Assembly: GCA_913009335.1 (NCBI GenBank)
Contig: CAJVXN010000005.1
Span: 110-64,109 of the forward strand
Length of the DNA stretch: 64,000 nucleotides
Source of the DNA: an uncultured bacterium
Lineage (GTDB): Bacteria; Omnitrophota; Gorgyraeia; Ghiorseimicrobiales; Ghiorseimicrobiaceae
Reading direction: 5' to 3'
Part shown: piece by piece, positions 1 to 64,000 of the stretch
Layout of the letters: every line of letters begins with the position of its first letter
Position numbering within the stretch: position 1 is the stretch's first letter
Program-made: the position numbers and the translations under genes
The notes under the pieces: generated by a model
The model's input: the letters and a program-made list of their open reading frames with translations, nothing else
Told to the model about the DNA's origin: nothing
The model's database searches: none

Positions 1-120
1 TAATTCTGCTTCTGCTTGGTCTAATCGTTTATTAATCCATTTATCCGTATCTTTTGGGTCAAGAGCCATAAGCCATTCTATTTCCCTAAAATTCCTTAAC
101 ACTTCATTAAATGTTTTCAT
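1..120 (-). CDS. hypothetical protein, N-terminal part only (continues beyond window start)
   Basis: ATG at 120 (TAATG overlap with helicase stop); reverse-strand translation MKTFNEVLRNFREIEWLMALDPKDTDKWINKRLDQAEAEL... runs off the window. Confidence 0.35.
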   Translation of the reverse strand, partial: MKTFNEVLRNFREIEWLMALDPKDTDKWINKRLDQAEAEL

Positions 121-1733
121 TATTTACCCCCTTTCAGCATTTCCAAACAAGATTCAAGTAGATTTATTTTCTGCGTTAATGCTTTATAAATCAATTCATC
201 AATCGAATCCTTTGTTATCAAATAAAAATAGGTGCATTTGTTTTCTTGTCCTTTGCGATATATCCTATCATTTGCCTGGGAATGCTGTTCTGATGAATAG
301 GATAAGGAATACCAGATAATATAAGAACATTGTTGAAGATTTAATCCTATACCGCCTGATAATGGATGTGCTAATAGTATGCGGTATTTCTTTGCTTGAA
401 AATCCACGATCGCCTGTTGTTTTGCTTTTTGCGGCATTGCGCCATATAATGTCCGCGCATCATCTTTAAATTCATCTTTTAATCGTTCTATCTCAAAATG
501 AAAATTACACCATATAATGACTTGTTTATCTTCCGGTATTTCTTCAAGCAATTCTTTTAATACTTTAATTTTAGCATCGGATATAAGCACTGTTGCTCCT
601 TGCGTACTGATAACAAATCCGGAAGTTATCTGCCGGAGTTTCATAATTTTCGCAAGCTCATTCACGCCTAAGGCCACATGATCCCCGAATTCTAATATGT
701 TTTCTTTCTTCATTTCTTCATAAGCTGCTTCCTGGACTTTATCCATGTAGATATTCCGGGTTTCATAAATCCTATCCGGTAGATCAAAGCAATCCTTTTT
801 ACGTATTGAAAATGCTTGTTTAGATACATTTTGGATTATCGCTTCTTTCGCGCCTTTCATCGGCCGGTATTGATATCCGCCATACCCGGTGGAGAAAAAG
901 AAAGTATTGCGGAAACGATAAAAATTATCCGTTCCCAAACAATCCGGATTTATAAAAGTCATTTGACCAAAATATTCGAGAAGATTGTTTGGCGCCGGCG
1001 TTCCAGTTAAGCAGATTCTATGAGGAATTTTTTCCCGGCAATCCAATATTGTTTTAGTGATTTGGCTTTTAGGATTTTTTAACTTACTGCTTTCATCAAT
1101 TATGATGCATTTTACTTTTTTTGATATGTCTGTTTCTTTAGATAGTTTCTTAAACTGTTCATAATTAATTAAATAAATATCATAAGGATCATTGCTATAA
1201 AATGCCTTAAGATTATGCCACAATATAACCGCGTTTAATTTACTCCATTTTGCTATTTCAGGTATCCATACGCTTTCAAGTGTTGATAGCGGAGCAACAA
1301 TCATGGCTGGAACTTTCCAATATTCAATTAGCTTAATAGCGCATAATGTTTTTCCTGTACCGGTTTCCATAAATAAAGCATAGCTGTCAAACATTGAGGC
1401 TAATGTTATTGCTTTTTTTTGGTGTTGGAAACAAATAGATAAATCTATTCCGTTTAAACTTTCGATATTGCATTCTTCTGTCTTGATTTTATTCGCGATG
1501 TTAATTTTTTTGTGGTGTTTCTGTCTTTCGGCCCGTAATCTATCATAGATAAGTTTAGTTTCTTCATTATAATCAATTTTAAGATTATCGATAATATCCA
1601 CGAGCTTGCGGATAGGGAATCGCCAAGAGGCATCCGCTTTATTGAATTTAAAATCGCCGATTGCCTTTATTAATTCTTTCTCATGGTATTGGCAACGCAC
1701 TATTGCCTGATTATCTGAAGTATAAACTCGCAT
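120..1733 (-). CDS. SNF2/DEAD-like superfamily-2 helicase
   Basis: Walker A METGTGKTL, motif II IIIDESSKL, motif III LTGTPAPNN, helicase-C region HPLSGGIGLNLQ. Confidence 0.8.
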   Translation of the reverse strand: MRVYTSDNQAIVRCQYHEKELIKAIGDFKFNKADASWRFPIRKLVDIIDNLKIDYNEETKLIYDRLRAERQKHHKKINIANKIKTEECNIESLNGIDLSICFQHQKKAITLASMFDSYALFMETGTGKTLCAIKLIEYWKVPAMIVAPLSTLESVWIPEIAKWSKLNAVILWHNLKAFYSNDPYDIYLINYEQFKKLSKETDISKKVKCIIIDESSKLKNPKSQITKTILDCREKIPHRICLTGTPAPNNLLEYFGQMTFINPDCLGTDNFYRFRNTFFFSTGYGGYQYRPMKGAKEAIIQNVSKQAFSIRKKDCFDLPDRIYETRNIYMDKVQEAAYEEMKKENILEFGDHVALGVNELAKIMKLRQITSGFVISTQGATVLISDAKIKVLKELLEEIPEDKQVIIWCNFHFEIERLKDEFKDDARTLYGAMPQKAKQQAIVDFQAKKYRILLAHPLSGGIGLNLQQCSYIIWYSLSYSSEQHSQANDRIYRKGQENKCTYFYLITKDSIDELIYKALTQKINLLESCLEMLKGGK

Positions 1734-1992
1734 AATTTAATCCATCCATAAGGTTATTAGTCCGAGAATACAAGAAAGTAAAAAACAAGAAATTATAATT
1801 GTAAGAATAATTTTTTCTATAAACACAATAAAAACCCCTTGTTAAAATACCGAGAGAATTGGTTAAAGGAAGGAGGCTTTGAAGCCTGCGTCCTAATTTC
1901 AACAAGGGGTAAATTCATTTTTTTCTTTGCGTTATACCGTTACGATATGAAATAATTTTTGTTAACCAACTCTCTCGTGTCGTCAATAACTT

Positions 1993-2020
1993 AGTATAAC
2001 AGCCCCTTGTTTTTTGTCAA
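1993..2020 (-). promoter_or_regulatory. sigma70-like promoter on minus strand (TTGACA-16-TATACT), flanked by 11-bp inverted repeat ATACCGTTACG/CGTAACGGTAT (1934-1944, 2036-2046)
   Basis: reverse strand reads ttgacaaaaaacaaggggctgttatact; perfect IR arms 91 bp apart bracket it. Confidence 0.35.
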
Positions 2021-2217
2021 GTTTTATTTGACATGCGTAACGGTATAATGGTTACATCTATTTTGTATCCAGTAAGGCCGGATTCGCCTTTGCTTTTTCA
2101 ACTAATAAACGCAAGATTGCCGACCGGGAATTCTTCAAAGGATTATTGTGCTGTATCTTCCTGTCTAAAAATTCCGTATCAGCCCCGGTTAACATTATCA
2201 TCACCGGAAATTTACGT

Positions 2218-2472
2218 TTATTCGTTTTCACTGATTTTACCATCGTTGCCATCTCCTTTCTTGATTTTTGGCGGTAAAACATATTTAATATTTGCTTTCC
2301 ACATTTCATTAATCAACGCGTTAGCCATTCGTATAAGCAATTCAGGTTTATCAAATGGCGCGTGTACGTGCGCATGCCCTAAAGCGCCATGCGTGATTAT
2401 AAGATGCCCCGCAGGATCTTCAAAGTGCAGATTATCTTGCGTATCTTCACAATTTAAAAACGGACATTTCAT
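2218..2472 (-). CDS. hypothetical small Cys/His-motif protein (CPxxxC ... HVHxP), same motif as N-terminus of the 934-aa glycosyltransferase
   Basis: KCPFLNCEDT...GHLIITHGALGHAHVHAPFDKPE aligns with ECPICQKSLGNFNEEIVSHLAVFKGASGTNHVHGPIEDKE of ORF 14618; overlapping ORF 2058..2309 is therefore less likely. Confidence 0.4.
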   Translation of the reverse strand: MKCPFLNCEDTQDNLHFEDPAGHLIITHGALGHAHVHAPFDKPELLIRMANALINEMWKANIKYVLPPKIKKGDGNDGKISENE

Positions 2473-2831
2473 TTTTCTTCTCCTTTCTGTTTTAATACTA
2501 ATTCTTGCGCAATTTCAACAGCATTTTTAACTGCGTCTTGATTTACTCTTTTAAGTTCTAAACAAAGAATATCTGCAAAACTTTTTAACTGATCAAAAGA
2601 ATTAAACGTTGGAAAAGCATCGCCTGTTAAATTAGTTACATTATTGATATAAAGTACCCATTGTACATCGGGTTCTTCTTTTTTACTTTCCATCGTAAAC
2701 TTACAATTAATAGTGGTGTATTCATTAACAACACTTTTAATCTTTTTTAAAAGATCTTTAATCATCTTTCTTCTCCTTTCTAAAAACTTATTTTCTGTGT
2801 TAATAATGCTATTAATATATACAAACACCAT
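2469..2831 (-). CDS. hypothetical protein
   Basis: 120-aa ORF, stop/start overlap with neighbour, AGGAG RBS upstream. Confidence 0.45.
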   Translation of the reverse strand: MVFVYINSIINTENKFLERRRKMIKDLLKKIKSVVNEYTTINCKFTMESKKEEPDVQWVLYINNVTNLTGDAFPTFNSFDQLKSFADILCLELKRVNQDAVKNAVEIAQELVLKQKGEEK

Positions 2832-2876
2832 AATAATAGTATGAATAGCACAAAAGGCATCGTTAATTTAGCAATA

Positions 2877-3329
2877 TCAATTTTCTCTTTTTTCTCTTTC
2901 ATTTTGACCTACCTCCTTCGCTGCTTTGTCAGCAAGATATACAAGCTGCCGAGGTACCCAATAGATACGCAATCGTTTAAATTGTTTGACATAGAATTCA
3001 ATATAACTCTGGAAACGAGCATAGAGAGGTATCATATTATCATGTTTTACTTTCCATGTCTTGTTCGCTTGATTGACTACCAATTGAGAATCAGAATAGA
3101 TATAAACTTCTTCGCTGTCAGGATTGTTATGAGCCGTCCAATCCATTCCTTTTAATAGAGATAGCCATTCTGCCTCGCTGTTTGTCCGGACTCCTACTTC
3201 TTCGTGGATAATTTCTGTCGGCCTTATTATATTCTGATTACTATTTTTATATCTCGCCCAGATAATAACTCCGATCGAAGCAGGGCCGGGATTTCCTTTA
3301 CTCGAGCCGTCGCATAGAATTACGATCAA
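2877..3329 (-). CDS. ribonuclease H (RNase HI-like)
   Basis: N-terminal ILCDGSSKGNPGPASIG, catalytic-like E (TNSEAEW), D (IYSDSQLVV), D (ADKAAK) in RNase H order. Confidence 0.75.
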   Translation of the reverse strand: MIVILCDGSSKGNPGPASIGVIIWARYKNSNQNIIRPTEIIHEEVGVRTNSEAEWLSLLKGMDWTAHNNPDSEEVYIYSDSQLVVNQANKTWKVKHDNMIPLYARFQSYIEFYVKQFKRLRIYWVPRQLVYLADKAAKEVGQNEREKREN

Positions 3330-3352
3330 TTTAATCCTCCTTTCTTTTCAAT

Positions 3353-3556
3353 TTAATTACGATTTTGATCTTGGTCTTTATTGATATATAATCTTCCCGT
3401 TTTTGTATTAACAGAAATTTCATATATTATACCTTTAATCTTAAAGTTATAATCCCAAAATTCTGCATCTCTAACCGTAATTATTTGATAAGGTTTATGC
3501 CTATTTATAGTATCCATTTCCTTTGGCACTTTACCTTTTAACGTATGCTTCTTCAT
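3353..3556 (-). CDS. hypothetical protein
   Basis: 67-aa ORF in compact same-strand array. Confidence 0.4.
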   Translation of the reverse strand: MKKHTLKGKVPKEMDTINRHKPYQIITVRDAEFWDYNFKIKGIIYEISVNTKTGRLYINKDQDQNRN

Positions 3557-3867
3557 TGTGCCTCCGCTCTTTTAATAGCTTCTTCTGCATTCTCTATATG
3601 AAATTGATAGCCGCCTGTTAGATTTTTATGTAAATCACAAGACAATAATCCTTTTAATGCCTCCAACAAATCAGGCGCGGCAGATATTAGTTTGGCGTTG
3701 CCCTCAACTTCTGGAGTTATCGATAGCGCTCCATCATTGATAGATATTAACTGGCATATTGTTTTATTATCAGAACAGACGCAACCTCCCGATTCTTTTA
3801 CTCTCCATGGCCCTGGTGTATGTTTACTCATTTTCTCACCTCTTTTACAATTCGAATTCAATTTCAA
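3553..3867 (-). CDS. hypothetical protein
   Basis: 104-aa ORF, overlapping stop/start with neighbours. Confidence 0.45.
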   Translation of the reverse strand: MKLNSNCKRGEKMSKHTPGPWRVKESGGCVCSDNKTICQLISINDGALSITPEVEGNAKLISAAPDLLEALKGLLSCDLHKNLTGGYQFHIENAEEAIKRAEAQ

Positions 3868-4120
3868 ACGATTTTTCTTGCGGCAATTTTGCTATAACTC
3901 TCCACTTAAAAACTTGATAGCCCTCATGTTTCGTTGTCAGCTTCAAGATAATCGCAAGAGCTAATTGCGCTGCTCCGCTTCCGCCATACCCCCATGAAAA
4001 GCCGTCGGGAGAATGGTTACAAACTATTTGACTTTCGGCCGGAGATAAATACTCGCCATCGAGAAAAACAGATCTCGAGATCGCATCTCCTTTCAACTTA
4101 TGCTTTTTACTCTTTATCAT
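3845..4120 (-). CDS. hypothetical protein
   Basis: 91-aa ORF, RBS GGAAGGGGG upstream. Confidence 0.45.
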   Translation of the reverse strand: MIKSKKHKLKGDAISRSVFLDGEYLSPAESQIVCNHSPDGFSWGYGGSGAAQLALAIILKLTTKHEGYQVFKWRVIAKLPQEKSFEIEFEL

Positions 4121-4140
4121 CTTTACCCCCTTCCTATTGT

Positions 4141-4191
4141 CCTGACTGCTCCTTTCGGAGCAGTTTCGTTTAGGCTCATCAGAGGACTATC
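4141..4191 (-). ncRNA. degenerate hammerhead-like motif (CUGAUGA, GAAA, closed stem III, GUC) with vestigial stem II
   Basis: minus-strand RNA ...AUAGUCCU CUGAUGA G-CCUAAA-C GAAA CUGCUCC-GAAA-GGAGCAG UC AGGGAC...; core present but stem II is only one G-C pair. Confidence 0.3.
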
Positions 4192-4399
4192 CTAATATTT
4201 CTTGTTCAGATACTTTTATAGGATCCTCTATCGCCTTAAGCAATTCTCTTGCTTCGACTATGGCTTTTGTGGCTTCGGTGATTATTTTTTGCTGTGAAAT
4301 AATCTTATTGATTATTGTCCGGATATCAGCTTTTACATCCTCATCCCAGCCGCTATTGATCTCTTGTAAAATTTCCTGTTTCATTTCTGCGATATTCAT
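4187..4399 (-). CDS. hypothetical protein
   Basis: 70-aa ORF. Confidence 0.4.
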   Translation of the reverse strand: MNIAEMKQEILQEINSGWDEDVKADIRTIINKIISQQKIITEATKAIVEARELLKAIEDPIKVSEQEILG

Positions 4400-4402
4400 T
4401 TT

Positions 4403-4756
4403 CTATTTCTCCTCTGTTAATCCAAGTATTGCTTGGATACTCTCTTTAAGACCAGAATAAAACTTATTTAACGCTTCCCTGGCTTCCTTTGTTAATTCTA
4501 CTTTTATTTCGTTATAACCATTGAAGCCTTGCTTTGCTAATACTGTATCAGTTACAGACATAAGACTATAATCCCCTTCTACCTTTAAAACTCCGGTTTC
4601 CTTGTCTTTAGTGATATTAATATCTTCAAGCTTGATTTCTTTAATCATTATTCCCATTTTCTCACCTCCTTTCCTTCTCTTTATTTTTATCAAAATCCAG
4701 TAACACTTCATTGCAGGTTTCGCATTCCACCGCTGCATTTTCTGCCGGTTTCCCAT
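4403..4756 (-). CDS. hypothetical protein
   Basis: 117-aa ORF with RBS. Confidence 0.45.
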   Translation of the reverse strand: MGNRQKMQRWNAKPAMKCYWILIKIKRRKGGEKMGIMIKEIKLEDINITKDKETGVLKVEGDYSLMSVTDTVLAKQGFNGYNEIKVELTKEAREALNKFYSGLKESIQAILGLTEEK

Positions 4757-4847
4757 ATGTAATACAAGTAATCTTATGTCCTGCGTGTGCTTTTAAATCT
4801 TCAAAAGAATTTACACTCACGTTATCTCCTTTCTTTTTACCAGTCAA
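4662..4847 (-). CDS. hypothetical small CxxC protein
   Basis: 61-aa ORF, CETC motif; overlaps 3-prime part of previous ORF in another frame, uncertain. Confidence 0.3.
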   Translation of the reverse strand: MTGKKKGDNVSVNSFEDLKAHAGHKITCITYGKPAENAAVECETCNEVLLDFDKNKEKERR

Positions 4848-5052
4848 ACTCTATCTTTTCAAAATCATTTGCGTCGTGTGCTTCACCGCATTTTTTACAA
4901 GTGATACATGCTACTCCGTTATTAATTACTCTATGGCATTGGAGAATTTGATTCTCCGGGTCAATCATCGCCTCATATACTGTATCTTCTGATACAATAA
5001 ACTCTGTACTGTCGCAATTCGGACTGATACATTTTTTAATAGGTATACTCAT
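4837..5052 (-). CDS. hypothetical zinc-ribbon protein
   Basis: CISPNC ... CITCKKC paired CxxC motifs. Confidence 0.45.
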   Translation of the reverse strand: MSIPIKKCISPNCDSTEFIVSEDTVYEAMIDPENQILQCHRVINNGVACITCKKCGEAHDANDFEKIEFDW

Positions 5053-5215
5053 TTCAAATCCTCCTTTTATGATTTAAAATATTTTTTTAATTCTTTTATT
5101 ATTATATATTCTGGTTCTTGTTGCGCTTGAGGTATTTCAGCTCTAATTAAATCTAAAATCGCTTGTAGTTTATCATTAATAATCTGCTGTATGTCAAACT
5201 TTTTACCTGTTTCAT

Positions 5216-5491
5216 TCATTTTAACACCTCCTTTGAATAAACTACTTCTTGACCTTTCATTTGGATCTCTTCGAGATTTGCTTCAATGGAATCAACCTGG
5301 TAATGCTCCGCCCAAGCTTGTTGACCAAAGCCAATAACTACTTCGACTCCGCAAATAGGACATCTCCATTTATCAGCTGACCAAAGCCGGTATATCTTGC
5401 TATTATTTTGAAATAACTCTGCGACTGTAACTTCATTGTTCTCCGGCCGCAAATCCACTTCGCACTTTACGCATACAGGTCTATGATTCAT
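5216..5491 (-). CDS. hypothetical zinc-ribbon protein
   Basis: CVKC ... CPIC paired CxxC motifs. Confidence 0.45.
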   Translation of the reverse strand: MNHRPVCVKCEVDLRPENNEVTVAELFQNNSKIYRLWSADKWRCPICGVEVVIGFGQQAWAEHYQVDSIEANLEEIQMKGQEVVYSKEVLK

Positions 5492-5720
5492 TCTTTAACG
5501 CCTCCTTTCTTATCTCTCTCTCTTGCTCTTGCTCTAATTCAGCTATTCGTTTCTTTAATCCTTCACTTTCTTGTAAATTAGCAAACATATTCCCATAATT
5601 TATCCATTCGTCAATGCTTAAATCCTCTAGCCAATCATTAAAATCATCAGGCATCATATCATCAGTACCTATGTACTGCGCACCGTGTCTATCTTGTAGA
5701 AACTCTTCAAATTTAATCAA
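5481..5720 (-). CDS. hypothetical protein (TTG start)
   Basis: 79-aa ORF; leader CUGAUGAGGAAAGGAGGCGAUAUAA-UUG shares the conserved SD leader seen before other early genes. Confidence 0.45.
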   Translation of the reverse strand: MIKFEEFLQDRHGAQYIGTDDMMPDDFNDWLEDLSIDEWINYGNMFANLQESEGLKKRIAELEQEQEREIRKEALKNES

Positions 5721-5736
5721 TTATATCGCCTCCTTT

Positions 5737-5783
5737 CCTCATCAGTATCCGATTCACGGATAGACTCCGGATCTCCCGGAGTT
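5737..5783 (-). ncRNA. hammerhead-like remnant (stem III hairpin, GUC, stem I hairpin, CUGAUGA) lacking the GAAA element
   Basis: minus-strand RNA CUCCGG-GAGAU-CCGGAG UC UAUCCG-UGAAU-CGGAUA CUGAUGA GGAAAGGAGG; UUAA where GAAA is expected. Confidence 0.2.
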
Positions 5784-5982
5784 AATTAATTTTAATCTTA
5801 GCGTCTTCCTCACGGACTATTACTTCATTGTAGATAAGACTAGGAGCATCTACTGCTGATTCATATATCCTTAATTTATAAGTAGTTTCTTTCTCAGAGA
5901 TAATTATCTCCTTAATCTTACCTTCAATGGTTACTGTTTCGCCGATTTTATGCATTTGATTTCTCCTTTTTATCTTTCTCAA
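5782..5982 (-). CDS. hypothetical protein
   Basis: 66-aa ORF. Confidence 0.35.
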   Translation of the reverse strand: MRKIKRRNQMHKIGETVTIEGKIKEIIISEKETTYKLRIYESAVDAPSLIYNEVIVREEDAKIKIN

Positions 5983-6586
5983 GAGTTCTTTCTTTTTCGC
6001 CTATCTTATATTCAAAACCATACCCCAGAAATTGTTGACATAAGAGCTTGCCGTCAAACCAATGGCAATCCTCTCCGTCAGATGATACTTTGATACCCTT
6101 ACCAAGATGATGTTTAGCAATGATAAGAAAAGTAATCACCGCTAAATCGTAAGGTCTAAAAGCTGTTTTGCAGAAATCAAAATACAAACCATTTTCTTTT
6201 TGAAGGAATTTTCCGTTGAAAATCCTTTCAAAGATGAAAGACTCATAGGAGCAATCCCCATCACAACATCTTTTTTCAATCTCTGCTCCGGCAAACCAAT
6301 TTCCTTTCTTTGCATCCTCTAAAAACTTCGCAACACCACCGGCATTTTTGGAGGGCCATGGGATTGAGATTGCTTCATTTTTAAGATGTCCGCACTTTAT
6401 TGCTCCGTTCAGCGAAACCAAATTATAATTGAGTATTGGCTCGCCTTCTCCGCTACCGTCAGCTAAAACTACTCCTACTTTTATGATCTCTGGGAGCACC
6501 TTTTTGAAGTCATCAACTATCTTCTTAAACTTCTTTAATTCTACTTCTTTTTGCTTATACCAGTAATGCGTATATCCCATTTTCAT
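5948..6586 (-). CDS. hypothetical protein
   Basis: 212-aa ORF. Confidence 0.5.
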   Translation of the reverse strand: MKMGYTHYWYKQKEVELKKFKKIVDDFKKVLPEIIKVGVVLADGSGEGEPILNYNLVSLNGAIKCGHLKNEAISIPWPSKNAGGVAKFLEDAKKGNWFAGAEIEKRCCDGDCSYESFIFERIFNGKFLQKENGLYFDFCKTAFRPYDLAVITFLIIAKHHLGKGIKVSSDGEDCHWFDGKLLCQQFLGYGFEYKIGEKERTLEKDKKEKSNA

Positions 6587-6595
6587 CTCCTTATC

Positions 6596-7066
6596 TTAAT
6601 ATTTACCGTTACTCTTAACGTGCCGATACTCTGTTACAATATTGCATATTACGCCGTCAAGGAGTATTGCCTGCCCTGTTGTACATCGGCCCCAGAGCTG
6701 ATAATCTTTTATTACAGGATGCCCGAGATCCGCTAGTTTATCGCAAAGCCACGAAGATACATACCACCATTCAAATATCTCCTGCGGATTGTTTTCAGGA
6801 TTATCAAAAGAGGTATTGCAAGCTGTGCAGCAATATTCATCGTTTTCATCAGGAGTTGTAATATCTAATTCTTCTCCGCAACTCGGGCAAATATCAATAT
6901 ATCCATTCTCAATATCATCCCATGAGAACGGAGCTTCTTTATCCTCCCAGGCTTTCTTTAAAATATACTCCGTTTCATGTGTTGAACACATATAAACTTC
7001 TTTTCCGACAAAATCACTGCAAATATCCTGAAATTCTGTCTCCGATACTTCTTTTATTTTATCCAT
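6596..7066 (-). CDS. hypothetical Cys-rich protein
   Basis: 156-aa ORF with CPSCGEE and CCTACN motifs. Confidence 0.5.
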   Translation of the reverse strand: MDKIKEVSETEFQDICSDFVGKEVYMCSTHETEYILKKAWEDKEAPFSWDDIENGYIDICPSCGEELDITTPDENDEYCCTACNTSFDNPENNPQEIFEWWYVSSWLCDKLADLGHPVIKDYQLWGRCTTGQAILLDGVICNIVTEYRHVKSNGKY

Positions 7067-7317
7067 TTTTCATCTCCTTTGCTTTCGTTTAGCTTCGAGC
7101 TGTAACAAAAGCGTTTTTTGTGCTTGATTAAGATAAATAACCTTAACTCTTATCGAACTCTCTTATACCGGTAACTCCGTAATTTTCTTGATGCTGAGAT
7201 AAAAGAAAGACTCCCTCGCCCAAGATAATTCTTGCTCGATATAATCAATCAAAGACATATCTCCATCTTTCCAATCACTCTCGCTGACTTCGATCTCTAA
7301 TTCTACTTTAAATTTTT

Positions 7318-7512
7318 TCATTTCTTCCTCACCTCCTCATCCCCCTCTACTTTTATTTGCTCTATTGCGTTTAAATCACTTAGTGTTCTAGCAATTTCTT
7401 GACAACTTTCATAATTCAAATTCAACCAATTAGTTTCTCCGTTATCAGAGATAAATTTTACGGATACTCTCCCGTGCAATTTCTCTAATTGTTTTCTATA
7501 GTAACTTTTCAT
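7318..7512 (-). CDS. hypothetical protein
   Basis: 64-aa ORF; stop overlaps ATG of an unlisted about 52-aa ORF (7163..7321, minus). Confidence 0.4.
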   Translation of the reverse strand: MKSYYRKQLEKLHGRVSVKFISDNGETNWLNLNYESCQEIARTLSDLNAIEQIKVEGDEEVRKK

Positions 7513-7516
7513 CTTC

Positions 7517-7762
7517 TCACCTCCTTTTTACAAACTCTCTATGTAATGTTCTTTTACTGAAATAAGCGGAGCTTTGATTTCCATGCTTAACAGGTTTCTT
7601 ACGATATAACTCCCAAACCTCAACTCTCCCCCCGTATGTTACTATTGTATTTGCTCTTACTCCGTAATTCCTCATTGTGTCTCCGAAGAATTTCATTGTA
7701 TCGTGCGTGAAATAATACGGAGATGTTTTAAGTGTTGCTTGTTTTAATTCGCTTGGCGTCAA
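7517..7762 (-). CDS. hypothetical protein (start moved to TTG at 7762)
   Basis: ORF track ATG at 7786 is the AUG inside the hammerhead CUGAUGA core; in-frame TTG 24 nt downstream has the RBS GGAGGUGAU at proper spacing, as in other early genes. Confidence 0.45.
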   Translation of the reverse strand: MTPSELKQATLKTSPYYFTHDTMKFFGDTMRNYGVRANTIVTYGGRVEVWELYRKKPVKHGNQSSAYFSKRTLHREFVKRR

Positions 7763-7779
7763 TATAATCACCTCCTTTC

Positions 7780-7847
7780 GCCTCATCAGAGCCGGATCTC
7801 CGGCTGACTCCTGCGATTAGATTACTCTGTATCACAGGAGTTTCGGC
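7780..7847 (-). ncRNA. type II hammerhead ribozyme candidate
   Basis: minus-strand RNA GCC GAAA C-UCCUG[21-nt loop]CAGGA-G UC AGCCGG-AGAU-CCGGCU CUGAUGA GGC: all core nucleotides (CUGAUGA, GAAA, A15.1-U16.1, G10.1-C11.1, GUC cleavage site), 6-bp stem III, 6-bp stem I with tetraloop, 3-bp open stem II. Confidence 0.6.
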
Positions 7848-8011
7848 TTTACTTTAGCTCTTCAATATTAACAAGGTTGTCTTTACGTTCAGAAGATTCC
7901 ATATAATCAACGAACTTTTCTCCTGCGATCTCTTCCGCTTCTTCTTTATCCCATGCCTCCACCTCTGTTGAATATACCGGCAGAGATATTGTTACTTTGA
8001 ATTTAGGCATA

Positions 8012-17422: not shown

Positions 17423-17772
17423 TATTCCCTAAAGAATTATATCAACCGATAGCAAGATTTATTCAGCGTGTAATTGATAAACCTACCTTGTGGGATATAG
17501 ATAAATATTCTAAAGATGAAATACCGAAAGAACTTCTCCTTGATGAATATACTATTGAATTAGGGAAGTTTATTATGATGGGCGAAGAAGATTATTTTAA
17601 AGATATAATACCAGTGAGAATGTATGGAAATAAAAGAGTTAATATTAGTAAAGATGAAATAAAAAAAATTGCTTTAAAAAAATTTGAATTAATAGGAAAA
17701 GTTCAAAAAGGCGAAAAAGTTTTAATAAGCGATGATTTTCGCGGGATTGATAAAATTCTAATACAAAAATGA
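17416..17772 (+). CDS. hypothetical protein
   Basis: 118-aa ORF overlapping the stop of the upstream gene. Confidence 0.45.
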   Translation: MLIFPKELYQPIARFIQRVIDKPTLWDIDKYSKDEIPKELLLDEYTIELGKFIMMGEEDYFKDIIPVRMYGNKRVNISKDEIKKIALKKFELIGKVQKGEKVLISDDFRGIDKILIQK

Positions 17773-18362
17773 AATCAAGTTATATAGAAAATAATTACGG
17801 AGAAGTATTCGAAACATTAATAAAATGCTTTCGTTATCCGCTAGCAGTTGAATTAGGCGTACTGGATGGATATAGTACTATTCATATTGCAAAAGCGTTA
17901 CATATAAATAAACTAAGATGGAATGTACACGGGCGGCTTGACTCTTATGATCTTTGGGAAGATTATCCATATAGGCATGGAACTATGCAAGACGTGCAAA
18001 AAGAAATAGAGAAAGCCGGAGTATCTGATTTTATAAATCTGTATAAAGGAGATGCTTTTAAAGTTGCGGATATATATCAAGACAGATCCATACATTTTCT
18101 CCATGTTGATATTTCTAACACCGGAGATGTATTAAAACGGATTATGGAAGTATGGGATAAGAAAATATACCAAGGCGGTATGATAGTAATTGAAGGCGGA
18201 TCAGAAGAACGCGACAATGTTGAATGGATGATTAAATATAATAAAGTTCCGATAAAGCCAGAATTAGAATCAAATTTAATAATTAAGAAGAACTATGTTT
18301 ATGGCACATATAATGCGTTTCCAAGTTTAACTGTTATTTATAAAAAGTTTGATTATGCCTAA
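17769..18362 (+). CDS. class I SAM-dependent O-methyltransferase-like
   Basis: motif I LAVELGVLDGYSTIHIAKAL, acidic motif HFLHVDISNTGD. Confidence 0.6.
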   Translation: MKSSYIENNYGEVFETLIKCFRYPLAVELGVLDGYSTIHIAKALHINKLRWNVHGRLDSYDLWEDYPYRHGTMQDVQKEIEKAGVSDFINLYKGDAFKVADIYQDRSIHFLHVDISNTGDVLKRIMEVWDKKIYQGGMIVIEGGSEERDNVEWMIKYNKVPIKPELESNLIIKKNYVYGTYNAFPSLTVIYKKFDYA

Positions 18363-19057
18363 TGGAGAACAGCGATATGGAAAAAACTAAAATTCAAATC
18401 CATAGTGATGAATTCCATAAGATTTGGGACAAAAAAAAATTATGGCAAGAAGTAAGTTGGCTGGGAATAGGAATGTGGAAATTACCTTTCGATGCATTTA
18501 TAATTCAGGAATTACTTTTTAAAGTCCAGCCAGACTTTGTAATTGAAACAGGAACGAACTTTGGCGGATCGTCTTTATTCTACGCTAGCATATTAAAACT
18601 TATAGGCAAAGGAAGAGTTATAACTATTGATATAAAAGATAAAGCATCCGGCATAGATGAAATCAAGAGTCGATTAGATCTTTCTATTACGCGTGTAATA
18701 GGTGATAGCGTATCAAATGAAACATATAAACAAATGTTAAGCATTGCCGGAGCTAATAAAACATTTTTTGTGATCCTTGATTCCTGGCACACTAAAGAGC
18801 ATGTACTGAAAGAATTAAGAATATATTCTCATTTAATACATATGGGTTCTTATATAATTGTTGAAGATACTCATGTAAGCGGACATCCAATAAAATGGAA
18901 ATGGGGAGACGGACCTTATGAAGCGGTGCATGAATTTTTACAAGAAAATTCTACATTTGCAGTAGATAAACGCTGCGAGAAATTGGCAATGACATTTAAC
19001 CCTTGTGGGTTTTTACGCAAAGTACTACATGGAGGAAGACATAATGGAGATTCATAG
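18362..19057 (+). CDS. CmcI/cephalosporin-hydroxylase-family methyltransferase (sugar O-methyltransferase type)
   Basis: FVIETGTNFGGSSLFYASILK ... VILDSWHTKEHV ... IVEDTHVSG pattern of the CmcI family. Confidence 0.7.
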   Translation: MENSDMEKTKIQIHSDEFHKIWDKKKLWQEVSWLGIGMWKLPFDAFIIQELLFKVQPDFVIETGTNFGGSSLFYASILKLIGKGRVITIDIKDKASGIDEIKSRLDLSITRVIGDSVSNETYKQMLSIAGANKTFFVILDSWHTKEHVLKELRIYSHLIHMGSYIIVEDTHVSGHPIKWKWGDGPYEAVHEFLQENSTFAVDKRCEKLAMTFNPCGFLRKVLHGGRHNGDS

Positions 19058-19733
19058 CGGCAGTCAAGATACTTATGAAAAGGTTGGAACGTTTGCCGGC
19101 GAAGAGCTTCCTTTCTCTAAATATCTTCGTTGGGATAGGATGGGCCTTCTTGCTATCCTTGCTGATTTTTATTTAAACTATTCTAAAGGAAATATTTTAG
19201 AAATAGGCGCCGGTGAAAGCACTGTTTATTTTAGCTGGCTGGCCAGAAAATACAATAGGCAGGCATTTTTTTGTGATATACAACAAAGCATATATGTTAA
19301 TGCTTTAACGGTTGATGGATATTTTCAAGGAGAGCATATAATAATTAGAGAGGGAGAAGATAAAACAAATATAAAATCAAATTTTCCAAATACGATATAT
19401 ATCGGAGATTCTACTAAAATGTTTAAAGACATTAATTTACCATCATTAGCAGTGGCCTTGATAGATGGCGGCCATATGTACGAACAGGTCAAAAAAGATT
19501 TTTGGAATATCTTTCCTTTAATAGAAGAAACAGGAGCGATATTTCTGCATGATTTGAATCCTCCTAACGAGGAATATCACAATGAAAATTTATGTGGTAC
19601 AGGATTTCGTTTGCGCAAAGAATTAGAAGAGAATAAAGATTTAGATGTTTTTACATTTGTTAGGTCCGCTATTAACGTAGGTCTTACCATGGTTAGAGTA
19701 CGTAATAAAAATAGGAAATATTTTCAAGCATGA
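19044..19733 (+). CDS. class I SAM-dependent methyltransferase-like
   Basis: ATG 19044 after GGAGGA RBS; motif I ILEIGAGESTVYF; ALIDGGHMYEQV. Confidence 0.55.
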   Translation: MEIHSGSQDTYEKVGTFAGEELPFSKYLRWDRMGLLAILADFYLNYSKGNILEIGAGESTVYFSWLARKYNRQAFFCDIQQSIYVNALTVDGYFQGEHIIIREGEDKTNIKSNFPNTIYIGDSTKMFKDINLPSLAVALIDGGHMYEQVKKDFWNIFPLIEETGAIFLHDLNPPNEEYHNENLCGTGFRLRKELEENKDLDVFTFVRSAINVGLTMVRVRNKNRKYFQA

Positions 19734-20779
19734 TTACAGGATTAGATAAAAAATTAGCTGGAATGGAACAATTTAAAGATACTAACTTTATGGATCGCGG
19801 CCATGATGATGTTAACTGGTTTGATCTTTCAATGAACCATAATAGCAGGCCGTATGATTTCGACACTGTAATTTTAGTAACCAGTCATAAGGGTCATTTA
19901 CCATTTCTTAAACATACATTGAGGCAATATAGATTGACAGGGAAGTTTGTTCTCTGCGCTTTTGATAGCCCATTTAATGGAATGAGCGCGTTAGGGCAGG
20001 AACAGATGAAAACTAATTTCCTACGCCCCGACCATTTGGCCCTCGCTCACTCCTGGGTATTTAAACATCAGACTTTTGACGCGCCGAAAAGAAATGGCTG
20101 GTTTTGGGATATCCGTTACGCTCAAGGAATAATTAATTTATTTCCTAATCTCAAATATGTTTTCTGCGTTAACGGAGACGGATTGTGGGAGAAACCCGAA
20201 GGCGTAGATGATATTATAAAACTATTAGGCGACAATGATTTAATGTCGCAAGCTTCTGATAGTTCAAAAGGTTCTCCAGGGTCAATACATACGGCTAGCG
20301 TAATTTATAAAATAGACGCATTCAATAAGATACTTGAATATATGATTGATTGCATGAAAGTCCCTATTATCGGTTCAAACAGCGCGGAAGTGTTATTAAG
20401 AGATGCAGTATCATTGTTAGAATTAAAAGAAGGAATTGCTCCAAAGCAGCCGATATATCCGCAGGACGGCTCGATTGATATGTATGCTTGTTATAATCAG
20501 GATAGTACATGGAAAGATATTCTTGGATTTCGAAATCTTCCGGCAGAGATGGAAACAGCTTGTGAAGAAAGATTAGAACCATTAGATAAAAAATACATAG
20601 ATGATTTCGGAGATTATATTTATCTTTCCAGTTATGAACGGAATACAATCTGTAATTATTACAGGACTGAAGATAGAAGATATATTTATCAGTATTGGGA
20701 TCAATCGGCAGATAGTTGGTGGGATAGGAGATTCTATAGTATAGAATACTATGGTAGGGAGCCTATTTATGCAAAATAG
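19730..20779 (+). CDS. hypothetical protein, paralog A (possible GT-A-like transferase)
   Basis: shares YVFCVNGDGLWEKPEGVDDIIKLLGDNDL with paralog B (YIYCANGDCILEKPENFHMLIEKLGDADI). Confidence 0.5.
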   Translation: MITGLDKKLAGMEQFKDTNFMDRGHDDVNWFDLSMNHNSRPYDFDTVILVTSHKGHLPFLKHTLRQYRLTGKFVLCAFDSPFNGMSALGQEQMKTNFLRPDHLALAHSWVFKHQTFDAPKRNGWFWDIRYAQGIINLFPNLKYVFCVNGDGLWEKPEGVDDIIKLLGDNDLMSQASDSSKGSPGSIHTASVIYKIDAFNKILEYMIDCMKVPIIGSNSAEVLLRDAVSLLELKEGIAPKQPIYPQDGSIDMYACYNQDSTWKDILGFRNLPAEMETACEERLEPLDKKYIDDFGDYIYLSSYERNTICNYYRTEDRRYIYQYWDQSADSWWDRRFYSIEYYGREPIYAK

Positions 20780-20946
20780 AGAAGTAAGAATTACTATGAA
20801 AAAACAAACTATCATTTTATTGTTAATGGATGATAATGAAGAAGTAACAGGTAGAAATGTTAAAGTAGTTGAAGATTTAGAAACGGTAGAACGAGAATTA
20901 AAATTTTTGGTAAAAGCTTGCTTACATCAAATAAAAAGGAGTAGAG

Positions 20947-21867
20947 ATGGGTTGGATAAGAAAAGATCTGGATGATCCAAATTTAAGCGCGGAAGATAGG
21001 GCGGCAGGAGAACAGGTCTTAAAAAATTTTATGGCCAATGATACATGGACTAAAAAAATCTTTAAAGACGTAGGAATACTTTTGACATCGCATCCAGGCA
21101 ACCGGCCATATTTAAAAGGATCAGTTGAATCGCATAAAAAGACTGGATATTGGATTTGTCTATCTTATGATAACTATATAAACCCGGAACATGCAGCAGT
21201 TGATTATAATTCAATTATGCCGTCTAAAGATGTGATGGATAATATAGATACATTCGTAATGCCGCATCACCAGACCTGGGGCGGAGTTTTATTCCCTTAT
21301 TTTTGGCTGCTTAAAGTCGGCATTAATACGTTATTAGATTTTAAATATATATATTGCGCTAACGGAGATTGCATACTTGAGAAGCCGGAAAATTTCCATA
21401 TGTTAATAGAGAAATTAGGCGATGCCGATATTTTAGGCTGCGGGCCAGTTAAAGATAATTCTTTTAATACGGCCGGCATGTTTGCAAAGACTTCCGCGCT
21501 GAAAGCTATGATACAGCATTTTCAGGATCATTTTATCCCTTTCGAGGTTTATGAGAAATATACGCTTGATATAGGAAATACAGAGGGCCGATTTGCTAAG
21601 GCGATAAAAGATTTAGGATTAAAAGTCGTAACTGTTTCAGAACCTTGTGATGAGCAGATGGGCAGAGTTGAACAGGGTTGGTGGTATGAAAATCTGGGCT
21701 TCAAACACATACATGCTTTGCATAATATAGCCTATCGATATAAAGGGATTCCTCCACATCATAAATATCTTGATAATAGATTCGTAGGGGGTGAATATGA
21801 AACAATTAAAAAATATCATGAAACAGGGGATAAAAAATTATTGGAAGAATGGTGGGTTAAATCTTAA
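20947..21867 (+). CDS. hypothetical protein, paralog B
   Basis: paralogous to 19730..20779 over several blocks (LTSHxGxxPxLK; NGDxxxEKPE; LGDxD). Confidence 0.5.
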   Translation: MGWIRKDLDDPNLSAEDRAAGEQVLKNFMANDTWTKKIFKDVGILLTSHPGNRPYLKGSVESHKKTGYWICLSYDNYINPEHAAVDYNSIMPSKDVMDNIDTFVMPHHQTWGGVLFPYFWLLKVGINTLLDFKYIYCANGDCILEKPENFHMLIEKLGDADILGCGPVKDNSFNTAGMFAKTSALKAMIQHFQDHFIPFEVYEKYTLDIGNTEGRFAKAIKDLGLKVVTVSEPCDEQMGRVEQGWWYENLGFKHIHALHNIAYRYKGIPPHHKYLDNRFVGGEYETIKKYHETGDKKLLEEWWVKS

Positions 21868-21887
21868 CAACAACAAGGAGGAGTAAG

Positions 21888-22415
21888 ATGAAGAATTTAG
21901 TACCGATTAAAGTCAAAATAGGCCTACGTGCTAATGGACACGCGGATCATCCGGATTGGCATAGACTGCCGCTTGCTGCGGCATCAGACCCGGCATCGCA
22001 TATGTTTTTCGGCTGGAAGTATGATAAGACATGCGGCCATAAAGAAGAAGGAATTGATAGTCCTTATGGTATGCAGTGGGGTATGCTTTTTGTTACAAAG
22101 CAATTTGCGATTGAAGCGAAACAGGTTTTCCCCGCATTGGTAACTGAATTAACAGAAGCCGAAGCGGATGCTTTTTGGAATGATAAAGCTTATGCTCATA
22201 TGCCTGAAAATAAAGTTGACAATGATCAGCTGCAAGCGTTAAAGAATGAATTAATTTTAAGAAAAGAAGCCGGTTTATCAACCGTTGATTTAATTGTTAA
22301 GATAAAAAAGGCGCTTGATGTCGATGATACATTCCCAGGATTACAAAAGAACCATATGAAAACATTTGCTTTAGCAAAACAGAAGTTAGGATTGAATATA
22401 GTGCCAAGCGAATAA
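21888..22415 (+). CDS. hypothetical protein
   Basis: 175-aa ORF with AAGGAGGAG RBS. Confidence 0.5.
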   Translation: MKNLVPIKVKIGLRANGHADHPDWHRLPLAAASDPASHMFFGWKYDKTCGHKEEGIDSPYGMQWGMLFVTKQFAIEAKQVFPALVTELTEAEADAFWNDKAYAHMPENKVDNDQLQALKNELILRKEAGLSTVDLIVKIKKALDVDDTFPGLQKNHMKTFALAKQKLGLNIVPSE

Positions 22416-22424
22416 AATAAATAT

Positions 22425-23657
22425 ATGAATAAACAAAATTTAATTCAAAATGCGATTATTTTTCAACAACCGATTTATCATTTTGCAGCGCAGCTTTTAG
22501 AAAAAAGTAAACTAAAGGCTGTGCTTGATATCGGCTGTAGTTATCCAAAAAAGTTAGAAAAATTTATTCTTCCTTTAACTTCGGATATTACAGGGATAGA
22601 TTTACCGGAAACAATTAAACTGGTAACAAGTGAAGTAAATTTTGGATCATGGATTTCTTGTGATATAGAAAAAGATAAAATAGAATTAAATAAGAAATTT
22701 GATTTAATCATTTGTTCCGATATAGTGGAACATCTTGATAATCCTGAAAAATTATTTTCTTTGATTGAAAAATGCAGTAATGACGATACTTACATTTTAA
22801 TTTCTACCCCTGACGCTACATCTACATTGAAACAATCTAATGGTAGGCCCGCGAATATTCTGCATAAAAGAGAATGGGATAGGGTTAATTTTGAGAATTA
22901 TTTAAAAAAAAGCGGATTTGATATATTGCAGAGTAAATATTATATAGAACAAAATTGCCATCCGACTTATATCTGTAATTATTTTTTATGTAAAAAATCA
23001 AATATAAGAAAAAAACATATTTTAATTACAGTGCCTAATGTACACTGGATACACCAACATGTTACGCACAGGCTTTTAATGCTTCAAAAAGATATCCGCT
23101 ATAATTTAACATTTAAACTTCCTTCACATAAACCTTATGTGAATAATTTACATCATATAGTCAATGATTTTATCTCGGGAAATTATGATTTCTGGTTGAA
23201 TATCGATGCTGATAATCCGCCTCAAGAAAATCCTCTTGATTTAATTGAATTAGATAAAGACATTATAGGGCTACCTACTCCCATTTGGCATTTTACGAAT
23301 AAAGGAAACAATGAGAGGCCTGTATACTGGAATGCTTATGATTATCTTTCAGAAAAAGACGCTTATGCTGAACATGAACCAAAAAAGGGATTACAGAAAG
23401 TTGACGCGGTAGGGACAGGTTGTATTTTAATCGCGCGCAGAGTATTTGAAAATCCTATTATGCGGCAAGGCGCATTTATGCGTAAATGGAATAAAGACGG
23501 CACAGTAGATAAAGGAAATGATATGGCTTTTGCCGAAATAGCAAGGAATCAGGGATTTAATATTTATGCTCATTATGATTATCCTTGCGACCATATGTCG
23601 GAATTATCTTTAAATGAAACAGTAAGGGCTTTTACTAATTTATTTGAGGCAAAATAA
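22425..23657 (+). CDS. bifunctional methyltransferase / GT-A-like glycosyltransferase (putative)
   Basis: N-terminal class I MT motifs VLDIGCSYP ... FDLIICSDIVEHLDNPEKLF; C-terminal DADNP and DAVGTGCILIARRVF resemble the DxD and acceptor regions of GT-A transferases. Confidence 0.55.
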   Translation: MNKQNLIQNAIIFQQPIYHFAAQLLEKSKLKAVLDIGCSYPKKLEKFILPLTSDITGIDLPETIKLVTSEVNFGSWISCDIEKDKIELNKKFDLIICSDIVEHLDNPEKLFSLIEKCSNDDTYILISTPDATSTLKQSNGRPANILHKREWDRVNFENYLKKSGFDILQSKYYIEQNCHPTYICNYFLCKKSNIRKKHILITVPNVHWIHQHVTHRLLMLQKDIRYNLTFKLPSHKPYVNNLHHIVNDFISGNYDFWLNIDADNPPQENPLDLIELDKDIIGLPTPIWHFTNKGNNERPVYWNAYDYLSEKDAYAEHEPKKGLQKVDAVGTGCILIARRVFENPIMRQGAFMRKWNKDGTVDKGNDMAFAEIARNQGFNIYAHYDYPCDHMSELSLNETVRAFTNLFEAK

Positions 23658-26395
23658 TGAATACTCCGTGGTGCGGCGCCCAAGAAGACAAACTTTATCT
23701 TCAATCCGGGCAGTTCAGTTCTACTTTAAAGACTAGTTTAAGTATTGTGAATTTAGATTATACTCCTTACGGAATTTCCTGGGATGGCACTGACACTCCT
23801 TGGTGTGGTCATACAGTTGGTACTCTTTGGCTTCAATCCGGGCAATTCAGCTCTACTTTAAAGACTAGCTTATATGTAGGAGGGGTCGACACGGATCTTT
23901 ATGGAATTTCCTGGGACGGTACAAATACTCCTTGGTGCGGCTATCAAGGAGGCAAACTCTATCTTCAATCAGGTCAATTCAGTTCTACTTTAAAGACTTC
24001 ATTATATATAGGAGGGGTTGATAACGACCCTGAAGGTATTTCTTACGATGGTACTAATACTCCTTGGGGTGGTTGGACTAATAGTAAACTCTATCTTCAA
24101 TCCGGGCAGTTCAGTTCTACTTTAAAGACTAGCTTATCAATAGTTACAAACCCAAGTGGTATAACTTACGATGGTACTAATACTCCATGGAGTAGTTATA
24201 CAACAGATAAACTCTACCTTCAATCCGGGCAATTCAGTTCTACTTTAAAAACTAGTTTATATGTTGGAGCAGTTGATACGGCACCTGGTGGGATAAGTAC
24301 AGATGATATAAATGCAAGATTAAGCGGGGCTTCAAGCTCTTCCAGCTCTTCAAAATCTTCTTCGAGTTCTTCTTCTAGTATAGGCAGCTCAAGCAGTTCG
24401 AGTCTTTCATTAAGCTCAAGCTCATCAAGTAGTTCTACTTTGCCGGCAGCAGCTTCGACCAATACTCCGTGGTGTAGTGGTTTTGCTGGTAAAATGTTTC
24501 TTCAATCCGGGCAGTTCAGTTCTACTTTAAAGACTTCAGTATATACAGGAGGAATTGATACAGGTATAGGAGGTATTTCATGGGATGGAACCAATACTCC
24601 TTGGTGCGGTTTTACGGATGATAAACTCTACCTTCAATCCGGGCAATTCAGCTCTACTTTAAAGACTAGCTTATATGTAGGAGGGGTCGACACGGATCTT
24701 TATGGAATTTCCTGGGACGGTACAAATACTCCTTGGTGCGGCTCCCAAGAAGACAAACTCTACCTTCAATCAGGTCAATTCAGTTCTACTTTAAAGACTT
24801 CACTGAGTATAGTTACGATTATTAGGGGAATATCTTCTGATGGTTTTAATACTCCTTGGTGCGGCTATCAAGGAAGCAAACTCTATCTTCAATCTGGGCA
24901 GTTCAGCTCTACTTTAAAGACTTCATTATATATAGGAGGAATTGATTTAGGCGTTTGGGGTATATCTTGGGACGGTACTGATACTCCTTGGTGTGGAAAA
25001 GAGGCAGATAAACTCTACCTTCAATCAGGGCAATTTAGTTCTGTATTAAAAACATCGCTTGATATTAGTGGAGTTGCTATTAACCCTCAAGGTATCACCA
25101 CAGACGATATAAACGCGAGATTAAGCGGGGCTTCCAGTAGTTCAAGCAGCTCAAATAGCTCTAGCAGTTCAAGCAGTTCAAATAGCTCTAGCAGTTCTAG
25201 TTCTTTAAGTAGCTCAAGTTCAAGCAGTTCATTAAGCTCTAGTTCTTCGAGTAATTCAAGCAGTTCCAGCAGTTCCAGTTTATCTAGTTCAAGCAGTTCA
25301 AATAGCTCTAGCAGCTCAAGCAGTTCAAATAGCTCTAGCAGTTCTAGCAGTTCAAATAGCTCAAGTTCAAGCAGTTCATTAAGCTCTAGTTCTTCCAGTA
25401 ATTCTAGTAGTTCCAGCAGTTCCAGTTTGTCTAGCTCAAGCAGTTCAAATAACTCTAGCAGTTCAAGTAGTTCAAATAGCTCTAGCAGTTCAAGTAGTTC
25501 AAGCTCTTCCAGTAATTCAAGCAGTTCCAGCAGTTCTTTGAGTTCTAGTTCTTCTAGCAATTCTAGCAGTTCGAGTAGTTCCAGTTTATCTAGCTCAAGC
25601 AGTTCAAATAGTTCTAGCAGCTCCAGCAGTTCATTAAGTTCTAGTTCTTCCAGCAATTCTAGTTCTTCAAGCAGTTCTAGTTTATCTAGCTCAAGCAGTT
25701 CAAATAGTTCAAGCAGTTCAAGCAGTTCATTAAGCTCTAGTTCTTCCAGTAATTCTAGTAGTTCCAGCAGTTCCAGTTTATCTAGTTCCAGCAGCTCAAA
25801 TAGCTCTAGCAGTTCAAGCAGTTCAAATAGCTCTAGCAGTTCAAGCAGTTCATTAAGCTCTAGTTCTTCGAGTAATTCAAGCAGTTCTAGCAGTTCCAGC
25901 AGTTCATTGAGTTCCAGCTCTTCCAGTAATTCAAGCAGTTCTAGCAGTTCCAGTTTGTCTAGTTCCAGCAGTTCAAATAGCTCTAGCAGTTCAAGCAGTT
26001 CATTAAGCTCTAGTTCTTCGAGTAATTCAAGCAGTTCCAGCAGTTCCAGTTTATCTAGTTCAAGCAGTTCAAATAGCTCAAGCAGTTCCAGCAGTTCAAA
26101 TAGCTCTAGCAGTTCTAGCAGTTCAAATAGCTCTAGCAGTTCAAGCAGTTCATTAAGTTCTAGTTCTTCGAGCAGTTCATTAAGTTCTAGTTCCTCAAGC
26201 AGTTCTAGCTGGCCAAGTTCATCTAGCAGTTCATCTAGTTCGAGAAGTTCTAGTTCTTCATTAAGTTCTAGCAGTTCATCAAAGTCAAGCAGTTCGTCGG
26301 CCTCTCTATTTGAGAAATTAGTTTATTTCAGTGATGAAACATATAATTATGAAATGAGTGAAGATACAAGCAATTATGAATTCGCGGCACAGTAA
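23657..26395 (+). CDS. repeat protein: about 12 x 40-aa NTPWCG/KLYLQSGQFSSTLKTSL/GISWDGT repeats, two poly-Ser segments (second about 390 aa), short acidic C-terminus
   Basis: direct reading of the ORF translation; repeats visible at both DNA and protein level. Confidence 0.7.
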   Translation: MNTPWCGAQEDKLYLQSGQFSSTLKTSLSIVNLDYTPYGISWDGTDTPWCGHTVGTLWLQSGQFSSTLKTSLYVGGVDTDLYGISWDGTNTPWCGYQGGKLYLQSGQFSSTLKTSLYIGGVDNDPEGISYDGTNTPWGGWTNSKLYLQSGQFSSTLKTSLSIVTNPSGITYDGTNTPWSSYTTDKLYLQSGQFSSTLKTSLYVGAVDTAPGGISTDDINARLSGASSSSSSSKSSSSSSSSIGSSSSSSLSLSSSSSSSSTLPAAASTNTPWCSGFAGKMFLQSGQFSSTLKTSVYTGGIDTGIGGISWDGTNTPWCGFTDDKLYLQSGQFSSTLKTSLYVGGVDTDLYGISWDGTNTPWCGSQEDKLYLQSGQFSSTLKTSLSIVTIIRGISSDGFNTPWCGYQGSKLYLQSGQFSSTLKTSLYIGGIDLGVWGISWDGTDTPWCGKEADKLYLQSGQFSSVLKTSLDISGVAINPQGITTDDINARLSGASSSSSSSNSSSSSSSSNSSSSSSSLSSSSSSSSLSSSSSSNSSSSSSSSLSSSSSSNSSSSSSSSNSSSSSSSSNSSSSSSSLSSSSSSNSSSSSSSSLSSSSSSNNSSSSSSSNSSSSSSSSSSSSNSSSSSSSLSSSSSSNSSSSSSSSLSSSSSSNSSSSSSSSLSSSSSSNSSSSSSSSLSSSSSSNSSSSSSSSLSSSSSSNSSSSSSSSLSSSSSSNSSSSSSSSNSSSSSSSSLSSSSSSNSSSSSSSSSSLSSSSSSNSSSSSSSSLSSSSSSNSSSSSSSSLSSSSSSNSSSSSSSSLSSSSSSNSSSSSSSSNSSSSSSSSNSSSSSSSSLSSSSSSSSLSSSSSSSSSWPSSSSSSSSSRSSSSSLSSSSSSKSSSSSASLFEKLVYFSDETYNYEMSEDTSNYEFAAQ
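25130..26300 (+). repeat. 48-nt (16-codon) tandem repeat encoding [L S6 N S8]n
   Basis: periodic agcagttcaagcagttcaaatagctctagcagttc... units; antisense reads LELLEL artefact ORFs. Confidence 0.8.
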
Positions 26396-26406
26396 AGGAA
26401 TAAAAG

Positions 26407-27045
26407 ATGATTTCTAAAGCTAAAAAATTAAAATTATGGAAAGAATTAAATAAAGATCACTGTCTTCGATATGATAAAGAATATAGAAAAACACACCATA
26501 AAAGTATTCGAGCCAATGCAGCTAGATATAGATTAAAGAATTTAGAAAAAGAAAGATTAAGAAAAAAAATATATATGCGTGATTATAGCAAAAGACAAAC
26601 AAGCATAGAAAAAGAAATCGCATGGAGATTAAATAATGTTAAAAAATTAAAAACATATAGAATAAAACATAATAAAAAGAATATAGAAAAAATTAGAAAT
26701 TATCAAAGAGCATATAGAAAAAGATATACTAAAAAGAATATAGAAAAAATTAGAAATTTTCGAAGAATATATAAATATAATTTAAAAAAAGCAGGTAAAC
26801 TAACTATTCAAACAATTCAAAAAGTCTATGAGAGTAATATTAAAAAGTATGGAACGCTTACTTGCTATCTCTGCTTAAAACCTATTAATTTTGGGCAAGA
26901 TAGCTTAGAACACAAACAACCGCTTTCTCGTAATGGTACTAATGAATGCAAGAATTTAGATATTGCTCATAGAAGTTGTAATAGTAAAAAACATTGCAAA
27001 ACATTACAAGAATGGAAGGAGGGTTTTAAAACCAATGCCGAATAG
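26407..27045 (+). CDS. HNH endonuclease (terminase-associated)
   Basis: C-terminal LEHKQPLSRNGTNECKNLDIAHRSCNSKK HNH motif; basic KKNIEKIRN repeats; directly upstream of terminase genes. Confidence 0.75.
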   Translation: MISKAKKLKLWKELNKDHCLRYDKEYRKTHHKSIRANAARYRLKNLEKERLRKKIYMRDYSKRQTSIEKEIAWRLNNVKKLKTYRIKHNKKNIEKIRNYQRAYRKRYTKKNIEKIRNFRRIYKYNLKKAGKLTIQTIQKVYESNIKKYGTLTCYLCLKPINFGQDSLEHKQPLSRNGTNECKNLDIAHRSCNSKKHCKTLQEWKEGFKTNAE

Positions 27046-27340
27046 GAAAAATCTATATTATGTAAGTGATAACGTAACCTTTAGAGGTTCATTTAAAATA
27101 GATGGTACGGCGCAAACTCCGGATGCCGGAAGTGCCAAAGTTCAGATCTGGAAAGTCGGAGAAACATCGGCCACGTTGGCTGAAACGGCCGCTAGCATAT
27201 CAGGTACACAGCTACGATATAAATATACTCCTTTAGTCGTAGGAACATTTACACTTTTCTTCTACGCTGAATATAATAGCGGCGCAGATAAGCGCACCGG
27301 AGTTATTGAATTTGTAGTAAGAAAGAAAGAGGCTCATTAA
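27035..27340 (+). CDS. hypothetical protein
   Basis: ATG 27035 overlapping HNH stop; about 100 aa. Confidence 0.4.
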   Translation: MPNRKNLYYVSDNVTFRGSFKIDGTAQTPDAGSAKVQIWKVGETSATLAETAASISGTQLRYKYTPLVVGTFTLFFYAEYNSGADKRTGVIEFVVRKKEAH

Positions 27341-27918
27341 TGACTAATGAAAGATCATTGGCTAATCTTAGATTGCCAAAAACTAAAAAAGATGGGCATG
27401 GTTATCAATACGCGTTGCCTCAGGAAAAAATAGATGAATTATTTACGTATCTGGCCGAAGGCAGTTCATTAAAAAAAGCTGCCAAGGAAGCCAAGATATG
27501 TTTTGAAACGGCAAGGAAATATTATCGTAAAGGCGATGAAAAAAGAGGCATCAAGCCGCTTATCTTTCGGTTAACTATATTCCAGGAAAAAATATCACAA
27601 AAATATAATATACTTCTTGAAGAAAGAAGAATTAAGATGTTATCTACTATCCGGGGAACAATCGACATTATAGAGGTTAATTCAAAAGAGAAGGAGTGTA
27701 AATGCTGTGAAGGAATAGGGACGCAAATCAATAAAGATGAAATAAAAATTGATTGTCCGGCATGTAAAGGAGAAGGTAAAAAAATAAGTAACTTAGTAAG
27801 TAAATCTAATTTGAGGGATTTGGATCGCTTAATGCGGTTAGAAGTATTTTTAATGGGCGGCGTTACACAGCCGGAAAAAGAAAAGAAAACATTAACAGCG
27901 GAAGAGATATCAGGTTAA
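27340..27918 (+). CDS. terminase small subunit (putative)
   Basis: position immediately upstream of large terminase; N-terminal HTH-like SLKKAAKEAKICFETARKYY; C-terminal CxxC...CxxC. Confidence 0.45.
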   Translation: MTNERSLANLRLPKTKKDGHGYQYALPQEKIDELFTYLAEGSSLKKAAKEAKICFETARKYYRKGDEKRGIKPLIFRLTIFQEKISQKYNILLEERRIKMLSTIRGTIDIIEVNSKEKECKCCEGIGTQINKDEIKIDCPACKGEGKKISNLVSKSNLRDLDRLMRLEVFLMGGVTQPEKEKKTLTAEEISG

Positions 27919-27928
27919 GGAGTATCTT

Positions 27929-29518
27929 GTGGTAGAAATAATTATAAAAAAAGAAGAAAGAATTGATTGGCAAAAGGAAATTGCCAAAAGATCTATATCT
28001 GACGCGAAGCAATGGCAGATAAAAGAATATCGCCGCTGCGCCGAAGATAAAGAATATTGGTTTAATAATTATGTATGGGTAATTAATACTAATATAAAAA
28101 CAGGCGATGCGATAATCCCTTTTAAACTTTGGCTCCACCAAATAAAATTGTTAAAGCAACTCGATAAATATATGGATTTGTTTATCGATAAAGCAAGAAA
28201 GCTAGGCATATCTTGGTGTGTTATGGGATGGGAACTTCATCAGGTACTTTATACTAAGGTATTTACTGCGTTAAATATCTCCCGTAAAGAATCAGAAGTC
28301 CAAGATCCGGGAAATACTTTTCATTCTTTGCATGGCCGCCTTCATTTCATGTATAAGAGATTGCCGCCTTTTTTACAACCTAGAATACACAATCCGTTTC
28401 TTACATTTTCTGTTCCATCTATGAATTCAATAATAAGAGGCGAATCAGCTAATCGTAACGCGGGCCGTGATACACAGTATAAATTTGTACTTATAGATGA
28501 AGCGGCGCACGTAGAGTGTTTAGACGAGATGTTCAAAGGTGTAAGAAATGCTACAAACGCGATGTGCCTTAATTCCACTCCGCCTAAAGAGAGCGTGAAT
28601 AATAAATTCGCTGAAATAAAAGATATGAAGAATTCAGGATTTATTAAAATGAGATTCAAATGGAATGAAAATCCTGAACATACACAGGAATGGTTTAATA
28701 AAAAAACCGCATCGATGACAGAAGAAGAAATCGCGCAAGAATTATTGATAGGATATGATAAAGCGATGACGAATAGGTCATATCCAGAGTACGCTGATGC
28801 TCAACATCTTTTAGGGCATAAAGTTTATCTTAATCCTAAATCAAAATTGTATGCTTTTATGGATTTCGGCCTTGACGGCGAAGGATGGATTTTCGCGCAA
28901 AAAGATTTTCAGGATAGGTTATTCTGTATTTATTACGAAATATTTAAAAATAAATTAACTCCGGAGCTTTATGCTGAATTTATAAAAAGCCTTGATGCGA
29001 TAGGTTATACTGGGTTGATAAGCGACATTGTTTTTATTGGTGATAAATCCGGCAACAAAAGAAGCCGGTTGACTAAGACAAGTGTGATAGATGATTGGAA
29101 GAAAGTATCAAATGGCGAGATTGTAATCCACACAAGGGAATTATCCAATGATGAAAAAATGCGGTGTGTAAAAATGTGTTTTAAGAAATACATTAATGGC
29201 CGGCCGCAATTTAATATATCAAATTCTCCGACATGTCTTGAATTGGCCAAATGCATAAAGAACGTTACATTGAATAAGACCGGAGCGGATCATATAGATA
29301 ATAAGCATACGCATGCTGTAAATATGTTAGAATATGGAATAAATTATATATTCCCAAAAACCAAAGCGGCAGGGATCCTTGTAGAATTGAATCCAGGAGA
29401 TGAAGTAAAAGATAATGATGGAAAAACAATCGGTAAAGTATCTAATACTGTACGCGCGGCTTCTGCTTCTGCCGCGATAGGATCTCATAGAATAGAAAGG
29501 ATTAGTTTATATGCTTAA
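27929..29518 (+). CDS. terminase large subunit
   Basis: size 529 aa, ATPase Walker B FVLIDEAAHVE, C-terminal nuclease-like acidic residues, synteny. Confidence 0.75.
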   Translation: MVEIIIKKEERIDWQKEIAKRSISDAKQWQIKEYRRCAEDKEYWFNNYVWVINTNIKTGDAIIPFKLWLHQIKLLKQLDKYMDLFIDKARKLGISWCVMGWELHQVLYTKVFTALNISRKESEVQDPGNTFHSLHGRLHFMYKRLPPFLQPRIHNPFLTFSVPSMNSIIRGESANRNAGRDTQYKFVLIDEAAHVECLDEMFKGVRNATNAMCLNSTPPKESVNNKFAEIKDMKNSGFIKMRFKWNENPEHTQEWFNKKTASMTEEEIAQELLIGYDKAMTNRSYPEYADAQHLLGHKVYLNPKSKLYAFMDFGLDGEGWIFAQKDFQDRLFCIYYEIFKNKLTPELYAEFIKSLDAIGYTGLISDIVFIGDKSGNKRSRLTKTSVIDDWKKVSNGEIVIHTRELSNDEKMRCVKMCFKKYINGRPQFNISNSPTCLELAKCIKNVTLNKTGADHIDNKHTHAVNMLEYGINYIFPKTKAAGILVELNPGDEVKDNDGKTIGKVSNTVRAASASAAIGSHRIERISLYA

Positions 29519-30899
29519 AAAAAGTAAGAAATTAAAAGAGTCCAGTTCTATTGAATTGGCAGGAGATAAAGTTATTTCTTTTAAAGAAAGAGAAAAAAGA
29601 TCAATAGAATTAAAGAATCGCATAGCCGAATCATATCCTATGGTAGGCGGCGCGTCTGATGATAATTTATGGCGATCACTGAATCAATTAACAAATCGTG
29701 ATTTATATACTCTCACGCAAAAAAGGATGCAGGATATAGCATTTTTTCTTTATGATTCAAATCCTATGGCTAAAAGGATTTTAGAGATTATGCGTGATTT
29801 TGTAGTAGGCGATGGTTTTAAATATTCAGTTGTAGATCCCGGGGTTAAAGAAGTTATTGATAATTTCTGGAATGATCCAGATAATAATTTAGATGAAGAA
29901 TTAGATACAAATGTTTTAGAATTGGGAATATTTGGAGAACTATGTCTTCCTACGTGGGTTAATGGGGCAGACGGATCCGTGAAATTAGGATATATTGATC
30001 CTGTTACTATATTAAGAGTATTCAAGGATAAATCAAATCCTAAGATACATCGTAAATTAAGATGGAAAAAACCGAAAAGTCCTAAAGAAATAGATTTAGA
30101 TATTATAAATATAGACAAAAGAATAACATCGAAAACGGAAGGTAAATTAATAGGAGAATGTTTTTTCTTTGCTATTAATAAGGTAAGCGGCGCTACTCGC
30201 GGAAGAAGCGATTTATTAAGTTTGGCTGATTGGTTAGATGGGCATGATCAATTTCTTTTTGCCCGATTAGAAAGAGCATTTTTAATAAACACATTCATCT
30301 GGGATATTACCTGTGAAGATATGAATGAAAAAGAATTAAAAGAATTTGTTAAAGGTTTAACACTACCAAAATCAGGATCAATAAGAGCGCATAATCAAAA
30401 GATAAAATGGGAAGCTATAGTTCCTAAATTAGAATCTGACGATGCCTCAAATGAAGCAAGACTATTTAAAAATCAGATATTAGGCGGAGCTGGCTATCCG
30501 GAACATTGGTTTTCAGAGGGAGGTAAGACTACGAGGGCTACGGCCCTAGAGATGGGGCTTCCTACTCTTAAAAAATTAAAATCACGCCAAAGGAAATTCA
30601 TTGGTTTTTTAAAAAGGATACTTAATTATGTTATAGACCAGGCAATAATTGCCGGAACATTAAAAGAAGGTGTAAATCGTGAATTTAAAATTATCCCTAC
30701 ACCTATTGTTTCGAGGGATAATAAAGGCGTATCAGAAGCGATGTCTGGATTAGTTTCCGGTTTAGTTCTAGCAAAAGAACAAGGATGGATTACTGACAAA
30801 AAAGCAAAAGTGGTTCTCAATGCCGTACTTTCTCAATTAGGCGTTGAAATGGAAGCTGATGAAGAAGAAAAGAAGGAGGAGAAACAAAATGAAGAATAG
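29511..30899 (+). CDS. portal protein (putative)
   Basis: 462 aa directly after terminase, acidic C-terminus EEEKKEEKQNEE; synteny-based. Confidence 0.55.
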   Translation: MLKKSKKLKESSSIELAGDKVISFKEREKRSIELKNRIAESYPMVGGASDDNLWRSLNQLTNRDLYTLTQKRMQDIAFFLYDSNPMAKRILEIMRDFVVGDGFKYSVVDPGVKEVIDNFWNDPDNNLDEELDTNVLELGIFGELCLPTWVNGADGSVKLGYIDPVTILRVFKDKSNPKIHRKLRWKKPKSPKEIDLDIINIDKRITSKTEGKLIGECFFFAINKVSGATRGRSDLLSLADWLDGHDQFLFARLERAFLINTFIWDITCEDMNEKELKEFVKGLTLPKSGSIRAHNQKIKWEAIVPKLESDDASNEARLFKNQILGGAGYPEHWFSEGGKTTRATALEMGLPTLKKLKSRQRKFIGFLKRILNYVIDQAIIAGTLKEGVNREFKIIPTPIVSRDNKGVSEAMSGLVSGLVLAKEQGWITDKKAKVVLNAVLSQLGVEMEADEEEKKEEKQNEE

Positions 30900-32094
30900 T
30901 TTAAAATTTATCGCTGAATCAAAAGATAATTTAAAATTACTTAATGAGTTAGACTCAATTATAAATACTAAGGAATCAAAGGATGTAGAAGAATTAAATA
31001 GTTTGTTCAATAAAACAATGTATAAAGTAATTAAAGCAGGAATAAAGAGTATTGATTTTGATAAATTATCTGCTTCTGCGAAAAATTTATTAGTGGGTTT
31101 TATCTCGGGCCTTAAGCCTAAAGAAGATGTTAATGCTAAAGAAATTTTAAATAAAATTCTTAGTAGTTACGCGTCTAAAAGGCGCGGAGAAGAAATCAGT
31201 GAAACATTTGATCAAATAAGACAATCATTTAAGGATTGTGTTAAAAAAATGATTGAATCAGGAGATACCGATTTTCAACCTGATAATCTTTCTCCATTTG
31301 CAAAAGAGTTGTTTGATAAATATACAGAATATAAATATCTTGCTTCTCAACCCAATGGAGATACTCAAGCATTTTCAACATTGAAAAAATTAAAAGACAG
31401 TAAAATAGAATATAAAGAATGCAAACTTCTAATAGTGATGAAGGAATCTGAAAAGAAAATTGGGAATTTTGGATATCATCATCAATGGTTTAAAGGAAAG
31501 GGATCAGAAGGAAAGAGTATTGAACAGTTTATTTTGTCAACTGATTTGAATATGGATTTGTATCTTGACAAAAATATCTTAGAAGAATCTTTTAAGGAGT
31601 CCAGTTTTTATATTAGGCCTTCAAAAGATAATGTATATAGAATAAGTGAGAGCGTAATGTTCATGTCTCCTAATTCTGAATTCAATATTACATCTATGCC
31701 TTCATGGATAAAAAGCTTGGATAAAGGTAAGATATCCATATTAGAAAGTACAGAATTAGAGAAAAGAATAGAGTTGCATGGAGATAGCATAAGCGGAGTA
31801 TTTATTGCAAAACGTAAAGACGAGAATAGCGACTTCTGGAATTTGATAAAAGAAGCTAAACATTCTCATGATAAATGCATGGAATGTTCTAATTCTCCAA
31901 CTAAAGAAATATTATGGGCCGAAGGTAAAGCTCATGCTTGGTTTTGTAATGAACATCTTGAATCTTGGAAAAAAGAAAAAGACGGATGGCATGAAATTGA
32001 TGCAATGAAGGAAATACAAAATGGGGTGGCTGCTAGTAAATTTGCGGAGAATTCTAATCCTAATATAAAAGATAGTATTTTTAATGAAAAATAA
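30889..32094 (+). CDS. hypothetical protein (head morphogenesis region), C-terminal Cys/His cluster
   Basis: ATG 30889 after AAGGAGGAG; HDKCMECSN...WFCNEH. Confidence 0.4.
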   Translation: MKNSLKFIAESKDNLKLLNELDSIINTKESKDVEELNSLFNKTMYKVIKAGIKSIDFDKLSASAKNLLVGFISGLKPKEDVNAKEILNKILSSYASKRRGEEISETFDQIRQSFKDCVKKMIESGDTDFQPDNLSPFAKELFDKYTEYKYLASQPNGDTQAFSTLKKLKDSKIEYKECKLLIVMKESEKKIGNFGYHHQWFKGKGSEGKSIEQFILSTDLNMDLYLDKNILEESFKESSFYIRPSKDNVYRISESVMFMSPNSEFNITSMPSWIKSLDKGKISILESTELEKRIELHGDSISGVFIAKRKDENSDFWNLIKEAKHSHDKCMECSNSPTKEILWAEGKAHAWFCNEHLESWKKEKDGWHEIDAMKEIQNGVAASKFAENSNPNIKDSIFNEK

Positions 32095-32103
32095 AAAAAT
32101 ACT

Positions 32104-32160
32104 TGACAAACTATCTTTTTTCAGGCTATACTTTAAATAGTTATCCACAGGTTATCCACA
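32104..32160 (+). promoter_or_regulatory. promoter (TTGACA-17-TATACT) followed immediately by two consensus DnaA boxes
   Basis: acttgacaaactatcttttttcaggctatactttaaatagTTATCCACAggTTATCCACAgg; the same 22-bp box pair occurs at 10717-10738. Confidence 0.4.
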
Positions 32161-32246
32161 GGAATATTATACCATTTGAACCGGCAACATCCGGAAAATA
32201 GCAATAAGTTGATTAAGTAAGTAAGAATTGCCGGAGAAATGATATA

Positions 32247-34850
32247 ATGAAGTTTCTGCAAAACACTATCGCATCATTTTTAGAAAGCACATCTTCCGGA
32301 AATAGATGGAAGGTGATGATAATTGAAGAAGGCCTTTCTAAAAACGGTAAATTCTACACGAAAGAAGCCCTCCAGAAATCAATTCCTCTTTTTGAAAAAT
32401 CAAAAGTTTGTTTCTATGAATGGAAAGGTAAACAATTCGATCATATTCCATTATCAATAGAAAAAATGCGCCCGGAAGGATTCCCGCTGCAGACAGCAGG
32501 ATGGCTCGATAATGTTAAATTCGAAACCATTAAAGTTGAAGGCCGGGAAGTTACCGGCCTTACAGGAAGCCTGCATTTATTGGAGAATGACAAGGTTAAA
32601 CAATTAAAAGATACTCTTGTCAACGCATGGCAGAAGGGATTGAAGAATTTTCTGGGTTTATCAATAAACGCGGAAGGCCCATCGAGTGTGCGGATGTTAA
32701 ACGGCCAACCGATATCTGTAGTATCAGGTATAACGAAAGTATTTAGTACGGATTTTGTAACTCAACCCGCAGCCGGCGGGGGGTTACTTAAATTAATTGA
32801 AAGCTTAAACAACACAGGAGGGGAAGAAAAAATGTTTAAGAAGTTATTGGAAGCATTAAAGTTGTACAATCCAAAAATAATGGAAAGCATTGATGTTAAT
32901 AACATCACAGCAGAAGAAGTATTGAGCCTCTTTGAATCAGTTCTTAAAGAAGCCAAAGAAAAGAATTCTGATAAGGTAAAAGAAATCGAAGCCATAGTTG
33001 GCAAGATGAAAGATAAGAAATACGAAGAGGCAGAAACATTAATTAACTCCTTAGTTAAAACAAAAGAAGGCAAAAAAGAACTTTCAGATTCTGATTTGCT
33101 TGCGGCAAAAGAAGCTGAATTGAATCCTAAACAGCTTAAGAAAAAGAAAGAGCTTGAAAAAGCAAAAGCCGACGCTAAAGAAGCTGAAGAAACAGCTGCC
33201 AAAACAAAGAAAGAAGCCGAGGATCTTAAAAATAAAGATTTAGAAGGCAAAATGGCCGCTTTAGATAAGAAAATCAAGCAGAGAGAATGCAAGGATATGC
33301 TTGATTTAGCTCTTGATGAAAGTAAATTGCCTATGGCAATTCAAAATAAAATACGTAAGACATTCGCGAGTAAAGTCTTTGAATCAAAAGACTTAAAAGA
33401 ATCGATTGATCTTGAAAGATCAACATTGGCTAAATTAATTGAAAGTGGAAGCCATATTGATTTAGGCGGAGACGGCGGAGGCGGTGTATTTATCCAAAGA
33501 GAACCTGTTACGAGATTACAGGCGTCTCTTGATTTGACTCTTGGTTTCAAGCCGGAAGATATCGATGGGGATAATTATAAAGACATAGATGCCTTCGGTT
33601 CTTTAAGGGAAGCGTATGTCGCGTATACTGATGATCCGGGAATCAGCGGACAATTAGGGACCAAGGCAGTCGCAAGATTGCAGGAAGCCACAGAAGCAAA
33701 CTTTTCTTACGCATTAGGTTATTCGATGCAGAGAAGAATGCTTCCTGATTACAAGAAGCTTGATCCTCTATGGAAAAAAATAGCTATATCAGTTCCGATT
33801 AAGGATTTCAAATTACAGGAAAGAATCAGATGGGGCGGTTTTGGAGTATTGCCGACAGTCCAGAATGCAAGGACAGTTGCCGGAACGCCTATTGATTCTG
33901 CTACTCCTACTTATCCTGAACTTGGATTCCCGACTGACCAGGAAGCCACCTATGCGGTTGGCACCAAGGGCGGTATCGTTACCGTAACTCGTAGGATGAT
34001 AATTGATGATGATTTGAAGGTTCTTACGAAAATTCCCGGGAAGATAGGTAAAGCCGCGGCTATGACATTGAATCAGTTCGCGTTTGATTTGATGTTAAGT
34101 TATAATTCCTCTGGAATTAATGCGGCTACGATTTATGATAGTATAGCTCTTTATGCGACAGCGCATAAAAATAAAAGAACAGGCTCATTAGGATATGATA
34201 ACCTTTCTACTCTACTTGACGATATGTACAATCAGGCAGAGCTTGGATATAAAAGTGATAGCACTAATGATCCGTTAGCATCCGGAGGGACTACTCTTAA
34301 TGTTACAGCCGGAACTGGCCAGTATTTTAAAGCCGGTGATTTAATATGGCTGGCTGGTGAAATATGTAGAGTAGACAGCGTTTCAACCGACGCTTTAACA
34401 ATAGCAAGAGGAGTATTTGGAACTACCGCAGCACAGCACGCAATAGGCACTGATGTATGGAAGATTAGTCAGATTTTAGCGTTACAGAATCCTAATCTTT
34501 GGGTGCCTCGCAGCTTGCGCGGAACAGCTTTACAGCTGAAAAATTCTGAATTTAATCCTGAACAGTTGGAAAGAGCAGTCAACACAATAAGAGATTCATT
34601 TGAAGTAACGGATGCTACTCCGTATTTAAGAGGCGATGAAAATAACTATTATCTGTCAGCGCAGCCAGGCGACGTTGAAGGTATCGAAATAGGATTCCTA
34701 AACGGAAAAGAAGATCCAGAGTTATTAGTTCAGGATCAACCTACAGTCGGCAATGTGTTTGTGTATGATACGATTAGATATAAGGTGCGTCATGAGTACG
34801 GCGGTGCGGTTGTTGATTATCGCGCCTTTGCAGCTTCAATAGTAGCTTAA
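32247..34850 (+). CDS. major capsid protein with N-terminal protease-like and coiled-coil scaffold-like extension (putative fusion)
   Basis: 867 aa; central KE-rich coiled-coil (KKKELEKAKADAKEAEETAAKTKKEAEDLK); position between portal and tail genes; C-terminal about 450 aa of capsid size. Confidence 0.5.
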   Translation: MKFLQNTIASFLESTSSGNRWKVMIIEEGLSKNGKFYTKEALQKSIPLFEKSKVCFYEWKGKQFDHIPLSIEKMRPEGFPLQTAGWLDNVKFETIKVEGREVTGLTGSLHLLENDKVKQLKDTLVNAWQKGLKNFLGLSINAEGPSSVRMLNGQPISVVSGITKVFSTDFVTQPAAGGGLLKLIESLNNTGGEEKMFKKLLEALKLYNPKIMESIDVNNITAEEVLSLFESVLKEAKEKNSDKVKEIEAIVGKMKDKKYEEAETLINSLVKTKEGKKELSDSDLLAAKEAELNPKQLKKKKELEKAKADAKEAEETAAKTKKEAEDLKNKDLEGKMAALDKKIKQRECKDMLDLALDESKLPMAIQNKIRKTFASKVFESKDLKESIDLERSTLAKLIESGSHIDLGGDGGGGVFIQREPVTRLQASLDLTLGFKPEDIDGDNYKDIDAFGSLREAYVAYTDDPGISGQLGTKAVARLQEATEANFSYALGYSMQRRMLPDYKKLDPLWKKIAISVPIKDFKLQERIRWGGFGVLPTVQNARTVAGTPIDSATPTYPELGFPTDQEATYAVGTKGGIVTVTRRMIIDDDLKVLTKIPGKIGKAAAMTLNQFAFDLMLSYNSSGINAATIYDSIALYATAHKNKRTGSLGYDNLSTLLDDMYNQAELGYKSDSTNDPLASGGTTLNVTAGTGQYFKAGDLIWLAGEICRVDSVSTDALTIARGVFGTTAAQHAIGTDVWKISQILALQNPNLWVPRSLRGTALQLKNSEFNPEQLERAVNTIRDSFEVTDATPYLRGDENNYYLSAQPGDVEGIEIGFLNGKEDPELLVQDQPTVGNVFVYDTIRYKVRHEYGGAVVDYRAFAASIVA

Positions 34851-34935
34851 CCCAATTAATGGCGATGGCCGGGTAGCCTGCCCGCTGCCCGGTACAGCTT
34901 TTAAGCTGGAAAATGCTTAATATTAAGGAGGAAAC

Positions 34936-35286
34936 ATGGCTAAAAGATCTAGATTAAAATATGTTTTTGCAGAACAAAGAGGTACTGCTTATTCAGTATC
35001 AGCCGATACGACATTGACTACTGCTAACATAAATTCCGACGGTTATAGTTTTATTAAAATAAGCGGTGCGTTTACGCTTACTTTACCAGCGGCAGAAGAT
35101 GTATTAAAAGGTACTAGACTTATTGTCTTTGGAGATAATGCGAATTCCAAAGTAGCTGTAGTCGCGGGATTTGGCGGCGGCGGCGGAAGTTATGATACTG
35201 TAACAATAGGGGCCTATTGCGCTATACGCTTTTGGTGCGATGGATCTCAATGGTATGCTTTATCTGAAAGCGTATCCGCTTCTTAA
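34936..35286 (+). CDS. head decoration-like protein, paralog 1
   Basis: MAKRSRLKYVFAEQRG...GFGGGGGSYDTV...WCDGSQWYALSE; paralog of next gene including its leader. Confidence 0.5.
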   Translation: MAKRSRLKYVFAEQRGTAYSVSADTTLTTANINSDGYSFIKISGAFTLTLPAAEDVLKGTRLIVFGDNANSKVAVVAGFGGGGGSYDTVTIGAYCAIRFWCDGSQWYALSESVSAS

Positions 35287-35348
35287 TGGCTATAGCTTTT
35301 AAGTTATGCTATTAAGCTGAAAAATGCTTAATATTAAGGGGGATGTAA

Positions 35349-35888
35349 ATGGCTAAAAGAATAAGATTTAAATACTTTCTCGCTCAACAGCGAGGAGGAA
35401 CTTCGTTAGATAAGTCCGCTGATTATACGCTTACCGAAAATGATATCCTGCAATTAGGATATTCTTTTATTAAATTAGATACTAATGCTAAATTAACTTT
35501 GCCAGCTGTTACATCTGCGTTAAAAGGCATTAGTATTTATGTGCATTGTACGGATAGAGGATATGTGGAATGTACTCCCGGATTTGGCGGCGGCGGCGGA
35601 AGTTATGATACTGTAAATTTATATCAGTACGATACTGTTGAATTTTGGTGCGACGGAACTTATTGGTACGCGTTATCAGAGAATGTAACTGCGGCTGGAT
35701 CTTCTTCTTCTTCAAGTTCAAGCAGTTCAAATAATTCATCAAGTTCATCAAGCCGTAGTTCAAGTTCATCAAGCCGTAGTTCTTCTAGTTCAAGCAGATC
35801 AAGCTCTTCTAGTTCAAGCAGTTCGAACTCCAGCTCTTCTAGCAGTTCAAGCAGCTTAAGCAGTTCATCTAGCTCAAGCACTAAGTAA
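35349..35888 (+). CDS. head decoration-like protein, paralog 2, with about 50-aa poly-Ser C-terminal tail ending STK
   Basis: MAKRIRFKYFLAQQRG...GFGGGGGSYDTV...WCDGTYWYALSE then SSSSSSSSSNNSSSSSSRSSSSSS...STK. Confidence 0.5.
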   Translation: MAKRIRFKYFLAQQRGGTSLDKSADYTLTENDILQLGYSFIKLDTNAKLTLPAVTSALKGISIYVHCTDRGYVECTPGFGGGGGSYDTVNLYQYDTVEFWCDGTYWYALSENVTAAGSSSSSSSSSSNNSSSSSSRSSSSSSRSSSSSSRSSSSSSSSSNSSSSSSSSSLSSSSSSSTK

Positions 35889-35898
35889 GGAGTAAAGA

Positions 35899-36213
35899 AT
35901 GGCAAATCCTACATATAGATGTCCATGGAAACAAAACGCGGGAATTGGAATAACTTGCGAGAATGTAGATTGTGGCGGATATAATTTTAGAAAAGAAGAT
36001 TGCAATTTAATTATGGCCGCCCGCAAGAGCGTAAGAATGTCCGGAGCTCCTGCAAGAGATAGTATAGTAGATGGTGTAACTGATTATTCTAGTTCATCAA
36101 GTTCATATTCATCCAGTTCAAGTTCGTCTAGTTCCATATCATCTTCGTCAAGCTCAAGTTCTAAATCAACATCTTCTTCTAGCTCGAGTTCATCCAGCTC
36201 AAGCACGAAGTAG
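35899..36213 (+). CDS. small virion-module protein with poly-Ser C-terminal tail ending STK
   Basis: 104 aa; Cys-rich N-terminus; SSSSSSYSSSSSSSSSISSSSSSSSKSTSSSSSSSSSSSTK. Confidence 0.45.
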   Translation: MANPTYRCPWKQNAGIGITCENVDCGGYNFRKEDCNLIMAARKSVRMSGAPARDSIVDGVTDYSSSSSSYSSSSSSSSSISSSSSSSSKSTSSSSSSSSSSSTK

Positions 36214-36224
36214 CGGAGGCAGCA

Positions 36225-36947
36225 ATGGAAATGACGAAAGAAGACTATTTAACTAGGATAGATACTATGTTACAGGATGAAGCAGAAAAATTACAGCCTG
36301 ATGATAAGGATAGGTTCTTATCTCAGGCTGTTTCTATGTATTCAAAAGATAGGCCCCGGGAATTGATACATGAAATAACCGGAGATGCATCGGCTTATGA
36401 TTTTAGCTTACCATCTGATTGGGTAGCTGGATTTTCAGGGCTTGTTAGCCGAGTGGAATATCCCGCTGATGATTATCAAAATCCTATATATATTGAAGAA
36501 GATGAATGGGATTTTTTTAAAAAATTAGTTAACGATGTAACTACTACTTATTTTCGATTCACTACGTTTACACCGGCGAACGGTAAAATAGCAAGGTTTT
36601 TATATACAGTTCCTCATACTTTAAATGAGAGTACAAATACCATTACAGATAATGATATAGACGCAGTTGTAAATTTAACTGCTGCTCTTTGTTTTTGGGC
36701 TCTTGCGGCAAAATTCGCGCAGACGATAGATCCTGTAATCGACGCTGATGTTATTGATTATCAGCGTAAAACTGACCTCTATACATCATTAGCCAAAGAT
36801 AAATTGGCTATATACAATTCCTTAATGGGAATAGGTGAAGAGGCAAAAGGCAGCGCGGCGGCCACCGCCGGCGTTGCGGTTAAGGATCTAGATATTGCTT
36901 TTCCCTGGGGTGAAGATTATCTTACACATCCCATGAGGCAGCGCTAA
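36225..36947 (+). CDS. hypothetical virion protein (head-tail joining region)
   Basis: 240-aa ORF by synteny. Confidence 0.45.
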   Translation: MEMTKEDYLTRIDTMLQDEAEKLQPDDKDRFLSQAVSMYSKDRPRELIHEITGDASAYDFSLPSDWVAGFSGLVSRVEYPADDYQNPIYIEEDEWDFFKKLVNDVTTTYFRFTTFTPANGKIARFLYTVPHTLNESTNTITDNDIDAVVNLTAALCFWALAAKFAQTIDPVIDADVIDYQRKTDLYTSLAKDKLAIYNSLMGIGEEAKGSAAATAGVAVKDLDIAFPWGEDYLTHPMRQR

Positions 36948-37039
36948 CCTTCCCCAAAGCAAAGATATAGAGGATAAGGCGGAGATAAGGACATACCAAA
37001 TAGTGCGATGTACAAGTCTACTCTCTCCTTATAAAAATA

Positions 37040-37498
37040 ATGTCCTTAAGCACAATTAGAGCCAAAATTAAAACTGAAATAAAAACAGTTATTACTTCCA
37101 GCGTTGGAACTGTTTATGATTATAAAAGATTTTGCAATGATTTAGTTACTTATAATACTTTATTTGTACGCGGAAAAAAAGTAAATACGTGGGAAATAGA
37201 AAGAGAATCTTTTTCACGCATAGAACATGGAGGTGCAGGTGGTGTAGAAAAAATTACTCATAATTTTATAATACGCGGTTTTTACGCGCTTGATGACTCA
37301 GTTGGCAGCGATAAAATATTTCAAGATGATTATGTAGAACCGATAGGCAGACTTTTTATGAATAACCCGACACTTGACGGCGTTTGCGATATAATAAATC
37401 TTCCTCTTACAGGGGCTATAACAATGAAGATGTTAGGCGCCGTTTTATGTCATAGTTGTGAAATCAAACTAGCAATAACAGAAAGAAGAATTTTTTAA
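37040..37498 (+). CDS. hypothetical virion protein (head-tail joining region)
   Basis: 152-aa ORF by synteny. Confidence 0.45.
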   Translation: MSLSTIRAKIKTEIKTVITSSVGTVYDYKRFCNDLVTYNTLFVRGKKVNTWEIERESFSRIEHGGAGGVEKITHNFIIRGFYALDDSVGSDKIFQDDYVEPIGRLFMNNPTLDGVCDIINLPLTGAITMKMLGAVLCHSCEIKLAITERRIF

Positions 37499-37518
37499 CT
37501 AGAAAGGAGTTTTAAATC

Positions 37519-38517
37519 ATGTCAAAAATAACACGTGTAGCTCAATTAGCAGGTAAGATAGAAAGCGTAAGTGGAACAGCTGAATCTTTAACCGCAAGCG
37601 AAGCAACGTTACTGGCCTATGAACCAGTGATGAATTTGGCTCCGGAGCAATTCAAGAGAGATCCGGTAGTCAAGCACATGTCAAGGTTTCAATCTGAACC
37701 CGGTGCAAGAAAAATGGATTTGACTTTCAAGGCAGAACTCATGGGTCCTCTATCAGGAGCAAAAGGTGTAACGCTTCCAATTACTCCATATTTAAGGGCT
37801 TGCGGCTTCTCTGAAAGTCTTTCAGGCGGCGTAAGCAATATATATGTTCCTGTTTCAAGCAGTTTCGTTACCGCGACAATAGCGAAATACCAGGATGGTG
37901 TAAGAAAATTGATGTTAGGCTGCGCTGGCAATGTAAAATTCCAGTTTAAAGTAGGGGAACCTGTGTTCTGTGATTTTACTATGCAGGGTAAATATTCATC
38001 TCATGGCGATGTATCAATGTTATCACCGAGTTATCCGGCCCAAGTACCTCTTATGTTTATGGGTGCGACAATCAGCATATTAGGTGATACATTAGTATTA
38101 GACAATCTTGAGATAGACATGCAGAATGAAATTGTTTTATCTCCATTACCGTCTGATGTAAGCGGTATTGATTATGCTAAAATAACCGGACGTAATCCGA
38201 TAATGACATTTGATCCGGAAATGACTGCTGTTTCGAGCCACGATTTTTATTCAAAATTACTTTCACGAGCAACAGCGGCAGTAACGATTACTATCGGAGA
38301 TATAAATAGCAATAAAATAATGTTTTCTCTGCCGGCTGTAAGATATACAGGATTAGGAGAAGGAGATAGAGGGGGAATAGCAATACAAAACGCGACTTGC
38401 GAAGTTTGTAAGAATTCAGATGCCGGAAACGATGAAATCAGTATAACAATGACTTCTTCGTCTAGCTCGAGTTCTTCAATGTCTAGCTCGAGTTCTTCAT
38501 CGTCTAGTTCTACGTAA
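37519..38517 (+). CDS. major tail (tube) protein with poly-Ser C-terminal tail
   Basis: 332 aa immediately upstream of chaperone pair and tape measure; ends TSSSSSSSSMSSSSSSSSSST. Confidence 0.55.
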   Translation: MSKITRVAQLAGKIESVSGTAESLTASEATLLAYEPVMNLAPEQFKRDPVVKHMSRFQSEPGARKMDLTFKAELMGPLSGAKGVTLPITPYLRACGFSESLSGGVSNIYVPVSSSFVTATIAKYQDGVRKLMLGCAGNVKFQFKVGEPVFCDFTMQGKYSSHGDVSMLSPSYPAQVPLMFMGATISILGDTLVLDNLEIDMQNEIVLSPLPSDVSGIDYAKITGRNPIMTFDPEMTAVSSHDFYSKLLSRATAAVTITIGDINSNKIMFSLPAVRYTGLGEGDRGGIAIQNATCEVCKNSDAGNDEISITMTSSSSSSSSMSSSSSSSSSST

Positions 38518-38529
38518 GGAGTTTTATTT

Positions 38530-39006
38530 ATGGGTGAGTTTAATTTTAGCATAACAATGGATTTATCCATTCCTGATTTCATGGACGCGACTATACCTTT
38601 GCAGGATATATCAAATGCAATAGCCGCTGACGCTAAAAAGAATATTCGTACGCAGAGAAGCCCTGATGGATCTCGTTTCATGCCTTTATCAAGAAGGACT
38701 ATAAACAGAAAAGGATTTAGTATGGCTCTTTTAGATAAAGGGATAATGTTTAATGCTATACGATCATACAAAGTGAGAAAGAATGTTATGGCTGTAAGCG
38801 TTATGCCAAGAGGAAAGCCGCGAAGAGATTTATTGGCATTGATACATCAGGAAATAGGTGTGCCAAGCAAAGAACACGGCAGGGTAGCCCGGCCATTTTT
38901 AGGTGTATCAAAAAAACGTGAACAATGGGCTGTGAGAAGAATGGAACGCTGGATAAATGCAAGAATACAAAAAGCAGCGCATAAGTATATAAATGTAAAG
39001 TTTTAA
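38530..39006 (+). CDS. hypothetical tail protein
   Basis: 158-aa basic ORF. Confidence 0.45.
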   Translation: MGEFNFSITMDLSIPDFMDATIPLQDISNAIAADAKKNIRTQRSPDGSRFMPLSRRTINRKGFSMALLDKGIMFNAIRSYKVRKNVMAVSVMPRGKPRRDLLALIHQEIGVPSKEHGRVARPFLGVSKKREQWAVRRMERWINARIQKAAHKYINVKF

Positions 39007-39032
39007 TAAAAAAAGAGAGGAGCTCTGTAAAA

Positions 39033-39434
39033 ATGATTGATCCGTTAAGTATCGGAGTATCAATAGAATATATCGCTGAGGAAGATAGGAAGTCAAAAAA
39101 TCCTACAGTTTGGATTATTGGATCATTGGATTCTTTTACACAATCCAAATTAATATCTACTCTTGTTGATATATCCGTAGAGGATGGAAAACCTAAATTA
39201 GAAAAGCTTGCGCAAGATAACCATCCTGATTTCGTAATTGTTAAATATGGTTTAAAAGGATTCAAGAATTTCGGGGATGTTGTATTCAAATCTGAAAAAG
39301 TAACTTTATTCGGACAGGAATTAGAAGAAGTTTCCAAAGATGTATTAAAAGTTATTCCTTTATCCGTAATACATGAATTAGCCAATGTTATATGGAGAGG
39401 AAATAAAGTAAGCGAGGAACTTGAAAAAAACTAG
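39033..39434 (+). CDS. tail assembly chaperone (G-like); -1 frameshift at A_AAA_AAC (39425-39431) would extend into 39437..39739 (GT-like product)
   Basis: slippery heptamer aaaaaac at the 3-prime end; -1 frame is continuous with the downstream ORF; classic arrangement upstream of tape measure. Confidence 0.6.
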   Translation: MIDPLSIGVSIEYIAEEDRKSKNPTVWIIGSLDSFTQSKLISTLVDISVEDGKPKLEKLAQDNHPDFVIVKYGLKGFKNFGDVVFKSEKVTLFGQELEEVSKDVLKVIPLSVIHELANVIWRGNKVSEELEKN

Positions 39435-39436
39435 AG

Positions 39437-39739
39437 TTGGCAGTTGAGGTTTCTTCTCTAGGCCTCAGTTGCCACAATTGCAATGACGCGCAAAAGAAAT
39501 TCAGGGGATGCAATGGAAATCCTGTACAACCATATTTAATAGATGGAAAACCGGCGGATAAATGTATCGCTAAATATCTGCCGGCAGAAATAAGGCACTA
39601 TATAAGATATTATGGCTATTATAAAAAAGGACATCTTCCATTAGATGTATCAAGACAACCGGCAAAAATGCTGGATATATTTGATATATTAGAAAGCGCT
39701 GAGGTTGAGAATCAAAAAAATAAATACGATAATTTATAA
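39437..39739 (+). CDS. tail assembly chaperone frameshift extension (T-like segment)
   Basis: no independent ATG (track start is TTG); in -1 frame relative to 39033..39434. Confidence 0.5.
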   Translation: MAVEVSSLGLSCHNCNDAQKKFRGCNGNPVQPYLIDGKPADKCIAKYLPAEIRHYIRYYGYYKKGHLPLDVSRQPAKMLDIFDILESAEVENQKNKYDNL

Positions 39740-39750
39740 TAGAGGATATC

Positions 39751-41712
39751 ATGGCTGTAAATAAAATAAAAATTGTTTCTGGATATGAAGATAAATCAAG
39801 CGAGAAAATAAAGGCATCGTTTGATAAGTCTAAGAAATCCGCTGTTGATTTATCAAAAGAATTTAAAAGCTTAAAAAGAAGCATTAGCACTTCTATGCTT
39901 AAAGTACGGAAGAGCATAGAAGTAAATCTACAAAAATCTTCCGTTGCGCAGAAAAAACATGCTAAAGAACTTGCTCATCATACCCGTTTCATGGGCATGT
40001 CAATAGGTAAACTAGCCGGACAAATTGGATCTATGCGTAATTTTATATTAGTATGGATGTTTGCCTTACGTCCTTTGATTAATATTATTAAAAGTACAAC
40101 GGAAGCAATGACAAAGCAAGAAGATGCTTTGAAAAGGCTTAATTACGCTATGGGTATACAGGGAACACAATCTAAAGTTGTCAATAATCGATTGATAGAA
40201 ATGTCTAAAGGATTCCAAGCAGTAACTAGATACGGCGATGAGGCTGTTTTAGAAGTAATGGAAAAATTAATAACTCTTGGAAGAGTTATGCCTAATCAAT
40301 TAGAGAGAGCCACACAGGCTGTCTTGGATTTTTCTTCCGCGAGCGGAAGAGATTTATCTATGGCTACGCTGCTTATTGCTAAAGCAGCAACGGGCTTCAC
40401 CGGGGAATTGTCTCGTTATGGAATTAAAATAGACGAAAACATACCTAAAACTAAAAAATTCTCCGCCGTACTTGAATTTATTGAAAAACAAATGGGAGGC
40501 AGGGCGCAGCAGGATATAGATAGTTATGGTGGAAAAATAAAGCTTCTAGGAAATCAATATAGTGATTTAAAAGAAAAAATAGGTTTAACAATATGGAAAT
40601 ACGGAGGATTAAACGCGGCTGTAGAAAAATTATTAAAGACATTTAGGTCATGGAATGAACATTTTGAGAAAGAAGACCCCTTAGATAATGCTATTTTTAA
40701 AGCAAAAAAACAAATTAAAGTATTGGAAGAATTAGACAAAAAAATGACTGGAAAAAGACCTATGAAATTACTTTATCTTTTTCCGATAGGAGAAATTGAT
40801 ATAGGAATTAAAAAATCAAGGACAAGGATAGAATCACTGTATAAATTTATCGACGCGGCAGAGAAAAAAAAGATAGAAAGAAAAATAGGCTCTGATGTGA
40901 TCGCTATGGCTGAGAAAGAAAAACAAATAAAAATGCAGGCCGAAGAAGATTTTCAAAAAGCGTATGATAATTTAGCTTCCAGAAAAATAGAAACAGCTAT
41001 AAAAACTTTAGAAGAGGAATACGCTTTTAATAAAAAATATGTAGATGATAAAATAGCTCTCGAGTATTTGTATTCTGAAAAGAAAAAAGCAATAGACGCG
41101 ATGGTCCTTGCTAATGAAAAAAAGAATAGAACATTAGCCGGCAGGCAAATGGTTAAATTCATGGAAACATACGCTAAGGGAATGGAGAGAGCATTAAGTG
41201 AGGGATTTTTTAAAGTTGTAAAAGGAGAATTTGAAGGATTAAAAGATGTTGTAATTAGTTTCGGCGATTTAATGTTAAAAACATTAATACAGATAGCGGT
41301 GAAGATGGCAATGATAAAAGCATGGGCCGGCTTCGGCCCTCTTTTAGGAATAAATCTTTCTACAGCTGCGACAGCTGCGACAAAAACAGTAAATGTTTTA
41401 CCCGCAACCGGACATTCAGGAGGAGTTGTTCGTAAATACCATTCCGGCGGAGAAGTAAATGCCACTCTTTTAGAAGGCGAAGGCGTTCTTAATAGAAACG
41501 CGATGTCTAATTTAGGAGTTGATAATCTTAATAAATTAAATAGCGGAGAAGATGCTGGCGGTAAAACAGTAAATAATTATTATATCCAAACAATTGATGA
41601 AAGATCATTCCGGGAAAGACTACAGCAAAATGGTGATATTTACGCTAATGCTTCCGAGCAAGGCATAAGGGACAATACTTCTTTAAGAAGGACAAGTCAA
41701 AGATTTGGATAA
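39751..41712 (+). CDS. tail tape measure protein
   Basis: 653 aa, largely alpha-helical/coiled-coil, internal hydrophobic segment, position after chaperone pair. Confidence 0.7.
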   Translation: MAVNKIKIVSGYEDKSSEKIKASFDKSKKSAVDLSKEFKSLKRSISTSMLKVRKSIEVNLQKSSVAQKKHAKELAHHTRFMGMSIGKLAGQIGSMRNFILVWMFALRPLINIIKSTTEAMTKQEDALKRLNYAMGIQGTQSKVVNNRLIEMSKGFQAVTRYGDEAVLEVMEKLITLGRVMPNQLERATQAVLDFSSASGRDLSMATLLIAKAATGFTGELSRYGIKIDENIPKTKKFSAVLEFIEKQMGGRAQQDIDSYGGKIKLLGNQYSDLKEKIGLTIWKYGGLNAAVEKLLKTFRSWNEHFEKEDPLDNAIFKAKKQIKVLEELDKKMTGKRPMKLLYLFPIGEIDIGIKKSRTRIESLYKFIDAAEKKKIERKIGSDVIAMAEKEKQIKMQAEEDFQKAYDNLASRKIETAIKTLEEEYAFNKKYVDDKIALEYLYSEKKKAIDAMVLANEKKNRTLAGRQMVKFMETYAKGMERALSEGFFKVVKGEFEGLKDVVISFGDLMLKTLIQIAVKMAMIKAWAGFGPLLGINLSTAATAATKTVNVLPATGHSGGVVRKYHSGGEVNATLLEGEGVLNRNAMSNLGVDNLNKLNSGEDAGGKTVNNYYIQTIDERSFRERLQQNGDIYANASEQGIRDNTSLRRTSQRFG

Positions 41713-41730
41713 TATAAGGAAAAAATAACA

Positions 41731-42423
41731 ATGTCATATAATCATATACTCACTCTCACTCCGGAATTCGGCATCGAAGAATCAATAGAATTCCGTACTA
41801 ATGTTACTGATTCAGAAAGCGGGAAAGAACACCGTGATGCATTGTGGGATGAAGGAATACGGGAATATAAATTAACTGTAAGATTCCTTACTAAAACCGC
41901 GATGGATTTAATATGGAATTTTTTTATCGCCAGGCATGGAAGTTTTGATTATTTTCTTACAAAGATAGAACAGGAATACGAACAGATTAATGAAGCGGTA
42001 GATACCGGCGACGGAGTAGTAACTGAATTTTTATTAGATAAATTTCCCGTAGATACAGCATCAAATCACTCGTGTAGTGTAGCCGATGTTACGAATACAG
42101 ATTATCTTTTACGTAATGATTTTAATCTTGAGAAATCTTATATTACTTTTAATAATGCTTACTCCGGAGCGATAGTAGTTTCTTATGAATATTATTTTAA
42201 AGTCCGCTTTAAAGAAGATAAATTAACCAGGCAATTAGCTGCTTATAAATTACTGCATGCTGGGATAACTTTGAAAGAGGTACGTTGGACATCTTATGGT
42301 TCAACATTAGGTAATTCTTCTTCTTCTTCAATGAGTTCTAGTTCTAGTTCCAGTTCATCTAGCTCATTAAGCTCAAGTTCTTCCAGTAGTTCTTTAAGCA
42401 GTTCAAGCAGTTCATCAGCTTAA
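41731..42423 (+). CDS. minor tail protein (lambda gpM position) with poly-Ser C-terminal tail
   Basis: synteny TMP-M-L-K-J; ends NSSSSSMSSSSSSSSSSSLSSSSSSSSLSSSSSSSA. Confidence 0.45.
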   Translation: MSYNHILTLTPEFGIEESIEFRTNVTDSESGKEHRDALWDEGIREYKLTVRFLTKTAMDLIWNFFIARHGSFDYFLTKIEQEYEQINEAVDTGDGVVTEFLLDKFPVDTASNHSCSVADVTNTDYLLRNDFNLEKSYITFNNAYSGAIVVSYEYYFKVRFKEDKLTRQLAAYKLLHAGITLKEVRWTSYGSTLGNSSSSSMSSSSSSSSSSSLSSSSSSSSLSSSSSSSA

Positions 42424-42424
42424 T

Positions 42425-43285
42425 ATGTATATTCTATCTACAATATTAAACGCGATTAAAGACAGGGTGCAAAATAAACCGGTAGAGATTACCGATATTT
42501 ATTTAGGCAGCCAGACAACCGAAGATTCTGATACCCTCCATTTTGTAAATTTCTATAAAACCTTAACTTTTTTCACCTATATAGGACAAACATCACAAGC
42601 ATATACTCCTTTAGCAATTCGTCGTTCCGCGGTAAAGAAAACAGCTAAAGGCGAGATTGAAAGAATTTCTTATCGTGTCGATAATGTCAATAAAGGAATG
42701 TCGGCTTACGCGGCAAGCAAAGATTTTCGTAATAAACGTATTGTAACAAGATTGATATTCCGGGATTATCTAAACTCTTCCTCCGATGCCAAAATCATCT
42801 TTGATGGTTTTATCCAGTCAATTCTTTTTGAGCAAAAATCAATGTCTGTTACATGCGCTCCTAAAATAGGTTCATTATCTTTTGAAACAGGATGGCCCTA
42901 TCAAATACAATGTCATGCGCGTTTTGGGGATAGTTACTGTCAAATAAATAAGGAATTATCAGAAAATAAAGTAACTGGAACTGTTACCGGAGGAACTTCT
43001 TCCACTGTAATTGATACAGCAAATTTGAATCAAGCGGATAATTATTGGAATTGGGGAACGATTGCATTTACTTCCGGAGACAATAATGGATCATCGCGTA
43101 AAATAGTTGATTTCGATAAGGCAGCAAATACGCTTACTCTGGATTACGTCTTAGACAATATAGTTTCCTCCGGAGATACATACATGCTTTATCGCGGTTG
43201 TGATAAAGCGTTAGAAACTTGTGAAAGTACATATAATAATACGATTAATTATCATGGTTTCCACACTATACCATTGCGAAAATGA
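42425..43285 (+). CDS. minor tail protein (lambda gpL-like) with C-terminal 4-Cys cluster
   Basis: QCHARFGDSYC ... YRGCDKALETC; synteny before NlpC/P60 gene. Confidence 0.45.
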   Translation: MYILSTILNAIKDRVQNKPVEITDIYLGSQTTEDSDTLHFVNFYKTLTFFTYIGQTSQAYTPLAIRRSAVKKTAKGEIERISYRVDNVNKGMSAYAASKDFRNKRIVTRLIFRDYLNSSSDAKIIFDGFIQSILFEQKSMSVTCAPKIGSLSFETGWPYQIQCHARFGDSYCQINKELSENKVTGTVTGGTSSTVIDTANLNQADNYWNWGTIAFTSGDNNGSSRKIVDFDKAANTLTLDYVLDNIVSSGDTYMLYRGCDKALETCESTYNNTINYHGFHTIPLRK

Positions 43286-43683
43286 TAACAAATTATGATC
43301 TTAATGACTTGATTGGAGTTCCTTTCAAGCTTAATCGCAGAGATTTTAAAGGATGTGATTGCCGGGGCATAGTATGGCTTTATTATAAGCATGTTATGAA
43401 TAAAGAAATACCTTTCACTGATGGAAAAAGAATATTTTTCCGCAATAAGAATAAAGATTTTGAACGTATAACCAATGTACTTAAAACATTTACCAGAGAT
43501 GTAAGTTTCAAAGAATTAGAAGAAGGAGACATCGTAGTGCTTAAAGGATTAAGTTCTTTCGGGGCCTTAGGAGTTTGTATTAATAAAGAATATATTTTAC
43601 ACATGGATAAGTTTGTAGGATCGTGCTTAACTAAAACACGATATATGGAAAATTTAATATTATCAGTTTATAGGCCGATATGA
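43282..43683 (+). CDS. NlpC/P60-family tail protein (lambda gpK-like)
   Basis: catalytic Cys region FKGCDCRGIVWLYY and His region YILHMDKF. Confidence 0.65.
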   Translation: MITNYDLNDLIGVPFKLNRRDFKGCDCRGIVWLYYKHVMNKEIPFTDGKRIFFRNKNKDFERITNVLKTFTRDVSFKELEEGDIVVLKGLSSFGALGVCINKEYILHMDKFVGSCLTKTRYMENLILSVYRPI

Positions 43684-46600
43684 AAAAAATAAGCATACTC
43701 TTTTTCTTTTTATCATTAATTATAACAAAAAATGCCTATGCTGTGCCTGTGGCAGTATCAGTAGCTTTTTGGTACGCGGCCCAAGCAGTTGCAGCCTTTG
43801 TTGTTGCTAATTGGGTAGTAATCGCGATAACAGTCGCGTCTATAGCGTATAGTCTTTCTCAATCTACAAATCAAGATAGGCTGAAAGCTCCCGCCTCAAA
43901 ATATACTTCTCCGGTGATATCCAATTCTTATTCTAATGAAGGTATTGTTCCATTGTTATATGGAGGCCCTATTGCTTTAGGCGGAAATATTATATGGCAG
44001 TCTGATCCGGGATCAACAGTGCAGCGATTTTTAGCCATCTCCGCGGGAGAAATATCAGCGATCACTAATGTCTTAATTGATGATCAGGATATATCGTCGC
44101 TTTCCGGTTGCAGCTATACAGCGTATTTAGGAACGGCAACGCAATCAGTAGACTCCAGGGGGGCGGGAACAGTTAAAGGATTACGCGATGTTGCTTATTT
44201 GGCCCTTGAGATTACATCAGGAGATAAGGTAAGCAGCAATCCTATTGTTTCATGCCGGGCAACCGGGAGAAAAATACAGACCTGGAATTCATCTACATGT
44301 AACTGGACTACTAACTCCCTATCCAGTTCTAAAAATCCTGCCGCGATATTGCGTGATTATTTATTATTGAGTTACGTTGTCGGTGGTTGTGGTATTCCGG
44401 CGGCGTATGTAGATGATGTAAGTTTTGGCGCGGTATCTGAAATCTGCGACGCTCAAATAGATAATGGATCAGGCGGAACAGAAGCAAGATATGAATTGGA
44501 TATTGTTATCGATACGAAACATTCCGCTTTAGATAATATTGATAAGATGCTTATTACTTGCAATGCCGCATTGATACGCAGCGGAGCAACGTATAAATTA
44601 ACCATAGAAAAAGCCAATGAAACAGCTGTTATGGCTTTTACAGAAGATAATATTTTAAAAGGATCATTTGAATACGGATACGGAAAAGCTGATGAAACTC
44701 CGAATAAAGTAGGAGTTGAGTGGATATCCGCGTTAGAAACTAAAAATCCTAAACGTGTAGAATGGGCGGAAGATGAATTAGATCAGGAAATACGCGGTAT
44801 AAGAGAAGAAAAAATAGAAACATATGGAATTATCCGGCAAAGCCAAGCTTCCAGGATCGCTAAGAAAGCATTGTATGAAAGAAAGATAAACGATATTTGG
44901 TGTAGATTTAAAAGCAATATTAAGGCCCTGCATTGTGAACAGATGGATGTCGTTACTATAACACATTCACGGCCGAATTGGACTGCCGCGCAATTCAGGA
45001 TAGTTGAAATAAATGAAGCTGATTTTGGCAACGCTCAATATTTAGCGCAGGCATATAACAGTTCTGTCCTTGATGATAAATATGGAGCAACATTTGATGA
45101 TTGGGATTATGGATCTCCTCCTAATCCGTATACTCCGGTAACAGACGTTACAGGAGTAGTATTAGAAGAAGTCGGCTGGCGTAATACAGATGGTGTACAT
45201 ATTGCTCATATCGATGTTACATGGACGGCTCCCGCGACGAAAAAAGAATTTCTTTCCAGCTATGTTATAGAGCTTAAAAAAGAGAATGACGCTTATATAT
45301 CTGTGGGGACTCCTTCATCCGGAGATACTGAATATCGTATAAATCTTAATCTTGAAATAAATAAAAATTATTATGTTCGTATAAAAACTGTATCAACAGA
45401 AGACATTGTTTCTGATGGAACAGTTTCTTCAAAAATTACGTTAGTCGGTAAAGACGCGAATCCTTCGGATGTTTCTTCATTCTTAGTTAGAAAATACAGA
45501 GATACAGTAATATGCAGATGGACAAAAGTTACCGATGTCGATGTTGAAAAATATGAAATAAGGAAAGGAGATGATTGGGATTCCGCCGGCATTGTCGGTA
45601 CTAATCTTACCGGAATAGAAACAACATTAAGAGATGTAAAAATAGCAGCAAATCAATCCTATTGGATAAAAGCGATTGATAATTCAGGCAATTATTCTGA
45701 AAATGCCGTTGAAGCGATATTAACAATATCAAATATTCCTTTTCAAAATATAATACAAACTTATTTAGAGCATACCAACTGGCTTGATAACTCAAACATA
45801 TACTATGTTTCAAATGAGGATAGCGACTATGATTTAAGAACTGTAACGCAGGATTATGAAAAATTAGCACAGTCGTTTACTCCCAGCGTGGACAGGACTG
45901 TGGATAAAATATCTTTAAAATTAGTTGAAAACGGCCATATTTATTCTTCTTCTTCAAGTTCATCTTCCAGCAGTTCAAGCGTTTCCTCAAGTTCTTCTAG
46001 TTTAAGTTCCAGTTCAAGCAGCCTTTCTTCAAGCAGTTCTTCATCAAGCATAGCAAGTTCAAGCAGCTCAAGCTCAAGTTCGTCAAGTTCAAGCTCCTCA
46101 AGCAGCTTAAGTTCATCAAGTTCGTCTTTGTCTTCTTCAAGCAGTTCGAATAATTCATCCAGCTCCTCAAGCAGCTTAAGTTCATCAAGTTCGTCTTTGT
46201 CTTCTTCAAGCAGTTCGAATAATTCATCCAGTTCATCGAGCAGTTTAAGCTCTTCAAGCAGTTCGAGTAAGATGCCTCCGATAAGCAGCAGTTCGAGTTC
46301 TTCTTATTCTTCTTCATCTTCTTCAAGATCTTCATCCTCGAGTTCTCGAAGCTCTAGCTCTTCTTCAAGATCTTCTTCTTCAAGTTCTGTTTCTTCCAGT
46401 TCTTCTTCATCGAGTTCTTCCAGCAGCCTAAGTTCTTCTTCATCGAGTTCTTCCAGTTCTTCTCTATCTTCTTCATCTTCTAGTTTAAGTACAAGTTCAT
46501 CAAGCAGTTCTTCATTGAGTAACTCAAGCAGCTCAAGTTCTAGTTCTTTAGCCGGAACAACAGCGATATGGGTTACGATAGAAGGAGATAATGCCGGCGA

Positions 46601-47528
46601 ACCTGACGGTTCCGCTGTTGCAACAAGTAATTATATTGACGCAAGCACTATCGGCACTACTTTTAGATGGATAGATTTTACGCTGCTTGCTAACGCTAGC
46701 TTATCAGCAAGCGTTAAATACTGGATAGTTTTACATGGAGGCTATACTAAAAGCGATACTACTTTTATCTCATGGAAAGCTGATATTACCAGCGCTTCTT
46801 TTTCCGGAGGCAACTTGGCGTATTACGACGCGGGAGCAGCGGCCTGGACAGCCCAGGCAACGGAAGATTTTATGTTCAAAGTGCTTGAATATGTTTCAGG
46901 GGATAATTATTATATATCAGGAAGTAATTTAAAATTTGAAAGCGGAGAATTATCAGCTGTTTATTACACAAGCAAAAAAGATATCGGTTATGTTTGTGAT
47001 GCAAGAATAATGATTCAATATATCGCTTCTATCGCGCAAACTATGGCCTGGGATTCAGACGCGGCAAGAAAATTTAATGACAGTGAAACATTGCGTTTTA
47101 CCGGTGCCGAATTCGCGGGGAATGTATCTTTTGAGATACGTACATCAGAGGATAATATTACATGGACTGCGTGGGAAGATTGGATTTCAGCGGATTACAC
47201 ATGCCGATATTTTCAAATAAGAATGACATTTACCAGAGATTCCGCGGCTACAGAAATATTAATGTCTGACCTAACTATCGATGTTGATTTACCGGATGTC
47301 GATGAAACGCAGGATTATACTATCAGCGTGGCCGCTGATGGAGCGGCCATAACATTTGTTAAAACATACCATGTAGCGCCTTCTGTTAACGTTGATATAC
47401 TTTCCGGATCAGGGATAGTACATACTTTTTCAGTGGTTCCTTCGATTACCGGAGTAACGATAAAACACCTTGCGCTTGATAGCTCAGAACAAACAGGAAC
47501 AGGAAAAGTACATGTCCACGGGATTTAA
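43680..47528 (+). CDS. tail tip / host-specificity protein (lambda gpJ-like) with central about 200-aa poly-Ser region
   Basis: 1282 aa; hydrophobic N-terminus; FN3-like segments; Ser-rich tract 45948-46550. Confidence 0.6.
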   Translation: MKKISILFFFLSLIITKNAYAVPVAVSVAFWYAAQAVAAFVVANWVVIAITVASIAYSLSQSTNQDRLKAPASKYTSPVISNSYSNEGIVPLLYGGPIALGGNIIWQSDPGSTVQRFLAISAGEISAITNVLIDDQDISSLSGCSYTAYLGTATQSVDSRGAGTVKGLRDVAYLALEITSGDKVSSNPIVSCRATGRKIQTWNSSTCNWTTNSLSSSKNPAAILRDYLLLSYVVGGCGIPAAYVDDVSFGAVSEICDAQIDNGSGGTEARYELDIVIDTKHSALDNIDKMLITCNAALIRSGATYKLTIEKANETAVMAFTEDNILKGSFEYGYGKADETPNKVGVEWISALETKNPKRVEWAEDELDQEIRGIREEKIETYGIIRQSQASRIAKKALYERKINDIWCRFKSNIKALHCEQMDVVTITHSRPNWTAAQFRIVEINEADFGNAQYLAQAYNSSVLDDKYGATFDDWDYGSPPNPYTPVTDVTGVVLEEVGWRNTDGVHIAHIDVTWTAPATKKEFLSSYVIELKKENDAYISVGTPSSGDTEYRINLNLEINKNYYVRIKTVSTEDIVSDGTVSSKITLVGKDANPSDVSSFLVRKYRDTVICRWTKVTDVDVEKYEIRKGDDWDSAGIVGTNLTGIETTLRDVKIAANQSYWIKAIDNSGNYSENAVEAILTISNIPFQNIIQTYLEHTNWLDNSNIYYVSNEDSDYDLRTVTQDYEKLAQSFTPSVDRTVDKISLKLVENGHIYSSSSSSSSSSSSVSSSSSSLSSSSSSLSSSSSSSSIASSSSSSSSSSSSSSSSSLSSSSSSLSSSSSSNNSSSSSSSLSSSSSSLSSSSSSNNSSSSSSSLSSSSSSSKMPPISSSSSSSYSSSSSSRSSSSSSRSSSSSSRSSSSSSVSSSSSSSSSSSSLSSSSSSSSSSSLSSSSSSLSTSSSSSSSLSNSSSSSSSSLAGTTAIWVTIEGDNAGEPDGSAVATSNYIDASTIGTTFRWIDFTLLANASLSASVKYWIVLHGGYTKSDTTFISWKADITSASFSGGNLAYYDAGAAAWTAQATEDFMFKVLEYVSGDNYYISGSNLKFESGELSAVYYTSKKDIGYVCDARIMIQYIASIAQTMAWDSDAARKFNDSETLRFTGAEFAGNVSFEIRTSEDNITWTAWEDWISADYTCRYFQIRMTFTRDSAATEILMSDLTIDVDLPDVDETQDYTISVAADGAAITFVKTYHVAPSVNVDILSGSGIVHTFSVVPSITGVTIKHLALDSSEQTGTGKVHVHGI

Positions 47529-47559
47529 TATATACAGGAATATATACAAAGGAGTATAA

Positions 47560-47778
47560 ATGAAAAATATTATACCGCATAAAATAGTGATAAGTTTTAA
47601 CGTTGATGGAACATTTGATAATGGTATTTTGCTATATCAAAAACAAGAAGAATCAGGATTAGTTTTAAATAAATATCATAGCATCTCAATTAAAAATACT
47701 GTTAATAAGCCAATCATGAATGGTATAATAAATAAGGCGATAAAGTTCGCTAAAAAATCGGAGGGAATGAATGTCTAA
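47560..47778 (+). CDS. hypothetical protein
   Basis: 72-aa ORF with AAAGGAG RBS. Confidence 0.35.
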   Translation: MKNIIPHKIVISFNVDGTFDNGILLYQKQEESGLVLNKYHSISIKNTVNKPIMNGIINKAIKFAKKSEGMNV

Positions 47779-48034
47779 TAATAAACCTATTTGTGCCAGA
47801 TGCAAAAAAGAAATTGAAAGTATTGCTTATGTTCGTGTTCAACCAACACTAATATTACAACCTTATATGCCGCAGACACCGCCGCTATTTAAGTGCCGTG
47901 AACACGCGGAGAATTTTGCGAAACCGATGGATTTCCATGATGATTGTTGGATAGATGAATTATTAGATCATGAAATCCCTATACATGATATGAAAGAAAT
48001 AGAAAAGAAATATTTGAAAGCAGGAGGAAAATGA
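47771..48034 (+). CDS. hypothetical Cys-containing protein
   Basis: 87-aa ORF, CARCKK...CREH. Confidence 0.35.
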   Translation: MSNNKPICARCKKEIESIAYVRVQPTLILQPYMPQTPPLFKCREHAENFAKPMDFHDDCWIDELLDHEIPIHDMKEIEKKYLKAGGK

Positions 48035-48035
48035 A

Positions 48036-48959
48036 ATGTCATTTGACGCAAGTAAGCCGACTTCGAATGGGCTTTTGATCAACGCTCCTCAGCAAATACG
48101 AAATAATTGGGACGCCATAGCGCTTGGCACAGACAGCGATTTACTTATTACTAACGCGAAAGTAGCCACTAACGCCGCTATCGCCGATAGCAAATTAGCG
48201 CAGATTACAACCGCTGCTAAAGTAAGCGGAACAGCTTTAACATTATTACCTAATATTCCTTCGGGAGCAGGAACACTTCCTCTTGCTAATATTCCGAGTA
48301 GTATACCTGATTCAAAATTAGCTCAAATTGCTACCGCGAGTAAAGTAAGCGGCGCGGCTATAACTTCATTGGCCAGCGTTCCTTCGGGGGCAGGAATACT
48401 TCCTGTTGCTAATGTTGACGTAGGGACAAGTGCTAATAAAATAGTGCAGCTTGACGCCTCGGCGAAACTCCCCGCGGTTGATGGAAGCCAGCTTACTAAT
48501 GTGGGAAGCTATTCCAATGTAATATTTAATTACGTTGGGGTATCCAATGTCGCTGCTAAATATGTAGGGACTATTTTAAATGCTTTAAATGGTGCTCAAA
48601 GTTATGATTACCTTTTCCGTGCGACTCTAGGCAAAGATGTTGTTATGACAGGAAAATGGAAAAAAATTGCTGGGATAAATACTGTTACGGCTGTTGCTAA
48701 AATGTGGAAAGGGGTTTACACTCCATATACTTACGAATGGGTAAAACTTTATGTTAAAATTGATACTATAGAAAATAATTTTGAAATACCTTACACTACC
48801 AATCAAACAAGCCCTACATGGATGTCGCCTATTACTTTAGATGTTTCAAGTTTAAGCAACGGAACAATCTATGATATTATTATATCTATGGAAAACGGAG
48901 CTATAAGTGCAGATTCGTGCAACTGTTATTGTAGTAATATTACTTTATTTGGTAGTTAA
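48036..48959 (+). CDS. tail fiber-like protein with internal duplicated about 40-aa segment
   Basis: IADSKLAQITTAAKVSGTALTLLPNIPSGAGTLPLANIP repeated as IPDSKLAQIATASKVSGAAITSLASVPSGAGILPVANV. Confidence 0.45.
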   Translation: MSFDASKPTSNGLLINAPQQIRNNWDAIALGTDSDLLITNAKVATNAAIADSKLAQITTAAKVSGTALTLLPNIPSGAGTLPLANIPSSIPDSKLAQIATASKVSGAAITSLASVPSGAGILPVANVDVGTSANKIVQLDASAKLPAVDGSQLTNVGSYSNVIFNYVGVSNVAAKYVGTILNALNGAQSYDYLFRATLGKDVVMTGKWKKIAGINTVTAVAKMWKGVYTPYTYEWVKLYVKIDTIENNFEIPYTTNQTSPTWMSPITLDVSSLSNGTIYDIIISMENGAISADSCNCYCSNITLFGS

Positions 48960-49017
48960 ACATTAATTTTAAATGATAATTTGATTTTTACTCTTAAACA
49001 TATAGATACAGGTTAAA

Positions 49018-49416
49018 ATGAAACTAAACAAAGAAGAATTACTCGTAGGATTTATTTACGGCTCAAGTACCTGGCCGCTGATTAACTGGTTAGCGGTTTT
49101 CCCGGGGATCATTTGCGCATTTCTCTGGGCGATAGGCGGAGCGGGGCCGAAATTAGTCAGGCGCCTCGGAGTTCCTATAGTGTTAGCGATAAGTCTATCC
49201 TTTACGAGTTTATGGCTTTTATTTAATATTCTGCCTCTCTGGGGAATAGTATCGATTGGTTACGGCATGCCGGATAAAACAGATAGCGGTTCGAAACTCG
49301 GAAGATTTTATTCAAAGTTCCTCCCAAAGTTAGCCGCGAATTGGGCGACAAGATTTACTATATTTGTTTTGTTTGTTGTTGTGATGATAATTAGTTTAGC
49401 GGTGTTGAAGAAATAG
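49018..49416 (+). CDS. integral membrane protein (3-4 TM)
   Basis: hydrophobic segments AVFPGIICAFLWAIGG, VPIVLAISLSFTSLWLLFNILPLWGIV, FTIFVLFVVVMIISLAVL. Confidence 0.45.
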   Translation: MKLNKEELLVGFIYGSSTWPLINWLAVFPGIICAFLWAIGGAGPKLVRRLGVPIVLAISLSFTSLWLLFNILPLWGIVSIGYGMPDKTDSGSKLGRFYSKFLPKLAANWATRFTIFVLFVVVMIISLAVLKK

Positions 49417-49443
49417 ATTACTGATAAATAATAAGGAATAAAT

Positions 49444-50949
49444 ATGACTGCATTAAGAGTTATAGATGATCATACGGAGTTTGCTAACATTGGCACTAAT
49501 ACGCATGCGCAGATAGATACTCATATAGCTGATGGGACATTACATTTTATAGAGGGTAGTATTGATCACGGCAGTATAAGCGGGCTTGGCGATGATGATC
49601 ATTCCCAATATCATAATGACACTAGAGGCGATGCAAGATATTATACTGAAACAGAGCTTGATGCCGGACAATTAGATACTAGATACTATACTGAGTCAGA
49701 AATAGATGCAAGTCTTTTGAATTATATATTAAAAGACGGTACCCGACCATTCACTGGCAATCAATCTTTCGGTGGAAATTCTATTACAAATGCTTTAAAT
49801 ACCAATTGGGATACCGCCTACACCCACTCCCAAGACAACACACAAGCCCATAGTGATTATCTTTTAAATACGACCGACACAATGAATGGTAATTTAACCA
49901 TTGACAATACAGCCACGGAAGCACTTTTAGTTCGTAAAAACGCAGACGCTGGTGATGTGTTTGCGGTAGATACAACCAATCAGAAAATTACAATAACAGG
50001 CGACCCAGCAGGTTCAAGAGTAAATATAATGGACATATATGGATATGGCGGACAAAAGTTTTTTCAGCTAACAACTGGCAATGGAGCGGATTTTCCCGAT
50101 AGAGTTTTTATAGGCAACAATTTTTCAGCCAACCCAGGTACGCAGACATTCGGAGTTTTTGCATCAGGTTCGGCTTCAAGTGCGTTTCAACTAACAAATA
50201 CTATGACATCTTCAGAAGTATTCAACGCCCAGACAATGCTTTTGAGTATGGATATAGCGAAGACAGATGGAATATTAGGAAATGTTATATCACAGAATAG
50301 TCTAATATTAAATGGTTTTGTGGATGAAACAGTTACACGAAATTTTGGAGGTACTTTAAACACATTCCAAATAAATCACGCAAACACCATAAATTTTACA
50401 AGTGATGCCTTTGGATATGAAAGTAAAATGTCAACAGGTTCAAGTTTTACAGGAGCAACTAAATTTGATGATTGGACTGATTTCTTGGTTAAAGCTGGTG
50501 GTTATAGTGGTGTAGCAGGAACTCTAACCTTTGGAAATAAGATAGGATTATATATTGAAAACAGTTTGGCGTTTGACGGAATTGATAATCTAATAGGTAT
50601 TAAGATAGACAAACTGACAACAGGAACCAATAACTATGGAATTATGCTGAATGGCGACGGAGCAGGAGCAGATATAGTTATGGGGGCAGGTAAAGACGCA
50701 AAGATTTATTACGATGGCACTGATTTAATTCTTGACCCTGATGTAGTAGGCACGGGAAAAGTTTTAATCGGAGCGACTGGGGATGATGATATGCTACTTA
50801 GTACGATAGAGATAGACGGCGACCTTAATCATGACGGAAGTAATGTAGGGTTTTATGGAACAGCTCCAGTAGTGCAGCAAACAGGGGTAGCTGTAACAGC
50901 GGTGGGAATTCATGCTGCTTTAGTAAATTTAGGTTTGATAACAGCATAG
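49444..50949 (+). CDS. tail fiber protein (putative)
   Basis: 501 aa, Gly/Thr/Asn-rich, N-terminal HTEFANIGTNTHAQIDTHIADGTLHF, position. Confidence 0.5.
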   Translation: MTALRVIDDHTEFANIGTNTHAQIDTHIADGTLHFIEGSIDHGSISGLGDDDHSQYHNDTRGDARYYTETELDAGQLDTRYYTESEIDASLLNYILKDGTRPFTGNQSFGGNSITNALNTNWDTAYTHSQDNTQAHSDYLLNTTDTMNGNLTIDNTATEALLVRKNADAGDVFAVDTTNQKITITGDPAGSRVNIMDIYGYGGQKFFQLTTGNGADFPDRVFIGNNFSANPGTQTFGVFASGSASSAFQLTNTMTSSEVFNAQTMLLSMDIAKTDGILGNVISQNSLILNGFVDETVTRNFGGTLNTFQINHANTINFTSDAFGYESKMSTGSSFTGATKFDDWTDFLVKAGGYSGVAGTLTFGNKIGLYIENSLAFDGIDNLIGIKIDKLTTGTNNYGIMLNGDGAGADIVMGAGKDAKIYYDGTDLILDPDVVGTGKVLIGATGDDDMLLSTIEIDGDLNHDGSNVGFYGTAPVVQQTGVAVTAVGIHAALVNLGLITA

Positions 50950-50960
50950 GAGAATAAATA

Positions 50961-51251
50961 ATGACAGATAGAATTATAAAAATAGCAGAAAATAATGTCG
51001 AATACACAGAAACAAAGATAATCAAAGACAAAGATGGCGTAGAATTTGAGGTGTGGAAAGAGCCGGAGAGTTATGGAGAAAGTAGGCTTAATGAAGAATT
51101 GACTGCCGCTAATAAAGCATTGACTGCCGCTAAGGCTTTTGACGCTAAGGTTTATAAGCAAAAGTTAATCAATAAAGCCCGGGCTCTTATATATAAATTG
51201 AATAATATCCAGGTTGAAATGAATACAGCAGTAATTGAGAAAATCAAATAA
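50961..51251 (+). CDS. hypothetical protein
   Basis: 96-aa ORF. Confidence 0.4.
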   Translation: MTDRIIKIAENNVEYTETKIIKDKDGVEFEVWKEPESYGESRLNEELTAANKALTAAKAFDAKVYKQKLINKARALIYKLNNIQVEMNTAVIEKIK

Positions 51252-51513
51252 GGAGGCTCAAGTGAGTGAAAAGACAGTAAAGAAGATAAGAAAAGAAGCA
51301 ACACTGAAAAATGTTACCCCGGATAATCTTGGTGGCAAGATAAAAGATAAGATTAAAGAACTAGAAAATAATAATAAAAGAGATGCAGAAAATCTTAATG
51401 GGCTAGGAAAACAAATTCAACAACTCCAGGATAACGCGGGTCAAATTCAAAAATCTATGATTAGCAGGAACGGAGCGATATTAGAATTAAATAAATTAAT
51501 CAAGGAAAAATAA
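51235..51513 (+). CDS. hypothetical coiled-coil protein
   Basis: 92-aa ORF; true start may be the GTG after AGGAGG at about 51261. Confidence 0.4.
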   Translation: MRKSNKEAQVSEKTVKKIRKEATLKNVTPDNLGGKIKDKIKELENNNKRDAENLNGLGKQIQQLQDNAGQIQKSMISRNGAILELNKLIKEK

Positions 51514-51514
51514 G

Positions 51515-52009
51515 ATGTCTATCGCATTATTAAAAACAGTTAATTTCGGGGCTTCGAAATCCGGGCTTGCGGCTGTCGGATATACTTTATTAAACACTGA
51601 TGAAAGCGAAAAGCAAGCGCGGACAACAACAGGAGTGTACGAACTCGGAACGAATACAGGACTGTATGCTTGCGATATAACCTTTGATGATGATTGGAAT
51701 GGGTCTATTTTATGGGATAGCGGGGAAGGATCTCCTGTATACGCGGCCGAGGAATATAACGACGAAGATGAAGTGAAAGCAATTAAAACAAAGACTGATA
51801 ATTTACCGGCTGATACAGATGGAACACTTACAACGTTGCAGGCCGATGTAACAATCATCAAGAAAATAGAAACAGGAAGATGGAAAATAGTTAATAATCA
51901 AATGATATTCTATGATGATGATGGAACTACACCGTTATATACGTTTAATCTGAAAAACGCGGATGGTGATCCTACGGAAGATTATCCACGAGAAAGGGTA
52001 ATTTCATGA
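51515..52009 (+). CDS. hypothetical protein
   Basis: 164-aa ORF. Confidence 0.45.
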   Translation: MSIALLKTVNFGASKSGLAAVGYTLLNTDESEKQARTTTGVYELGTNTGLYACDITFDDDWNGSILWDSGEGSPVYAAEEYNDEDEVKAIKTKTDNLPADTDGTLTTLQADVTIIKKIETGRWKIVNNQMIFYDDDGTTPLYTFNLKNADGDPTEDYPRERVIS

Positions 52010-52179
52010 GTTTATTGACTCGCGGATTAGGGACCCGGCTTTTAATCACAAGAGGATTAGGCGACGTATATTATTTTCTTTCTATGATAATTCTTTTTGA
52101 TAATGAAACAAAAGATTATAAATTTGTGAATGAAACACTTAATGAAATTTTAGATTTTTCTGATTAACAAGGAGGATTT

Positions 52180-52455
52180 ATGCCGCCCGGAGATAAATGC
52201 GATGGACATGATACTTGCATGGCAAGGTTTAATGAAGGATTACATAATATTGAAATGAAATACGCTGCCATAGAAGGCAGCATAGCTGGATTTACTAAAA
52301 GCACCAGTGATTTTGTTACAGCAATAAGAAAGGATATTTACAGTAAAGATGGTATAATGGATAGGACCGGCAATCATGGTATGCAGTTACTCTTGCAATG
52401 GGGAGTTTTAGCGGGATTACTCATTACAATTGTTGTAACATTTATAAAACAATAA
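52180..52455 (+). CDS. small protein with single C-terminal TM segment (lysis-cassette candidate)
   Basis: QLLLQWGVLAGLLITIVVTFI at C-terminus. Confidence 0.4.
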   Translation: MPPGDKCDGHDTCMARFNEGLHNIEMKYAAIEGSIAGFTKSTSDFVTAIRKDIYSKDGIMDRTGNHGMQLLLQWGVLAGLLITIVVTFIKQ

Positions 52456-52464
52456 GGAGGTAGC

Positions 52465-52680
52465 ATGCCTCGCAAAAAAAAAGAAATAGAATTAGACTCT
52501 AATGTTCAAATAGAGATTTTTACAAAAGTATTTTTAGAAATGATAGAAGTACCATCATTGCGGTGGAAATTAAAATCAATGATCGATTCTTTAGATAATG
52601 TAGATAACGCAGCATTGAATCTGAATTTAAGAAAATTAGAATTGGAAATAATAAAAGAAGGAGGTGATATAAATGACTGA
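52465..52680 (+). CDS. hypothetical small protein
   Basis: 71-aa ORF. Confidence 0.35.
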   Translation: MPRKKKEIELDSNVQIEIFTKVFLEMIEVPSLRWKLKSMIDSLDNVDNAALNLNLRKLELEIIKEGGDIND

Positions 52681-52852
52681 TTTTTTACGCGGGAAAAAGA
52701 GTTATATCGTCGCTTTTCTCTTAGCAGCGGTGGCTCTTGTGGAATTCTTGGCAAAAGGAGAATTTTCATTTGCAACGATAGCATTGTTTTTTAAAACCGA
52801 AGCTATAGCTGGCGCGATAGCAACAATCAGGGCAGGTGTATCAAAGTCTTGA
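52673..52852 (+). CDS. unlisted 59-aa membrane protein (holin or i-spanin-like candidate)
   Basis: ATG 52673 after AAGGAGGTGAT; MTDFLRGKKSYIVAFLLAAVALVEFLAKGEFSFATIALFFKTEAIAGAIATIRAGVSKS; below the 60-aa track cutoff. Confidence 0.4.
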   Translation: MTDFLRGKKSYIVAFLLAAVALVEFLAKGEFSFATIALFFKTEAIAGAIATIRAGVSKS

Positions 52853-52987
52853 CATCTTATTGCTTTTAGTGTAATGTATAGAAAGCGAGGTGTAATATAA
52901 TTAAAATAATAGGATCTGTATTTAAACTTTTTTTGTTATTCTTTTCTGCTAAGTTAGAAAAAGATAAACGAAAGAGAGAGAAGAAAG

Positions 52988-53215
52988 ATGAATTGCGAAA
53001 AGAACTTTCGTCTGCGATTACTTCCGGTGATGTTAGCCGCGTTAATGCTAGCATCAGCAGGATCAATAGGATGTAGTAGATCTATAGTTCTTTATCCTAT
53101 TACCGGGCAAGATATCGCTGTAATTAAAAAAGGCGAGCCAGCCTCTATTAACGGCTATATAATGAGTGAGTTTTACTTAAATGAGGTGTTACAGGCTAAG
53201 ATAGACAGTAAATAA
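52988..53215 (+). CDS. small lipoprotein (o-spanin-like candidate)
   Basis: signal peptide plus lipobox-like LMLASAGSIGCS. Confidence 0.45.
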   Translation: MNCEKNFRLRLLPVMLAALMLASAGSIGCSRSIVLYPITGQDIAVIKKGEPASINGYIMSEFYLNEVLQAKIDSK

Positions 53216-53228
53216 TTGATATATAGCT

Positions 53229-53266
53229 TAAAACGCCGTAGATTAGCTTCTACGGCGTTTTTTATT
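53229..53266. terminator. intrinsic terminator between convergent blocks
   Basis: aaaacgccgtag-attagctt-ctacggcgtttt followed by tttttatt; 12-bp stem. Confidence 0.7.
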
Positions 53267-53350
53267 AAGGCATATCCTAAGACCTTTCAAGGAAAATCGC
53301 GCTGGAATGGCTAATCTGGCAAGGATTATAAGGCTTAATTGCGGATATTA

Positions 53351-53524
53351 TGTATTTTTGAGCTTATTTTGCTTCATATCCTGCTTTTTCGCCTTTTTAA
53401 CGCAATCCCGGCAGATATATCCCTGAATTTCATTAGTTTTTTTATCCCGGACTATTAAAGGGAATTTTTTATTTGTTGCTTTTTTATTTTTCCCGCAGGC
53501 CCTACATTTTATTTTTGGTTTCAT
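53351..53524 (-). CDS. unlisted 57-aa basic zinc-ribbon protein
   Basis: ATGA stop/start overlap with YopX gene; MKPKIKCRACGKNKKATNKKFPLIVRDKKTNEIQGYICRDCVKKAKKQDMKQNKLKNT. Confidence 0.35.
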
Positions 53525-53886
53525 TTTAATAAATCTCCATTTTCAAATGCATTTCCGATTATTTCAAACTCTCCGTTTTCTAAGTAACCATCTTGATTTC
53601 CCTCATCATCACCACCAATAGCTTCAAGATAGAATCTCGCTCCTGAATCCCGCCACTCGATTATCCCTTTTTGTATTATTCCGCTATCATCTTTATAAAG
53701 ACAAATATCTTTGTGATATCCTTCTTTTCCATTCTTATCGAGAAGCCCTGTGAATTGGCAGGATAGTTCTTTTGCTAGTTCTATATTCATAGTTGTTGAT
53801 ATAGGTATTCCTGCAAAACCACTTTCTACATATCCCCAATAGTATGTTTGCCCATTATGTATAATTCTAAACTTAATTTCTTTCAT
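53521..53886 (-). CDS. YopX-family protein
   Basis: MKEIKFRIIHNGQTYYWGY ... GLLDKNGKEGYHKDI ... EIIGNAFENGDLL; start moved to the internal ATG with GGAGGG RBS. Confidence 0.7.
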   Translation of the reverse strand: MKEIKFRIIHNGQTYYWGYVESGFAGIPISTTMNIELAKELSCQFTGLLDKNGKEGYHKDICLYKDDSGIIQKGIIEWRDSGARFYLEAIGGDDEGNQDGYLENGEFEIIGNAFENGDLLK

Positions 53887-53894
53887 TCTCCCTC

Positions 53895-54152
53895 CTATAT
53901 TTTCTTTAACCATTTCGTGTCCGTACCTACACCATCAGTATTTGGTTTATACTCCCTTCTAAACATCGCTGCTTTCCTGCAATCGTAAAAGTGAGATTGC
54001 CATTGGCCATCATCATTCTGAATTATCGGCATTTTTTTAGCATTGCATGTCGTAGCCCAATAGATTCTTTTCCGGCAGCCTTTACAGCGAGATTTATCTA
54101 AATCGAAATCAACCCATACTTCCGCGCCGCCAGCTAGTTTTAATTTAATCAT
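53895..54152 (-). CDS. hypothetical Cys-containing protein
   Basis: 85-aa ORF, CKGCRKRIYWATTC. Confidence 0.4.
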   Translation of the reverse strand: MIKLKLAGGAEVWVDFDLDKSRCKGCRKRIYWATTCNAKKMPIIQNDDGQWQSHFYDCRKAAMFRREYKPNTDGVGTDTKWLKKI

Positions 54153-54230
54153 TATCTATCCTCTTAAAATTAATACTTAATACGATTATAGAGATAAATA
54201 CCAATGAGATAATAATACGAAAGTTCGTTG

Positions 54231-55703
54231 TCATTGCATTCTCCTTTTCGATATATCAACATATTCTTTTTTTAAATCATTCCCGATGTAATTACGGCCT
54301 AATTTTTTTGCCTCCGCGCATGTACTTCCCGTACCGCAGAATGGATCATAGACAATACCTTTTGGCGGACATGCAGCAAGGATAGGTGTTGTAATTAATC
54401 CTTCCGGGTAACTCGCGAAGTGTTTATCTCGAGATGGTTTTGTTGATATTGTCCAGACACAACGTTTAATCCTTCCCTTAGGATTAAATTTCCAAGTTTT
54501 AGAATGAGGATGCTTCCTTTTTTCATGCGCGGGATATGCTTCTCCGGGTACGCCGCCAAAAGAATGCTTCATCCTTTTTGCTGTTCCATCTTTGCATGGT
54601 TCATACTGCGTTTTGAAATAATAATTTTTATTTTGTGTAAAAAAAAGCAATACTTCATAGTCAACCGTGAAACGGTCTTTGATCGAGGAAGGCATGCAGT
54701 TTGTTTTATGCCATATAATTTTACTGCGGAGTATCCAACCACGACTTACCATTTCGATTGCGAATCTTTCCGGGATAAGTAAATCGCATTTAGGATTTGA
54801 ATATTTTAATACCGGTTTAGGTTCAGGCAATTCTATGTTGATATTTACTCTTTGATTTAATTTATGAATAATATTAAAAAGTATTTCTCTATATTTTAAG
54901 TTTTCCGGCTTAACAAATTTTCCATTCTTTTTTGCTTTAGTATTATTACATAAAGCGATGAGGATTTTAGCTTGTTGTTTTTTAATAAGTAAATCAGGAT
55001 AGATTATCTGTGCTAATATTCCTGCTTCTTGTCCTCTAACGCTCCAATCCCATACGCCTCTATTTTGTAATCCTACAGAACCTAAATTTGTTATAGAATG
55101 TGCTTTTTTAATCATTTGATCGTCAATCATACCTACAGATATATCTGCTTGATAACTTGGCACACAATGATCTCTTTTCTGTTTATGGATTTGTATAGAA
55201 CCTTCTCCATCTATAAGAGCAGCAAGCCATGATCTATCTTTGTCAGAAATCATTTGTGTTTCTACTCTGCCATAAGTCGTTCCCATATTCACCCATAATG
55301 ATCCTGTATCTTTAAGCGGCCTTTTTAACCTTGTAAATACATCGCAAAGATGCTTGACGTATAAATTGAAGTCCGGTTCTAATCCTAACGATCCGCGCCA
55401 TGCGCCGCATTTATTACAGAAATCAGAATACGTTGCCCTGTCTTTATAATCTACCGCAAAACTTCCTTCATTTCCTTTTTGCATTTTAGATTTACCGCCG
55501 GATTGATTCGGCCGATGTGTTCGATGTTCTATCCAATCATGTATACATCCGGGAAGTCCATCCCATATCTGCTTAGATAATCCATAATCTCGCAGCGCGA
55601 AATATGGCGGAGAAGTTATAGCACAATCAATTTTGTTTGCCGGCATTTCATCTAAAAATTCCCGACAATCGGTATGATGGATTTTATTTATTAGATTTTT
55701 CAT
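54231..55703 (-). CDS. DNA methyltransferase (beta-class N6-adenine/N4-cytosine) with LAGLIDADG-like insertion
   Basis: N-terminal motif IV CAITSPPYFALRDYG, C-terminal motif I DPFCGTGSTC, IIWHKTN block; inserted about 190-aa segment containing SWLAALIDGEGSI. Confidence 0.8.
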   Translation of the reverse strand: MKNLINKIHHTDCREFLDEMPANKIDCAITSPPYFALRDYGLSKQIWDGLPGCIHDWIEHRTHRPNQSGGKSKMQKGNEGSFAVDYKDRATYSDFCNKCGAWRGSLGLEPDFNLYVKHLCDVFTRLKRPLKDTGSLWVNMGTTYGRVETQMISDKDRSWLAALIDGEGSIQIHKQKRDHCVPSYQADISVGMIDDQMIKKAHSITNLGSVGLQNRGVWDWSVRGQEAGILAQIIYPDLLIKKQQAKILIALCNNTKAKKNGKFVKPENLKYREILFNIIHKLNQRVNINIELPEPKPVLKYSNPKCDLLIPERFAIEMVSRGWILRSKIIWHKTNCMPSSIKDRFTVDYEVLLFFTQNKNYYFKTQYEPCKDGTAKRMKHSFGGVPGEAYPAHEKRKHPHSKTWKFNPKGRIKRCVWTISTKPSRDKHFASYPEGLITTPILAACPPKGIVYDPFCGTGSTCAEAKKLGRNYIGNDLKKEYVDISKRRMQ

Positions 55704-56002
55704 AGAAATTTCTCCAAATATTTAAGCGGTTCTGATTCGAGTACCATTTGTTGTAGGTGATATTGCCAAGCAATAGGCTCATAAAAAGTTCCACAAATAT
55801 GACAATTATTAGTTATTCCTACCGTTCTTTCCTCTCCCCAGAAATGCTTTGCGAAATCGTGGGAAAAGATAACCCAATAATAATTTGATACATAAATACA
55901 GCCATACTTCTCCATATCTATTTTAATATCGTTTAGTGCGCCTTCGTGGGATTTAGCCTTCTCTATAGCTTTCTTTAATATCTCTTCGTTAGACATCCTC
56001 AA
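55700..56002 (-). CDS. hypothetical protein
   Basis: 100-aa ORF. Confidence 0.45.
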   Translation of the reverse strand: MRMSNEEILKKAIEKAKSHEGALNDIKIDMEKYGCIYVSNYYWVIFSHDFAKHFWGEERTVGITNNCHICGTFYEPIAWQYHLQQMVLESEPLKYLEKFL

Positions 56003-56300
56003 CCTCCTTTACATTTACGATCTTACCATTGAATGTTTTCAATATTTTTTTAACGTACTTATCCTGCGTTGCTTTGCGGTGAAGATACACCGGCGCGAGG
56101 CCTTTCCGGTCTTCTTTTGGTAATGCGGCCCAGGCTTCATCCATAGGTTTTTCGAATTTAGCATGGAAGTTTTGCTGTACCGTTTTCCAGCGTTTCGGGT
56201 CTTTTTTAAGCTCGGATTCATTCTTCACCATGTATATCAAGGCCTCTGTAAATCGTTTATATGCCTCTTTAAAAACTATTTTTTTATCTTTTTCATACAT
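55989..56300 (-). CDS. hypothetical protein
   Basis: 103-aa ORF. Confidence 0.45.
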   Translation of the reverse strand: MYEKDKKIVFKEAYKRFTEALIYMVKNESELKKDPKRWKTVQQNFHAKFEKPMDEAWAALPKEDRKGLAPVYLHRKATQDKYVKKILKTFNGKIVNVKEVEDV

Positions 56301-56363
56301 TTTAGATTTCTCCTATTTTTAGAAATTTGTTGTAAGTCGTTGTGAATAAACAATATTCATTTT

Positions 56364-56620
56364 ATACCGTTATATAGTGCTAAACGCGTTGATTATTGTT
56401 ATGTATCAAGGGGTTATAATATTAAACTAACGCGTTATACCGTTATTTCCATACGCGAAAATACTATTTTTTTTAAAATACAACTTTTTTTCTGGGAAAT
56501 CCTAAAGAGTAAAAAAATCATTATTATCTCCTTTGGCGTAACGATGTAACGCGTTAGTTTTTTGTTATAACTCATTGAAATTTCAACATAATCAACGCGT
56601 TTAGCACTATATAACGGTAT
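56364..56620. repeat. nested inverted repeat: perfect 33-bp outer arms (56364-56396 / 56588-56620), 14-bp inner arms, four AACGCGTT palindromes, AT-rich centre
   Basis: ataccgttatatagtgctaaacgcgttgattat and its exact reverse complement 191 bp apart; inner aaactaacgcgtta / taacgcgttagttt. Confidence 0.6.
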
Positions 56621-56915
56621 GGATCATTTTTCTTTGTGTAAATATATATTTATTTTTAACATAGCCTTCTTTCACAGCTAAAATTTTCTTTCTTCTTTCT
56701 TCTTTAATTTTTTTCAATAAAACGCGGCGTTTTTTAAAATATTGCAATATTCTTTTCCTATTTTTTTCTCTGTATTTTTGTTGGTATTCTTTTCGATTAT
56801 CTTTATGCTTTTGATAATATGAATCAATAGGAGTTTTACAGCCATTACATTTTTTACTTGCGATAGTTTTACATAGATATTCTTTTCTGCATTTTTGACA
56901 AATTTTTTTAAACAT
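56607..56915 (-). CDS. hypothetical basic zinc-ribbon protein
   Basis: CQKCRKEY...CNGCKT, then Lys/Arg-rich. Confidence 0.45.
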   Translation of the reverse strand: MFKKICQKCRKEYLCKTIASKKCNGCKTPIDSYYQKHKDNRKEYQQKYREKNRKRILQYFKKRRVLLKKIKEERRKKILAVKEGYVKNKYIFTQRKMIHTVI

Positions 56916-56919
56916 AAAA

Positions 56920-57438
56920 TTATCTTAATGTAAAAATTGCTGGTTGGTTTTTTCCACCTTTAACTTTTTTAATATATTCTATCTTATTAAGTTTAATTAA
57001 TTTAAGGACATATTTTTTTACTTTACAAAGTTTCCATCCTAACAACGCTATAATGTCTTTATATCTAAATTCTTGAAGATGGGATTTTTCTATATCATTA
57101 TAAAAATTATTAAATAGAATAGAAGAAACATATTTTTGGTTCTTTATTCTCGGTGTATAATAAATAACACCGGATAATAATTCTGTTAAGTTTTGTCTTC
57201 CTCGCGTTAATAAAGAATGATGATTAGGGCAAAGATTATATTCTTCTCCTCCTTCGTGATGAGTATCTATCGTTGCATTCCATCCACAAATAATACATTT
57301 ACGGTACTTTTTCTTATTCTTTTTTATTGAATTACGGCAGGTTTTTGAGCAAATATTATGACTTCTGAATTTAGATAAAAATATTTCCCCGCAAATACTA
57401 CATGTGTGTTTGTATGGAATTGATCCTTTTATCTTCAT
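56920..57438 (-). CDS. HNH endonuclease (putative)
   Basis: CIICGWNATIDTHHEGGEEYNLCPNHHSLL HNH-like motif plus N-terminal Cys pairs. Confidence 0.5.
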   Translation of the reverse strand: MKIKGSIPYKHTCSICGEIFLSKFRSHNICSKTCRNSIKKNKKKYRKCIICGWNATIDTHHEGGEEYNLCPNHHSLLTRGRQNLTELLSGVIYYTPRIKNQKYVSSILFNNFYNDIEKSHLQEFRYKDIIALLGWKLCKVKKYVLKLIKLNKIEYIKKVKGGKNQPAIFTLR

Positions 57439-60005
57439 TCCAATAACCCTTCCGGGGCATCTGCTTGTAATGGATTTATTGCCACTCCTGATATTGGATT
57501 GTAAAAGATTTCAGTAGAGCAAGGATATTTATCATATAAACTTTCTACGGATGGCAAGAATCCTAATGAATCACTAGACCATTCTAAGCCGCGTTTAGAT
57601 ATTTTAAATACTGATGCTTTCCCTTTTCCGCCGATTCCTTTTTCCGCGTAGTCAAGCAATCCGGCCTTGACTAAAACGTACGCCCATTTTTTTATCTTAT
57701 CTACTTTCCAATCCATGTCTTCGGCCAGATCGCGGTATTTAAACGTGTATTCCATAGATTTATGATCATCATCCGGCACATAACTATCGTTTAACAGTTT
57801 GATTGCTTTCCATAATTCTTCCGCGGCAGGGCCAATTTCATAAATAGTGTATGTCAATATCGCTTCTGCCGCTATTTTAGCAATATAATAATCCGCTAAA
57901 GTAGATATAAGATGTATCTTATCTCCTTTAGCTTTTTCCTGTTTTCTATGGAATTGATGCAGCATTGTAATTATTTCTATCAATACTCGAAAACGTTCCC
58001 TATCGCGCCGAATACGTACAGGCTTATCCGGAAAGCTGCTGAATACTTCCTTAGCATAAGGAATAATTACTTTAAAATCAGGATTGAGTAATCGTTGAAC
58101 ATTTTTCCAAAGATTTAGATGCTGTTCTTCAATGATAAATTCCTCACCCTGGGCTTTACGTATTGTTATATCTCCGATAGCGGTTGTTAATTGAGGAGAA
58201 TCATCACTGAATACAGAAAAATTCCTTGTTTCATTTTCATCGAACATCTGCGCTTTAGTTGTCGTAATAAGAAAACCTACAGGGCCTTTTACTTTCTTCG
58301 TTACAGTTTCCATGGCCCCTGTATTCGGGTCCTTAATAGGCATCATTAATATTAAGTCTCCCTCTGACTGAGCCGTTCTAATAGAATAATCAGCGCTTTC
58401 AGATCCAGGGAGTTCATTAATATAAATAATCCTATGCTGCATTCCGTCTTCTGGGAGGTGATAGAAAGCATTTTGAGTGGCACGAGTGATAAAATGATAT
58501 CCCTCCTCAGGGATAAGTCGTTGTATATTTTGGCATGAGAAAGATTTTCCACTTGATGATTCTCCTTTTACTGTTATCGACAGAGGATCCTTCATTATCC
58601 TTGACGTATAACATAGATAAACCATTAACCGGACTACTTCATCGCCGACAACGCCCATTTTATTTGTAATGTCGATGACGCGATATAATATGTCCGGAGT
58701 ATTTTCAAGGAATTTAACAGCTTCATCCTTTTCTTGCTCCGTCATAATATAGAGTTGCTTCGGCGTAAGTAATTTATCCTGTTCTTCTTTTTCTAATTGC
58801 TTCTTAACTAAATCGTCTATTGTAATTAAATCAGAATCGAGTTCATCATCATTGGCCGCGTTGATAAAACGCTTGCGATTCGAAGCCATATCTAATTTGA
58901 CTAAGTCTTTATATACTATCTTACTATCTTTAGATAATGTTAAAGATACTTTAAACTTTCCGGCTTTCGTGAATTCGAATCCGGCTAAACGATATTCATA
59001 ATTCTTTTTCCGGAATACCATTGTATCAGCATCTCGAAAAACCATTGTGATAACACCTTCTTCGATTTGTTCTTTACGTAGTTGTGATTCTGTTAACGGA
59101 CATTTTTCTTTATCGCAATATTGTTGTATGATTGGATCTTCACAGCCATAACTTTTATAATTTCCACGAAATACTGAGTTGATTGTTTTAATAAGGTCTT
59201 TACTCGGTAGATGTTGTTTGTTTTTTAAATTCCAATTGCTTATCAGCGTTTCGATATCTTCCCGGGGTATCCCTTTTTCTTTGTAATTTATTACCAATCG
59301 TAAACACGCAATATCACGATTGCCTTTATCGACTCCTTGCTTTATCTTCTCAATACAAGGCAATTCCCGGCTGAATGTTCGATGTTCCGATACCGGAGTT
59401 TCTTTGAGTATAATCGTTTTTCTTTCAAGCTCATTATTCACAATCGTTTCTTCGATATTTTTTACTTCCGTAATTTTTATCTTTTTTAAATCAGGAAGAT
59501 TATCAACAAAAATATTATTAGTATCGTCAACAAAAACAGTTCTTCCTCGCTTAATATCTCCGCCGAATAAAGGAAGAAATATAAAATTACCAAATTGATT
59601 TTCTCCTACTTCGTCTTGCTTTGGAAATATCTCGCACGTAGTATCTAATTCTTCCATTATCATTTCAAAGACAAGCCTTGGTTTTACCGCTTCTATCGGT
59701 TTGTCAAAAAATGTCCATACATGATATCCTTTACTTTTACTGCGTTCAATATGCATATAGACATTGAAATGCGCGGCTCTGTTTTTTATATCTAATGCGA
59801 GATTAAAATCATCTGTGTCAATATCGCAAGCAAGCCACTTTGTCCATATGTTATTGTATATAGGATAAACGCCTATACGTTTTACTCCGTTAATATGATG
59901 TTGATATATTTCTTTCGTCAAAGGCTCTTTTAAACACATCTGATTAAGCCCATGACAATCCTGCCGCCCTGAAAAGAGCTTGATAAAATGATCTACTCCG
60001 GTCAT
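57435..60005 (-). CDS. primase-polymerase (PrimPol) domain fused to SF3/P4-type helicase (phage DNA primase)
   Basis: N-terminal WLACDIDTDD and SKSKGYHVWTFF; Walker A GESSSGKSF about residue 460; 856 aa. Confidence 0.8.
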   Translation of the reverse strand: MTGVDHFIKLFSGRQDCHGLNQMCLKEPLTKEIYQHHINGVKRIGVYPIYNNIWTKWLACDIDTDDFNLALDIKNRAAHFNVYMHIERSKSKGYHVWTFFDKPIEAVKPRLVFEMIMEELDTTCEIFPKQDEVGENQFGNFIFLPLFGGDIKRGRTVFVDDTNNIFVDNLPDLKKIKITEVKNIEETIVNNELERKTIILKETPVSEHRTFSRELPCIEKIKQGVDKGNRDIACLRLVINYKEKGIPREDIETLISNWNLKNKQHLPSKDLIKTINSVFRGNYKSYGCEDPIIQQYCDKEKCPLTESQLRKEQIEEGVITMVFRDADTMVFRKKNYEYRLAGFEFTKAGKFKVSLTLSKDSKIVYKDLVKLDMASNRKRFINAANDDELDSDLITIDDLVKKQLEKEEQDKLLTPKQLYIMTEQEKDEAVKFLENTPDILYRVIDITNKMGVVGDEVVRLMVYLCYTSRIMKDPLSITVKGESSSGKSFSCQNIQRLIPEEGYHFITRATQNAFYHLPEDGMQHRIIYINELPGSESADYSIRTAQSEGDLILMMPIKDPNTGAMETVTKKVKGPVGFLITTTKAQMFDENETRNFSVFSDDSPQLTTAIGDITIRKAQGEEFIIEEQHLNLWKNVQRLLNPDFKVIIPYAKEVFSSFPDKPVRIRRDRERFRVLIEIITMLHQFHRKQEKAKGDKIHLISTLADYYIAKIAAEAILTYTIYEIGPAAEELWKAIKLLNDSYVPDDDHKSMEYTFKYRDLAEDMDWKVDKIKKWAYVLVKAGLLDYAEKGIGGKGKASVFKISKRGLEWSSDSLGFLPSVESLYDKYPCSTEIFYNPISGVAINPLQADAPEGLLE

Positions 60006-60023
60006 AACAATGCTCCTTTTAAG

Positions 60024-60383
60024 TTAAGTTAATGTAATGCCTTTACTTTGAATATAATTTATTATATCTTGCACAATTTTCCAATTAGCAGCTTCTTCAT
60101 TTGTTATTTCTATGTTGAATGTTTCTTCTAATGCTAACACTAATTCGGCCCGATCTAAATCATCAAAAAATAAATCATCTCTAAGACTGTCTTTTTCTTT
60201 TATATTTTCTGATATTTGTTCCGCTATTAATTTTTTTAATTCTTCTATTGTTTTAATCATGTTGCCTCCTTTTAATAGGTCTGGGGTGGCAAGATTTTTA
60301 CCTGCTATCATGGATAGGCGTATAATGACGCCTCGTTTTATGGCTGGGAGTGATCGACTCCAACGTCCCCACCAGAACCACAT
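60024..60383 (-). CDS. hypothetical protein
   Basis: 119-aa ORF. Confidence 0.45.
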   Translation of the reverse strand: MWFWWGRWSRSLPAIKRGVIIRLSMIAGKNLATPDLLKGGNMIKTIEELKKLIAEQISENIKEKDSLRDDLFFDDLDRAELVLALEETFNIEITNEEAANWKIVQDIINYIQSKGITLT

Positions 60384-60485
60384 CTGGCGTGCTTAAAGAT
60401 TCTACACTAACTCCCAAAAAGTCTGGACTCTCCATAATATGATTAACATTTTTGTTCAATGTAACACCCCAGAACCAATTGCTAT

Positions 60486-61250
60486 TTACTCATCCGTTGT
60501 TTTTTCTTCTCCAAGCTCAACTTCAATGTCGCTTCTACGATGATACAACGAATCAAAATATTTCCTACCTATTGCATATTCTTCATCGGTGCATCTTCGC
60601 TTGAATTCAAGCGAAGGTACGGCATATGTTCCTTTTTTGCCTTTTACGATCTTCGTCTTAAGCGTATATACGCGGCCGAACATATCCTCTCCGGAAAACC
60701 GGGCCATTGAAAGTAATTCCTTAGCCGCTTTCACGGCAGTTTTCATAAGAGAAAGAGATACTGGAAACTGTTTTATGTTATTTACAAGCAGTGATGGGAA
60801 GTTATAGACTACGCTGAACATCGGCGGCTCCTGTCCGTTCCACGATGATCCTGGGACTTCTTCCACATCTTTGCCGATATACTGTTCGTATTCATCCACG
60901 CCCATAGTAACTGTCTTATTATCTCTTGACATCATCACAAGGCCTTTTTCAAGTTCAAACTGCGCTCGTGTTTTAAACATGAATATAGGAATAAAATCAA
61001 CCTCTTTACCATAAACTTCTTTTGTCAAAGAGTTTCCTAAATCACCCATTGTTGCCTTTCCATCAACAACAACTTGCGAAAGCCCTTGCAATATCGCGAG
61101 GCGAGGCATTTTTATATCGCCTTCTTCTACTTCATCAAAACCGGCCGGCATACCTTTTTCTCCGGATATCCTTGGAGCAATTACGCTTTCTTCTTGTCTT
61201 GCAACATCTTTATTTTCTTCTTGTCTTGCAACATCTTTATTTTCTTCCAT
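60486..61250 (-). CDS. hypothetical protein (N-terminal duplicated EENKDVARQ from a 27-bp tandem repeat)
   Basis: 254-aa ORF; DNA repeat ttcttgtcttgcaacatctttattttc x2 at 61192-61245. Confidence 0.5.
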   Translation of the reverse strand: MEENKDVARQEENKDVARQEESVIAPRISGEKGMPAGFDEVEEGDIKMPRLAILQGLSQVVVDGKATMGDLGNSLTKEVYGKEVDFIPIFMFKTRAQFELEKGLVMMSRDNKTVTMGVDEYEQYIGKDVEEVPGSSWNGQEPPMFSVVYNFPSLLVNNIKQFPVSLSLMKTAVKAAKELLSMARFSGEDMFGRVYTLKTKIVKGKKGTYAVPSLEFKRRCTDEEYAIGRKYFDSLYHRRSDIEVELGEEKTTDE

Positions 61251-61261
61251 AACATTACCTC

Positions 61262-61669
61262 CTATTTTGCAGTCGTTATTGCTAACTGCGGTTTAAAGAA
61301 ATACTTAAACGTTTCCTGCGGAATATCTTCTCCTTTTTTCAGCCTTTGAGATATAAAAGAAATAAGAGTCCTGTTATGGATAGTTGGCTTAATCATATCT
61401 GATCGGCCGCAATCCTCTTCAATCCAGCGCATTGCCTCTTCTTTTCTATCTTTCTCGACACTGACATAGAGCGTTTCTTTGCGGACAACCATGCAAAATA
61501 AAGTCGAGCTCTTGAATGACTTTAGTTCCCGGTTATCCATGTACTCTATGAGAGCTGCTTCCGCGTTCGTTTTAACCTCTTTGGCTTCAGAAAGAAAGCC
61601 TTCATATTCCTCTACTTTCTTCCGAGCTTTGAGGATTGTAGATAGCAGTTCGTGTTCTGTCATTTGCAT
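61262..61669 (-). CDS. hypothetical protein
   Basis: 135-aa ORF. Confidence 0.45.
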   Translation of the reverse strand: MQMTEHELLSTILKARKKVEEYEGFLSEAKEVKTNAEAALIEYMDNRELKSFKSSTLFCMVVRKETLYVSVEKDRKEEAMRWIEEDCGRSDMIKPTIHNRTLISFISQRLKKGEDIPQETFKYFFKPQLAITTAK

Positions 61670-61770
61670 TCCATCACCTCTTTTGGTATTTATTTCTATT
61701 TCTCTTTAATCTACCCAACTTTTTTTTCTTACCAATACCTGCTTGTGGGCTTGATTTTTTACTCATTACT

Positions 61771-61995
61771 TCACTTCTCCTTCTTTTCTTCTTCGATTAC
61801 TTCTTTAATAGTCCAGATTATTTTTCCTTCTGGATTCCTAAGTGTTATTTCTCCTTTCGCATAGCGCTTATCAGCAACATAGCAAGCATTTATTTTCTGC
61901 GATGCCAATATTTTCGCGCTGAAGTTATCACGAGCTTTTATAGCAACAGTAGTTAATTGCGTCCCGAGCTTTGCCTGTAACGTGTACGTATTCAT
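61771..61995 (-). CDS. hypothetical protein
   Basis: 74-aa ORF. Confidence 0.4.
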   Translation of the reverse strand: MNTYTLQAKLGTQLTTVAIKARDNFSAKILASQKINACYVADKRYAKGEITLRNPEGKIIWTIKEVIEEEKKEK

Positions 61996-62360
61996 GTTTT
62001 AACCTCCTTTCTCTTTTTTACTATTTCAAATATTCTATTAATAAATTCATCTATTGTTTCGTCTCCTTCCCGGAAACGTAATGCTTCGCCTCCGGCAAGT
62101 ATAAATTCCGTTGCTTGATATAATTGATATCTTGTTAATGTTTTCCCAGTAGATTTAAACTCAAGTAGAAATGGAACGCCTTTAATAACAAGGAAAAAAT
62201 CCCCTGGCTTCTTTCCTCCAAGGTGGAGCGTATCAGGAATTTTATAAGGCCAACAATTTGGATCTGCTTTTAATATTTTCTTTTTGAATCTCTCGTAATA
62301 TTTACGTTCACTCATATCATCCTTAATGTTGCATGGACAATAAGCGCGGCTCCAACCCAA
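61992..62360 (-). CDS. PD-(D/E)XK-like nuclease (putative)
   Basis: GDFFLVIKGVPFLLEFKS fits a D...ExK nuclease core; TTG start. Confidence 0.35.
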   Translation of the reverse strand: MGWSRAYCPCNIKDDMSERKYYERFKKKILKADPNCWPYKIPDTLHLGGKKPGDFFLVIKGVPFLLEFKSTGKTLTRYQLYQATEFILAGGEALRFREGDETIDEFINRIFEIVKKRKEVKT

Positions 62361-62708
62361 TATTCTAATCTTGTCCAGTTTTTTTCAAAAAGGGAAGCTA
62401 CGCATATTGCTCCATAGATTATTAAAAGAAATTTCATTAAATTACTGCTCATTGTTTTCTTCTCCAACCATCAGAGGACATGTCATAGATTTTACTCATG
62501 TCCCTCGGTGGAACAGTCCGAGTAACTTTATTATATTTACCTTTATTGGCTTCTTTATGTATGGTAAGTAAATCTTTCTTTTGTTTCATCTCTCCTCCTT
62601 TGTCTACACTCCCCACACTTCCGCTCTACTATCTTTTCTACAAGCGTGTCCCGATCATAAACCCAATACATAAAGCTAATAAATTTAATATTATTAATAA
62701 TAATATCT

Positions 62709-62948
62709 TCATCTCTCCCCCTTTCGTTTCTCATACCAATAACAAATTAAGGTTACAATAAGTACTAAAGCTATGCCTAAAATCCATTTTAAAAGGTAAT
62801 AGGAGAGGTGTTCTAAATAATCAAAAACTATAGGCATATATTTAGTAAGAATCTTTACTACCCAATAAACAATACAAATCCACCCGAATATTACAATAGT
62901 CCAAATCGAACTTTTTATTACCATTATTTCTGCATCATTAAGTTTCAT
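62709..62948 (-). CDS. small membrane protein
   Basis: 79 aa with two hydrophobic segments. Confidence 0.4.
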   Translation of the reverse strand: MKLNDAEIMVIKSSIWTIVIFGWICIVYWVVKILTKYMPIVFDYLEHLSYYLLKWILGIALVLIVTLICYWYEKRKGER

Positions 62949-63104
62949 TGTTTAGTCCTTTGGTTTGGCTTTTTTACAAGAGTCAAGTTCTTTCCTGCAA
63001 ACTTGAGGTAAATCTCCTTGATAGCACAATCCAACTATTGACTTGTATCTATATTCTTTTTTAGTTTTCATCATCTCCCCCTGCACTCTTTGCACTTCTT
63101 CTTA

Positions 63105-63761
63105 TCAATTCTTTAAGGTTAAAAAATCCTTATGCTTTAATTTAGTAATTATCCTCTGTCCATTTCTTGTTTTAAGTTCTGTACTTGGTCTTGCGACTAT
63201 CCCCTCAGATAAAAATTCACCCCATTTAGAATTAAAACCCTTTTTAACAAGATTAACCATATCTTCTAATCTTCCCATAGCCACAATCGGAACAATATCA
63301 ATATTTAATTTTATTGCTATTTCTTCTACATCTTCTCTCTGAAGCCAGTAATCACCTATTTTAATATCAAACAAAACAAAACCTTTTTCTTGTCTATAAT
63401 TTCCTCCACCTTTTTGTATCCCTGCGCCATAACCTTCGCCATAAAGACATACTGCTACATCTTGTCCTTGAGGTGGTATAAAATTCTCTTTGAAATAGTC
63501 AATCTTGCCTTCAAGTAACTTATTGATATTCACGATTAAATCACCATGTAATTGTGCATTATCTGTTTTTCCTCCAATCTGAATATCTGTACCATTCCAC
63601 ATAATTCTTATATTAGTTCCATCGACCTTTTCAGTAAAAAGCCAGAGATTATCTTTTAAATATCTAAATTCTGGAAAAGAATATTCTCCCTCTAATAATG
63701 TCTTGAATTTAGTTTCCGGGTTTCTCTTAAACACTGTTTGTATCTTGTGATATTCTTTCAT
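63105..63761 (-). CDS. ATP-dependent RNA ligase (Rnl-family nucleotidyltransferase)
   Basis: nucleotidyltransferase motif I TEKVDGTN, motif III/IV region VCLYGEGYG / FVLFDI, motif V region ITKLKHKDF. Confidence 0.6.
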   Translation of the reverse strand: MKEYHKIQTVFKRNPETKFKTLLEGEYSFPEFRYLKDNLWLFTEKVDGTNIRIMWNGTDIQIGGKTDNAQLHGDLIVNINKLLEGKIDYFKENFIPPQGQDVAVCLYGEGYGAGIQKGGGNYRQEKGFVLFDIKIGDYWLQREDVEEIAIKLNIDIVPIVAMGRLEDMVNLVKKGFNSKWGEFLSEGIVARPSTELKTRNGQRIITKLKHKDFLTLKN

Positions 63762-64000
63762 TTCTTATTCCTCCTTTTTTTACAACACTTATCATCCCTA
63801 ATCACCTTACCGCATTTGCAGAATGATATTTTAATGTGAGTCATTTTTAGCTACATTCATCATGGTCACAACCGTAAACTTCGTGTCCAGCCACTTTACA
63901 ATACTTCATTCCTTGTTGTTTCTTAATTCCTCATCATCTATCTCTATATATATTTTCATTATTTACTCCTTGAAATTATCTTTTTACAAATGATACAACG

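Follow-up and report, generated by a model that had tools for sequence, protein, structure and literature searches.

A spacer between two small genes of a tailed-phage genome holds, at 7780-7847 on the minus strand, a motif that a preliminary description took for a type II hammerhead ribozyme, possibly one that gates translation of the gene behind it. The locus (HH1 below) raises the questions of whether this motif is a ribozyme or a chance arrangement of hairpins, where the gene that follows begins, and what cleavage at this point would mean for the transcript. Coordinates refer to the window, the whole stretch of 64,000 nucleotides that was analyzed.

Genomic context of the locus

The window represents the genome of a tailed phage, whose plus strand codes for portal, capsid, tape-measure, and tail proteins. 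A minus-strand block of small genes at 1 to ∼12000 includes those for a CHAP hydrolase, a DUF1281 protein, and a superinfection-immunity protein. HH1 occupies exactly the space that separates two small genes of this phage early operon. Positions 1-17771 are 100% identical to NCBI record DRER01000121.1, which is binned as a Candidatus Omnitrophica MAG (GCA_011051015.1), and a second assembly is 99.6% identical. The Candidatus Omnitrophica label on a tailed-phage contig is probably due to binning. A megablast search with 5500-11500 found no relatives in phage and plasmid collections. At the junction of the two divergent gene blocks there is a tRNA-Asp (GTC; 12031-12120, plus strand), which at 90 nt is unusually long for a tRNA-Asp. 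Within the minus-strand operon, a stretch of ∼800 nt (10124-10930) contains only short ORFs (41-79 aa) and has no Rfam match.

The locus comprises the following features, in the direction of transcription:

7849-8010, minus strand: upstream cistron of 53 aa (ORF call), with GGAGG and then ATG, adjoining the stop codon of the preceding gene
7780-7847, minus strand: HH1, a complete type II hammerhead ribozyme as judged by sequence, Rfam family RF02276, covariance model R1, minimum free energy (MFE) fold, and shuffles
7767-7775, minus strand: Shine-Dalgarno sequence GGAGGUGAU, 4 nt past stem II of HH1, with GGAGG (7775-7771) 8 nt before TTG 7762
7517-7762, minus strand: downstream cistron of 81 aa, read from TTG 7762, a member of a widespread small phage protein family (667 homologues)

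The stop codon of the 53-aa ORF (TAA, 7851-7849) lies 1 nt upstream of stem II. An identical protein is encoded on six contigs, and there is a weak PHROG match; in IMG/VR the protein has no relative, and its sole match in the protein database is the identical sequence. The downstream 81-aa protein has no Pfam or PHROG match. Two minus-strand ORFs (7849-8010 and 5782-5955), which end flush at HH1 and at the hammerhead-like relic described below, respectively, are missing from the annotation of DRER01000121.1.

Sequence and fold of HH1

Read 5′ to 3′ on the minus strand, HH1 is GCC GAAA CUCCUGUGAU-ACAGAGUAAUCUA-AUCGCAGGAG UC AGCCGG-AGAU-CCGGCU CUGAUGA GGC. Its elements, all on the minus strand, are assigned as follows:

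7847-7845: 5′ strand of stem II, GCC (sequence)
7844-7841: G12, A13, A14, and A15.1, GAAA (sequence)
7807-7841: stem III hairpin, CUCCUGUGAU/AUCGCAGGAG together with A15.1-U16.1, 11 bp in total (fold)
7830-7818: loop III, ACAGAGUAAUCUA, 13 nt (sequence)
7807-7806: U16.1 and C17 (sequence)
7806/7805: predicted scissile bond, 3′ of C17 (7806) and 5′ of A1.1 (7805) (hammerhead numbering applied to the sequence)
7805-7790: stem I hairpin, AGCCGG-AGAU-CCGGCU (sequence, fold, and R1)
7789-7783: core CUGAUGA, C3-A9 (sequence)
7782-7780: 3′ strand of stem II, GGC (sequence)

All 11 invariant core nucleotides are present in the sequence. C3-A9 and G12 A13 A14 (7844-7842) are in place, and the pair A15.1-U16.1 is formed by A7841-U7807. 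C17 is C7806, in agreement with the rule that this position is H (not G), and the G10.1-C11.1 pair is intact. The helices follow the type II order, with stem II open (3 bp), stem III capped (11 bp), and stem I capped (6 bp). For a 76-nt stretch containing HH1, the MFE fold is the exact hammerhead three-way junction (−31.6 kcal/mol, z = −4.9). The preliminary description had given stem III as 6 bp with a large loop; the hairpin stands, but not its length, since UGAU/AUCG extend the outer 6 bp to a stem of 11 bp, closed by a loop of 13 nt.

Secondary-structure thermodynamics, in models that ignore the tertiary energy of the core as well as ribosomes, gives the junction a probability of 0.4-0.5 in isolation, compared with 0.001-0.4 in longer transcripts. 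In the MFE folds, the 3-bp stem II is a poor competitor once the upstream coding sequence is added.

We also looked for tertiary contacts. A pseudoknot between loop I (AGAU) and the 3′ tail has at best 2 bp of complementarity in HH1, whereas most type II members have at least 4 bp. Across the subfamily with short stem I, 36 such loop I/3′-tail pseudoknots were observed, compared with 30 ± 3 in shuffled sequences, which is not a significant difference. In the hammerhead fold, stems I and III point in opposite directions. The complementarity of AUCU in loop III to AGAU in loop I was therefore rejected as a tertiary contact.

Significance of the match

The Rfam family RF02276 (Hammerhead_II) matches 7775-7848 on the minus strand over the full model with 31.5 bits, which does not reach its gathering score of 37. 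The E-value is 6e-4 in a search of 2 kb and 0.02 when the whole window is searched with 4227 families; a scan at default Rfam thresholds gives no match, and RF02276 emerges only with E-value thresholds. In the Rfam alignment, loop III of HH1 carries 19 inserted nucleotides and the 3′ tail has a deletion; the extra length of stem III and the departure of the 3′ tail from the consensus probably explain the low score.

Could a hairpin-rich spacer have acquired CUGAUGA and GAAA fortuitously? The loose pattern GAAA..TC..CTGATGA does occur more often than expected (seven matches in the window vs. 1.9), most of them plainly not hammerheads. However, a strict type II descriptor, which demands the core, capped stems I and III, and 3 or more bp in stem II, finds HH1 as the single site in the window and finds nothing in any of 300 dinucleotide shuffles. 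With the covariance model R1, derived from 36 unrelated type II hammerheads of phages, HH1 reaches 47.2 bits (E ∼7e-16), within the family range of 22.6-71.5 bits, and the next non-hammerhead match in the window has 10 bits. The Rfam E-value of the 2-kb search and the presence of two further hammerheads in the same operon also speak against chance, which is effectively excluded as an explanation; its probability is negligible. By sequence, fold, Rfam, and covariance model alike, HH1 is a genuine, canonical type II hammerhead, as the preliminary description had proposed, with exact coordinates.

The start codon of the downstream gene

The AUG of the ribozyme core (7786-7784) has consequences for gene annotation. 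An ORF call at 7517-7786 starts there because it takes the first start codon that follows a stop, and the suggestion that this start is spurious, with TTG 7762 as the true one, is borne out by several comparisons. TTG 7762 is in frame, and its spacing from GGAGG (8 nt) is as for other genes of the operon; the identical leader GGAGGUGAU also precedes ATG 9332. The N termini of homologues (19 aligned of the 667 detected) read M-T-P/A-S-E-L-K at the position of TTG 7762, and in 34 IMG/VR loci the homologous gene starts there with ATG ACn CCn. The NCBI record begins the gene at GTG 7771 (84 aa), which lies inside the Shine-Dalgarno sequence. Re-annotation of the downstream gene from TTG 7762, rather than from the ATG of the ribozyme or from GTG 7771, is supported by these sequence comparisons, with the spacer annotated as a ribozyme.

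Relatives of HH1 in viral genomes

We found no independent orthologue of HH1; copies elsewhere are confined to DNA of the same phage that is 100% (L035) or 99.6% (L160) identical. Homologues of the downstream gene have no hammerhead upstream in any of 34 IMG/VR loci or in the contigs of the closest relative (L036-L039), and exact and semi-degenerate searches of IMG/VR with the stem I and core sequence gave no match.

A search of IMG/VR with the frame GCCGAAAC..GUC..CUGAUGAGGC, in which pairing was left unconstrained, recovered at least 141 distinct motifs, spread over at least 120 viral contigs (L040-L159); all of the motifs share the GCC/GGC stem II of HH1. In a MAFFT alignment of 36 of the at least 141 motifs, 98.1% of the cells in hammerhead pairs are paired, compared with 67% in shuffles, and there are 166 double-sided changes; slid controls give 34%-44%. 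Since the search did not ask for pairing, the strong covariation in stems I and III indicates that these motifs are real type II hammerheads that share the stem II of HH1. Model R1 derives from these sequences. The strong covariation belongs to the wider phage family that HH1 matches; the copies of the HH1 locus itself are all near-identical DNA.

The position of HH1 relative to its neighboring genes recurs in this family. Among the matches listed, an ORF of at least 40 codons stops adjacent to stem II in 127 of 141 motifs, and the upstream stop codon falls within −1 to +5 nt of stem II in 108 of 141. Downstream, 125 of the 141 motifs listed have a Shine-Dalgarno sequence with a start codon, at a median distance of 27 nt (lower quartile, 18 nt). 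HH1, 1 nt from the upstream stop codon and 17 nt from the downstream start codon, is thus typical in its layout and at the tight end of the family range. The start-codon artifact described above is also shared: In 35 of 141 motifs, again among the matches listed, a frame that begins at the core AUG runs for at least 45 codons and enters the next gene. The artifact is therefore general, and the core AUG of type II hammerheads is a general source of wrong starts in phage annotation.

We note a recurrent 3′ tail in the GCC/GGC type II hammerheads. Among the matches listed, 20 out of 142 have (C)CAUCAG right after GGC (loci include L045, L053, L054, L060, L063, L082, L091, and L142). This tail is complementary to CUGAUG of the core, so that the two could pair in a hairpin and make the core unavailable, for example, once the RNA has been cleaved.

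Other hammerheads in the operon

HH1 is accompanied in the same operon by two further hammerheads and one degenerate copy, all on the gene strand of the phage genome:

9352-9415, minus strand: HH2, a second type II hammerhead by sequence (RF02276, 34.7 bits, below the gathering score; R1, 35.4 bits)
4139-4211, minus strand: RAGATH-1-like type I hammerhead by sequence (RF03152, 35.2 bits; gathering score, 56.3)
5739-5783, minus strand: hammerhead-like relic by sequence (local R1 match to model positions 6-49, 37.9 bits)

HH2 has a stem II of 8 bp with one bulged A and a loop I of 3 nt, and ATG 9332 starts 19 nt after it. HH1 and HH2 have nothing in common outside the core. In the hammerhead at 4139-4211, stem II is shrunk to G-CCUAAA-C, whose loop sequence CCUAA has its complement, UUAGG, directly 5′ of stem I; the element sits flush between the stop codon TAG 4189-4187 and the next gene (start at ∼4120).

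The relic at 5739-5783 keeps stem III, UC, stem I, and CUGAUGA, which are followed by GGAAAGGAGG and TTG 5720. UU replaces G12 A13, stem II is absent, and the TAA stop codon of the upstream ORF overlaps A14/A15.1. Alternative registers that would make it a type III or permuted hammerhead were tried, and none of them pairs. It is probably a decayed hammerhead copy in which both hairpins are kept, and such a visibly decayed copy indicates that hammerhead decay occurs in this genome. The three intact hammerheads are 17-19 nt from the next start codon (17 nt for HH1). The core of the relic is followed by 18 nt up to the start codon, that is, 15 nt past the position that a 3-bp stem II would occupy.

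Proposed transcript processing and alternative explanations

What would such an element do in its transcript? We consider it likely that HH1 is a functional type II hammerhead in an intercistronic spacer of a long tailed-phage accessory-gene operon, where it would cleave the polycistronic RNA of which it is part. Once the polymerase has passed 7780, stems III and I would fold, the 3-bp stem II would close the junction, and the RNA would cleave itself between C7806 and A7805. The products would then separate, since only the 3 bp of stem II join them. The upstream fragment would terminate with the 11-bp stem III hairpin, followed by a C that bears a 2′,3′-cyclic phosphate. The downstream mRNA would begin with a 5′-OH placed directly on the 6-bp stem I hairpin, followed by 14 unpaired nucleotides, the Shine-Dalgarno sequence, and TTG 7762. 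Cleavage would divide the polycistronic transcript into segments, the blocks bounded by HH2, HH1, the relic, and the RAGATH-1-like hammerhead being ∼1.5-2 kb long, and the stability and translation initiation of each segment would be freed from the RNA upstream, much as with an engineered ribozyme insulator. We infer cleavage of HH1 in vivo, dissociation of its products, and effects on half-life and translation from this arrangement of elements.

In prophages, several hammerheads flank genes or short gene blocks, and tandem prophage hammerheads cleave native polycistronic RNAs in vitro, one set also in Escherichia coli (PMC3088659). In Desulfovibrio vulgaris, three type II hammerheads located close to phage-like genes undergo cleavage in vivo (PMC8782182). 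Processing into RNAs that differ in stability or translation efficiency is a standing, still unproven proposal (PMC3088659, PMC6765202), and its benefit is so far undemonstrated for any phage (PMC6765202). Counting against processing at HH1 are the score below the Rfam gathering threshold, the failure to find a pseudoknot between loop I and the tail, the finding of identical copies only, the decayed neighbor at 5739-5783, and the weakness of stem II in long transcripts. Fast cleavage at physiological Mg2+ needs pseudoknots or loop contacts; the pseudoknot is nevertheless not obligatory, being present in ∼40% of hammerheads and absent in ∼60% (PMC3088659).

The preliminary description had instead placed the function of HH1 in translational control, holding that the 3′ strand of stem II runs into the Shine-Dalgarno sequence and that folding or cleavage could gate the downstream cistron. 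HH1 would then be a cis-regulatory switch that sets the accessibility of the Shine-Dalgarno sequence and TTG 7762. The elements are certainly close, since only 4 nt lie between HH1 and the Shine-Dalgarno sequence and 17 nt between HH1 and the start codon, so that a 30S subunit bound to the uncleaved transcript would overlap with stem II and with the core. Cleavage of a ribozyme in the 5′ UTR is also required for translation in eukaryotic RNA viruses (bioRxiv 10.1101/2024.05.16.594327). However, GGC and the Shine-Dalgarno sequence do not overlap, being separated by a 4-nt GAAA (7779-7776), and in the hammerhead fold the Shine-Dalgarno sequence is unpaired, with no predicted pairing to any hammerhead element. 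For four of five 3′ ends, its probability of being unpaired is 0.52-0.60 in the 3′ product and 0.36-0.42 in uncleaved RNA, as a gate would have it; the difference is small, and it is reversed for the fifth end (0.01 in the product vs. 0.28 uncleaved). These accessibilities, like the junction estimates, vary too much with the chosen ends to back a regulatory claim. The proximity is, moreover, a family-wide layout that is often looser (median, 27 nt among the matches listed), and a constitutive ribozyme cuts once and does not switch back. We found no ligand-binding or alternative-structure element, and it is because HH1 shows no such sensor that we rate a translational gate as unlikely. Cleavage may plausibly affect how the downstream cistron is expressed, but through processing rather than through occlusion of the Shine-Dalgarno sequence.

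Two further explanations would leave HH1 without a role as a ribozyme or without a service to the phage. HH1 might be catalytically poor or dead and persist either as two stable hairpins that act as RNase barriers or targets, or as a neutral remnant nearing the state of the relic. Its stem II is marginal in sequence context, its score is under the Rfam gathering threshold, and a decayed copy with the same hairpins and downstream leader is found 2 kb away. Yet the relic has lost G12 and A13, whereas in HH1 the 11 invariant core positions, A15.1-U16.1, C17, and G10.1-C11.1 are all intact. The 3-bp GCC/GGC stem II is the norm in the at least 141 phage hammerheads, active natural ribozymes exist with a stem II of only 1-2 bp (PMC3088659), and ∼60% of natural hammerheads lack the pseudoknot as noted above; loss of catalysis thus seems quite improbable to us. 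Just as improbable, in our estimation, is that hammerheads travel with, or delimit, mobile accessory-gene cassettes, so that their position reflects acquisition and not service to the phage. This explanation draws on several features of the region: HH2 and HH1 bracket the Imm_superinfect and DUF1281_C genes, which are typical of accessory regions; no hammerhead is linked to the downstream gene family (zero of 34 IMG/VR loci and zero of four contigs of the closest relative); only two of 18 genes of this region are shared with that relative; and near-identical hammerhead arrays occur in other phages (e.g., L044 and L048). The block has no associated repeats, integrase, or transposase, however, and HH1 and HH2 are alike in the core only, which rules out recent copying of one from the other. 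Acquisition as a cassette is in any case compatible with, and not opposed to, processing of the transcript.

A more general role can also be proposed. Phage type II hammerheads may be natural intercistronic insulators, whose topology would leave a hairpin on both new ends (stem III on the 3′ end and stem I on the 5′-OH end) and so give the segments of one early transcript their own half-lives and a translation independent of context. This proposal draws on their position flush at the upstream stop codon and at a set, short spacing from the next Shine-Dalgarno sequence, with 15-19 nt to the start codon for the four copies in this phage; we regard it as possible but rather doubtful. If it were true, the relic at 5739-5783 would be a copy that has lost catalysis and has kept the hairpins and the leader.

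Comparison with known systems

HH1 has the same core, topology, and phage context as the bacterial and phage type II hammerheads of RF02276 (Perreault et al. 2011, PMC3088659), several of which also flank short gene blocks in one transcript, as here. Its frame, GCC-GAAAC ... GUC ... CUGAUGA-GGC, is identical to that of the at least 141 IMG/VR examples. It differs from the usual members in an unusually long stem III (11 bp, with a 13-nt loop) and in a 4-nt loop I, AGAU, in place of the common GUnAnG-type loop. Unlike the consensus, it has no loop I/3′-tail pseudoknot, and its 3′ tail leads straight to the Shine-Dalgarno sequence.

The closest parallels are the tandem sets of prophages in Clostridium scindens, Azorhizobium caulinodans, and at the ardA locus of Agrobacterium tumefaciens (PMC3088659), in which two to three hammerheads of mixed type are spread over ∼2 kb among small accessory or anti-defence genes. 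In the phage studied here, three hammerheads and a relic are spread over 4139-9415 of a polycistronic RNA, and the genes are different (Imm_superinfect, DUF1281, and genes of no assigned function). The prophage sets were shown to cleave in vitro, and that of A. tumefaciens in E. coli, whereas cleavage of the present set is predicted. Since the arrangement has been described for prophages since 2011, HH1 is a new example and not a new kind of element.

Among engineered elements, the RiboJ insulators from Lou and colleagues (2012) are reportedly a plant-satellite-RNA hammerhead with an added 3′ hairpin, placed after the promoter. RiboJ and HH1 are alike in that the hammerhead lies just upstream of a Shine-Dalgarno sequence, and in HH1, too, cleavage would remove the upstream RNA, and the downstream gene would be translated from a short leader of fixed length that contains a hairpin. 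Unlike RiboJ, HH1 is natural, of type II, and intercistronic, and by this analogy it would have an insulating effect. Cleavage in a leader also alters the fate of the downstream message in glmS and in the 5′-UTR hammerheads of eukaryotic viruses, to which HH1 may be likened. The glmS ribozyme is ligand dependent, and once it has cleaved, the mRNA is degraded (by RNase J1); in HH1 no ligand or sensor element is evident. The viral 5′-UTR hammerheads serve cap-independent translation in eukaryotes (bioRxiv 10.1101/2024.05.16.594327).

The locus is a further case of a phage operon in which several hammerheads are interspersed among the genes. The IMG/VR survey quantifies the succession of stop codon, ribozyme, Shine-Dalgarno sequence, and start codon (∼90% of 141 motifs, among the matches listed), which frames, and does not answer, the question of what phages gain from it. 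Dense arrays of type II hammerheads are also found in this survey, with 10 or more copies on several contigs: L044 (IMGVR_UViG_3300038412_000035) has at least 11 matches and L048 (IMGVR_UViG_3300014059_000106) has 10, each within ∼5 kb and with roughly one hammerhead per small gene.

What the first reader, a model, noticed from the sequence alone, without database searches (positions are those of the whole stretch)
23657..26395. 912-aa NTPWCG-repeat protein with a 1.2-kb 48-nt Ser-codon tandem repeat, sitting between the glycosylation cluster and the packaging genes
The protein has about twelve 40-aa repeats (TNTPWCG..KLYLQSGQFSSTLKTSL..GISWDG), each with an invariant Cys and Trp. These look like a beta-rich lectin or propeller-like module.

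The repeat block is split by a short Ser tract. It is followed by an about 390-aa tract of the form [L S6 N S8]n encoded by near-perfect 48-bp DNA repeats. Both Ser tracts are preceded by the same DINARLSGASSSS junction.

This protein is a candidate dedicated glycosylation substrate (fibre or decoration), or a sugar-binding protein. The 48-bp array is an obvious copy-number-variable locus.
Basis: seen in the sequence. Interest (0 to 1): 0.75.

Follow-up and report, generated by a model that had tools for sequence, protein, structure and literature searches.

The report
Propeller-headed polyserine phage appendage protein
A marine phage encodes a protein with two five-bladed beta-propeller heads, a short and a very long polyserine tract and a 30-residue tail; its gene belongs to a three-gene cassette (unknown 175-aa protein, glycosyltransferase-like protein, propeller protein) found in many different phages, so it is probably a sugar-decorated virion appendage, though glycosylation and virion location are untested.

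Summary
The 912-aa ORF at 23657-26395 (+) is real, but several details are wrong. There are ten 41-44-aa repeats, arranged 5 + 5, not about twelve. Cys is present in 8 of 10. The DNA repeat unit is 96 nt at 83-94% identity, not a near-perfect 48 nt.

Each block of five repeats is predicted with high confidence (pLDDT 96.9) to be a five-bladed beta-propeller. It matches no Pfam family or annotated PHROG and has no close PDB relative.

The main finding is context. In 50 of 56 informative non-redundant loci, the propeller gene is adjacent to two partners. One is a ~210-aa GT-A fold protein with a DxD motif; its nearest structures are protein glycosyltransferases (STIV A197, LH3, COLGALT1, Mimivirus R699). 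The other is an unknown 175-aa protein. No other neighbouring family recurs in more than 8 of 46 loci. Neighbours are mostly virion structural genes.

One propeller face is more conserved than the core strands. The regions beyond the propeller are hypervariable.

Best reading: a virion appendage whose propeller heads are glycosylated by the partner enzyme. The 390-aa Ser tract would act as a tether, possibly O-glycosylated. None of this is biochemically shown. Five other contigs of this phage (at least three samples) all break inside the gene, so tract length and copy-number variation are unverified.

The parts
23657..26395 (+). 912-aa ORF: propeller 1, Ser tract 1, propeller 2, Ser tract 2, C-terminal tail
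   Evidence: The start overlaps the upstream stop by 1 nt and has a GAGG RBS-like motif.
23657..24304 (+). Propeller 1 (aa 1-216): five blades of 41-44 aa, each TPW(C)G / KLYLQ / SGQFSST loop / LKTSL / GISWDG
   Evidence: AF2 model with pLDDT 96.9 and pTM 0.92: 20 strands, i.e. 5 blades of 4 strands. 122 close homologs. 601 representatives at 50% clustering.
24305..24331 (+). Junction 1, DINARLSGA: short helix that closes the domain. The family motif is T[DN]DxxxR[LV]G.
   Evidence: (helix 218-222)
24332..24436 (+). Ser tract 1 (aa 226-260; 35 aa; 86% Ser), followed by the TLPAAAS linker at 24437-24457
   Evidence: Its length and composition match the polyserine linkers of carbohydrate-active enzymes (averages of 39-44 aa and 80-83% Ser; PMC2699552).
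24458..25105 (+). Propeller 2 (aa 268-483): five blades. 70% protein and 74% DNA identity to propeller 1, with blades not colinear (1~8, 3~9, 2~7).
25106..25132 (+). Junction 2, DINARLSGA
25133..26302 (+). Ser tract 2 (aa 493-882; 390 aa; 87% Ser; 25 Asn and 19 Leu). 14 exact 16-aa units. The DNA period is 96 nt.
   Evidence: Other contigs of this phage end inside it, at 25671 and 25892.
26303..26392 (+). C-terminal 30-aa tail, SLFEKLVYFSDETYNYEMSEDTSNYEFAAQ (7 aromatic, 7 acidic, 1 basic). Proposed docking peptide.
   Evidence: Short-tailed family members carry class-specific C-terminal peptides. The docking role is an inference.
23010..23657 (+). GT-A fold glycosyltransferase-like domain (aa 196-410 of the upstream 410-aa protein): conserved partner 1
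   Evidence: Stand-alone orthologues of about 205-230 aa lie next to the propeller gene in 50 of 56 informative loci. Invariant WLxxDxDNPP motif. AF2 pLDDT 90.9. Foldseek best hits are STIV A197, LH3, COLGALT1 and Mimivirus R699. 6 of 18 members hit Pfam Glyco_tranf_2_3.
22425..23009 (+). SAM-methyltransferase domain (Methyltransf_23) fused N-terminally to the GT-like domain
   Evidence: In other loci the GT-like domain is fused to Methyltransf_24 (L024) or to GT1/GT4 (L018, L033).
21888..22415 (+). 175-aa protein of unknown function: conserved partner 2 of the cassette
   Evidence: No hit in Pfam, PHROGs or PDB sequences.
13524..21867 (+). Extended sugar-modification cluster specific to this phage: DegT aminotransferase, 934-aa protein with a GT1/GT4-like C-terminus, Methyltransf_24, RMNT_CmcI sugar O-methyltransferase, Methyltransf_24, and two unknown paralogues
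   Evidence: Such clusters are not a general feature near the cassette.

Best explanation
The gene encodes a modular phage appendage (a fibre or decoration protein) that belongs to a mobile three-gene cassette.

Proposed layout:
- The two N-terminal five-bladed beta-propellers are the functional heads.
- Each head ends in a short helix (DINARL).
- Ser tract 1 is a flexible inter-domain linker.
- The 390-aa Ser tract 2 is a long hydrophilic tether or stalk.
- The 30-aa aromatic and acidic C-terminal peptide docks the protein to the particle.

Proposed mechanism:
- The co-encoded GT-A glycosyltransferase is translationally coupled and in this phage is fused to a methyltransferase.
- Helped by the 175-aa partner, it glycosylates the propeller on its invariant face. 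That face is a ring of five SGQF[ST]ST B-C loops plus the SWDGTNT D-A loops, with a near-invariant Thr and Ser in every blade.
- In this phage, the additional ~8-kb sugar cluster (aminotransferase, GT-B-like enzyme, O-methyltransferases) elaborates the glycan and may also O-glycosylate the Ser stalk. That would stiffen it like a mucin or a serine-rich-repeat adhesin.
- The result is a glycan-coated, far-reaching appendage used for adhesion or shielding.

Shown: the ORF, the repeat anatomy, the predicted propeller fold, the predicted GT-A fold of the partner, conservation of the cassette, the polarity of conservation on the propeller, and structural-module contexts in relatives.

Inferred: virion location in this phage, the enzyme-substrate relationship, glycosylation of the Ser tract, and the docking role of the C-terminal tail.
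For: 1. Fold: the AF2 model has pLDDT 96.9 and pTM 0.92, with 5 blades of 4 strands.
2. Cassette: the 175-aa gene, the GT-like gene and the propeller gene are adjacent in the window and in L001-L004. Both partners are adjacent in 50 of 67 non-redundant propeller loci. Four more loci show one partner, two lack both despite having flanks, and 11 lie at contig edges. Three contigs sampled through the GT family all contain the propeller next door. Gene orders are AGP 34, PAG 10, PAGP 5 and AGPP 1, often with 1-8 nt overlaps.
3. No other neighbouring family occurs in more than 8 of 46 loci. GC ranges from 33% to 67%, and the MAG hosts span WOR-3, Proteobacteria and Planctomycetes. The trio therefore travels together as a unit, as an enzyme and its dedicated substrate would have to.
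4. Partner enzyme: invariant DxD motif. AF2 pLDDT 90.9. The nearest PDB folds are GT-A enzymes that glycosylate proteins, or viral GT-A enzymes: STIV A197 (E 1.9e-10), LH3, COLGALT1, Mimivirus R699 and GalNAc-T. It is fused to a methyltransferase or to a second GT in several loci.
5. The B-C loops (3.23 bits) and D-A loops (2.50 bits) are more conserved than the core strands (2.0-2.5 bits). The A-B and C-D loops score 1.03 and 1.27 bits. One face is therefore invariant across phages of very different hosts. That fits recognition by a co-travelling partner better than recognition of host-specific receptors.
6. Virion association in relatives: in a census of 150 neighbouring genes, the recurrent families are virion structural ones, namely SU10 adaptor, Mu baseplate proteins, scaffold, capsid, tube, tail-fibre assembly and PKD. 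In L066 two propellers form the C-terminus of a 1297-aa protein that follows the tape measure. L052 lies between Baseplate_J and Mu Gp48. L001 and L002 lie downstream of tape-measure and beta-helix genes.
7. The propeller is always at a protein terminus (N or C). The regions beyond it are hypervariable repetitive fibres, LamG or FN3 domains, or short class-specific peptides.
8. The window and L034 (a ~450-aa SPSASA-type tract) both carry several extra GT genes.
Against: - There is no biochemical evidence of any glycan, and no proteomic evidence that the protein is in virions.
- In the window the gene lies upstream of HNH, TerS and TerL, not in the tail module.
- The conserved SG...T...S pattern could be purely structural, as the YWTD and NHL motifs are in their propellers.
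- Two loci with adequate flanks (L042, L059) lack both partners.
- L052, which has a ~100-aa Ser tract, shows no extra GT among the four neighbours tested. L004 and L001 have extra sugar genes without a Ser tract. The link between Ser tracts and extra glycosylation genes is therefore weak.
- Polyserine linkers work as plain flexible spacers in many bacterial enzymes (PMC2699552).
- The GT fold matches are only TM 0.58-0.63 at 14-16% identity.
- The 175-aa partner has no recognisable function.
Confidence: 0.45

Rival explanations
1. The propellers are lectin-type receptor-binding modules, working like the five-bladed propeller platform of S. aureus phage phi11 Gp45, which is proposed to bind GlcNAc on teichoic acid. 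They are displayed on a polyserine tether. The co-encoded GT does not modify them. Instead it modifies the host surface glycan that they recognise, for superinfection exclusion or to stop progeny being trapped on debris. This reading is compatible with the protein also being glycosylated.
For: - Five-bladed propellers are established phage receptor-binding domains (PMC4901313; PMC6795507).
- The propeller sits at a protein terminus, including the C-terminus of a large protein at the tail-tip position in L066.
- One face is highly conserved and five-fold repeated, which would suit multivalent sugar binding.
- Other family members add LamG (concanavalin-like lectin) or FN3 domains.
- In bacterial enzymes, polyserine linkers typically join carbohydrate-binding modules to other domains.
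Against: - A binding face that is invariant across phages of WOR-3, Proteobacteria and Planctomycetes hosts (GC 33-67%) is not expected of a host-specific receptor binder.
- A lectin has no obvious need to be inherited together with a soluble GT and a 175-aa protein in about 90% of loci.
- The nearest folds of the GT are protein glycosyltransferases, not envelope-glycan transferases.
- phi11 Gp45 is not among the top 50 structural matches, and there is no sequence match to it.
Confidence: 0.28
2. The trio is a non-structural intracellular enzyme complex. The propeller would be the substrate-recognition or scaffold subunit of a glycosyltransferase that modifies another target, such as capsid or tail proteins, host envelope precursors or DNA. 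The Ser tract and variable C-terminal regions would be accessory.
For: - The three genes are tightly coupled translationally.
- The two-protein GtfA/GtfB precedent shows that a non-catalytic partner can bind the acceptor (PMC6973325).
- In the window the gene sits among enzymes and before the packaging genes.
Against: - Family members reach 1000-1700 aa, with long fibre-like repetitive regions and LamG or FN3 domains. In L066 the propellers are fused to a large protein encoded immediately after the tape measure. This architecture is typical of virion fibres, not of enzyme subunits.
- Neighbouring genes are overwhelmingly virion structural.
Confidence: 0.12
3. The Ser tracts are plain flexible or entropic spacers and are never glycosylated. 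The length of tract 2 is inflated or uncertain because of assembly of a low-complexity repeat. The neighbouring sugar cluster serves an unrelated purpose, such as host or DNA modification.
For: - Polyserine linkers of about 40 aa are common unmodified-looking spacers, and tract 1 matches them.
- All five other contigs of this phage break inside the gene.
- Ser-rich tracts are rare in the family: the window, L052/L054, L034, P0253 and P0248.
- The Leu and Asn residues in the tract are single-nucleotide derivatives of Ser codons that were then amplified. This is consistent with neutral expansion of the tract.
Against: - The first ~760 nt of tract 2 are reproduced exactly in two other contigs.
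- The reading frame stays open through 1170 nt and runs into a distinct C-terminal tail.
- Mixed Ser codons, with 21-27% in-register identity between adjacent units that encode identical peptides, point to selection on the protein rather than to a simple DNA satellite.
- This rival concerns only the tract. It does not explain the cassette.
Confidence: 0.3

Closest known systems
Five-bladed beta-propeller 'platform' of the receptor-binding proteins of S. aureus phages phi11 (Gp45) and P68
   Same: A phage protein with a five-bladed, four-stranded propeller that sits on a fibre-like protein and has a proposed sugar (GlcNAc) pocket (PMC4901313).
   Different: - No sequence similarity, and Gp45 is not among the top 50 Foldseek PDB matches.
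- Gp45 has an N-terminal coiled-coil stem and a C-terminal tower, with its propeller in the middle.
- Here the blades are near-identical 44-aa repeats and the propeller is terminal and tandemly duplicated.
- It also comes with a dedicated GT and a 175-aa partner.
Serine-rich repeat glycoproteins (SRRPs: GspB, Fap1, PsrP, SraP) with GtfA/GtfB
   Same: - Similar order of parts. An SRRP has a short Ser-rich region, a binding region, a long Ser-rich region and an anchor.
- The locus carries several glycosyltransferases.
- A two-protein priming GT model exists, and the long SRR acts as a stalk that projects the binding region (PMC6973325).
- Homolog L034 has an SRRP-like SPSASA dipeptide pattern.
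   Different: - No signal peptide or AST domain: the protein starts directly with blade 1.
- No LPXTG motif.
- Nearly pure poly-Ser rather than SxSx dipeptide repeats.
- The partner GT has a GT-A fold, not the GT-B fold of GtfA plus the DUF1975 domain of GtfB.
- It is phage-encoded, and the conserved partners also occur with family members that have no Ser tract.
Polyserine linkers (PSLs) of modular carbohydrate-active enzymes (Saccharophagus, Teredinibacter, Cellvibrio)
   Same: Nearly pure Ser spacers that join carbohydrate-related modules. Tract 1 (35 aa, 86% Ser) matches the published averages of 39-44 aa and 80-83% Ser.
   Different: Tract 2 is about ten times longer (390 aa). It ends in a 30-aa tail rather than in another domain, and the context is a phage.
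Virus-encoded glycosylation of structural proteins: mycobacteriophage capsid and tail-tube glycans; STIV A197; Mimivirus R699
   Same: - Virus-encoded GT-A enzymes are thought to act on the virus's own structural proteins.
- The partner GT's best structural match is STIV A197, and Mimivirus R699 is also among its matches.
- Mycobacteriophage virion glycosylation is summarised in PMC12619734.
   Different: - In mycobacteriophages the acceptors are the C-termini of the capsid and tube subunits.
- Here the proposed acceptor is a dedicated propeller module that moves together with its enzyme.
- Nothing has been shown experimentally here.
YWTD (LDL-receptor/nidogen) and NHL (TRIM2/3/71, Brat) six-bladed propellers, and the designed Pizza and Cake propellers
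   Same: These are the best fold matches, with TM 0.60-0.67. There are weak sequence hits to the designed Cake propellers. Blade length is similar at about 42 aa.
   Different: Those propellers have six or more blades, against five here. Identity is 8-20%. No Pfam NHL, Ldl_recept_b or other propeller family is matched.

Membership tests
Beta-propeller fold (five-bladed) | Radially arranged four-stranded antiparallel blades, with the number of blades equal to the number of sequence repeats | tested here: met
   The AF2 model has pLDDT 96.9 and pTM 0.92, with 20 strands in 5 groups of 4. There are hundreds of propeller matches in the PDB.
Curated propeller repeat families (Pfam NHL, Ldl_recept_b/YWTD, WD40, Kelch, TECPR and others) | Profile match at or above the gathering threshold | tested here: not met
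   No propeller family was reported for the full protein or for aa 1-218 at E <= 0.1. PHROGs gave none for the window protein and only weak hits to the unannotated phrog_9255 for relatives.
phi11 Gp45-type receptor-binding protein | Sequence or close structural similarity to the Gp45 platform, and a stem-platform-tower architecture | tested here: not met
   No PDB sequence hit. Not in the Foldseek top 50. The architecture differs.
phi11 Gp45-type receptor-binding protein | Binds a host-surface sugar | not testable with these tools
   This needs binding assays.
Serine-rich repeat glycoprotein (SRRP / aSec substrate) | N-terminal extended signal peptide and AST domain | tested here: not met
   The protein begins MNTPWCG, which is blade 1.
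Serine-rich repeat glycoprotein (SRRP / aSec substrate) | C-terminal LPXTG cell-wall anchor | tested here: not met
   The C-terminus is SLFEKLVYFSDETYNYEMSEDTSNYEFAAQ.
Serine-rich repeat glycoprotein (SRRP / aSec substrate) | Short SRR, folded binding region, then long SRR | tested here: inconclusive
   The order is propeller, 35-aa Ser tract, propeller, 390-aa Ser tract. This is analogous but not identical, because there is an extra N-terminal propeller and the tracts are pure poly-Ser.
Serine-rich repeat glycoprotein (SRRP / aSec substrate) | Adjacent GtfA (GT-B) and GtfB (DUF1975) priming pair, plus SecA2/SecY2 | tested here: not met
   Pfam scans of the genes at 12-30 kb show no DUF1975 and no Sec components. 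The only GT-B-like element is a weak GT1/GT4-like C-terminus in the 934-aa protein.
Polyserine linker | A stretch of about 80% Ser, tens of residues long, joining two folded modules | tested here: met
   Tract 1 is 35 aa and 86% Ser and lies between the two propellers; compare PMC2699552. Tract 2 meets the composition criterion but is about ten times the typical length and joins a domain to a 30-aa tail.
GT-A fold glycosyltransferase (the partner protein, 23010-23657) | Single Rossmann-like alpha/beta/alpha domain with a DxD metal and nucleotide-sugar motif | tested here: met
   AF2 pLDDT 90.9. Foldseek matches to A197, LH3, COLGALT1, R699, GalNAc-T and SpsA. D66 and D68 are invariant within WLxxDxDNPP. 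6 of 18 members hit Glyco_tranf_2_3.
GT-A fold glycosyltransferase (the partner protein, 23010-23657) | Catalytic transfer of a sugar to a defined acceptor | not testable with these tools
   This needs an enzyme assay or glycoproteomics.
Phage tail fibre or baseplate appendage | Encoded in the tail or baseplate module | tested here: inconclusive
   Met in relatives L001, L002, L052 and L066 and in the neighbour census. In the window, L003 and L068 the gene lies shortly upstream of the terminase instead.
Phage tail fibre or baseplate appendage | Present in the virion | not testable with these tools
   This needs virion proteomics or cryo-EM.

The most novel reading that the evidence does not exclude
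Phages of many lineages share a self-contained, horizontally mobile 'glyco-appendage' cassette. It comprises a GT-A protein glycosyltransferase, a 175-aa accessory protein and a dedicated five-bladed propeller acceptor that carries five identical loop sequons per domain. Each phage plugs this onto its own virion through a lineage-specific adaptor region.

In this marine phage the module has been extended into a mucin-like or SRRP-like glycoprotein. It has two propeller heads on a 390-residue Ser stalk that offers 25 formal N-S-S sequons and about 340 potential O-sites. The stalk would be decorated with methylated amino-sugars made by the adjacent 8-kb cluster.

If so, this would be the first phage counterpart of bacterial serine-rich-repeat adhesins, and a new enzyme-acceptor pair for protein glycosylation.
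Probability: 0.3. Interest if true: 0.8.

Novelty: new variant of a known kind. Interest (0 to 1): 0.6.

Why it matters
Glycosylation of phage virions has only recently been recognised, and it affects immune recognition and adsorption.

This analysis defines an unannotated family of about 600 representative proteins. None occurs in a deposited phage genome, and no Pfam family or annotated PHROG covers it. The family comes with a dedicated enzyme partner across very different phages.

That gives a concrete, testable enzyme-acceptor hypothesis. Co-expressing three small genes should yield a glycosylated propeller. If this holds, the cassette would offer a compact, portable system for displaying glycans on a stable five-fold symmetric scaffold. 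It would also show that phages can build mucin-like tethered adhesins.

The polyserine tract is a practical warning as well. It breaks short-read assemblies of this phage in at least three samples.

Tried and rejected
- **Deposited phages:** A megablast of 12 kb around the gene and a tblastn of the propeller against 50,697 phage records found nothing. The GT partner has only ~31%-identical partial matches, in T4-like cyanophages. TerL is at most 26% identical to any deposited phage. There is therefore no cultured relative.
- **Profile searches:** Profile-to-PDB sequence searches for the GT partner and the 175-aa protein gave nothing significant. PHROGs gave nothing for the 175-aa family.
- **Locus search:** The first search for related loci attempt, with the 64-sequence alignment, failed because the alignment was too diverse. 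It was repeated with a 12-sequence alignment.
- **Structure prediction:** It was redone with database homologs.
- **Copy-number variation:** Degenerate patterns for the C-terminal tail and for the junction plus Ser start found no other copy in IMG/VR or JGI metagenomes. The exact 912-aa product is not on record.
- **Ser tracts and extra sugar genes:** The idea that they always co-occur holds only partly. The window and L034 fit. L052 does not, among the four neighbours tested. L001 and L004 have sugar genes but no Ser tract.
- **Sugar cluster as a family feature:** Rejected. Only a handful of the 150 neighbouring genes are sugar-related.
- **Promoter and terminator scan:** Uninformative, with counts equal to the shuffled controls.
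- **Antisense ORFs:** The 'LELLEL' ORFs at 24220-24462 and 25087-25656 were rejected as by-products of the Ser-codon repeats.

Full report
**1. The observation**

The ORF exists exactly as given: 23657-26395 on the + strand, 912 aa. Its ATG overlaps the stop codon of the upstream gene by one base, and GAGG lies about 10 nt upstream. An 11-nt gap separates it from the next gene, an HNH endonuclease. TerS, TerL and portal follow.

Ser makes up 438 of the 912 residues. The repeat count differs from the finding. There are ten TPW-containing repeats, not about twelve, in two blocks of five (aa 1-216 and 268-483). Eight repeats are 44 aa and two are 41 aa. Cys follows TPW in eight of ten. The Trp is present in all ten.

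Each block ends with the identical DINARLSGASSSS junction, at aa 217 and 484. The anatomy is as follows:
- Ser tract 1: aa 226-260, 35 aa, 86% Ser.
- Ser tract 2: aa 493-882, 390 aa, 87% Ser, with 25 Asn and 19 Leu.
- C-terminal tail: 30 aa, SLFEKLVYFSDETYNYEMSEDTSNYEFAAQ.

**2. The DNA repeat**

The 16-aa unit LSSSSSSNSSSSSSSS occurs 14 times exactly. The 48-nt stretches that encode adjacent units are only 21-27% identical in register. Units two apart are 83-94% identical. The DNA period is therefore 96 nt: two alternating codon versions of the same peptide. Beneath it is a 9-nt AGTTCAAGC sub-period, and TRF also reports 147- and 273-nt periods at 84-86% matches.

'Near-perfect 48-bp repeats' is therefore wrong. 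Exact repeats of at least 60 nt do exist, so recombination or slippage is plausible. Leu (TTA) and Asn (AAT) are each one nucleotide away from the Ser codons TCA and AGT. This suggests that the unit acquired point mutations and was then amplified.

**3. Assembly caveat**

The identical upstream 410-aa protein is on record in other contigs, and five were retrieved, from at least three samples. These include marine metagenome PRJDB5792 and GCA_011051015.1. The contigs are 100% identical to the window (99.97% for L077). All five end inside this gene, at window positions 23725, 24237, 24294, 25671 and 25892.

The first ~760 nt of tract 2 are therefore reproduced elsewhere. The rest of the tract, and so its total length, rest on this assembly alone. 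No other full-length copy was found in IMG/VR, in JGI metagenomes or in the gene-position index. Copy-number variation therefore cannot be assessed.

**4. Fold**

Pfam and PHROGs recognise nothing in the repeats. A homolog search found 122 unannotated metagenomic proteins. An exhaustive profile search found 601 representatives among 1.84 billion clusters, of which 207 have E <= 1e-30.

With a 64-sequence alignment, AlphaFold2 predicts aa 1-223 at pLDDT 96.9 and pTM 0.92. The model has 20 strands, i.e. five four-stranded blades, plus a short helix at DINARL.

Foldseek against the PDB gives only generic propeller matches: nidogen and LDL-receptor YWTD, TRIM NHL and the designed Pizza proteins, at TM 0.60-0.67 and 8-20% identity. 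The best viral match is an uncharacterised Lentibacter phage ICBM2 protein at 24% identity.

**5. A conserved three-gene cassette**

Four homolog contigs were compared with the window. All contain the same trio:
- (a) orthologues of window 21888-22415, a 175-aa protein of unknown function;
- (b) stand-alone ~205-217-aa orthologues of the C-terminal half of window 22425-23657;
- (c) the propeller gene, usually overlapping (b) by 1-8 nt.

Across 67 non-redundant propeller loci, 50 have both partners adjacent and 4 have one. Two lack both despite having flanks (L042, L059), and 11 are uninformative because the gene lies at a contig edge. These loci come from IMG/VR, assemblies and GTDB genomes. 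Gene orders are AGP 34, PAG 10, PAGP 5 and AGPP 1. Sampling in the opposite direction, three long contigs chosen through the GT family all carry the propeller next door.

No other neighbouring family occurs in more than 8 of 46 loci. GC content ranges from 33% to 67%. The few cellular records are MAGs of WOR-3, Gamma-, Delta- and Alphaproteobacteria and Planctomycetes. The trio therefore behaves as a mobile unit.

**6. The partners**

Partner (b) has an invariant WLxxDxDNPP motif. Six of 18 members weakly match Pfam Glyco_tranf_2_3. It has 712 homologs, a few of which JGI names 'GT2 family glycosyltransferase'.

AlphaFold2 gives pLDDT 90.9 for this domain. The best PDB matches are as follows:
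- STIV A197 (E 1.9e-10);
- the glycosyltransferase domain of collagen LH3;
- COLGALT1;
- Mimivirus R699;
- then GalNAc-transferases and SpsA.

It is thus a GT-A fold protein, and its nearest solved relatives act on proteins or are viral. The domain is fused to Methyltransf_23 in the window, to Methyltransf_24 in L024, and to GT1/GT4 domains in L018 and L033. This fits multi-step glycan building. Partner (a) has no detectable relative of known function.

**7. Where the cassette sits**

In a Pfam and PHROG census of 150 genes within 6 kb of the cassette, the recurrent families are virion structural proteins. They include SU10 adaptor, Mu-type baseplate proteins, scaffold, capsid, tube, head closure, tail-fibre assembly and PKD. 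Only a handful are GT2 or methyltransferase genes.

Individual contexts point the same way:
- In L066 two propellers form the C-terminus of a 1297-aa protein encoded right after the tape measure.
- In L052 the cassette lies between Baseplate_J and Mu Gp48.
- L001 and L002 place it after tape-measure and beta-helix genes.
- In the window, L003 and L068 it lies just upstream of the terminase.

The large sugar cluster at 13.5-21.9 kb in the window is therefore a special feature of this phage, not of the family. It contains a DegT aminotransferase, a 934-aa protein with a GT1/GT4-like C-terminus, a CmcI-type O-methyltransferase and two Methyltransf_24 proteins.

**8. Family architecture**

The propeller is always at a protein terminus. 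It is N-terminal in most members and C-terminal in a sizeable minority. One to three copies occur, and each ends in T[DN]DxxxR[LV]G.

What lies beyond the propeller is hypervariable:
- short class-specific peptides, such as a terminal FTPTAVIF in eight proteins;
- long repetitive beta-strand-like arrays;
- LamG or FN3 domains;
- rarely, Ser-rich tracts.

Ser-rich tracts occur in the window, in L052/L054 (~100 aa), in L034 (~450 aa of the SPSASA type), and in P0253 and P0248. The propeller thus looks like the conserved payload, and the rest looks like a lineage-specific adaptor or stalk.

**9. Polarity of conservation**

I mapped column conservation from the 64-sequence alignment onto the predicted topology:

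| Element | Conservation (bits) |
|---|---|
| B-C loops (SGQFSST) | 3.23 |
| D-A loops (SWDGTN) | 2.50 |
| Strands | 2.0-2.5 |
| C-D loops | 1.27 |
| A-B loops | 1.03 |

By blade topology the B-C and D-A loops share one face. This face assignment is an inference from the strand order, because I could not inspect coordinates. One face is thus more constrained than the core, and the opposite face is free to vary. Each blade contributes a near-invariant Ser-Gly, a Thr at the end of the loop, and a Ser in strand C.

**10. Interpretation**

The propeller and the GT are inherited together, across phages whose hosts and other genes differ completely. The propeller face is also invariant in all of them. 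An enzyme and its dedicated acceptor explain both facts most simply: the acceptor must keep the sequon the enzyme recognises, and neither is useful without the other.

The structural-module contexts and the fibre-like extensions argue for a virion appendage. In this phage, the two heads are followed by a 390-aa Ser tract and a short aromatic and acidic tail. This order resembles that of serine-rich-repeat adhesins, which have a short SRR, a binding region, a long SRR and an anchor, with locus-encoded GTs (PMC6973325). The protein nevertheless fails the defining SRRP features: signal and AST domain, LPXTG, and GtfA/GtfB.

Tract 1 is indistinguishable from the polyserine linkers of carbohydrate-active enzymes (PMC2699552). 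Whether tract 2 is glycosylated is open. The window and L034 have extra GTs, L052 shows none among the neighbours tested, and loci without Ser tracts can also have extra sugar genes.

The main rival is a lectin-type receptor-binding head, as in phi11 Gp45 (PMC4901313). It remains viable and is not exclusive of glycosylation.

**11. Novelty and verdict**

Phage propeller receptor-binding proteins, virus-encoded GT-A enzymes, virion glycosylation and polyserine linkers are all known. The following appear not to have been described: the propeller family, its 175-aa partner, the conserved cassette, and the extreme Ser-tethered two-headed form. I found no family annotation, no deposited phage and no paper describing them.

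I rate this a new variant of a known kind, with interest 0.6. My confidence by claim:
- the fold and the cassette: high;
- virion association: moderate;
- the enzyme-substrate mechanism: about 0.45.

Noticed in passing
window 23725, 24237, 24294, 25671, 25892 (ends of L079, L078, L077, L076, L075): Five other contigs of this phage, from at least three samples (PRJDB5792 marine metagenomes, GCA_011051015.1, ERZ1742235), all terminate inside this gene. The propeller repeats and the Ser tract break short-read assemblies. The contigs are 100% identical to the window up to their break points (99.97% for L077).
   Followed up: yes
window 23657-25105: Blade-to-blade identities are not colinear between the two propellers: blade 1 matches blade 8 at 0.93, blade 3 matches blade 9 at 0.97, and blade 2 matches blade 7 at 0.83. 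This suggests intragenic conversion or shuffling rather than a single block duplication.
   Followed up: partly
window 25133-26302: All 25 Asn residues of Ser tract 2 sit in an N-S-S context, which is formally an N-X-S/T sequon. Asn (AAT) and Leu (TTA) are single-nucleotide derivatives of the Ser codons AGT and TCA.
   Followed up: partly
window 24220-24462 (-) and 25087-25656 (-): The antisense ORFs that read LELLELLE... are by-products of the Ser-codon repeats. In L076 the gene caller called such antisense ORFs instead of the real gene.
   Followed up: partly
window 32247-34850 (+): An 867-aa protein matches both head-maturation protease and major head protein PHROGs, so it looks like a protease-capsid fusion.
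   Followed up: no
window 26407-27045 (+), with a tandem repeat at 26652-26773: An HNH endonuclease gene lies directly upstream of TerS and TerL. It contains a 57-bp tandem duplication that encodes the repeated motif KKNIEKIRN[YF].
   Followed up: no
window 19730-20779 and 20947-21867 (+): Two paralogous proteins (24% identity over ~300 aa) of unknown function lie inside the sugar cluster. Neither has a Pfam or PDB sequence match.
   Followed up: partly
window 41731-42423 (+): A glycoside-hydrolase-like protein (phrog_2913) is encoded immediately after the tape-measure gene. A lambda J-like 1282-aa central tail fibre gene follows at 43680-47528.
   Followed up: no
homologs P0011, P0013, P0022, P0065, P0066, P0114 and others: A propeller subfamily has an N-terminal CxCC motif and a C-terminus ending ...INTN[KL][RT]T[TV]G, with Gly as the last residue. 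The function of these termini is unknown.
   Followed up: no
homologs P0026, P0027, P0028, P0040, P0049, P0052, P0054, P0076: Eight short propeller proteins end in the same C-terminal peptide, (V)FTPTAVIF. Other groups share ...GGMIGRQD[VI] or ...SFIISWAA[KR]NS.ILGQGI.VS. These may be lineage-specific docking peptides.
   Followed up: partly
L067 1503-2687 and 5287-7497: A phage contig carrying the cassette also encodes an IS605 OrfB/TnpB-like protein and an intein-containing gene (Intein_splicing plus LAGLIDADG).
   Followed up: no
L052 6354-8162: A 602-aa LVIVD-repeat protein, a different beta-propeller family, is encoded two genes downstream of the cassette in a Mu-like baseplate module.
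   Followed up: no
window 12090-12440 (+): A DnaJ-domain protein is the first gene of the long + strand block. The best sigma-70-like promoter match (11834-11862, 11 of 12) and a terminator-like hairpin (11965-11986) lie just upstream.
   Followed up: no

Follow-up and report, generated by a model that had tools for sequence, protein, structure and literature searches.

Tandem DnaA boxes past the capsid-operon promoter of an uncultivated tailed phage: a possible operator for host DnaA

The capsid operon of an uncultivated tailed phage is preceded by a near-consensus promoter, past which two perfect DnaA boxes are situated in direct orientation. The window (the whole stretch of DNA analysed, 64,000 nucleotides) represents an almost complete phage genome of ~64 kb. 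Pairs of such boxes recur at the same position in diverged relatives, which argues that the element is under selection. We tentatively propose, at a little less than an even chance, that the double DnaA box may be an operator through which host DnaA controls transcription of the capsid operon, the likeliest mode being a block that lasts until titration or inactivation removes DnaA.

The elements of the promoter, the leader, and the first gene of the operon are as follows:

32103-32108, forward strand: -35 hexamer TTGACA of the capsid-operon promoter, preceded by C; cTTGACA is kept in nearly all 22 related regions.
32127-32132, forward strand: -10 hexamer TATACT, after an 18-nt spacer; 11/12 consensus matches.
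32141-32149, forward strand: DnaA box 1, perfect TTATCCACA, at about +2 to +10 of the predicted transcript.
32152-32160, forward strand: DnaA box 2, perfect TTATCCACA, 2 bp past box 1 and co-oriented with it.
32139-32162, forward strand: 24-bp AGTTATCCACAGGTTATCCACAGG, identical to the copy at 10715-10738; the flanks of the two copies are unrelated.
32163-32246, forward strand: 5' leader of the capsid gene, a decayed 3' remnant of a small ORF of ~105 codons according to the alignment with relatives.
32233-32236, forward strand: ribosome-binding site GGAG in the leader of the capsid gene.
32247-34850, forward strand: fusion of prohead protease and major capsid protein, the first gene served by the promoter.

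The original prediction for this locus was a promoter of the form TTGACA-17-TATACT with two DnaA boxes after it, at +9 to +28, and a capsid gene downstream. Both hexamers were found as described, and the spacer was 18 nt, not 17. Both boxes proved to be perfect 9-mers 2 bp apart; together with the GG after each box they form TTATCCACAggTTATCCACAgg (32141-32162), with a period of 11 bp. Their position had to be corrected, since the earlier count began at the -10 hexamer: the first box begins 9 nt past the final -10 base and, assuming a start site ~7 nt past the -10, both boxes together would span about +2 to +22. The identity with the pair at 10717-10738, noticed earlier as 22 bp, extends to 24 bp. 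The capsid assignment was borne out, as the C-terminal half of the ORF 32247-34850 is similar to Pfam Phage_capsid_4 and its N-terminal half to head-maturation-protease PHROGs.

Perfect TTATCCACA occurs 11 times in the window (0.51 expected). Eight of these boxes are located at 10386-10774 and two at the capsid promoter; the single remaining box, at 45899, is compatible with a chance copy. Four tandem box pairs were observed, with 0.00 expected. The promoter pattern cTTGACA-N16-19-TATAnT has one further copy in the window (0.03 expected), before the SNF2 helicase gene. In silico, the pair has the features of a double DnaA box, namely a match to the 9-mer (relaxed form TT[A/T]TNCACA), direct orientation, and a distance of 2-3 bp between the boxes. 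It also has the layout of DnaA-regulated promoters, in which a box falls within the DNA covered by polymerase or within the first part of the transcript.

Relatives were collected by a capsid-based scan of IMG/VR, which yielded 36 loci (48-73% amino-acid identity) with 22 distinct upstream regions. Nearly all 22 contained cTTGACA with a TATAnT-type -10 at 17-19 nt spacing, some of these promoter calls being made by eye. In 10 of the 22 lineages, a perfect TTATCCACA was present between the -10 and the ribosome-binding site (the window, L005, L014, L015/16, L018, L019, L020, L021, L032/36, and L035; capsid proteins of these relatives are 63-73% identical to that of the window). The usual partner of the perfect box was TTATTAACA, ATATCCACA, ATATTAACA or TTATTCACA, i.e., a 7/9 or 8/9 variant at a distance of 2 bp, occasionally 3 bp. 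Three lineages had relaxed boxes only, and nine promoter regions had no boxes (L001, L002/28, L003, L022, L024, L026, L027, L029, and L030), so promoter boxes are dispensable for the phage family. Promoters with boxes and promoters without them were equally near-consensus.

In every box-bearing relative the promoter boxes were co-oriented with transcription. The promoter box was the sole perfect box within the available loci (up to ~14.5 kb) of the perfect-box relatives. The leader sequence around the boxes has diverged freely, leaving the box as its one invariant block in the perfect-box lineages. Among relatives, the first box began at a variable distance of 9 to 25 nt past the -10; in most of them the last box abutted the ribosome-binding site (CCACAGGAG), 8-11 nt ahead of the start codon. 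The earlier claim that the pair was duplicated from the origin is too specific: because relatives keep the pair at the capsid promoter, it is ancestral there. The 24-bp identity can result from two consensus boxes and the usual GG spacer of the family, and no recent copying is needed. A general rule that tandem boxes sit behind promoters was ruled out, as 197 tandem arrays in other viral contigs showed no promoter enrichment compared with the control side.

In most relatives the promoter is followed by an ORF of ~105 codons (MPYPNEHAARI...), without a Pfam match, and then by the capsid gene. The window alone lacks this small ORF; ~85 nt of its 3' end are left at 32163-32246, and tblastn found no copy elsewhere in the window. 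No terminator-like site was found between 32133 and 32246, which makes an antitermination unit of the lambda Q type, in which a terminator after a constitutive late promoter is passed only with the help of an antiterminator, unlikely. Among relatives, a terminator-like hairpin past the boxes was seen only in L018 and L020.

Identical boxes are concentrated in a second region of the window, which has the appearance of a replication origin and includes or adjoins the following features:

10386-10450, reverse strand: left array of four perfect boxes (three at an 11-bp period, then one), followed by AGGAG and then by ATG at 10369.
10520-10619, no strand: AT-rich stretch between the arrays, 80% A+T at 10540-10619; candidate unwinding element and/or promoter region.
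10717-10774, forward strand: right array, with perfect boxes at 10717, 10728, 10750, and 10766 and the variant TTACTAACA at 10739.
10931-11446, reverse strand: conserved 171-aa protein, which adjoins the origin-like region in every case and was used as an anchor for retrieval.
9608-10123, reverse strand: secreted CHAP-domain cell-wall hydrolase (Pfam CHAP) with a signal-peptide-like N-terminus.

The arrays, the AT-rich stretch, and a GC-rich segment lie within a gene-free region of ~800 bp, in which eight perfect boxes and one variant flank the stretch of 80% A+T. The cumulative GC skew has its minimum at 10-12 kb, coinciding with a switch in gene orientation. Like bacterial oriC and P1 oriR, the region has consensus arrays with 11-bp phasing that flank an AT-rich stretch in long non-coding DNA; unlike them, 10386-10774 is only a candidate origin, and some relatives have other repeats in place of the boxes. 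The segment may be an origin, a DnaA-controlled promoter region of the leftward genes, or both.

Searches with single proteins as anchors (the CHAP protein, a 934-aa glycosyltransferase-like protein, and the 171-aa protein) returned nothing or unrelated phages, and alignment-based queries retrieved the origin-like regions of relatives. The syntenic architecture was conserved in L268/L311, L291-L298, L301, L304, L306, L307, L310, and L314-L316. In these relatives, the terminator-like hairpin of the 171-aa gene (recognized by eye) is followed by a box pair or array in TGTGGATAA orientation, and then by a spacer, the AT-rich stretch, a GC-rich hairpin, and an array in TTATCCACA orientation. This final array runs into the ribosome-binding site and start codon of the secreted cell-wall hydrolase gene. 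In L310 it has the form gTTATTAACAgctTTATACACAgaTTATTAACAggTTATCCACAggagatttATG, the same type of cassette as in the capsid-operon leaders of L032 and L005. The box content of relatives' regions varied, being near zero in two genomes, and lineage-specific variants of the box were found (TTGTCCACA, TTATGCACA, TTATACACA, TTTTCCACA, TTCTCCACA, and TTATCGACA); the origin-like region and the capsid promoter draw on a shared repertoire of sites. Retrieved sequence L289 was the same as the origin-like region of the window. Many metagenome contigs were observed to stop within the AT-rich stretch.

Both regions could be paired in four genomes:

Window: boxes in the origin-like region; boxes at the capsid promoter.
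Ga0180732_1000185: boxes in the origin-like region; boxes at the capsid promoter.
Ga0334722_10000429: non-consensus repeats and three 18-bp iterons in the origin-like region; no boxes at the capsid promoter.
Ga0268280_1000151: one relaxed box only in the origin-like region; boxes at the capsid promoter.

The idea that boxes in the two regions vary strictly together was rejected, since three of the four genomes agree with it and Ga0268280_1000151 does not. The association of boxes in the two regions is a trend, not a rule. As about 40% of related promoters are boxless and the origin-like region of one relative is nearly free of boxes, the proposed coupling of late expression to replication or host DnaA would be optional, not obligatory. 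Strict coupling of the two by titration is weakened by Ga0268280_1000151, which has promoter boxes and almost none in its origin-like region.

According to the mechanism that we propose, two ATP-bound DnaA molecules would bind the box pair cooperatively. In the window phage, bound DnaA would hinder open-complex formation or promoter escape; in relatives with boxes further downstream, it would form a roadblock just ahead of the ribosome-binding site, a position at which a block would also avert translatable partial transcripts. Transcription of the capsid operon from a box-bearing promoter would then be low while free DnaA-ATP is plentiful. Release could occur by two routes, either through titration of DnaA by the multiplying phage genomes, each with 11 perfect boxes (8 of them in the origin-like region), or through inactivation of DnaA-ATP by ongoing replication. 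The cassette at the hydrolase gene beside the origin-like region would be under the same control.

We infer DnaA binding, its negative sign, and the titration logic. A negative effect is favored because the box pair of the window overlaps DNA that RNA polymerase must occupy. The equal closeness to consensus of promoters with and without boxes suggests that no activator is needed, and the variable distance between the -10 and the boxes argues for a steric block or roadblock rather than a face-specific activator. A role of the boxes in gene expression is indicated by their constant position and orientation in relatives. The broader idea that DnaA is used as a genome-copy counter, with boxes holding both the capsid operon and the hydrolase gene off until DnaA is titrated by replicating phage genomes with their eight-box origin arrays or is inactivated by replication, and with no phage regulator involved, is possible, though we regard it as rather doubtful. 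Transcripts that start at rightward promoters further upstream may read through into the capsid genes as well.

The same boxes could have the opposite effect, and the evidence for them applies equally to a stimulatory DnaA. Promoters near consensus are often limited at escape, which is relevant to the near-consensus promoter of the window; DnaA bound at the pair might help escape by contacting RNA polymerase, in which case abundant DnaA-ATP would go with strong capsid expression. In phage lambda, DnaA-protected sites are located downstream of pO, and pR is reportedly stimulated by DnaA (cited in PMC3985674). We nevertheless consider stimulation unlikely for the phage studied here. The boxes of the window overlap the region occupied by polymerase (~+2 to +22), a range of 9-25 nt between the -10 and the box is unusual for an activator with a fixed contact, and promoters of boxless relatives are equally strong.

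The putative binder of the box pair is probably host DnaA, judging from the sequence and spacing of the sites. When 73 box-like 9-mers of the promoters and the origin-like regions were compared, T2, T4, C8, and A9 proved almost invariant, and changes clustered at positions 1, 3, 5, and 6, a partial fit to TT(A/T)TNCACA. For E. coli DnaA in vivo, direct spacing of 2 bp is needed at almost all targets, and the purH site consists of a 7/9 box upstream of a 9/9 box (PMC11317965). The relatives mirror this purH-type layout, with TTATTAACA, ATATCCACA or TTATTCACA beside TTATCCACA. The paired DnaA boxes of T5-like phages often include the variant TTATTAACA (10.1101/866236), and a variant of the TTATTAACA type was also found in the Seafire terminal repeat.

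It is improbable that a phage-encoded or another host protein binds the 11-bp repeats and that their likeness to DnaA boxes reflects mimicry or convergence. Ga0334722_10000429, with its TGTCGATAA/TGTTGATAA repeats, three 18-bp iterons, and boxless capsid promoter, is what would be expected if the sites co-evolved with a phage protein, and it is the strongest argument for such a binder. Beyond the 9-mer itself, the following GG and the variant TTATTAACAGG are recurrent, and the 171-aa protein encoded beside the origin-like region has no known function. Against a binder other than DnaA, 10 of the 11 sites of the window are the perfect universal 9-mer, and the lineage variants TTGTCCACA, TTATGCACA, TTATACACA, and TTTTCCACA fall within the known space of DnaA boxes. 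The 171-aa protein, in which no DNA-binding domain was detected, is 51-67% identical across genomes with differing repeats; since it is conserved where the repeats differ, there is no obvious co-variation with the sites.

We give similarly little credence to a non-transcriptional role of DnaA at the promoter boxes, such as auxiliary loading or secondary initiation beside an AT-rich promoter opened by transcription, bridging to the origin-like region by DnaA oligomers, or tethering to membrane-bound DnaA, which has been proposed for T5. AT-rich DNA followed by outward-read TTATCCACA pairs is a geometry common to the promoter and the right half of the origin-like region, and tandem and triple boxes with 11-bp phasing each occur in more than 120 unrelated viral contigs with no promoter association. 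A non-replicative function was also proposed for the eight boxes in the injection-stop region of T5 (10.1101/866236). However, the promoter site 32141-32160 has only two boxes, whereas a cluster of at least four would be expected of an origin, and lacks a separate AT-rich or unwinding element; its place between promoter and ribosome-binding site is fixed in relatives, and its orientation is constant.

Action of the element in the mRNA leader, with CACAGGA/CACAGGU as targets of a CsrA-like repressor or with a regulatory structure, is very improbable. Typical CsrA targets are GGA motifs ~11 nt apart, one of them at the SD, and in relatives one of the repeated motifs overlaps the ribosome-binding site; the last box abuts the ribosome-binding site in most relatives while its distance from the promoter varies. 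On the other hand, the origin-like arrays contain the same 9-mers in reversed orientation and separated by GC or AA, a setting to which RNA logic does not apply, and the TTATCC half is conserved as strongly as the GG. A candidate leader stem, CCGGCAA (32183)/TTGCCGG (32229), was rejected: RNAalifold gave 0 pairs over 10 relatives, and the single-sequence fold had z = -1.4, so no conserved or unusually stable fold of the leader was found. Rfam gave no match anywhere in the window.

The pair might also be functionless, left behind when the origin-like region and the promoter recombined in an event tied to the deletion of the small ORF. This would agree with the unrelated flanks of the 24-bp identity, the absence of the small ORF in the window alone, and the many boxless relatives, but is hardly credible, since ten diverged lineages have box pairs at this position, which excludes an accident specific to the window, and the box is the sole invariant leader block in the ten perfect-box lineages.

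The operator proposed here resembles several known systems. DnaA-regulated promoters of E. coli (dnaA, nrdAB, purH, and others) have double boxes (Stringer, Fitzgerald and Wade 2024; PMC11317965). As in E. coli, the phage boxes are direct 9-mers 2-3 bp apart, often a perfect box with a 7/9 box, at or just past a sigma-70 promoter, and the initiator would double as a transcription factor that ties expression to replication status. Unlike the E. coli case, the promoter belongs to a phage and serves virion structural genes, and its control by DnaA is putative.

In lambda, DnaA sites are located downstream of the promoters pR and pO (Szalewska-Palasz et al. 1998, via PMC3985674). The arrangement is alike in that a phage promoter is followed by sites for host DnaA, which would allow cross-talk between phage transcription and the host initiator. 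The sites in lambda reportedly match the consensus weakly and are found close to its replication genes and origin, and stimulation of pR serves replication; here, in contrast, the sites are perfect, tandem, and placed before a capsid operon, ~21 kb from the origin-like region. In 1988 and 1989, Schaefer and Messer reportedly found that a complex of DnaA with a dnaA box blocks transcription (asnC terminator; cited in PMC10950094 and PMC13438810), depending on orientation. The phage boxes likewise lie inside a transcription unit, and their orientation is constant across relatives; the asnC-type blocks differ in being single boxes in bacterial genes.

T5-like phages have eight paired DnaA boxes in the injection-stop region (10.1101/866236). 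T5, a lytic phage, likewise has conserved pairs of a consensus and a variant box (TTATCCACAgg with the TTATTAACA type) outside its replication origin. In T5, however, the boxes of a pair are separated by 3 bp and belong to a long untranslated terminal repeat, and their proposed role is to halt DNA injection, not to control a structural-gene promoter. Replication-coupled late transcription is known from T4, through the sliding clamp gp45 (PMC2988020), and from Mu, through the C protein with the host beta clamp (PMC12867686). The likeness to T4 and Mu is that late virion transcription would be tied to the state of DNA replication; in T4 and Mu a replisome clamp activates, whereas the mechanism proposed here would sense the availability of the host initiator at an operator.

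DnaA as a transcription factor, transcription blocks at boxes, DnaA sites at lambda promoters, and box pairs in T5 are thus already known. Targeted full-text searches of the papers covered revealed neither a published case of a leader of a phage structural operon with a conserved double DnaA box nor one of the same cassette at a lysis-type gene. To our knowledge, the delay of virion genes under unmodified host RNA polymerase is understood in only a few model phages. If the proposal is true, the double DnaA box of the leader would be a simple link of late expression to replication or host growth state without a dedicated regulator, a picture of late coupling that the cassette at the hydrolase (lysis-type) gene and the origin-like array of identical sites would extend. 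Both the promoter and the boxes conform to the E. coli consensus, which allows a direct test of the idea in that species. The use of host DnaA by phages may exceed the few studied cases.

Other genes of the phage recognized in the window are as follows:

120-1733, reverse strand: SNF2 helicase.
2877-3329, reverse strand: RNase H.
12090-12440: J-domain protein.
12639-12944: GroES-like protein.
27929-29518: large terminase.
29511-30899: portal.
39751-41712: tape measure.
43680-47528: J-like tail protein.
57435-60005, reverse strand: AEP primase.

In relatives, homologues of the right-end genes of the window directly follow the SNF2 gene; since the two are adjacent there, the window is circularly contiguous and close to the whole genome. 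The phage ORFs scanned yielded no DNA polymerase. A phmmer search of 558 ORFs of at least 40 aa for DnaA domain IV, a weak test with approximate E. coli and B. subtilis queries, gave a best E-value of 0.4. The lack of a detected DnaA-like protein and polymerase fits dependence on host initiation proteins.

The phage collection contained no close cultured relatives, and a short-query search of it returned promoter- and box-like stretches only in the terminal repeats of T5-like phages. No related prophage was found in GTDB genomes, where the scan with the capsid alignment gave only two remote matches. For an identical capsid protein no database record was found. For another protein, identical entries come from a contig assigned by binning to Candidatus Omnitrophica and from a marine metagenome. 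The binning of an identical contig in a Candidatus Omnitrophica MAG is the only lead to the host.

The first sizeable gene past the origin-side box array of the window encodes a secreted CHAP-type cell-wall hydrolase. The positions of both elements were as follows.

9608-10123, minus strand: gene of the secreted CHAP-type cell-wall hydrolase
10386-10450, minus strand: origin-side box array

In related phages recovered from metagenomes (such as L306, L307, L310, and L295), the array leads straight into the ribosome-binding site of the hydrolase gene, the same cassette as that of the capsid operon. Immediately upstream of the hydrolase-side array, several relatives have a conserved -10-like 'agcaTAGAATaactta'. 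Relatives with few consensus boxes in the origin-like region carried a tandem TGTTAATAAgtTGTTAATAA, consisting of two TTATTAACA variants with 2 bp between them, just 5' of the hydrolase gene. It was found at the following positions.

L267, 238-260 (the same as L304, about 1878-1900): tandem TGTTAATAAgtTGTTAATAA
L302, about 2700-2722: tandem TGTTAATAAgtTGTTAATAA

One relative, represented by L268 (1590-1960) and L311 (2140-2510, the same region), had the same origin-like architecture but built from other repeats: one side has three 18-bp iterons (GTCGGGTTTCTTTACAGT), the other two copies of TGTCGATAA with one of TGTTGATAA; no boxes were present at its capsid promoter. Many of the relatives' metagenome contigs (L291-L297, L303, L309, and others) break off within the AT-rich portion of the origin-like region or shortly ahead of it, which suggests a systematic assembly break at this place.

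The leader of the capsid gene (32163-32246) is the decayed 3' end of an ORF of about 105 codons (MPYPNEHAARI...), which in most relatives separates the boxes from the capsid gene and has been deleted in the window phage. This ORF had no Pfam match and no second copy anywhere in the window. In two relatives (L018 and L020), the leader contained a hairpin resembling a terminator (ACGGATTTA...TAAATCCGT, then a run of T), positioned after the box pair and before the small ORF. The hairpin could point to a short RNA or to attenuation.

In four IMG/VR viral contigs unrelated to the window phage (L042, L101, L139, and L199), TTGACA-18-TATACT was located about 26 nt 5' of triple TTATCCACAGG arrays, which were followed by TTGTCCATAGG repeats. 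These contigs may represent a second, independent promoter-plus-array design.

Genes for a J-domain protein and a Cpn10 homologue adjoin the origin-like region, and the latter gene is also present in relatives. Two further features of the window are listed with them.

12090-12440: J-domain (DnaJ-like) protein
12639-12944: GroES/Cpn10 homologue
54231-55703, minus strand: DNA N6/N4 methyltransferase with an HNH-endonuclease-like segment mid-protein (residues about 152-286)
56364-56445 and 56539-56620: long inverted repeat whose 82-nt arms are 84% complementary and separated by 93 nt, inside the leftward replication-gene block

ARAGORN called a 90-nt tRNA-Asp at 12031-12120, where it overlaps the beginning of the ORF for the J-domain protein; the call is doubtful because a scan of the whole window at Rfam gathering thresholds detected no RNA families.

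Extraordinary poly-serine tracts were observed in several proteins of the window.

23657-26395: 913-aa protein, 48% Ser, with a tract of about 430 residues of the SSSSSSNSSSSSSSSL type
35349-35888, 35899-36213, 37519-38517, and 41731-42423: four proteins of the structural region with poly-Ser at the C-terminal end
43680-47528: J-like tail protein with a poly-Ser insert of about 250 residues (about 45940-46510)

The window also codes for a DegT aminotransferase, a glycosyltransferase-like protein, and several methyltransferases, one of them a rhamnosyl O-methyltransferase. Taken with these genes, the tracts point to virion proteins that may be heavily O-glycosylated.

Follow-up and report, generated by a model that had tools for sequence, protein, structure and literature searches.

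Poly-serine proteins of the window

The window, i.e. the whole stretch of 64,000 nucleotides that was analysed, carries late genes of an uncultured phage of ~64–67 kb. A six-frame scan of it identified six late proteins, all encoded on the + strand, that harbor tracts of 20–400 residues made of ~80% serine (Table 1); no similar tract was found elsewhere in the window, and the major capsid protein has no tail. The original prediction had listed five of these tracts, all confirmed at the positions it gave, and had overlooked the sixth, carried by the giant protein 23657–26395.

Table 1. Genes of the glycosylation cassette and poly-Ser proteins of the window
Feature	Coordinates	Strand	Family, domains or remark	Poly-Ser tract
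DegT/DnrJ/EryC1-type sugar aminotransferase	13524–14624	+	Pfam PF01041, E 9.9e-73; first gene of the cassette	
Fusion enzyme, 934 aa	14618–17422	+	GT9-fold domain (~aa 70–365), central methyltransferase-like domain, C-terminal GT4 (GT-B) domain	
Class I SAM methyltransferase	17769–18362	+	Methyltransf_24, Pfam E 3e-14	
Rhamnosyl O-methyltransferase/CmcI family methyltransferase	18362–19057	+	Pfam PF04989, E 1.8e-56	
Class I SAM methyltransferase	19005–19733	+	Methyltransf_24, Pfam E 7.4e-11	
Paralog of 20947–21867	19730–20779	+	GT-A fold inferred from paralogy	
GT-A-fold glycosyltransferase	20947–21867	+	Family without Pfam model; AF2 pLDDT 91, pTM 0.89	
Methyltransf_23 domain protein	22425–23657	+	Pfam E 3.4e-14 (aa 24–169); last gene of the cassette	
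Giant poly-Ser protein, 912 aa	23657–26395	+	2 x 5 blade-like repeats of ~44 aa; C-terminal ...YFSDETYNYEMSEDTSNYEF motif	24323–24442 and 25124–26308 (the latter ~395 aa)
Tail-less dec2 paralog	34936–35286	+	Internal negative control	None
dec2-like protein	35349–35888	+	Shortly after the capsid gene; no family match in Pfam/PHROGs	C-terminal, 35691–35888, 66 aa, 80% Ser
Small Cys-containing protein	35899–36213	+	No Pfam/PHROGs match	C-terminal, 36082–36213, 44 aa, 80% Ser
Major tail tube protein	37519–38517	+	Phage_tube_2 (PF18906 in homologues)	C-terminal, 38446–38517, 24 aa, 75% Ser
DUF2460 protein	41731–42423	+	Pfam PF09343, E 5.8e-21; RcGTA-like tail module	C-terminal, 42310–42423, 38 aa, 82% Ser
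Phage-tail_3 tail tip protein (gpJ/RcGTA g15-like)	43680–47528	+	Pfam PF13550, E 2.7e-12	Internal, 45936–46556, 207 aa, 83% Ser

Serine accounts for 6.8% of the 12,231 residues located outside the tracts; binomial arithmetic from this value predicts ~0.01 ten-residue windows with at least 7 serines by chance, whereas hundreds are observed. The six serine codons are all present and mixed in the tracts, with a usage near that of the genome (frequencies inside/outside the tracts: AGC.21/.16, AGT.26/.20, TCA.21/.24, TCT.22/.23) and never more than four copies of one codon in succession. When tracts of different genes are compared, exact DNA matches show no excess over codon-shuffled nulls.

Some names given earlier to the carriers had to be revised. 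The label of decoration paralog was a guess from position, and a capsid role of the dec2-like and small proteins is unproven. The protein described as lying at the gpM position belongs to the DUF2460 family, and we take it to be a distal-tail component by reference to RcGTA. It is part of a tail module of the type found in RcGTA/phiJL001-like siphoviruses, with the order DUF2460, Gp84_N/BR0599 hub, NlpC/P60 and Phage-tail_3, which is identical in a relative lacking the tails (L097). It had also been claimed that three tails end in S-T-K. This held only for the dec2-like and small proteins: the tube protein ends in S-S-T and the DUF2460 protein in S-S-A, so that the body of this finding was right and its title overstated. 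S-T-K is not a conserved motif and overlaps the ribosome-binding site of the next gene.

Conservation of the tracts

Tails of widely differing lengths occur at equivalent positions in more than 40 IMG/VR relatives. Among distinct homologues, a tail is present in 19/20 for the dec2-like protein (16–298 aa), 19/19 for the small protein (25–116 aa), 13/14 for the DUF2460 protein (11–141 aa) and 21/21 for the tube protein, in which it is confined to the narrow range of 20–46 aa. The tails keep their position across tube identities of 64–81%. Tube homologues of a clade sharing 51–54% identity have a poly-Thr/Ser tail, and those sharing at most 37% have none and end exactly where the tail of the window protein starts. 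The best-matching homologues of the tail-less paralog 34936–35286 (eight distinct sequences shown) all lack a Ser tail. In the tip protein, the poly-Ser linker precedes a C-terminal distal domain; it is found only in relatives that have the same distal module (L001, L008, L003) and is absent from homologues with a different C-terminal module.

The gene of a poly-Ser protein lies directly upstream of the homologue of gene 26963, TerS and TerL in all relatives whose TerL shares at least 56% identity and whose sequence upstream of TerL was available. The giant protein itself only weakly matches designed beta-propellers (Cake8, E 0.002), and a tandem-repeat structure is visible in its largest tract. 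Its counterparts include one in which Ser tracts make up 917 of 973 residues; in a more distant relative (L094), the corresponding fibre protein has a stalk of structured repeats instead of poly-Ser. The giant protein is possibly a mucin-like fibre, which is only an inference.

The residues that interrupt the tracts are specific to each genome (C/R in L001, F in L031 and L034, L/I/G in L007). The contigs come from sediment and marine metagenomes.

Since the tracts keep their positions, have length ranges that differ from one protein to another (e.g. tube versus dec2-like), use codons as the genome does and share no DNA between genes, they appear to be selected at the protein level, as originally proposed from the mixed codons. 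Furthermore, in a sister clade, the tube, dec-like and giant proteins carry poly-Thr/Ser at matching positions, so that the conserved property is the hydroxyl chemistry.

A glycosylation cassette upstream of the structural genes

The original prediction of a glycosylation cluster upstream of the structural genes held: according to Pfam, fold and profile matches, the region 13524–23657 is a genuine glycosylation cassette, even though its action on the tails is only inferred. It encodes a DegT aminotransferase, a GT9-fold/GT4 fusion, two GT-A-fold paralogs and four to five methyltransferases; the C-terminal half of the last one (22425–23657) has no match in the Pfam scan. DegT homologues adjoin the fusion GT in L043–L053 and L130, and the homologous cluster of L130 additionally includes genes of a sugar epimerase/dehydratase and a UDP-glucose dehydrogenase.

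The AF2 model of the fusion enzyme (pLDDT 81) matches GT9 enzymes of the PDB in Foldseek searches (3tov, E 3e-11; also WaaC and WaaF). The best TM-score (0.52) and rmsd (4.9) are obtained with TibC (4rap/4rb4, E 2e-10), a protein Ser O-heptosyltransferase. This likeness is in fold only, as no match to TibC is found at the sequence level. The GT4 domain was recognized by comparing the family profile with the PDB (2jjm, E 2e-6). Homologues of the enzyme carry PF01075 and PF00534, whereas the GT9 and GT4 sequence matches of the window protein alone are below threshold. Five cysteines (C318, C323, C326, C331 and C342) are invariant and sit, in the model, after the last strand and before the final helix. 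Residues 1–70 are modelled with a pLDDT of 40–60 and form no barrel.

The GT-A-fold protein 20947–21867 has 200 Foldseek matches in the PDB at E <= 1e-3, and the 50 best listed all have the GT-A/nucleotide-diphospho-sugar transferase fold and are nearly all glycosyltransferases. None of its 312 metagenomic homologues is annotated. The paralog 19730–20779 shares 24–27% identity with this family, including the invariant D75 and N139-G-D141.

Association of glycosyltransferase genes with poly-Ser proteins

The co-occurrence of tails and GT cluster across related phages, a check that accompanied the original prediction, proved positive. Of 38 phage loci with homologues of either the fusion GT or the GT-A protein 20947, 27 have, within 10 kb, an ORF whose poly-Ser tract is at least 20 aa long, versus 2 of 63 unrelated control loci centred on TerL and of equal total length (Fisher P = 1.4e-13, uncorrected for shared ancestry). 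These loci lie on very different phage contigs (GC 28–59%, 5–273 kb); 11 of the 38 have no poly-Ser ORF within 10 kb. The GT content of tail-less relatives was looked at only in L094, and only partly.

The gene content of relatives shows that the cassettes are swappable, with three different GT cassettes found at one locus beside the tract genes. The window and L102 have the GT9–GT4 type. Most relatives keep the tails but carry another type (exemplified by L056) at the equivalent locus, one protein family of which matches Nucleotid_trans in 7/9 members and GT8 in 3/9. The sister clade has a third type, encoding a GT2 (E 1e-13), a GT4-like protein and a radical SAM protein. Neither the fusion GT (14618–17419) nor the GT-A protein (20947–21864) has a match at E <= 1e-3 in a tblastn search of 50,697 GenBank phage records, and no description of poly-Ser tails together with a GT cassette on a phage was found in the literature searched.

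Comparison with known systems

Mycobacteriophages such as Che8, Corndog and Myrna also encode GTs and have glycosylated virion proteins, a modification proposed to shield them against antibody binding (Freeman et al. 2023, cited in PMC12363180 and PMC12582341). In these phages, capsid and tail tube subunits are glycosylated, in the cytoplasm. However, the window GTs have no homologue in the GenBank records mentioned above, which include these three phages, and no homology to Che8 gp110 or Corndog gp38 (tblastn, E <= 1e-3). Moreover, the proposed acceptor is here a homopolymeric Ser module, which can reach hundreds of residues and is carried by at least six proteins, and the major capsid protein is untailed.

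The BAHT family (TibC, Aah) includes protein O-heptosyltransferases that hyperglycosylate serines of the autotransporters TibA and AIDA-I (PMC4358343). TibC and the window enzyme share a GT9-like GT-B catalytic fold, and TibC modifies many serines in the cytoplasm. TibC has a four-Cys iron finger inserted in its C-lobe (Cys 339, 342, 358 and 370), and the window enzyme has a conserved multi-Cys insertion late in the C-lobe, without residue-level structural alignment between them. TibC forms a dodecameric ring and uses ADP-heptose as donor and an autotransporter as substrate. By contrast, the region corresponding to its N-terminal beta-barrel is modelled at low confidence in the window enzyme, which is fused to methyltransferase-like and GT4 domains; its presumed substrate is disordered poly-Ser rather than a beta-helix, and the window encodes no autotransporter.

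Polyserine linkers are known from secreted CAZymes of Saccharophagus degradans, Teredinibacter turnerae and Cellvibrio japonicus (PMC2699552; Howard et al. 2004); their function is given as unknown and no glycosylation is mentioned (PMC2699552). They resemble the window tracts in their composition (~80–83% Ser), their length (tens of residues) and, for the tip and giant proteins, their joining of domains. However, they are internal, belong to bacterial exoenzymes and have no link to GT genes in PMC2699552, whereas the window tracts are mostly C-terminal virion tails beside GT cassettes, exceed 900 residues in relatives and are carried not by CBM enzymes but by tube, DUF2460, Phage-tail_3 and unassigned late proteins.

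In the serine-rich repeat adhesins of Gram-positive bacteria (Fap1, GspB, SraP), the dedicated GT-B enzymes GtfA/GtfB O-glycosylate, in the cytoplasm, very long Ser-rich regions, which form extended fibrils with a terminal binding domain. The repeats of these adhesins are of the dipeptide type, and an accessory Sec system and LPXTG anchoring go with them. ORF and Pfam scans revealed no accessory Sec gene, LPXTG or dipeptide repeat in the window, where tracts are near-homopolymeric, and no orthology of its GTs to GtfA/GtfB was shown. Giant viruses such as Mimivirus encode a sugar aminotransferase and glycosyltransferases that decorate their surface fibrils. This is an analogy only, as Mimivirus is a eukaryotic virus whose proteins are unrelated and include no known poly-Ser acceptor.

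Alternative explanations

We favour, with moderate confidence, the view that the tracts are O-glycosylation acceptor modules for the phage's own enzymes. The comparisons support this reading, which was that of the original prediction, but glycosylation and surface exposure remain inferred, in the absence of any biochemical evidence, host or isolate.

The main alternative, which we consider unlikely, is that the tracts carry no modification and act as flexible, hydrophilic spacers or entropic bristles, comparable to the polyserine linkers of secreted bacterial CAZymes. They would space domains in the tip and giant proteins and fringe the virion, and the GT cassette would have another target, e.g. 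the host envelope or other sites of virion proteins. In support of this, composition and length match those of known polyserine linkers (80–83% Ser, ~40 aa; PMC2699552), the tracts of the tip and giant proteins clearly link domains, the structured stalk of the L094 fibre protein suggests that a spacer role alone could suffice there, and 11/38 GT loci have no nearby poly-Ser ORF. However, four of the proteins carry their tract at the C-terminus, where there is nothing further to connect, and this hypothesis accounts neither for such tails nor for the close association with GT cassettes (P = 1e-13), the presence of three different GT cassettes at one locus beside tract genes and the clade-wide Thr/Ser switch that retains hydroxyls.

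Still less probable is another modification of the hydroxyls, e.g. acylation, or phosphorylation, which would give a polyanionic coat able to bind cations or minerals. In its favour, the conservation of Ser/Thr hydroxyls fits any O-linked modification, and the contigs are of sediment and marine origin. However, no match to a protein-kinase or acyltransferase family was found among 58 window ORFs or ORF parts (Pfam; for a few, also NCBIfam and PHROGs), and the conserved neighbours are sugar enzymes.

Finally, neutral slippage expansions tolerated at permissive termini and linkers, suggested by the wide length variation, the genome-specific interruptions, the tandem repeats of the largest tract and the fact that 75% of the non-Ser residues lie one step from a Ser codon, are very hard to reconcile with tracts that are invariably in the Ser frame and at equivalent positions, that mix two unconnected Ser codon families with no more than four identical codons in a row, that are lost in no complete homologue of the tail-bearing proteins nor gained by the tail-less paralog, and whose length is tightly bounded in the tube protein.

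A proposed model for virion glycosylation

Under the preferred O-glycosylation reading, the following model can be proposed. Late in infection, the + strand block would express the cassette along with the structural genes. The DegT aminotransferase and the O-methyltransferases would tailor nucleotide sugars supplied by the host, the donor sugar itself being inferred. The best candidate for adding, in the cytoplasm, the first sugar onto Ser hydroxyls would be the TibC-like GT9 domain of the fusion enzyme, an assignment that is also inferred; extension of the glycan would then fall to the GT4 domain and both GT-A enzymes. The disordered Ser tails of the tube, DUF2460, dec2-like and small proteins, and likewise the Ser linker of the tip protein and the ~400-Ser stalk of the giant protein, would turn into mucin-like bottle-brushes, serving to coat the virion and to keep a lectin-like head at a distance from it. 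The purpose, likewise inferred, may be shielding, colloidal stability or reversible adhesion to glycans of the host or of particles. As the pairing of tracts and GTs recurs in dozens of environmental phages, it suggests, without proving it, the existence of a sugar-coated virion of an undescribed kind.

The phage genome, its relatives and its host

The window comprises most of the genome of one uncultured tailed phage (GC ~36%). A long plus-strand block (~12–52 kb) encodes TerS, TerL, an SPP1-type portal, a capsid fusion, a Phage_tube_2 tube protein and a tape measure, and the distal tail module is RcGTA-like (DUF2460, Gp84_N/BR0599 hub, NlpC/P60 and Phage-tail_3). Minus-strand arms at both flanks contain genes for replication and for the modification of DNA (SNF2 helicase, AEP primase, DNA methylase, RNA ligase). 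No Pfam match to an integrase family was obtained among the window ORFs scanned, the shorter ORFs of both arms being outside the scan. N-terminal to its Phage_capsid_4 domain, the capsid fusion includes a protease/scaffold-like region, part of which is a coiled segment rich in Lys and Glu; its closest isolate match belongs to Microcystis phage Mae-JY22 (31%). A cultured relative was not identified: for TerL and the capsid protein, the closest GenBank phage sequences are merely 25–31% identical.

Near-identical fragments of the window are present in a marine metagenome (PRJDB5792). A protein 100% identical to that encoded by 20947-21867 (a putative glycosyltransferase, GT, of the upstream cassette) occurs in a MAG labelled Candidatus Omnitrophica (GCA_011051015.1), on contig DRER01000121.1. 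This contig is a 27.8-kb copy of the phage sequence that terminates within the giant poly-Ser gene, which suggests that the tract of this gene breaks assemblies. The Ca. Omnitrophica bin label is the sole hint of a host and points only to a possible one; a single scan of genome contigs gave merely distant, tail-less tube homologues (Deltaproteobacteria, Geobacter and Planctomycetia MAGs).

Several other features of the genome can be mentioned. A DnaA-box-like TTATCCACA lies inside an 11-nt unit that forms two arrays of opposite orientations (TGTGGATAAGC x2.8 and GTTATCCACAG x4.1). As these arrays lie between divergent genes, at the switch of both gene strand and GC skew, they constitute a candidate replication origin. 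A tRNA-Asp gene overlaps the start of a DnaJ-domain ORF, which is followed by a Cpn10/GroES homologue; co-chaperones are therefore phage-encoded at the head of the late block. An HNH endonuclease gene containing AT-rich tandem repeats separates the giant poly-Ser gene from the unit formed by gene 26963, TerS and TerL; among TerL-centred relatives, a homologue upstream of TerL was found in one locus only (L058). The N-terminal half of the N6/N4 DNA methylase weakly matches LAGLIDADG and may contain a remnant of a homing endonuclease or intein.

Coordinates of the features of the window discussed in the text
Feature	Coordinates	Strand	Remarks
Two arrays of the 11-nt unit	10386-10416, 10716-10760
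tRNA-Asp	12031-12120
DnaJ-domain ORF	12090-12440
Cpn10/GroES homologue	12639-12944
Sugar cassette	13524-23657
DegT-family sugar aminotransferase	within 13524-23657		E 1e-72
CmcI/rhamnosyl O-methyltransferase	within 13524-23657		E 2e-56
934-aa enzyme	14618-17422
Putative GT-A paralog	19730-20779
Putative GT-A paralog	20947-21867
Giant poly-Ser protein	23657-26395	+	912 aa
Antisense ORF	25087-25656	-
HNH endonuclease	26407-27045
AT-rich tandem repeats	26641-26773
Major capsid protein	32247-34850		867-aa fusion; Phage_capsid_4 domain restricted to aa 483-862
dec1-type paralog	34936-35286		tail-less
dec2	35349-35888	+
Antisense ORF	35660-35905	-
Tail end into GGAG	35880-35900		ACT AAG TAA
Small protein	35899-36213	+
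Tail end into GGAG	36205-36226		ACG AAG TAG
Tube protein	37519-38517	+
Tail end into GGAG	38509-38531		ACG TAA
DUF2460 protein	41731-42423	+
Tip protein	43680-47528	+	Phage-tail_3
Antisense ORF	45997-46335	-
N6/N4 DNA methylase	54231-55703	-

Serine tracts of the late proteins

The original prediction placed poly-Ser tracts on five late proteins (the decoration paralog dec2, a small protein, and the tube, DUF2460 and tip proteins). All five were found in place, with 75–83% Ser. A six-frame scan revealed a sixth carrier, the giant ORF (~435 tract residues), and no further tract of this kind in the window. As Ser amounts to 6.8% of the residues outside the tracts, chance is excluded. The predicted mixture of Ser codons also held: all six are used at approximately genome-wide frequencies, runs of an identical codon never exceed four, and adjacent identical codons are depleted in the largest tract (13 observed vs 68 expected). 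Furthermore, the DNA common to tracts of different genes, measured within the window as longest shared words, does not exceed that of codon-shuffled controls. Each tract is therefore kept Ser-rich independently and at the protein level, which supports the predicted selection on the protein rather than slippage. Gene conversion between the tracts of the window is ruled out on the same comparison of shared words.

The Ser runs are interrupted by residues that differ between genomes and recur across all tail-bearing proteins of a given genome: C/R in L001, F in L031 and L034, and L/I/G in L007 (L-numbers designate related or GT-bearing viral loci retrieved from databases). This points to some concerted evolution, unit amplification or common mutational bias within genomes, of unexplained cause, yet the window tracts have no common DNA. 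The long antisense ORFs (LELLELEE...) opposite three of the tracts are mechanical by-products of these tracts and carry a risk of mis-annotation.

A common S-T-K terminus had been predicted for three tails; this held in part, as two end in STK and one in ST. S-T-K was rejected as a protein motif, the tails of relatives ending in ESA, QSA, SG, TSS or ST. The ACN-AAG-TAA/TAG codons abut a GGAG located 8–10 nt 5' of the next start codon, so that the T(K) codons overlap the Shine-Dalgarno region of the next gene. As inferred from sequence alone, the ribosome-binding site of the following gene is thus likely to be a simpler explanation of this ending than a protein motif.

Conservation of the tails in relatives

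The globular part of the tube protein, used alone as query, recovered 42 IMG/VR loci (64–81% identity). Duplicates counted, poly-Ser tails are carried by 41/42 tube proteins, all 35 small proteins and 25 of the 26 DUF2460 proteins, the exceptions being truncated ORFs. Among the homologues of the putative decoration paralogs, the dec2 type has a tail and the dec1 type never does. Tail lengths range from 20 to 46 aa in the tube protein, 25 to 116 in the small protein, 11 to 141 in the DUF2460 protein and 16 to 298 in dec2. The tract of the tip protein is an interdomain linker, found only where the same distal domain occurs.

In a wider protein search, all tube homologues with at least 60% identity carry poly-Ser tails and those of a sister clade (51–54% identity) carry poly-Thr/Ser tails (TSTSTTTTSTSTTSTT...). 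Those with at most 37% identity, from contigs binned in Ca. Jettenia, Desulfuromonadales, Geobacter and Planctomycetia MAGs, end at a conserved GDDE..xF strand, the exact point where the tail starts. The dec-like and giant proteins of the Thr/Ser clade likewise carry Thr/Ser tracts (up to 415 aa). The conserved feature is a run of hydroxyl residues and not serine as such.

Giant poly-Ser proteins

The giant poly-Ser or poly-Thr/Ser proteins (those of the window, L055, L056, L131-L139 and L043-L053) have a common layout, in which a globular head that varies between phages occupies the N-terminus and is followed by a Ser stalk of ~100 to >900 residues; a short aromatic/acidic motif, in two to three copies, forms the C-terminus. 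This motif reads [KD][DN]T[YS][ND]Y[KE]F in both the window clade and the sister clade; for the L043-L053 phages it is W[ST]DR.E. The head of the window protein consists of ten blade-like repeats of ~44 aa each and is weakly beta-propeller-like; other phages have varied globular domains, some of which, judged by eye only, could be lectin-like or beta-helix-like. At the equivalent position (4858-9445), the more distant locus L094 encodes fibre-like proteins devoid of poly-Ser, whose structured stalk is made of dozens of SDSISIAEN-type repeats; their C-terminal motif is of the same kind. From sequence only, giant proteins may tentatively be regarded as fibres, with the motif perhaps acting as a virion anchor.

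The upstream sugar cassette

The predicted upstream glycosylation cluster held on the enzyme families and folds of the cassette genes. Besides the aminotransferase and the CmcI/rhamnosyl enzyme, the cassette encodes three more SAM methyltransferase domains. No Pfam model matches the 934-aa protein or the two paralogous proteins. A profile of ten homologues of the 934-aa protein matches, at the C-terminus, GT4 enzymes in the PDB (2jjm, E 2e-6), and database homologues bear PF01075 (GT9) and PF00534. The AF2 model of residues 1-420 (pLDDT 81) matched GT9 structures, among which TibC, a protein Ser O-heptosyltransferase that hyperglycosylates autotransporters (PMC4358343), gave the best TM-score and rmsd. 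Five invariant cysteines appear to lie in the region that corresponds to the four-Cys iron finger of TibC. This cluster might be a TibC-like iron finger; since no sequence-level match exists (a phmmer search of the GT9 domain against the PDB gave no hit), the resemblance is a lead and not a test.

The AF2 model of the 20947-21867 protein (pLDDT 91) matches only the GT-A fold among its best 50 structural hits, nearly all of them glycosyltransferases, and its paralog shares the invariant D and N-G-D positions. Therefore, the cassette includes at least four GT domains, one of them inferred from paralogy, together with enzymes that tailor sugars; its counterpart on a different contig, a homologous cluster, additionally carries nucleotide-sugar epimerase/dehydratase and dehydrogenase genes. 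The 20947 protein has >300 homologues, every one labelled hypothetical. Profile searches against the PDB gave no match for the 20947/19730 family, no useful match for the L056_4747 family and merely a weak GT9 N-terminal motif for the L056_5956 family (both from locus L056). The two signature GTs (934-aa and 20947) have no match in GenBank phage genomes (tblastn, 50,697 records, E <= 1e-3).

Co-occurrence of glycosyltransferases and serine tracts

In all, 38 viral loci (GC 28–59%, contigs of 5–273 kb) contain a homologue of the 934-aa enzyme or of 20947, and most of these loci have tail genes without detectable relation to those of the window. A poly-Ser ORF (tract of at least 20 aa) lies within 10 kb in 27 of them, frequently adjacent, with tracts of up to 1,399 residues. 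The controls were 63 loci that surround unrelated terminases, obtained incidentally from the metagenome scan and equivalent in total length (648 kb vs 630 kb); a poly-Ser ORF occurs in only two of them, each time a short one encoded on the minus strand (Fisher P = 1.4e-13). The co-occurrence of tails and GT cluster in relatives, put forward as a check in the original prediction, is thus positive. Jumbo-phage-sized contigs with the same GT family (L109, 188 kb; L126, 215 kb), as well as L105, encode proteins with 1,000–1,400 poly-Ser residues; in one 1,599-aa fragment, the tract accounts for 1,399 residues.

In the clade of the window, a modification cassette directly precedes the giant poly-Ser gene, the 26963 homologue, TerS and TerL in every locus with enough upstream sequence. 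The type of cassette varies among relatives. The closest one (L001/L102) has that of the window; most others have an L056-type cassette, with several methyltransferases, a GT8/Nucleotid_trans-like family (7/9 members match) and a family bearing a weak GT9 N-terminal motif. A third type occurs in the Thr/Ser clade and includes a GT2 that passes the Pfam threshold; wider sampling for this type yielded nothing beyond that cassette itself. In the more distant L094 (TerL 39% identity), neither poly-Ser nor a recognizable GT was detected in the 10 kb searched, one 281-aa ORF remaining without assignment.

Proposed mechanism and alternatives

The best-supported reading, held with moderate confidence, is that the enzymes of the phage cassette O-glycosylate the Ser modules in the cytoplasm, the modification itself being inferred. 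The TibC-like GT9 domain would be the leading candidate for the initiating transferase. The virion would thereby acquire long glycosylated fibres and a mucin-like coat that covers the tube, the distal tail and probably also the capsid.

A bolder reading, which as a single joint claim could equally well prove right or wrong, is that a system of virion glycosylation with swappable cassettes is widespread, found to date in uncultured phages only. Ser or Thr/Ser acceptor modules (~15 to >1,000 residues) would be fused to many virion proteins and to head-stalk-anchor fibres. A TibC-like GT9-GT4 enzyme, together with a previously unrecognized GT-A family, would hyperglycosylate these modules in the cytoplasm. 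The acceptor would remain constant and the sugar cassette would be swapped between close relatives; this would be the phage equivalent of the diversification of O-antigen serotypes, built on a mucin-like scaffold.

The main alternative, that the tracts are unmodified flexible spacers, is supported by the polyserine linkers of Saccharophagus and Teredinibacter CAZymes, which have the same composition (PMC2699552); their function is given there as unknown and glycosylation is not mentioned. This alternative appears unlikely, as it accounts neither for C-terminal tails that have no second domain to connect, nor for the association, both statistical and positional, with three different GT cassettes, nor for the switch from Ser to Thr/Ser. 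Still less probable are another O-linked modification of the tracts and their origin by neutral slippage, the latter opposed by the mixed codons.

Significance of the poly-Ser/GT system

Glycosylation by the phage cassette would resemble, in function and without homology-based membership, mycobacteriophage virion glycosylation, the TibC/AIDA-type Ser hyperglycosylation and the serine-rich-repeat adhesins. To our knowledge, virion glycosylation has not been documented beyond a few cultured mycobacteriophages, and the literature searched included no relevant paper on poly-Ser or serine-rich tracts on phage structural proteins. The system is of high interest, being widespread, unannotated and directly testable by co-expression. 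In practice, poly-Ser tracts appear to break assemblies and yield long spurious antisense ORFs.

If the proposed glycosylation is true, candidate enzymes would be available to glyco-engineer phage particles and recombinant proteins, and a sequence signature would allow glycosylated virions to be predicted from metagenomes. Poly-Ser would be a simple, portable acceptor tag attachable to any protein, and enzyme families without annotation, such as the 20947 family, would take part. Virion glycosylation would then be common in environmental phages, from ~40-kb contigs up to 270-kb jumbo-phage-sized ones, and would provide a testable idea of how sediment phages may tune their surface chemistry, adhesion and antigenic diversity.

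Follow-up and report, generated by a model that had tools for sequence, protein, structure and literature searches.

A long inverted repeat at positions 56364–56620 of the DNA analyzed here raises the question of what such a structure does among replication genes. It had been proposed to be a multi-operator regulatory site, a second (lytic) origin, or a packaging or recombination site, and a search of other genomes for a MITE-like distribution had been suggested. The whole stretch of DNA analyzed (the window, 64 kb) was found to be a tailed-phage genome, with structural genes running rightward from approximately 12 to 53 kb and an early/replication block running leftward and spanning both window ends. 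The early block was shown to encode a SNF2 helicase (120–1733), an RNase H, proteins similar to Pam3 gp33 and gp34, an acyl-carrier-like protein and an 856-aa primase-helicase (57435–60005, minus strand), followed by DNA methylases. Among the early ORFs scanned, neither a DNA polymerase nor any other initiator candidate was found, and the same scan gave no partition or integrase genes. No cultured relative was detected, isolates matching the AEP domain only (approximately 25% identity), and a prophage/host search of GTDB genomes gave no relative.

The genes for the terminase large subunit (27929–29518) and the portal (29511–30899) are both located approximately 28 kb from the element, which lies inside the replication module. 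This location speaks against a packaging signal (pac or cos), for which nothing specific was found, although some pac/cos sites do have inverted repeats and protein-binding arrays. We consider a packaging role highly unlikely.

Organization of the Inverted Repeat

A repeat search placed the two arms at 56364–56445 and 56539–56620 (82 nt each, 84% complementary, 93 nt between them), and the 257-bp element was shown to be the longest inverted repeat within the window. Read directly, the outer arms (56364–56396 and 56588–56620) were exact reverse complements of 33 nt separated by 191 bp, as described in the original prediction, and a run with 12-mer seeds agreed. The inner 14-nt arms (aaactaacgcgtta at 56424–56437 and its complement at 56547–56560) were also exact, but they were found 109 bp apart and not about 85 bp as previously stated; extending them with mismatches gives the 93-bp spacer. 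The element is situated in an inter-ORF gap of 306 bp (56301–56606) between two leftward genes, which agrees with the gap of about 300 bp noted before, and its right arm overlaps the final 14 nt of ORF 56607–56915.

Four of the five AACGCGTT palindromes present in the window were located in the arms of the element (56383, 56429, 56548, and 56594), as had been claimed, compared to an expectation of 0.57 per 64 kb by shuffling; none of 100 shuffles reached five. Each AACGCGTT consists of two half-sites placed back to back (TAACG.CGTTA). On the level of these pentamers, the element was the densest spot of the window, with eight perfect copies of CGTTA/TAACG in 300 bp against approximately 0.5 expected. 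The perfect copies are split four and four about the core (56368, 56428, 56433, and 56441; 56539, 56547, 56552, and 56612), the left half containing CGTTA three times and TAACG once and the right half mirroring it, and four further copies with one mismatch were found within the outer AACGCGTT sites.

The whole dyad element, a candidate origin, can be divided into four repeat sets that are symmetric about an AT-rich core. Set A (56588–56620, ATAATCAACGCGTTTAGCACTATATAACGGTAT) is the outer arm nearest the primase gene and includes one AACGCGTT and one TAACGG; it was closely similar to set A of a relative, L012 (TATACCGTTATATAGGCCATAACGCGTTGATT). Set B (56539–56560, TAACGATGTAACGCGTTAGTTT) is the inner arm on the same side and aligns with a block conserved in relatives, (A/C)CGTTA-N3-CGTTAC. 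Beyond the core, set C (56424–56445, AAACTAACGCGTTATACCGTTAT; on the gene strand, ATAACGGTATAACGCGTTAG) forms the other inner arm and was the best conserved block across relatives. Set D (56364–56396), the outer arm beside the downstream 103-aa gene, repeats set A exactly in inverted orientation, and its far end (..ATAACGGTATAAAAT) was common to the window and its closest relative, L279. The core (56446–56538), the presumed unwinding/loading region, contains A and T tracts, and similar-sized spacers were found in relatives. The AT-rich center previously noted was confirmed as a moderate feature, the core having 26.9% GC compared to a window average of 36.3% (9th percentile of 93-bp windows); for the innermost 60 bp the value was 20% GC (2nd percentile).

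Between sets A and B, a palindrome TTGAAATTTCAA with the spacer motif TCAATGAGTTA was recognized by sequence (56575–56586), and a degenerate mirror copy, TCAAGGGGTTA, was located at 56406–56416. Spacer motifs similar to CAATGAGTTA recur in L279, L138, and L149; TCAATGAGTTA was tested for enrichment in the window and was not enriched. Folded as single-stranded DNA, the element gave −64.3 kcal/mol compared to −22.7 ± 3.3 kcal/mol in dinucleotide shuffles (z = −12.7).

Equivalent Modules in Relatives

Relatives were found by using the primase as query against IMG/VR, JGI metagenomes and ENA/Logan assemblies, which gave approximately 20 distinct relatives with a primase 65–76% identical to that of the window and one more at 55% (L148); SRR10861649 and ERZ27248239 are among the data sets containing relatives. 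All relatives with at least 65% primase identity contained an equivalent non-coding module after the primase-helicase gene, followed by a homologue of the 103-aa gene; the module was absent from L148. The original prediction had named absence or lack of conservation in relatives, together with a lack of protein binding, as evidence against it; the comparison showed an equivalent module with conserved repeats in approximately 20 relatives. The module was located directly behind the primase stop or was separated from it by small inserted ORFs (L001, L002, L011, L012, L134–L140, L143–L145, L149, L279, and L351/L352). Set A begins 0–60 nt past the primase stop in L012, L002, L011, L144, and L145, and in the window the primase gene and the element are separated by 0.8 kb with two inserted ORFs.

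The syntenic position bears directly on a MITE-like mobile insertion. The element is short, AT-rich and non-coding and has terminal inverted repeats, as such insertions do. However, it was present as a single copy in the window, a blastn search of 50,697 phage records gave no match, and all close relatives had the equivalent module in the syntenic place, where it diverges gradually. The arm sequence was absent from IMG/VR, where scans with the exact arm and with 17-mers gave a syntenic relative only; there was one copy per genome and no match elsewhere, in contrast to the multiple dispersed copies with target-site duplications that characterize a MITE. A mobile element was rejected on these grounds, and a MITE-like insertion is extremely unlikely.

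All modules share one plan, with four sets of CGTTA/TAACG type of which A and B are found on the primase side and C and D beyond an AT-rich spacer, in opposite directions. The spacer measures 80–115 bp among the modules (80 nt in L012 and 101 nt in L011). Typical forms of the repeat are GTAACGGTATAACGGTTTA, AAACCGTTAC, and CGTTACGCGTTACGC, occurring at periods of 7–11 bp and in both orientations, with a consensus of roughly AAACCG(T/A)TAC. In an unbiased 5-mer enrichment analysis, CGTTA/TAACG was among the top four pentamers for the modules of 11 out of 13 relatives. A multiple alignment of seven module sequences (mean identity 52%) showed the repeat sets alone to be conserved, with drift of the sequence between them; within set C, GGTATAACG was invariant in all seven. 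In contrast to the half-site, AACGCGTT was limited to the window and the L012/L137 lineage. It was found only in L012 among the first 14 loci, and the module sequence of L137 is the same. The palindrome as the functional unit, as the original prediction had it, was therefore rejected, the conserved unit being the CGTTA/TAACG-type half-site. Since the repeats alone are conserved and AACGCGTT is merely two half-sites, the nested repeats of the window represent the A-B-core-C-D plan in a compact form of unusual symmetry, with half-sites fused into AACGCGTT palindromes.

Dyad symmetry above that of shuffles was detected in all 14 modules tested, although unevenly (z from −2.8 to −12.4). Besides, tandem direct copies of the repeat were conserved, and the orientation of set A was flipped between L002 and L012. 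Judging from these sequences, repeat sequence rather than pairing seems to be what is conserved. This bears on a role at the RNA level, in which a long hairpin in a polycistronic leftward transcript would serve as an RNase III site, a stabilizer or a terminator. The element lies in a co-directional gene block with no predicted terminator before it, and it is therefore probably transcribed; the predicted folding of the window's element and of several relatives' modules, far above that of shuffles, would also fit a hairpin. However, the conserved repeat sequence, the flipped set A and the conserved direct copies argue against such a role, and the same repeat is also present upstream of a promoter near 2 kb, hence untranscribed there. 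In addition, a terminator scan showed no terminator-like site and no T tract in the element, and a search of Rfam gave no family at gathering score, the only matches being to generic models of plant miRNA hairpins, weak and well under the threshold. A known RNA family or an intrinsic terminator was rejected on the basis of these searches, and an RNA-level role in general is very improbable.

In L001, L134, L136, L144, and L279, DnaA-box-like sites (TTATCCACA) were found between sets A and B, and L140 contained one within its module. No TTATCCACA was found in the element of the window, where such boxes are instead present at 10.39–10.77 kb and at 32.14 kb.

The Primase-Helicase as Candidate Initiator

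Further analysis of the 856-aa protein showed an AEP-TOTE domain (1e-32) and a PriCT_1 domain (8e-7), with a PDB match to the PrimPol 7nqf (7e-22). Its middle region contains a Walker A motif (GESSSGKS) and gave only weak AAA matches (E = 0.016) of a generic P-loop kind, with no match to an SF3 family. The C-terminus (approximately nt 57600–57749) was modeled with AlphaFold from nine sequences and is predicted to form a winged helix, with a pLDDT of 83–86 over the core and a beta-helix-helix-beta-wing-beta topology. Nearly all top PDB matches of the model were winged-helix DNA binders, including CodY, ArsR/SmtB, MarR, and a plasmid initiator (4pt7), and all were weak (E of at least 0.008).

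The putative recognition helix, WKV(D/E)K(I/V)KKW, was the same in every relative with repeats of the CCGTTA type. In L145, the helix reads WNINKVKKW and all repeats have switched to ACCGATAC (CCGATAC), which suggested that recognition helix and repeat type covary. This was contradicted by L351/L352, which have mostly AAACCGATAC repeats (CCGATAC-type) with an unchanged helix (WKVEK) and CCGTTAC-type sites at the promoter, so that the results on covariation conflict. The reader of the repeats may tolerate T or A at the switched position.

An Iteron-Type Origin as the Favored Reading

Taken on sequence and synteny, the element seems to be a real, conserved DNA module of the protein-binding type, and most likely it is an origin of an already known kind. 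Of the roles offered by the original prediction, the second (lytic) origin is the one favored here. We estimate at roughly 0.55 the probability that the element is an iteron-type origin, with short iterons and an AT-rich core, that is coupled to the primase-helicase and whose sites also provide feedback at the operon promoter. According to this model, an initiator, most probably the primase-helicase via its predicted C-terminal winged helix, would bind the repeats to the left and right of the core, and two such complexes would assemble head to head, melt the AT-rich core and prime synthesis there. Binding of the initiator at the repeat pair that flanks the promoter near 2 kb would feed back on expression of the replication operon. 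Head-to-head loading leads to the expectation of dyad symmetry, as found in all 14 modules. Because its set D repeats set A in inverted orientation without a mismatch and its half-sites are joined into AACGCGTT, the symmetrical element of the window could also extrude as a cruciform.

An origin is suggested by the fixed place 3′ of the primase-helicase gene, the only initiator-like gene found in the early ORFs scanned, by the opposed short repeats about an AT-rich core, by the DnaA-box-like sites in the modules of six relatives, by the dyad symmetry, by the lack of a convincing promoter or terminator in the element, and by the inverted arrays beside replication genes in two unrelated contigs (L044 and L078). 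Against an origin stand the distance of 0.8 kb from the primase gene in the window, the moderate AT-richness of the core, the weakly recognized helicase domain, the conflicting results on covariation in L145 and L351/L352, and the presence of an equally origin-like element at 10385–10775.

Second Repeat Site and Operon Promoter

The same repeat was found as an inverted pair (CGTTATACCGTTACG at 1930–1944 and GCGTAACGGTATAAT at 2036–2050) in a second site at 1930–2050 (minus strand). The pair flanks a sigma70-like promoter, TTGACA-16-TATACT with a TG (2020 to 1993, 11/12), which was the best sigma70-like site of the region and faces the operon that extends from the SNF2 gene to the primase gene. 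The repeat pair was kept at the promoter in L002, L011/L143, L139, and L351/L352. Because this repeat flanks a strong promoter, the repeat-binding protein probably also regulates transcription, and the multi-operator regulatory site proposed before would thus be partly right. In iteron replicons, the classic layout of autoregulation has the origin repeat recurring, as an inverted pair, at the promoter from which the initiator itself is expressed, and a dedicated repressor would yield a promoter-flanking pair equally well.

Just upstream of the second site, a gene for a small protein of 61 aa (2058–2243, minus strand) was identified as an alternative candidate reader of the repeats. The protein is RHH-like by prediction; Pfam, PHROGs, NCBIfam, and PDB profile searches gave no family match, and a faint NikR-RHH hint was obtained for the homologue in L002 only.

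Given the repeats at the promoter near 2 kb, a purely regulatory role is possible, and an operator array without origin function is the main rival to the origin reading, although we find it rather unlikely. A repressor, perhaps the RHH-like protein, would bind the sets cooperatively and by looping, and would control or insulate the genes downstream of the primase block. The inverted pair about the promoter at 1993–2020 is conserved in five lineages, and the RHH-like gene directly upstream of this promoter recalls the orf56 repressor gene ahead of orf904 in pRN1. Some RHH proteins, such as omega and MetJ, read repeats at 7–8-bp periods in both orientations, and the occurrence of such periods in both orientations here would suit proteins of this kind. 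Besides, in the window and likewise in L279, set D ends with ..GGTATAAAAT at a distance of approximately 60 nt from the gene that follows, and this end could be a −10 box. However, a promoter scan of 1.6 kb gave six sigma70-like sites against 8.4 expected, the best on the gene strand reaching 9/12 and none being convincing inside the element. For the RHH-like protein, the beta-strand expected to read DNA is predicted as KFPVMIML in the window and as KINILVGF in L002, yet both have TTATACCGTTAC sites; L145 has no repeat pair at the promoter, though the RHH-like gene is kept; and the RHH fold is itself a prediction to which database profiles assign no family. Furthermore, an operator array leaves the DnaA-box-like sites of six relatives, the fixed place on the primase side and the AT-rich core of 80–115 bp unexplained.

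Nuclease-Like Genes Next to the Element

The two inserted ORFs that separate the primase gene from the element of the window encode an HNH-like zinc-ribbon protein of 172 aa (56920–57438, minus strand) and a Cys-rich basic protein of 102 aa (56607–56915, minus strand), the latter being conserved only where the HNH-type gene is present (L135 and L140). The 172-aa protein contains the motif CxxC..HH..N..CPNHH, and its nuclease nature is suggested by this motif and a weak PHROG match. Its C-terminal domain was shown to be a paralogue of the primase-helicase C-terminus, with which it shares 33% identity across 66 aa (E = 6e-11), and it also models as a winged helix. The original prediction had pointed to the small basic zinc-ribbon proteins encoded nearby as binding partners, and with one of them having a winged helix paralogous to that of the primase-helicase they appear to be apt candidates. 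The small nuclease-like ORFs are placed precisely in the interval from the primase stop to set A, and they are patchily distributed among close relatives. Two N-terminal modules were distinguished, an HNH type in the window, L135, and L140, and a CxxC..HYAKGYC type in L134, L138, L149, and L351. The region around the module gains and loses genes, and the inserted ORFs have 22–25% GC. The small ORFs beside the element were as AT-rich as its core.

Since the nuclease-like winged-helix genes are present or absent among close relatives and carry two different N-terminal modules, they look like add-ons and not the core reader of the repeats. They may, in a bolder reading that we regard as unlikely, be homing endonucleases that have captured the winged helix of the initiator, so that the origin iterons double as the address for their homing; in that case, the perfect match of sets A and D over 33 bp would be a scar left by gene conversion. 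In a milder version, the nuclease-like proteins may be competitors for origin binding that tune initiation.

It is quite unlikely that the element is instead mainly a target or landing pad for these small winged-helix proteins of HNH-like or His-Me-like type, that is, a homing or recombination hotspot in which the perfect outer arms are a product of repair. The paralogous winged helix (E = 6e-11), the placement of the ORFs in precisely this interval, their patchy distribution, the two N-terminal modules, the low GC content and the gain and loss of genes nearby are all compatible with such a hotspot. However, the module is kept in L002, L011, L012, L136, L139, L144, and L145, which have no such ORF, and is therefore independent of the nuclease-like genes. 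In addition, the nuclease activity rests on a motif and a weak PHROG match, and a fold search recovered the winged helix only.

Comparison With Known Replicons

The origins of SaPIs contain 6–12 penta- or hexanucleotide iterons immediately downstream of rep with an AT-rich center, at least two iterons being present per side in opposite directions, and they are read by the C-terminal winged helix of Rep (PMC9371898). The element of the window is similar to these SaPI/PICI origins, which are served by a self-loading Rep or Pri-Rep helicase, in having eight perfect and four degenerate pentamers in opposed orientation on both sides of an AT-rich center. Moreover, the modules of relatives start immediately downstream of a primase/helicase ORF that ends in a predicted winged helix. 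The proteins are unrelated in sequence, the one found here being a fusion of an AEP PrimPol, PriCT and a P-loop domain in a phage of approximately 64 kb, and in the window two inserted ORFs precede the element and half-sites are fused into AACGCGTT. The DnaA-box-like sites of relatives and the promoter-flanking repeat pair are further differences, and the binding and melting proposed here are putative.

In pRN1, an essential stem-loop is located 54 bp after ORF904, a gene for a protein with an AEP primase and an SF3 helicase as well as a winged helix; a similar arrangement was noted by the same authors in several phages, e.g., BIP-1, and the stem-loop's structure, not its sequence, is conserved among pRN plasmids (PMC4234260). 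Replicons of the pRN1 type resemble the present system in the predicted domain order of the replication protein, in the large dyad downstream of its gene (z = −12.7 here) and in the small repressor-like gene (orf56 in pRN1) ahead of the replication operon's promoter. They differ in that the repeat sequence is conserved here and the extended pairing is variable (z from −2.8 to −12.4), and in that ORF904 has an SF3 helicase, whereas only weak generic P-loop/AAA matches were obtained here.

Iteron plasmid origins include those of pSC101, P1 (oriR), F (oriS), and RK2 (oriV), and phage P4 has an ori/crr pair. Iterons, an AT-rich region and DnaA-box-like sites (in six relatives) combined in one module are shared with the iteron plasmids, as is the renewed use of the iteron motif, in an inverted pair, at the promoter from which the operon of the initiator is expressed. 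With P4 ori/crr, the system shares a further cis site that lies at a distance and has the same repeats. In contrast to the iteron plasmids, the repeats found here are 5–10 bp long instead of 17–22 bp and form a dyad instead of a direct array, and the DnaA-box-like arrays of the window are found in a separate element at 10.4–10.8 kb.

If the origin reading is correct, both the origin and the likely initiator are located for an uncultured lineage of approximately 64-kb phages that has no cultured relative, and the rule of short iterons with an AT-rich core 3′ of a self-loading primase-helicase comes to cover a large tailed phage in addition to SaPIs and pRN plasmids. A candidate minimal replicon would consist of the element plus the primase gene. 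The family would also offer natural variation for the evolution of origin specificity, with CCGTTAC or CCGATAC repeats, and with DnaA-box-like sites in the module and nuclease-like genes with a paralogous winged helix each being present or absent. The most interesting loose end is formed by these nuclease-like genes with a copy of the putative origin-binding domain.

Further Origin-Like Elements and Repeat Arrays

A second element was found at 10385–10775, in which a GC hairpin and a (TA)n core are surrounded by TTATCCACAGG boxes, four of them inverted and another four to five direct. An element with the same plan and different repeats was present at the equivalent position in L351. The tandem TTATCCACAGG box motif is very common in viral contigs, which suggests that it is read by the host DnaA. 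This element is as origin-like as that at 56364–56620, and the phage may have two origins, or its main one may be located here, in keeping with the earlier designation of 56364–56620 as a second origin.

A scan with the 14-mer TAACGGTATAACGG gave mostly chance matches, and real inverted arrays were detected only in two unrelated contigs, L044 and L078, as chance finds. Both contain inverted arrays of TAACGGTA-type octamers beside replication genes. In L044, the array follows genes for a Toprim primase and a P-loop protein, and in L078 two array copies were found, one of which adjoins a Pox_D5/DUF5906 helicase gene at its 3′ end.

Origin-like elements and similar repeat arrays

A second origin-like element was found at 10385–10775, in an 800-bp non-coding gap of the window. 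About four TTATCCACAG boxes in one orientation (10388–10452) and four to five in the opposite orientation (10717–10775) enclose a GC-rich hairpin (10478–10518) and a (TA)n-rich core (10525–10595). An element of the same plan is present at the equivalent place in L351 (1895–2419), a metagenomic relative found through its primase, where it is built of the different repeats AAGTGTCGATAA and GTGTCGGGTTTCTTTACA.

Flanked by structural genes, a σ70-like promoter (TTGACA-N17-TATACT) is followed directly by two tandem TTATCCACAGG boxes (32105–32162), an arrangement that resembles an operator made of DnaA boxes. In IMG/VR the 22-mer TTATCCACAGGTTATCCACAGG was very common, being present in at least 120 contigs.

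Two unrelated viral contigs also have TAACGG(T/C)A octamers in inverted arrays on either side of a central spacer, in both cases beside primase or helicase genes. L044 is a GC-rich contig in which a Toprim primase is encoded along with a P-loop protein, and its arrays lie at 10870–11170. L078, which encodes a Pox_D5 helicase and looks like a eukaryotic-virus contig, has the element at two places (1340–1500 and 13765–13960), and these copies are mutually inverted and 12.4 kb apart.

Nuclease-like ORFs and the methyltransferase insertion

Between the primase stop codon and the repeat module, small nuclease-like ORFs are present in only some of the relatives. The window contains one (56920–57438, minus strand) with a winged helix paralogous to the primase C-terminus, and ORFs of this kind with the paralogous winged helix were also found in L135, L138, L140, L149, L134, and L351/L352. 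Their N-terminal modules are of two alternative types, CxxC..HH..CPNHH or CxxC..HYAKGYC..HY. These ORFs beside the repeat module may encode homing endonucleases or origin-binding competitors. An in-frame insertion of approximately 270 aa interrupts the N6/N4 DNA methyltransferase gene (54231–55703, minus strand). It contains a LAGLIDADG-like motif (LAALIDGEGS) and matches a PHROG annotated as HNH endonuclease (residues 152–286). An intein and a nested endonuclease domain are both possible identities for this insertion.

Other features of the window and its relatives

The SNF2 helicase gene has a long leader (1840–1980, minus strand) with conserved long-range complementarity (CGAGAGAATTGGTTAA with TTAACCAACTCTCTCG, and CCCCTTGTT with AACAAGGGG), for which an Rfam search of the window gave no match. 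In the relative L139 this leader is longer (2240–2620) and finishes in a tRNA-like T-arm, GGTTCGACTCC.

No protein with ParB_N and HTH_ParB domains was seen among the early ORFs scanned in the window; such a protein of 526 aa is encoded upstream of RNase H in L351/L352 (L351 7758–9338).

No prophage relative was found in GTDB genomes. The RHH-like protein (2058–2243, minus strand) was identical to an NCBI entry from a 66,997-bp contig labelled "MAG TPA: Candidatus Omnitrophica bacterium," and the window probably represents a phage contig that was placed in that MAG during binning.

Within an ORF of 912 aa (23657–26395; region 23600–26400, plus strand), tandem repeats with a 9-bp period (AGCAGTTCAAGC-like) are very extensive, and related repeats occur in other structural genes at 35.7, 42.3, and 46 kb; these ORFs presumably encode low-complexity repeat proteins.
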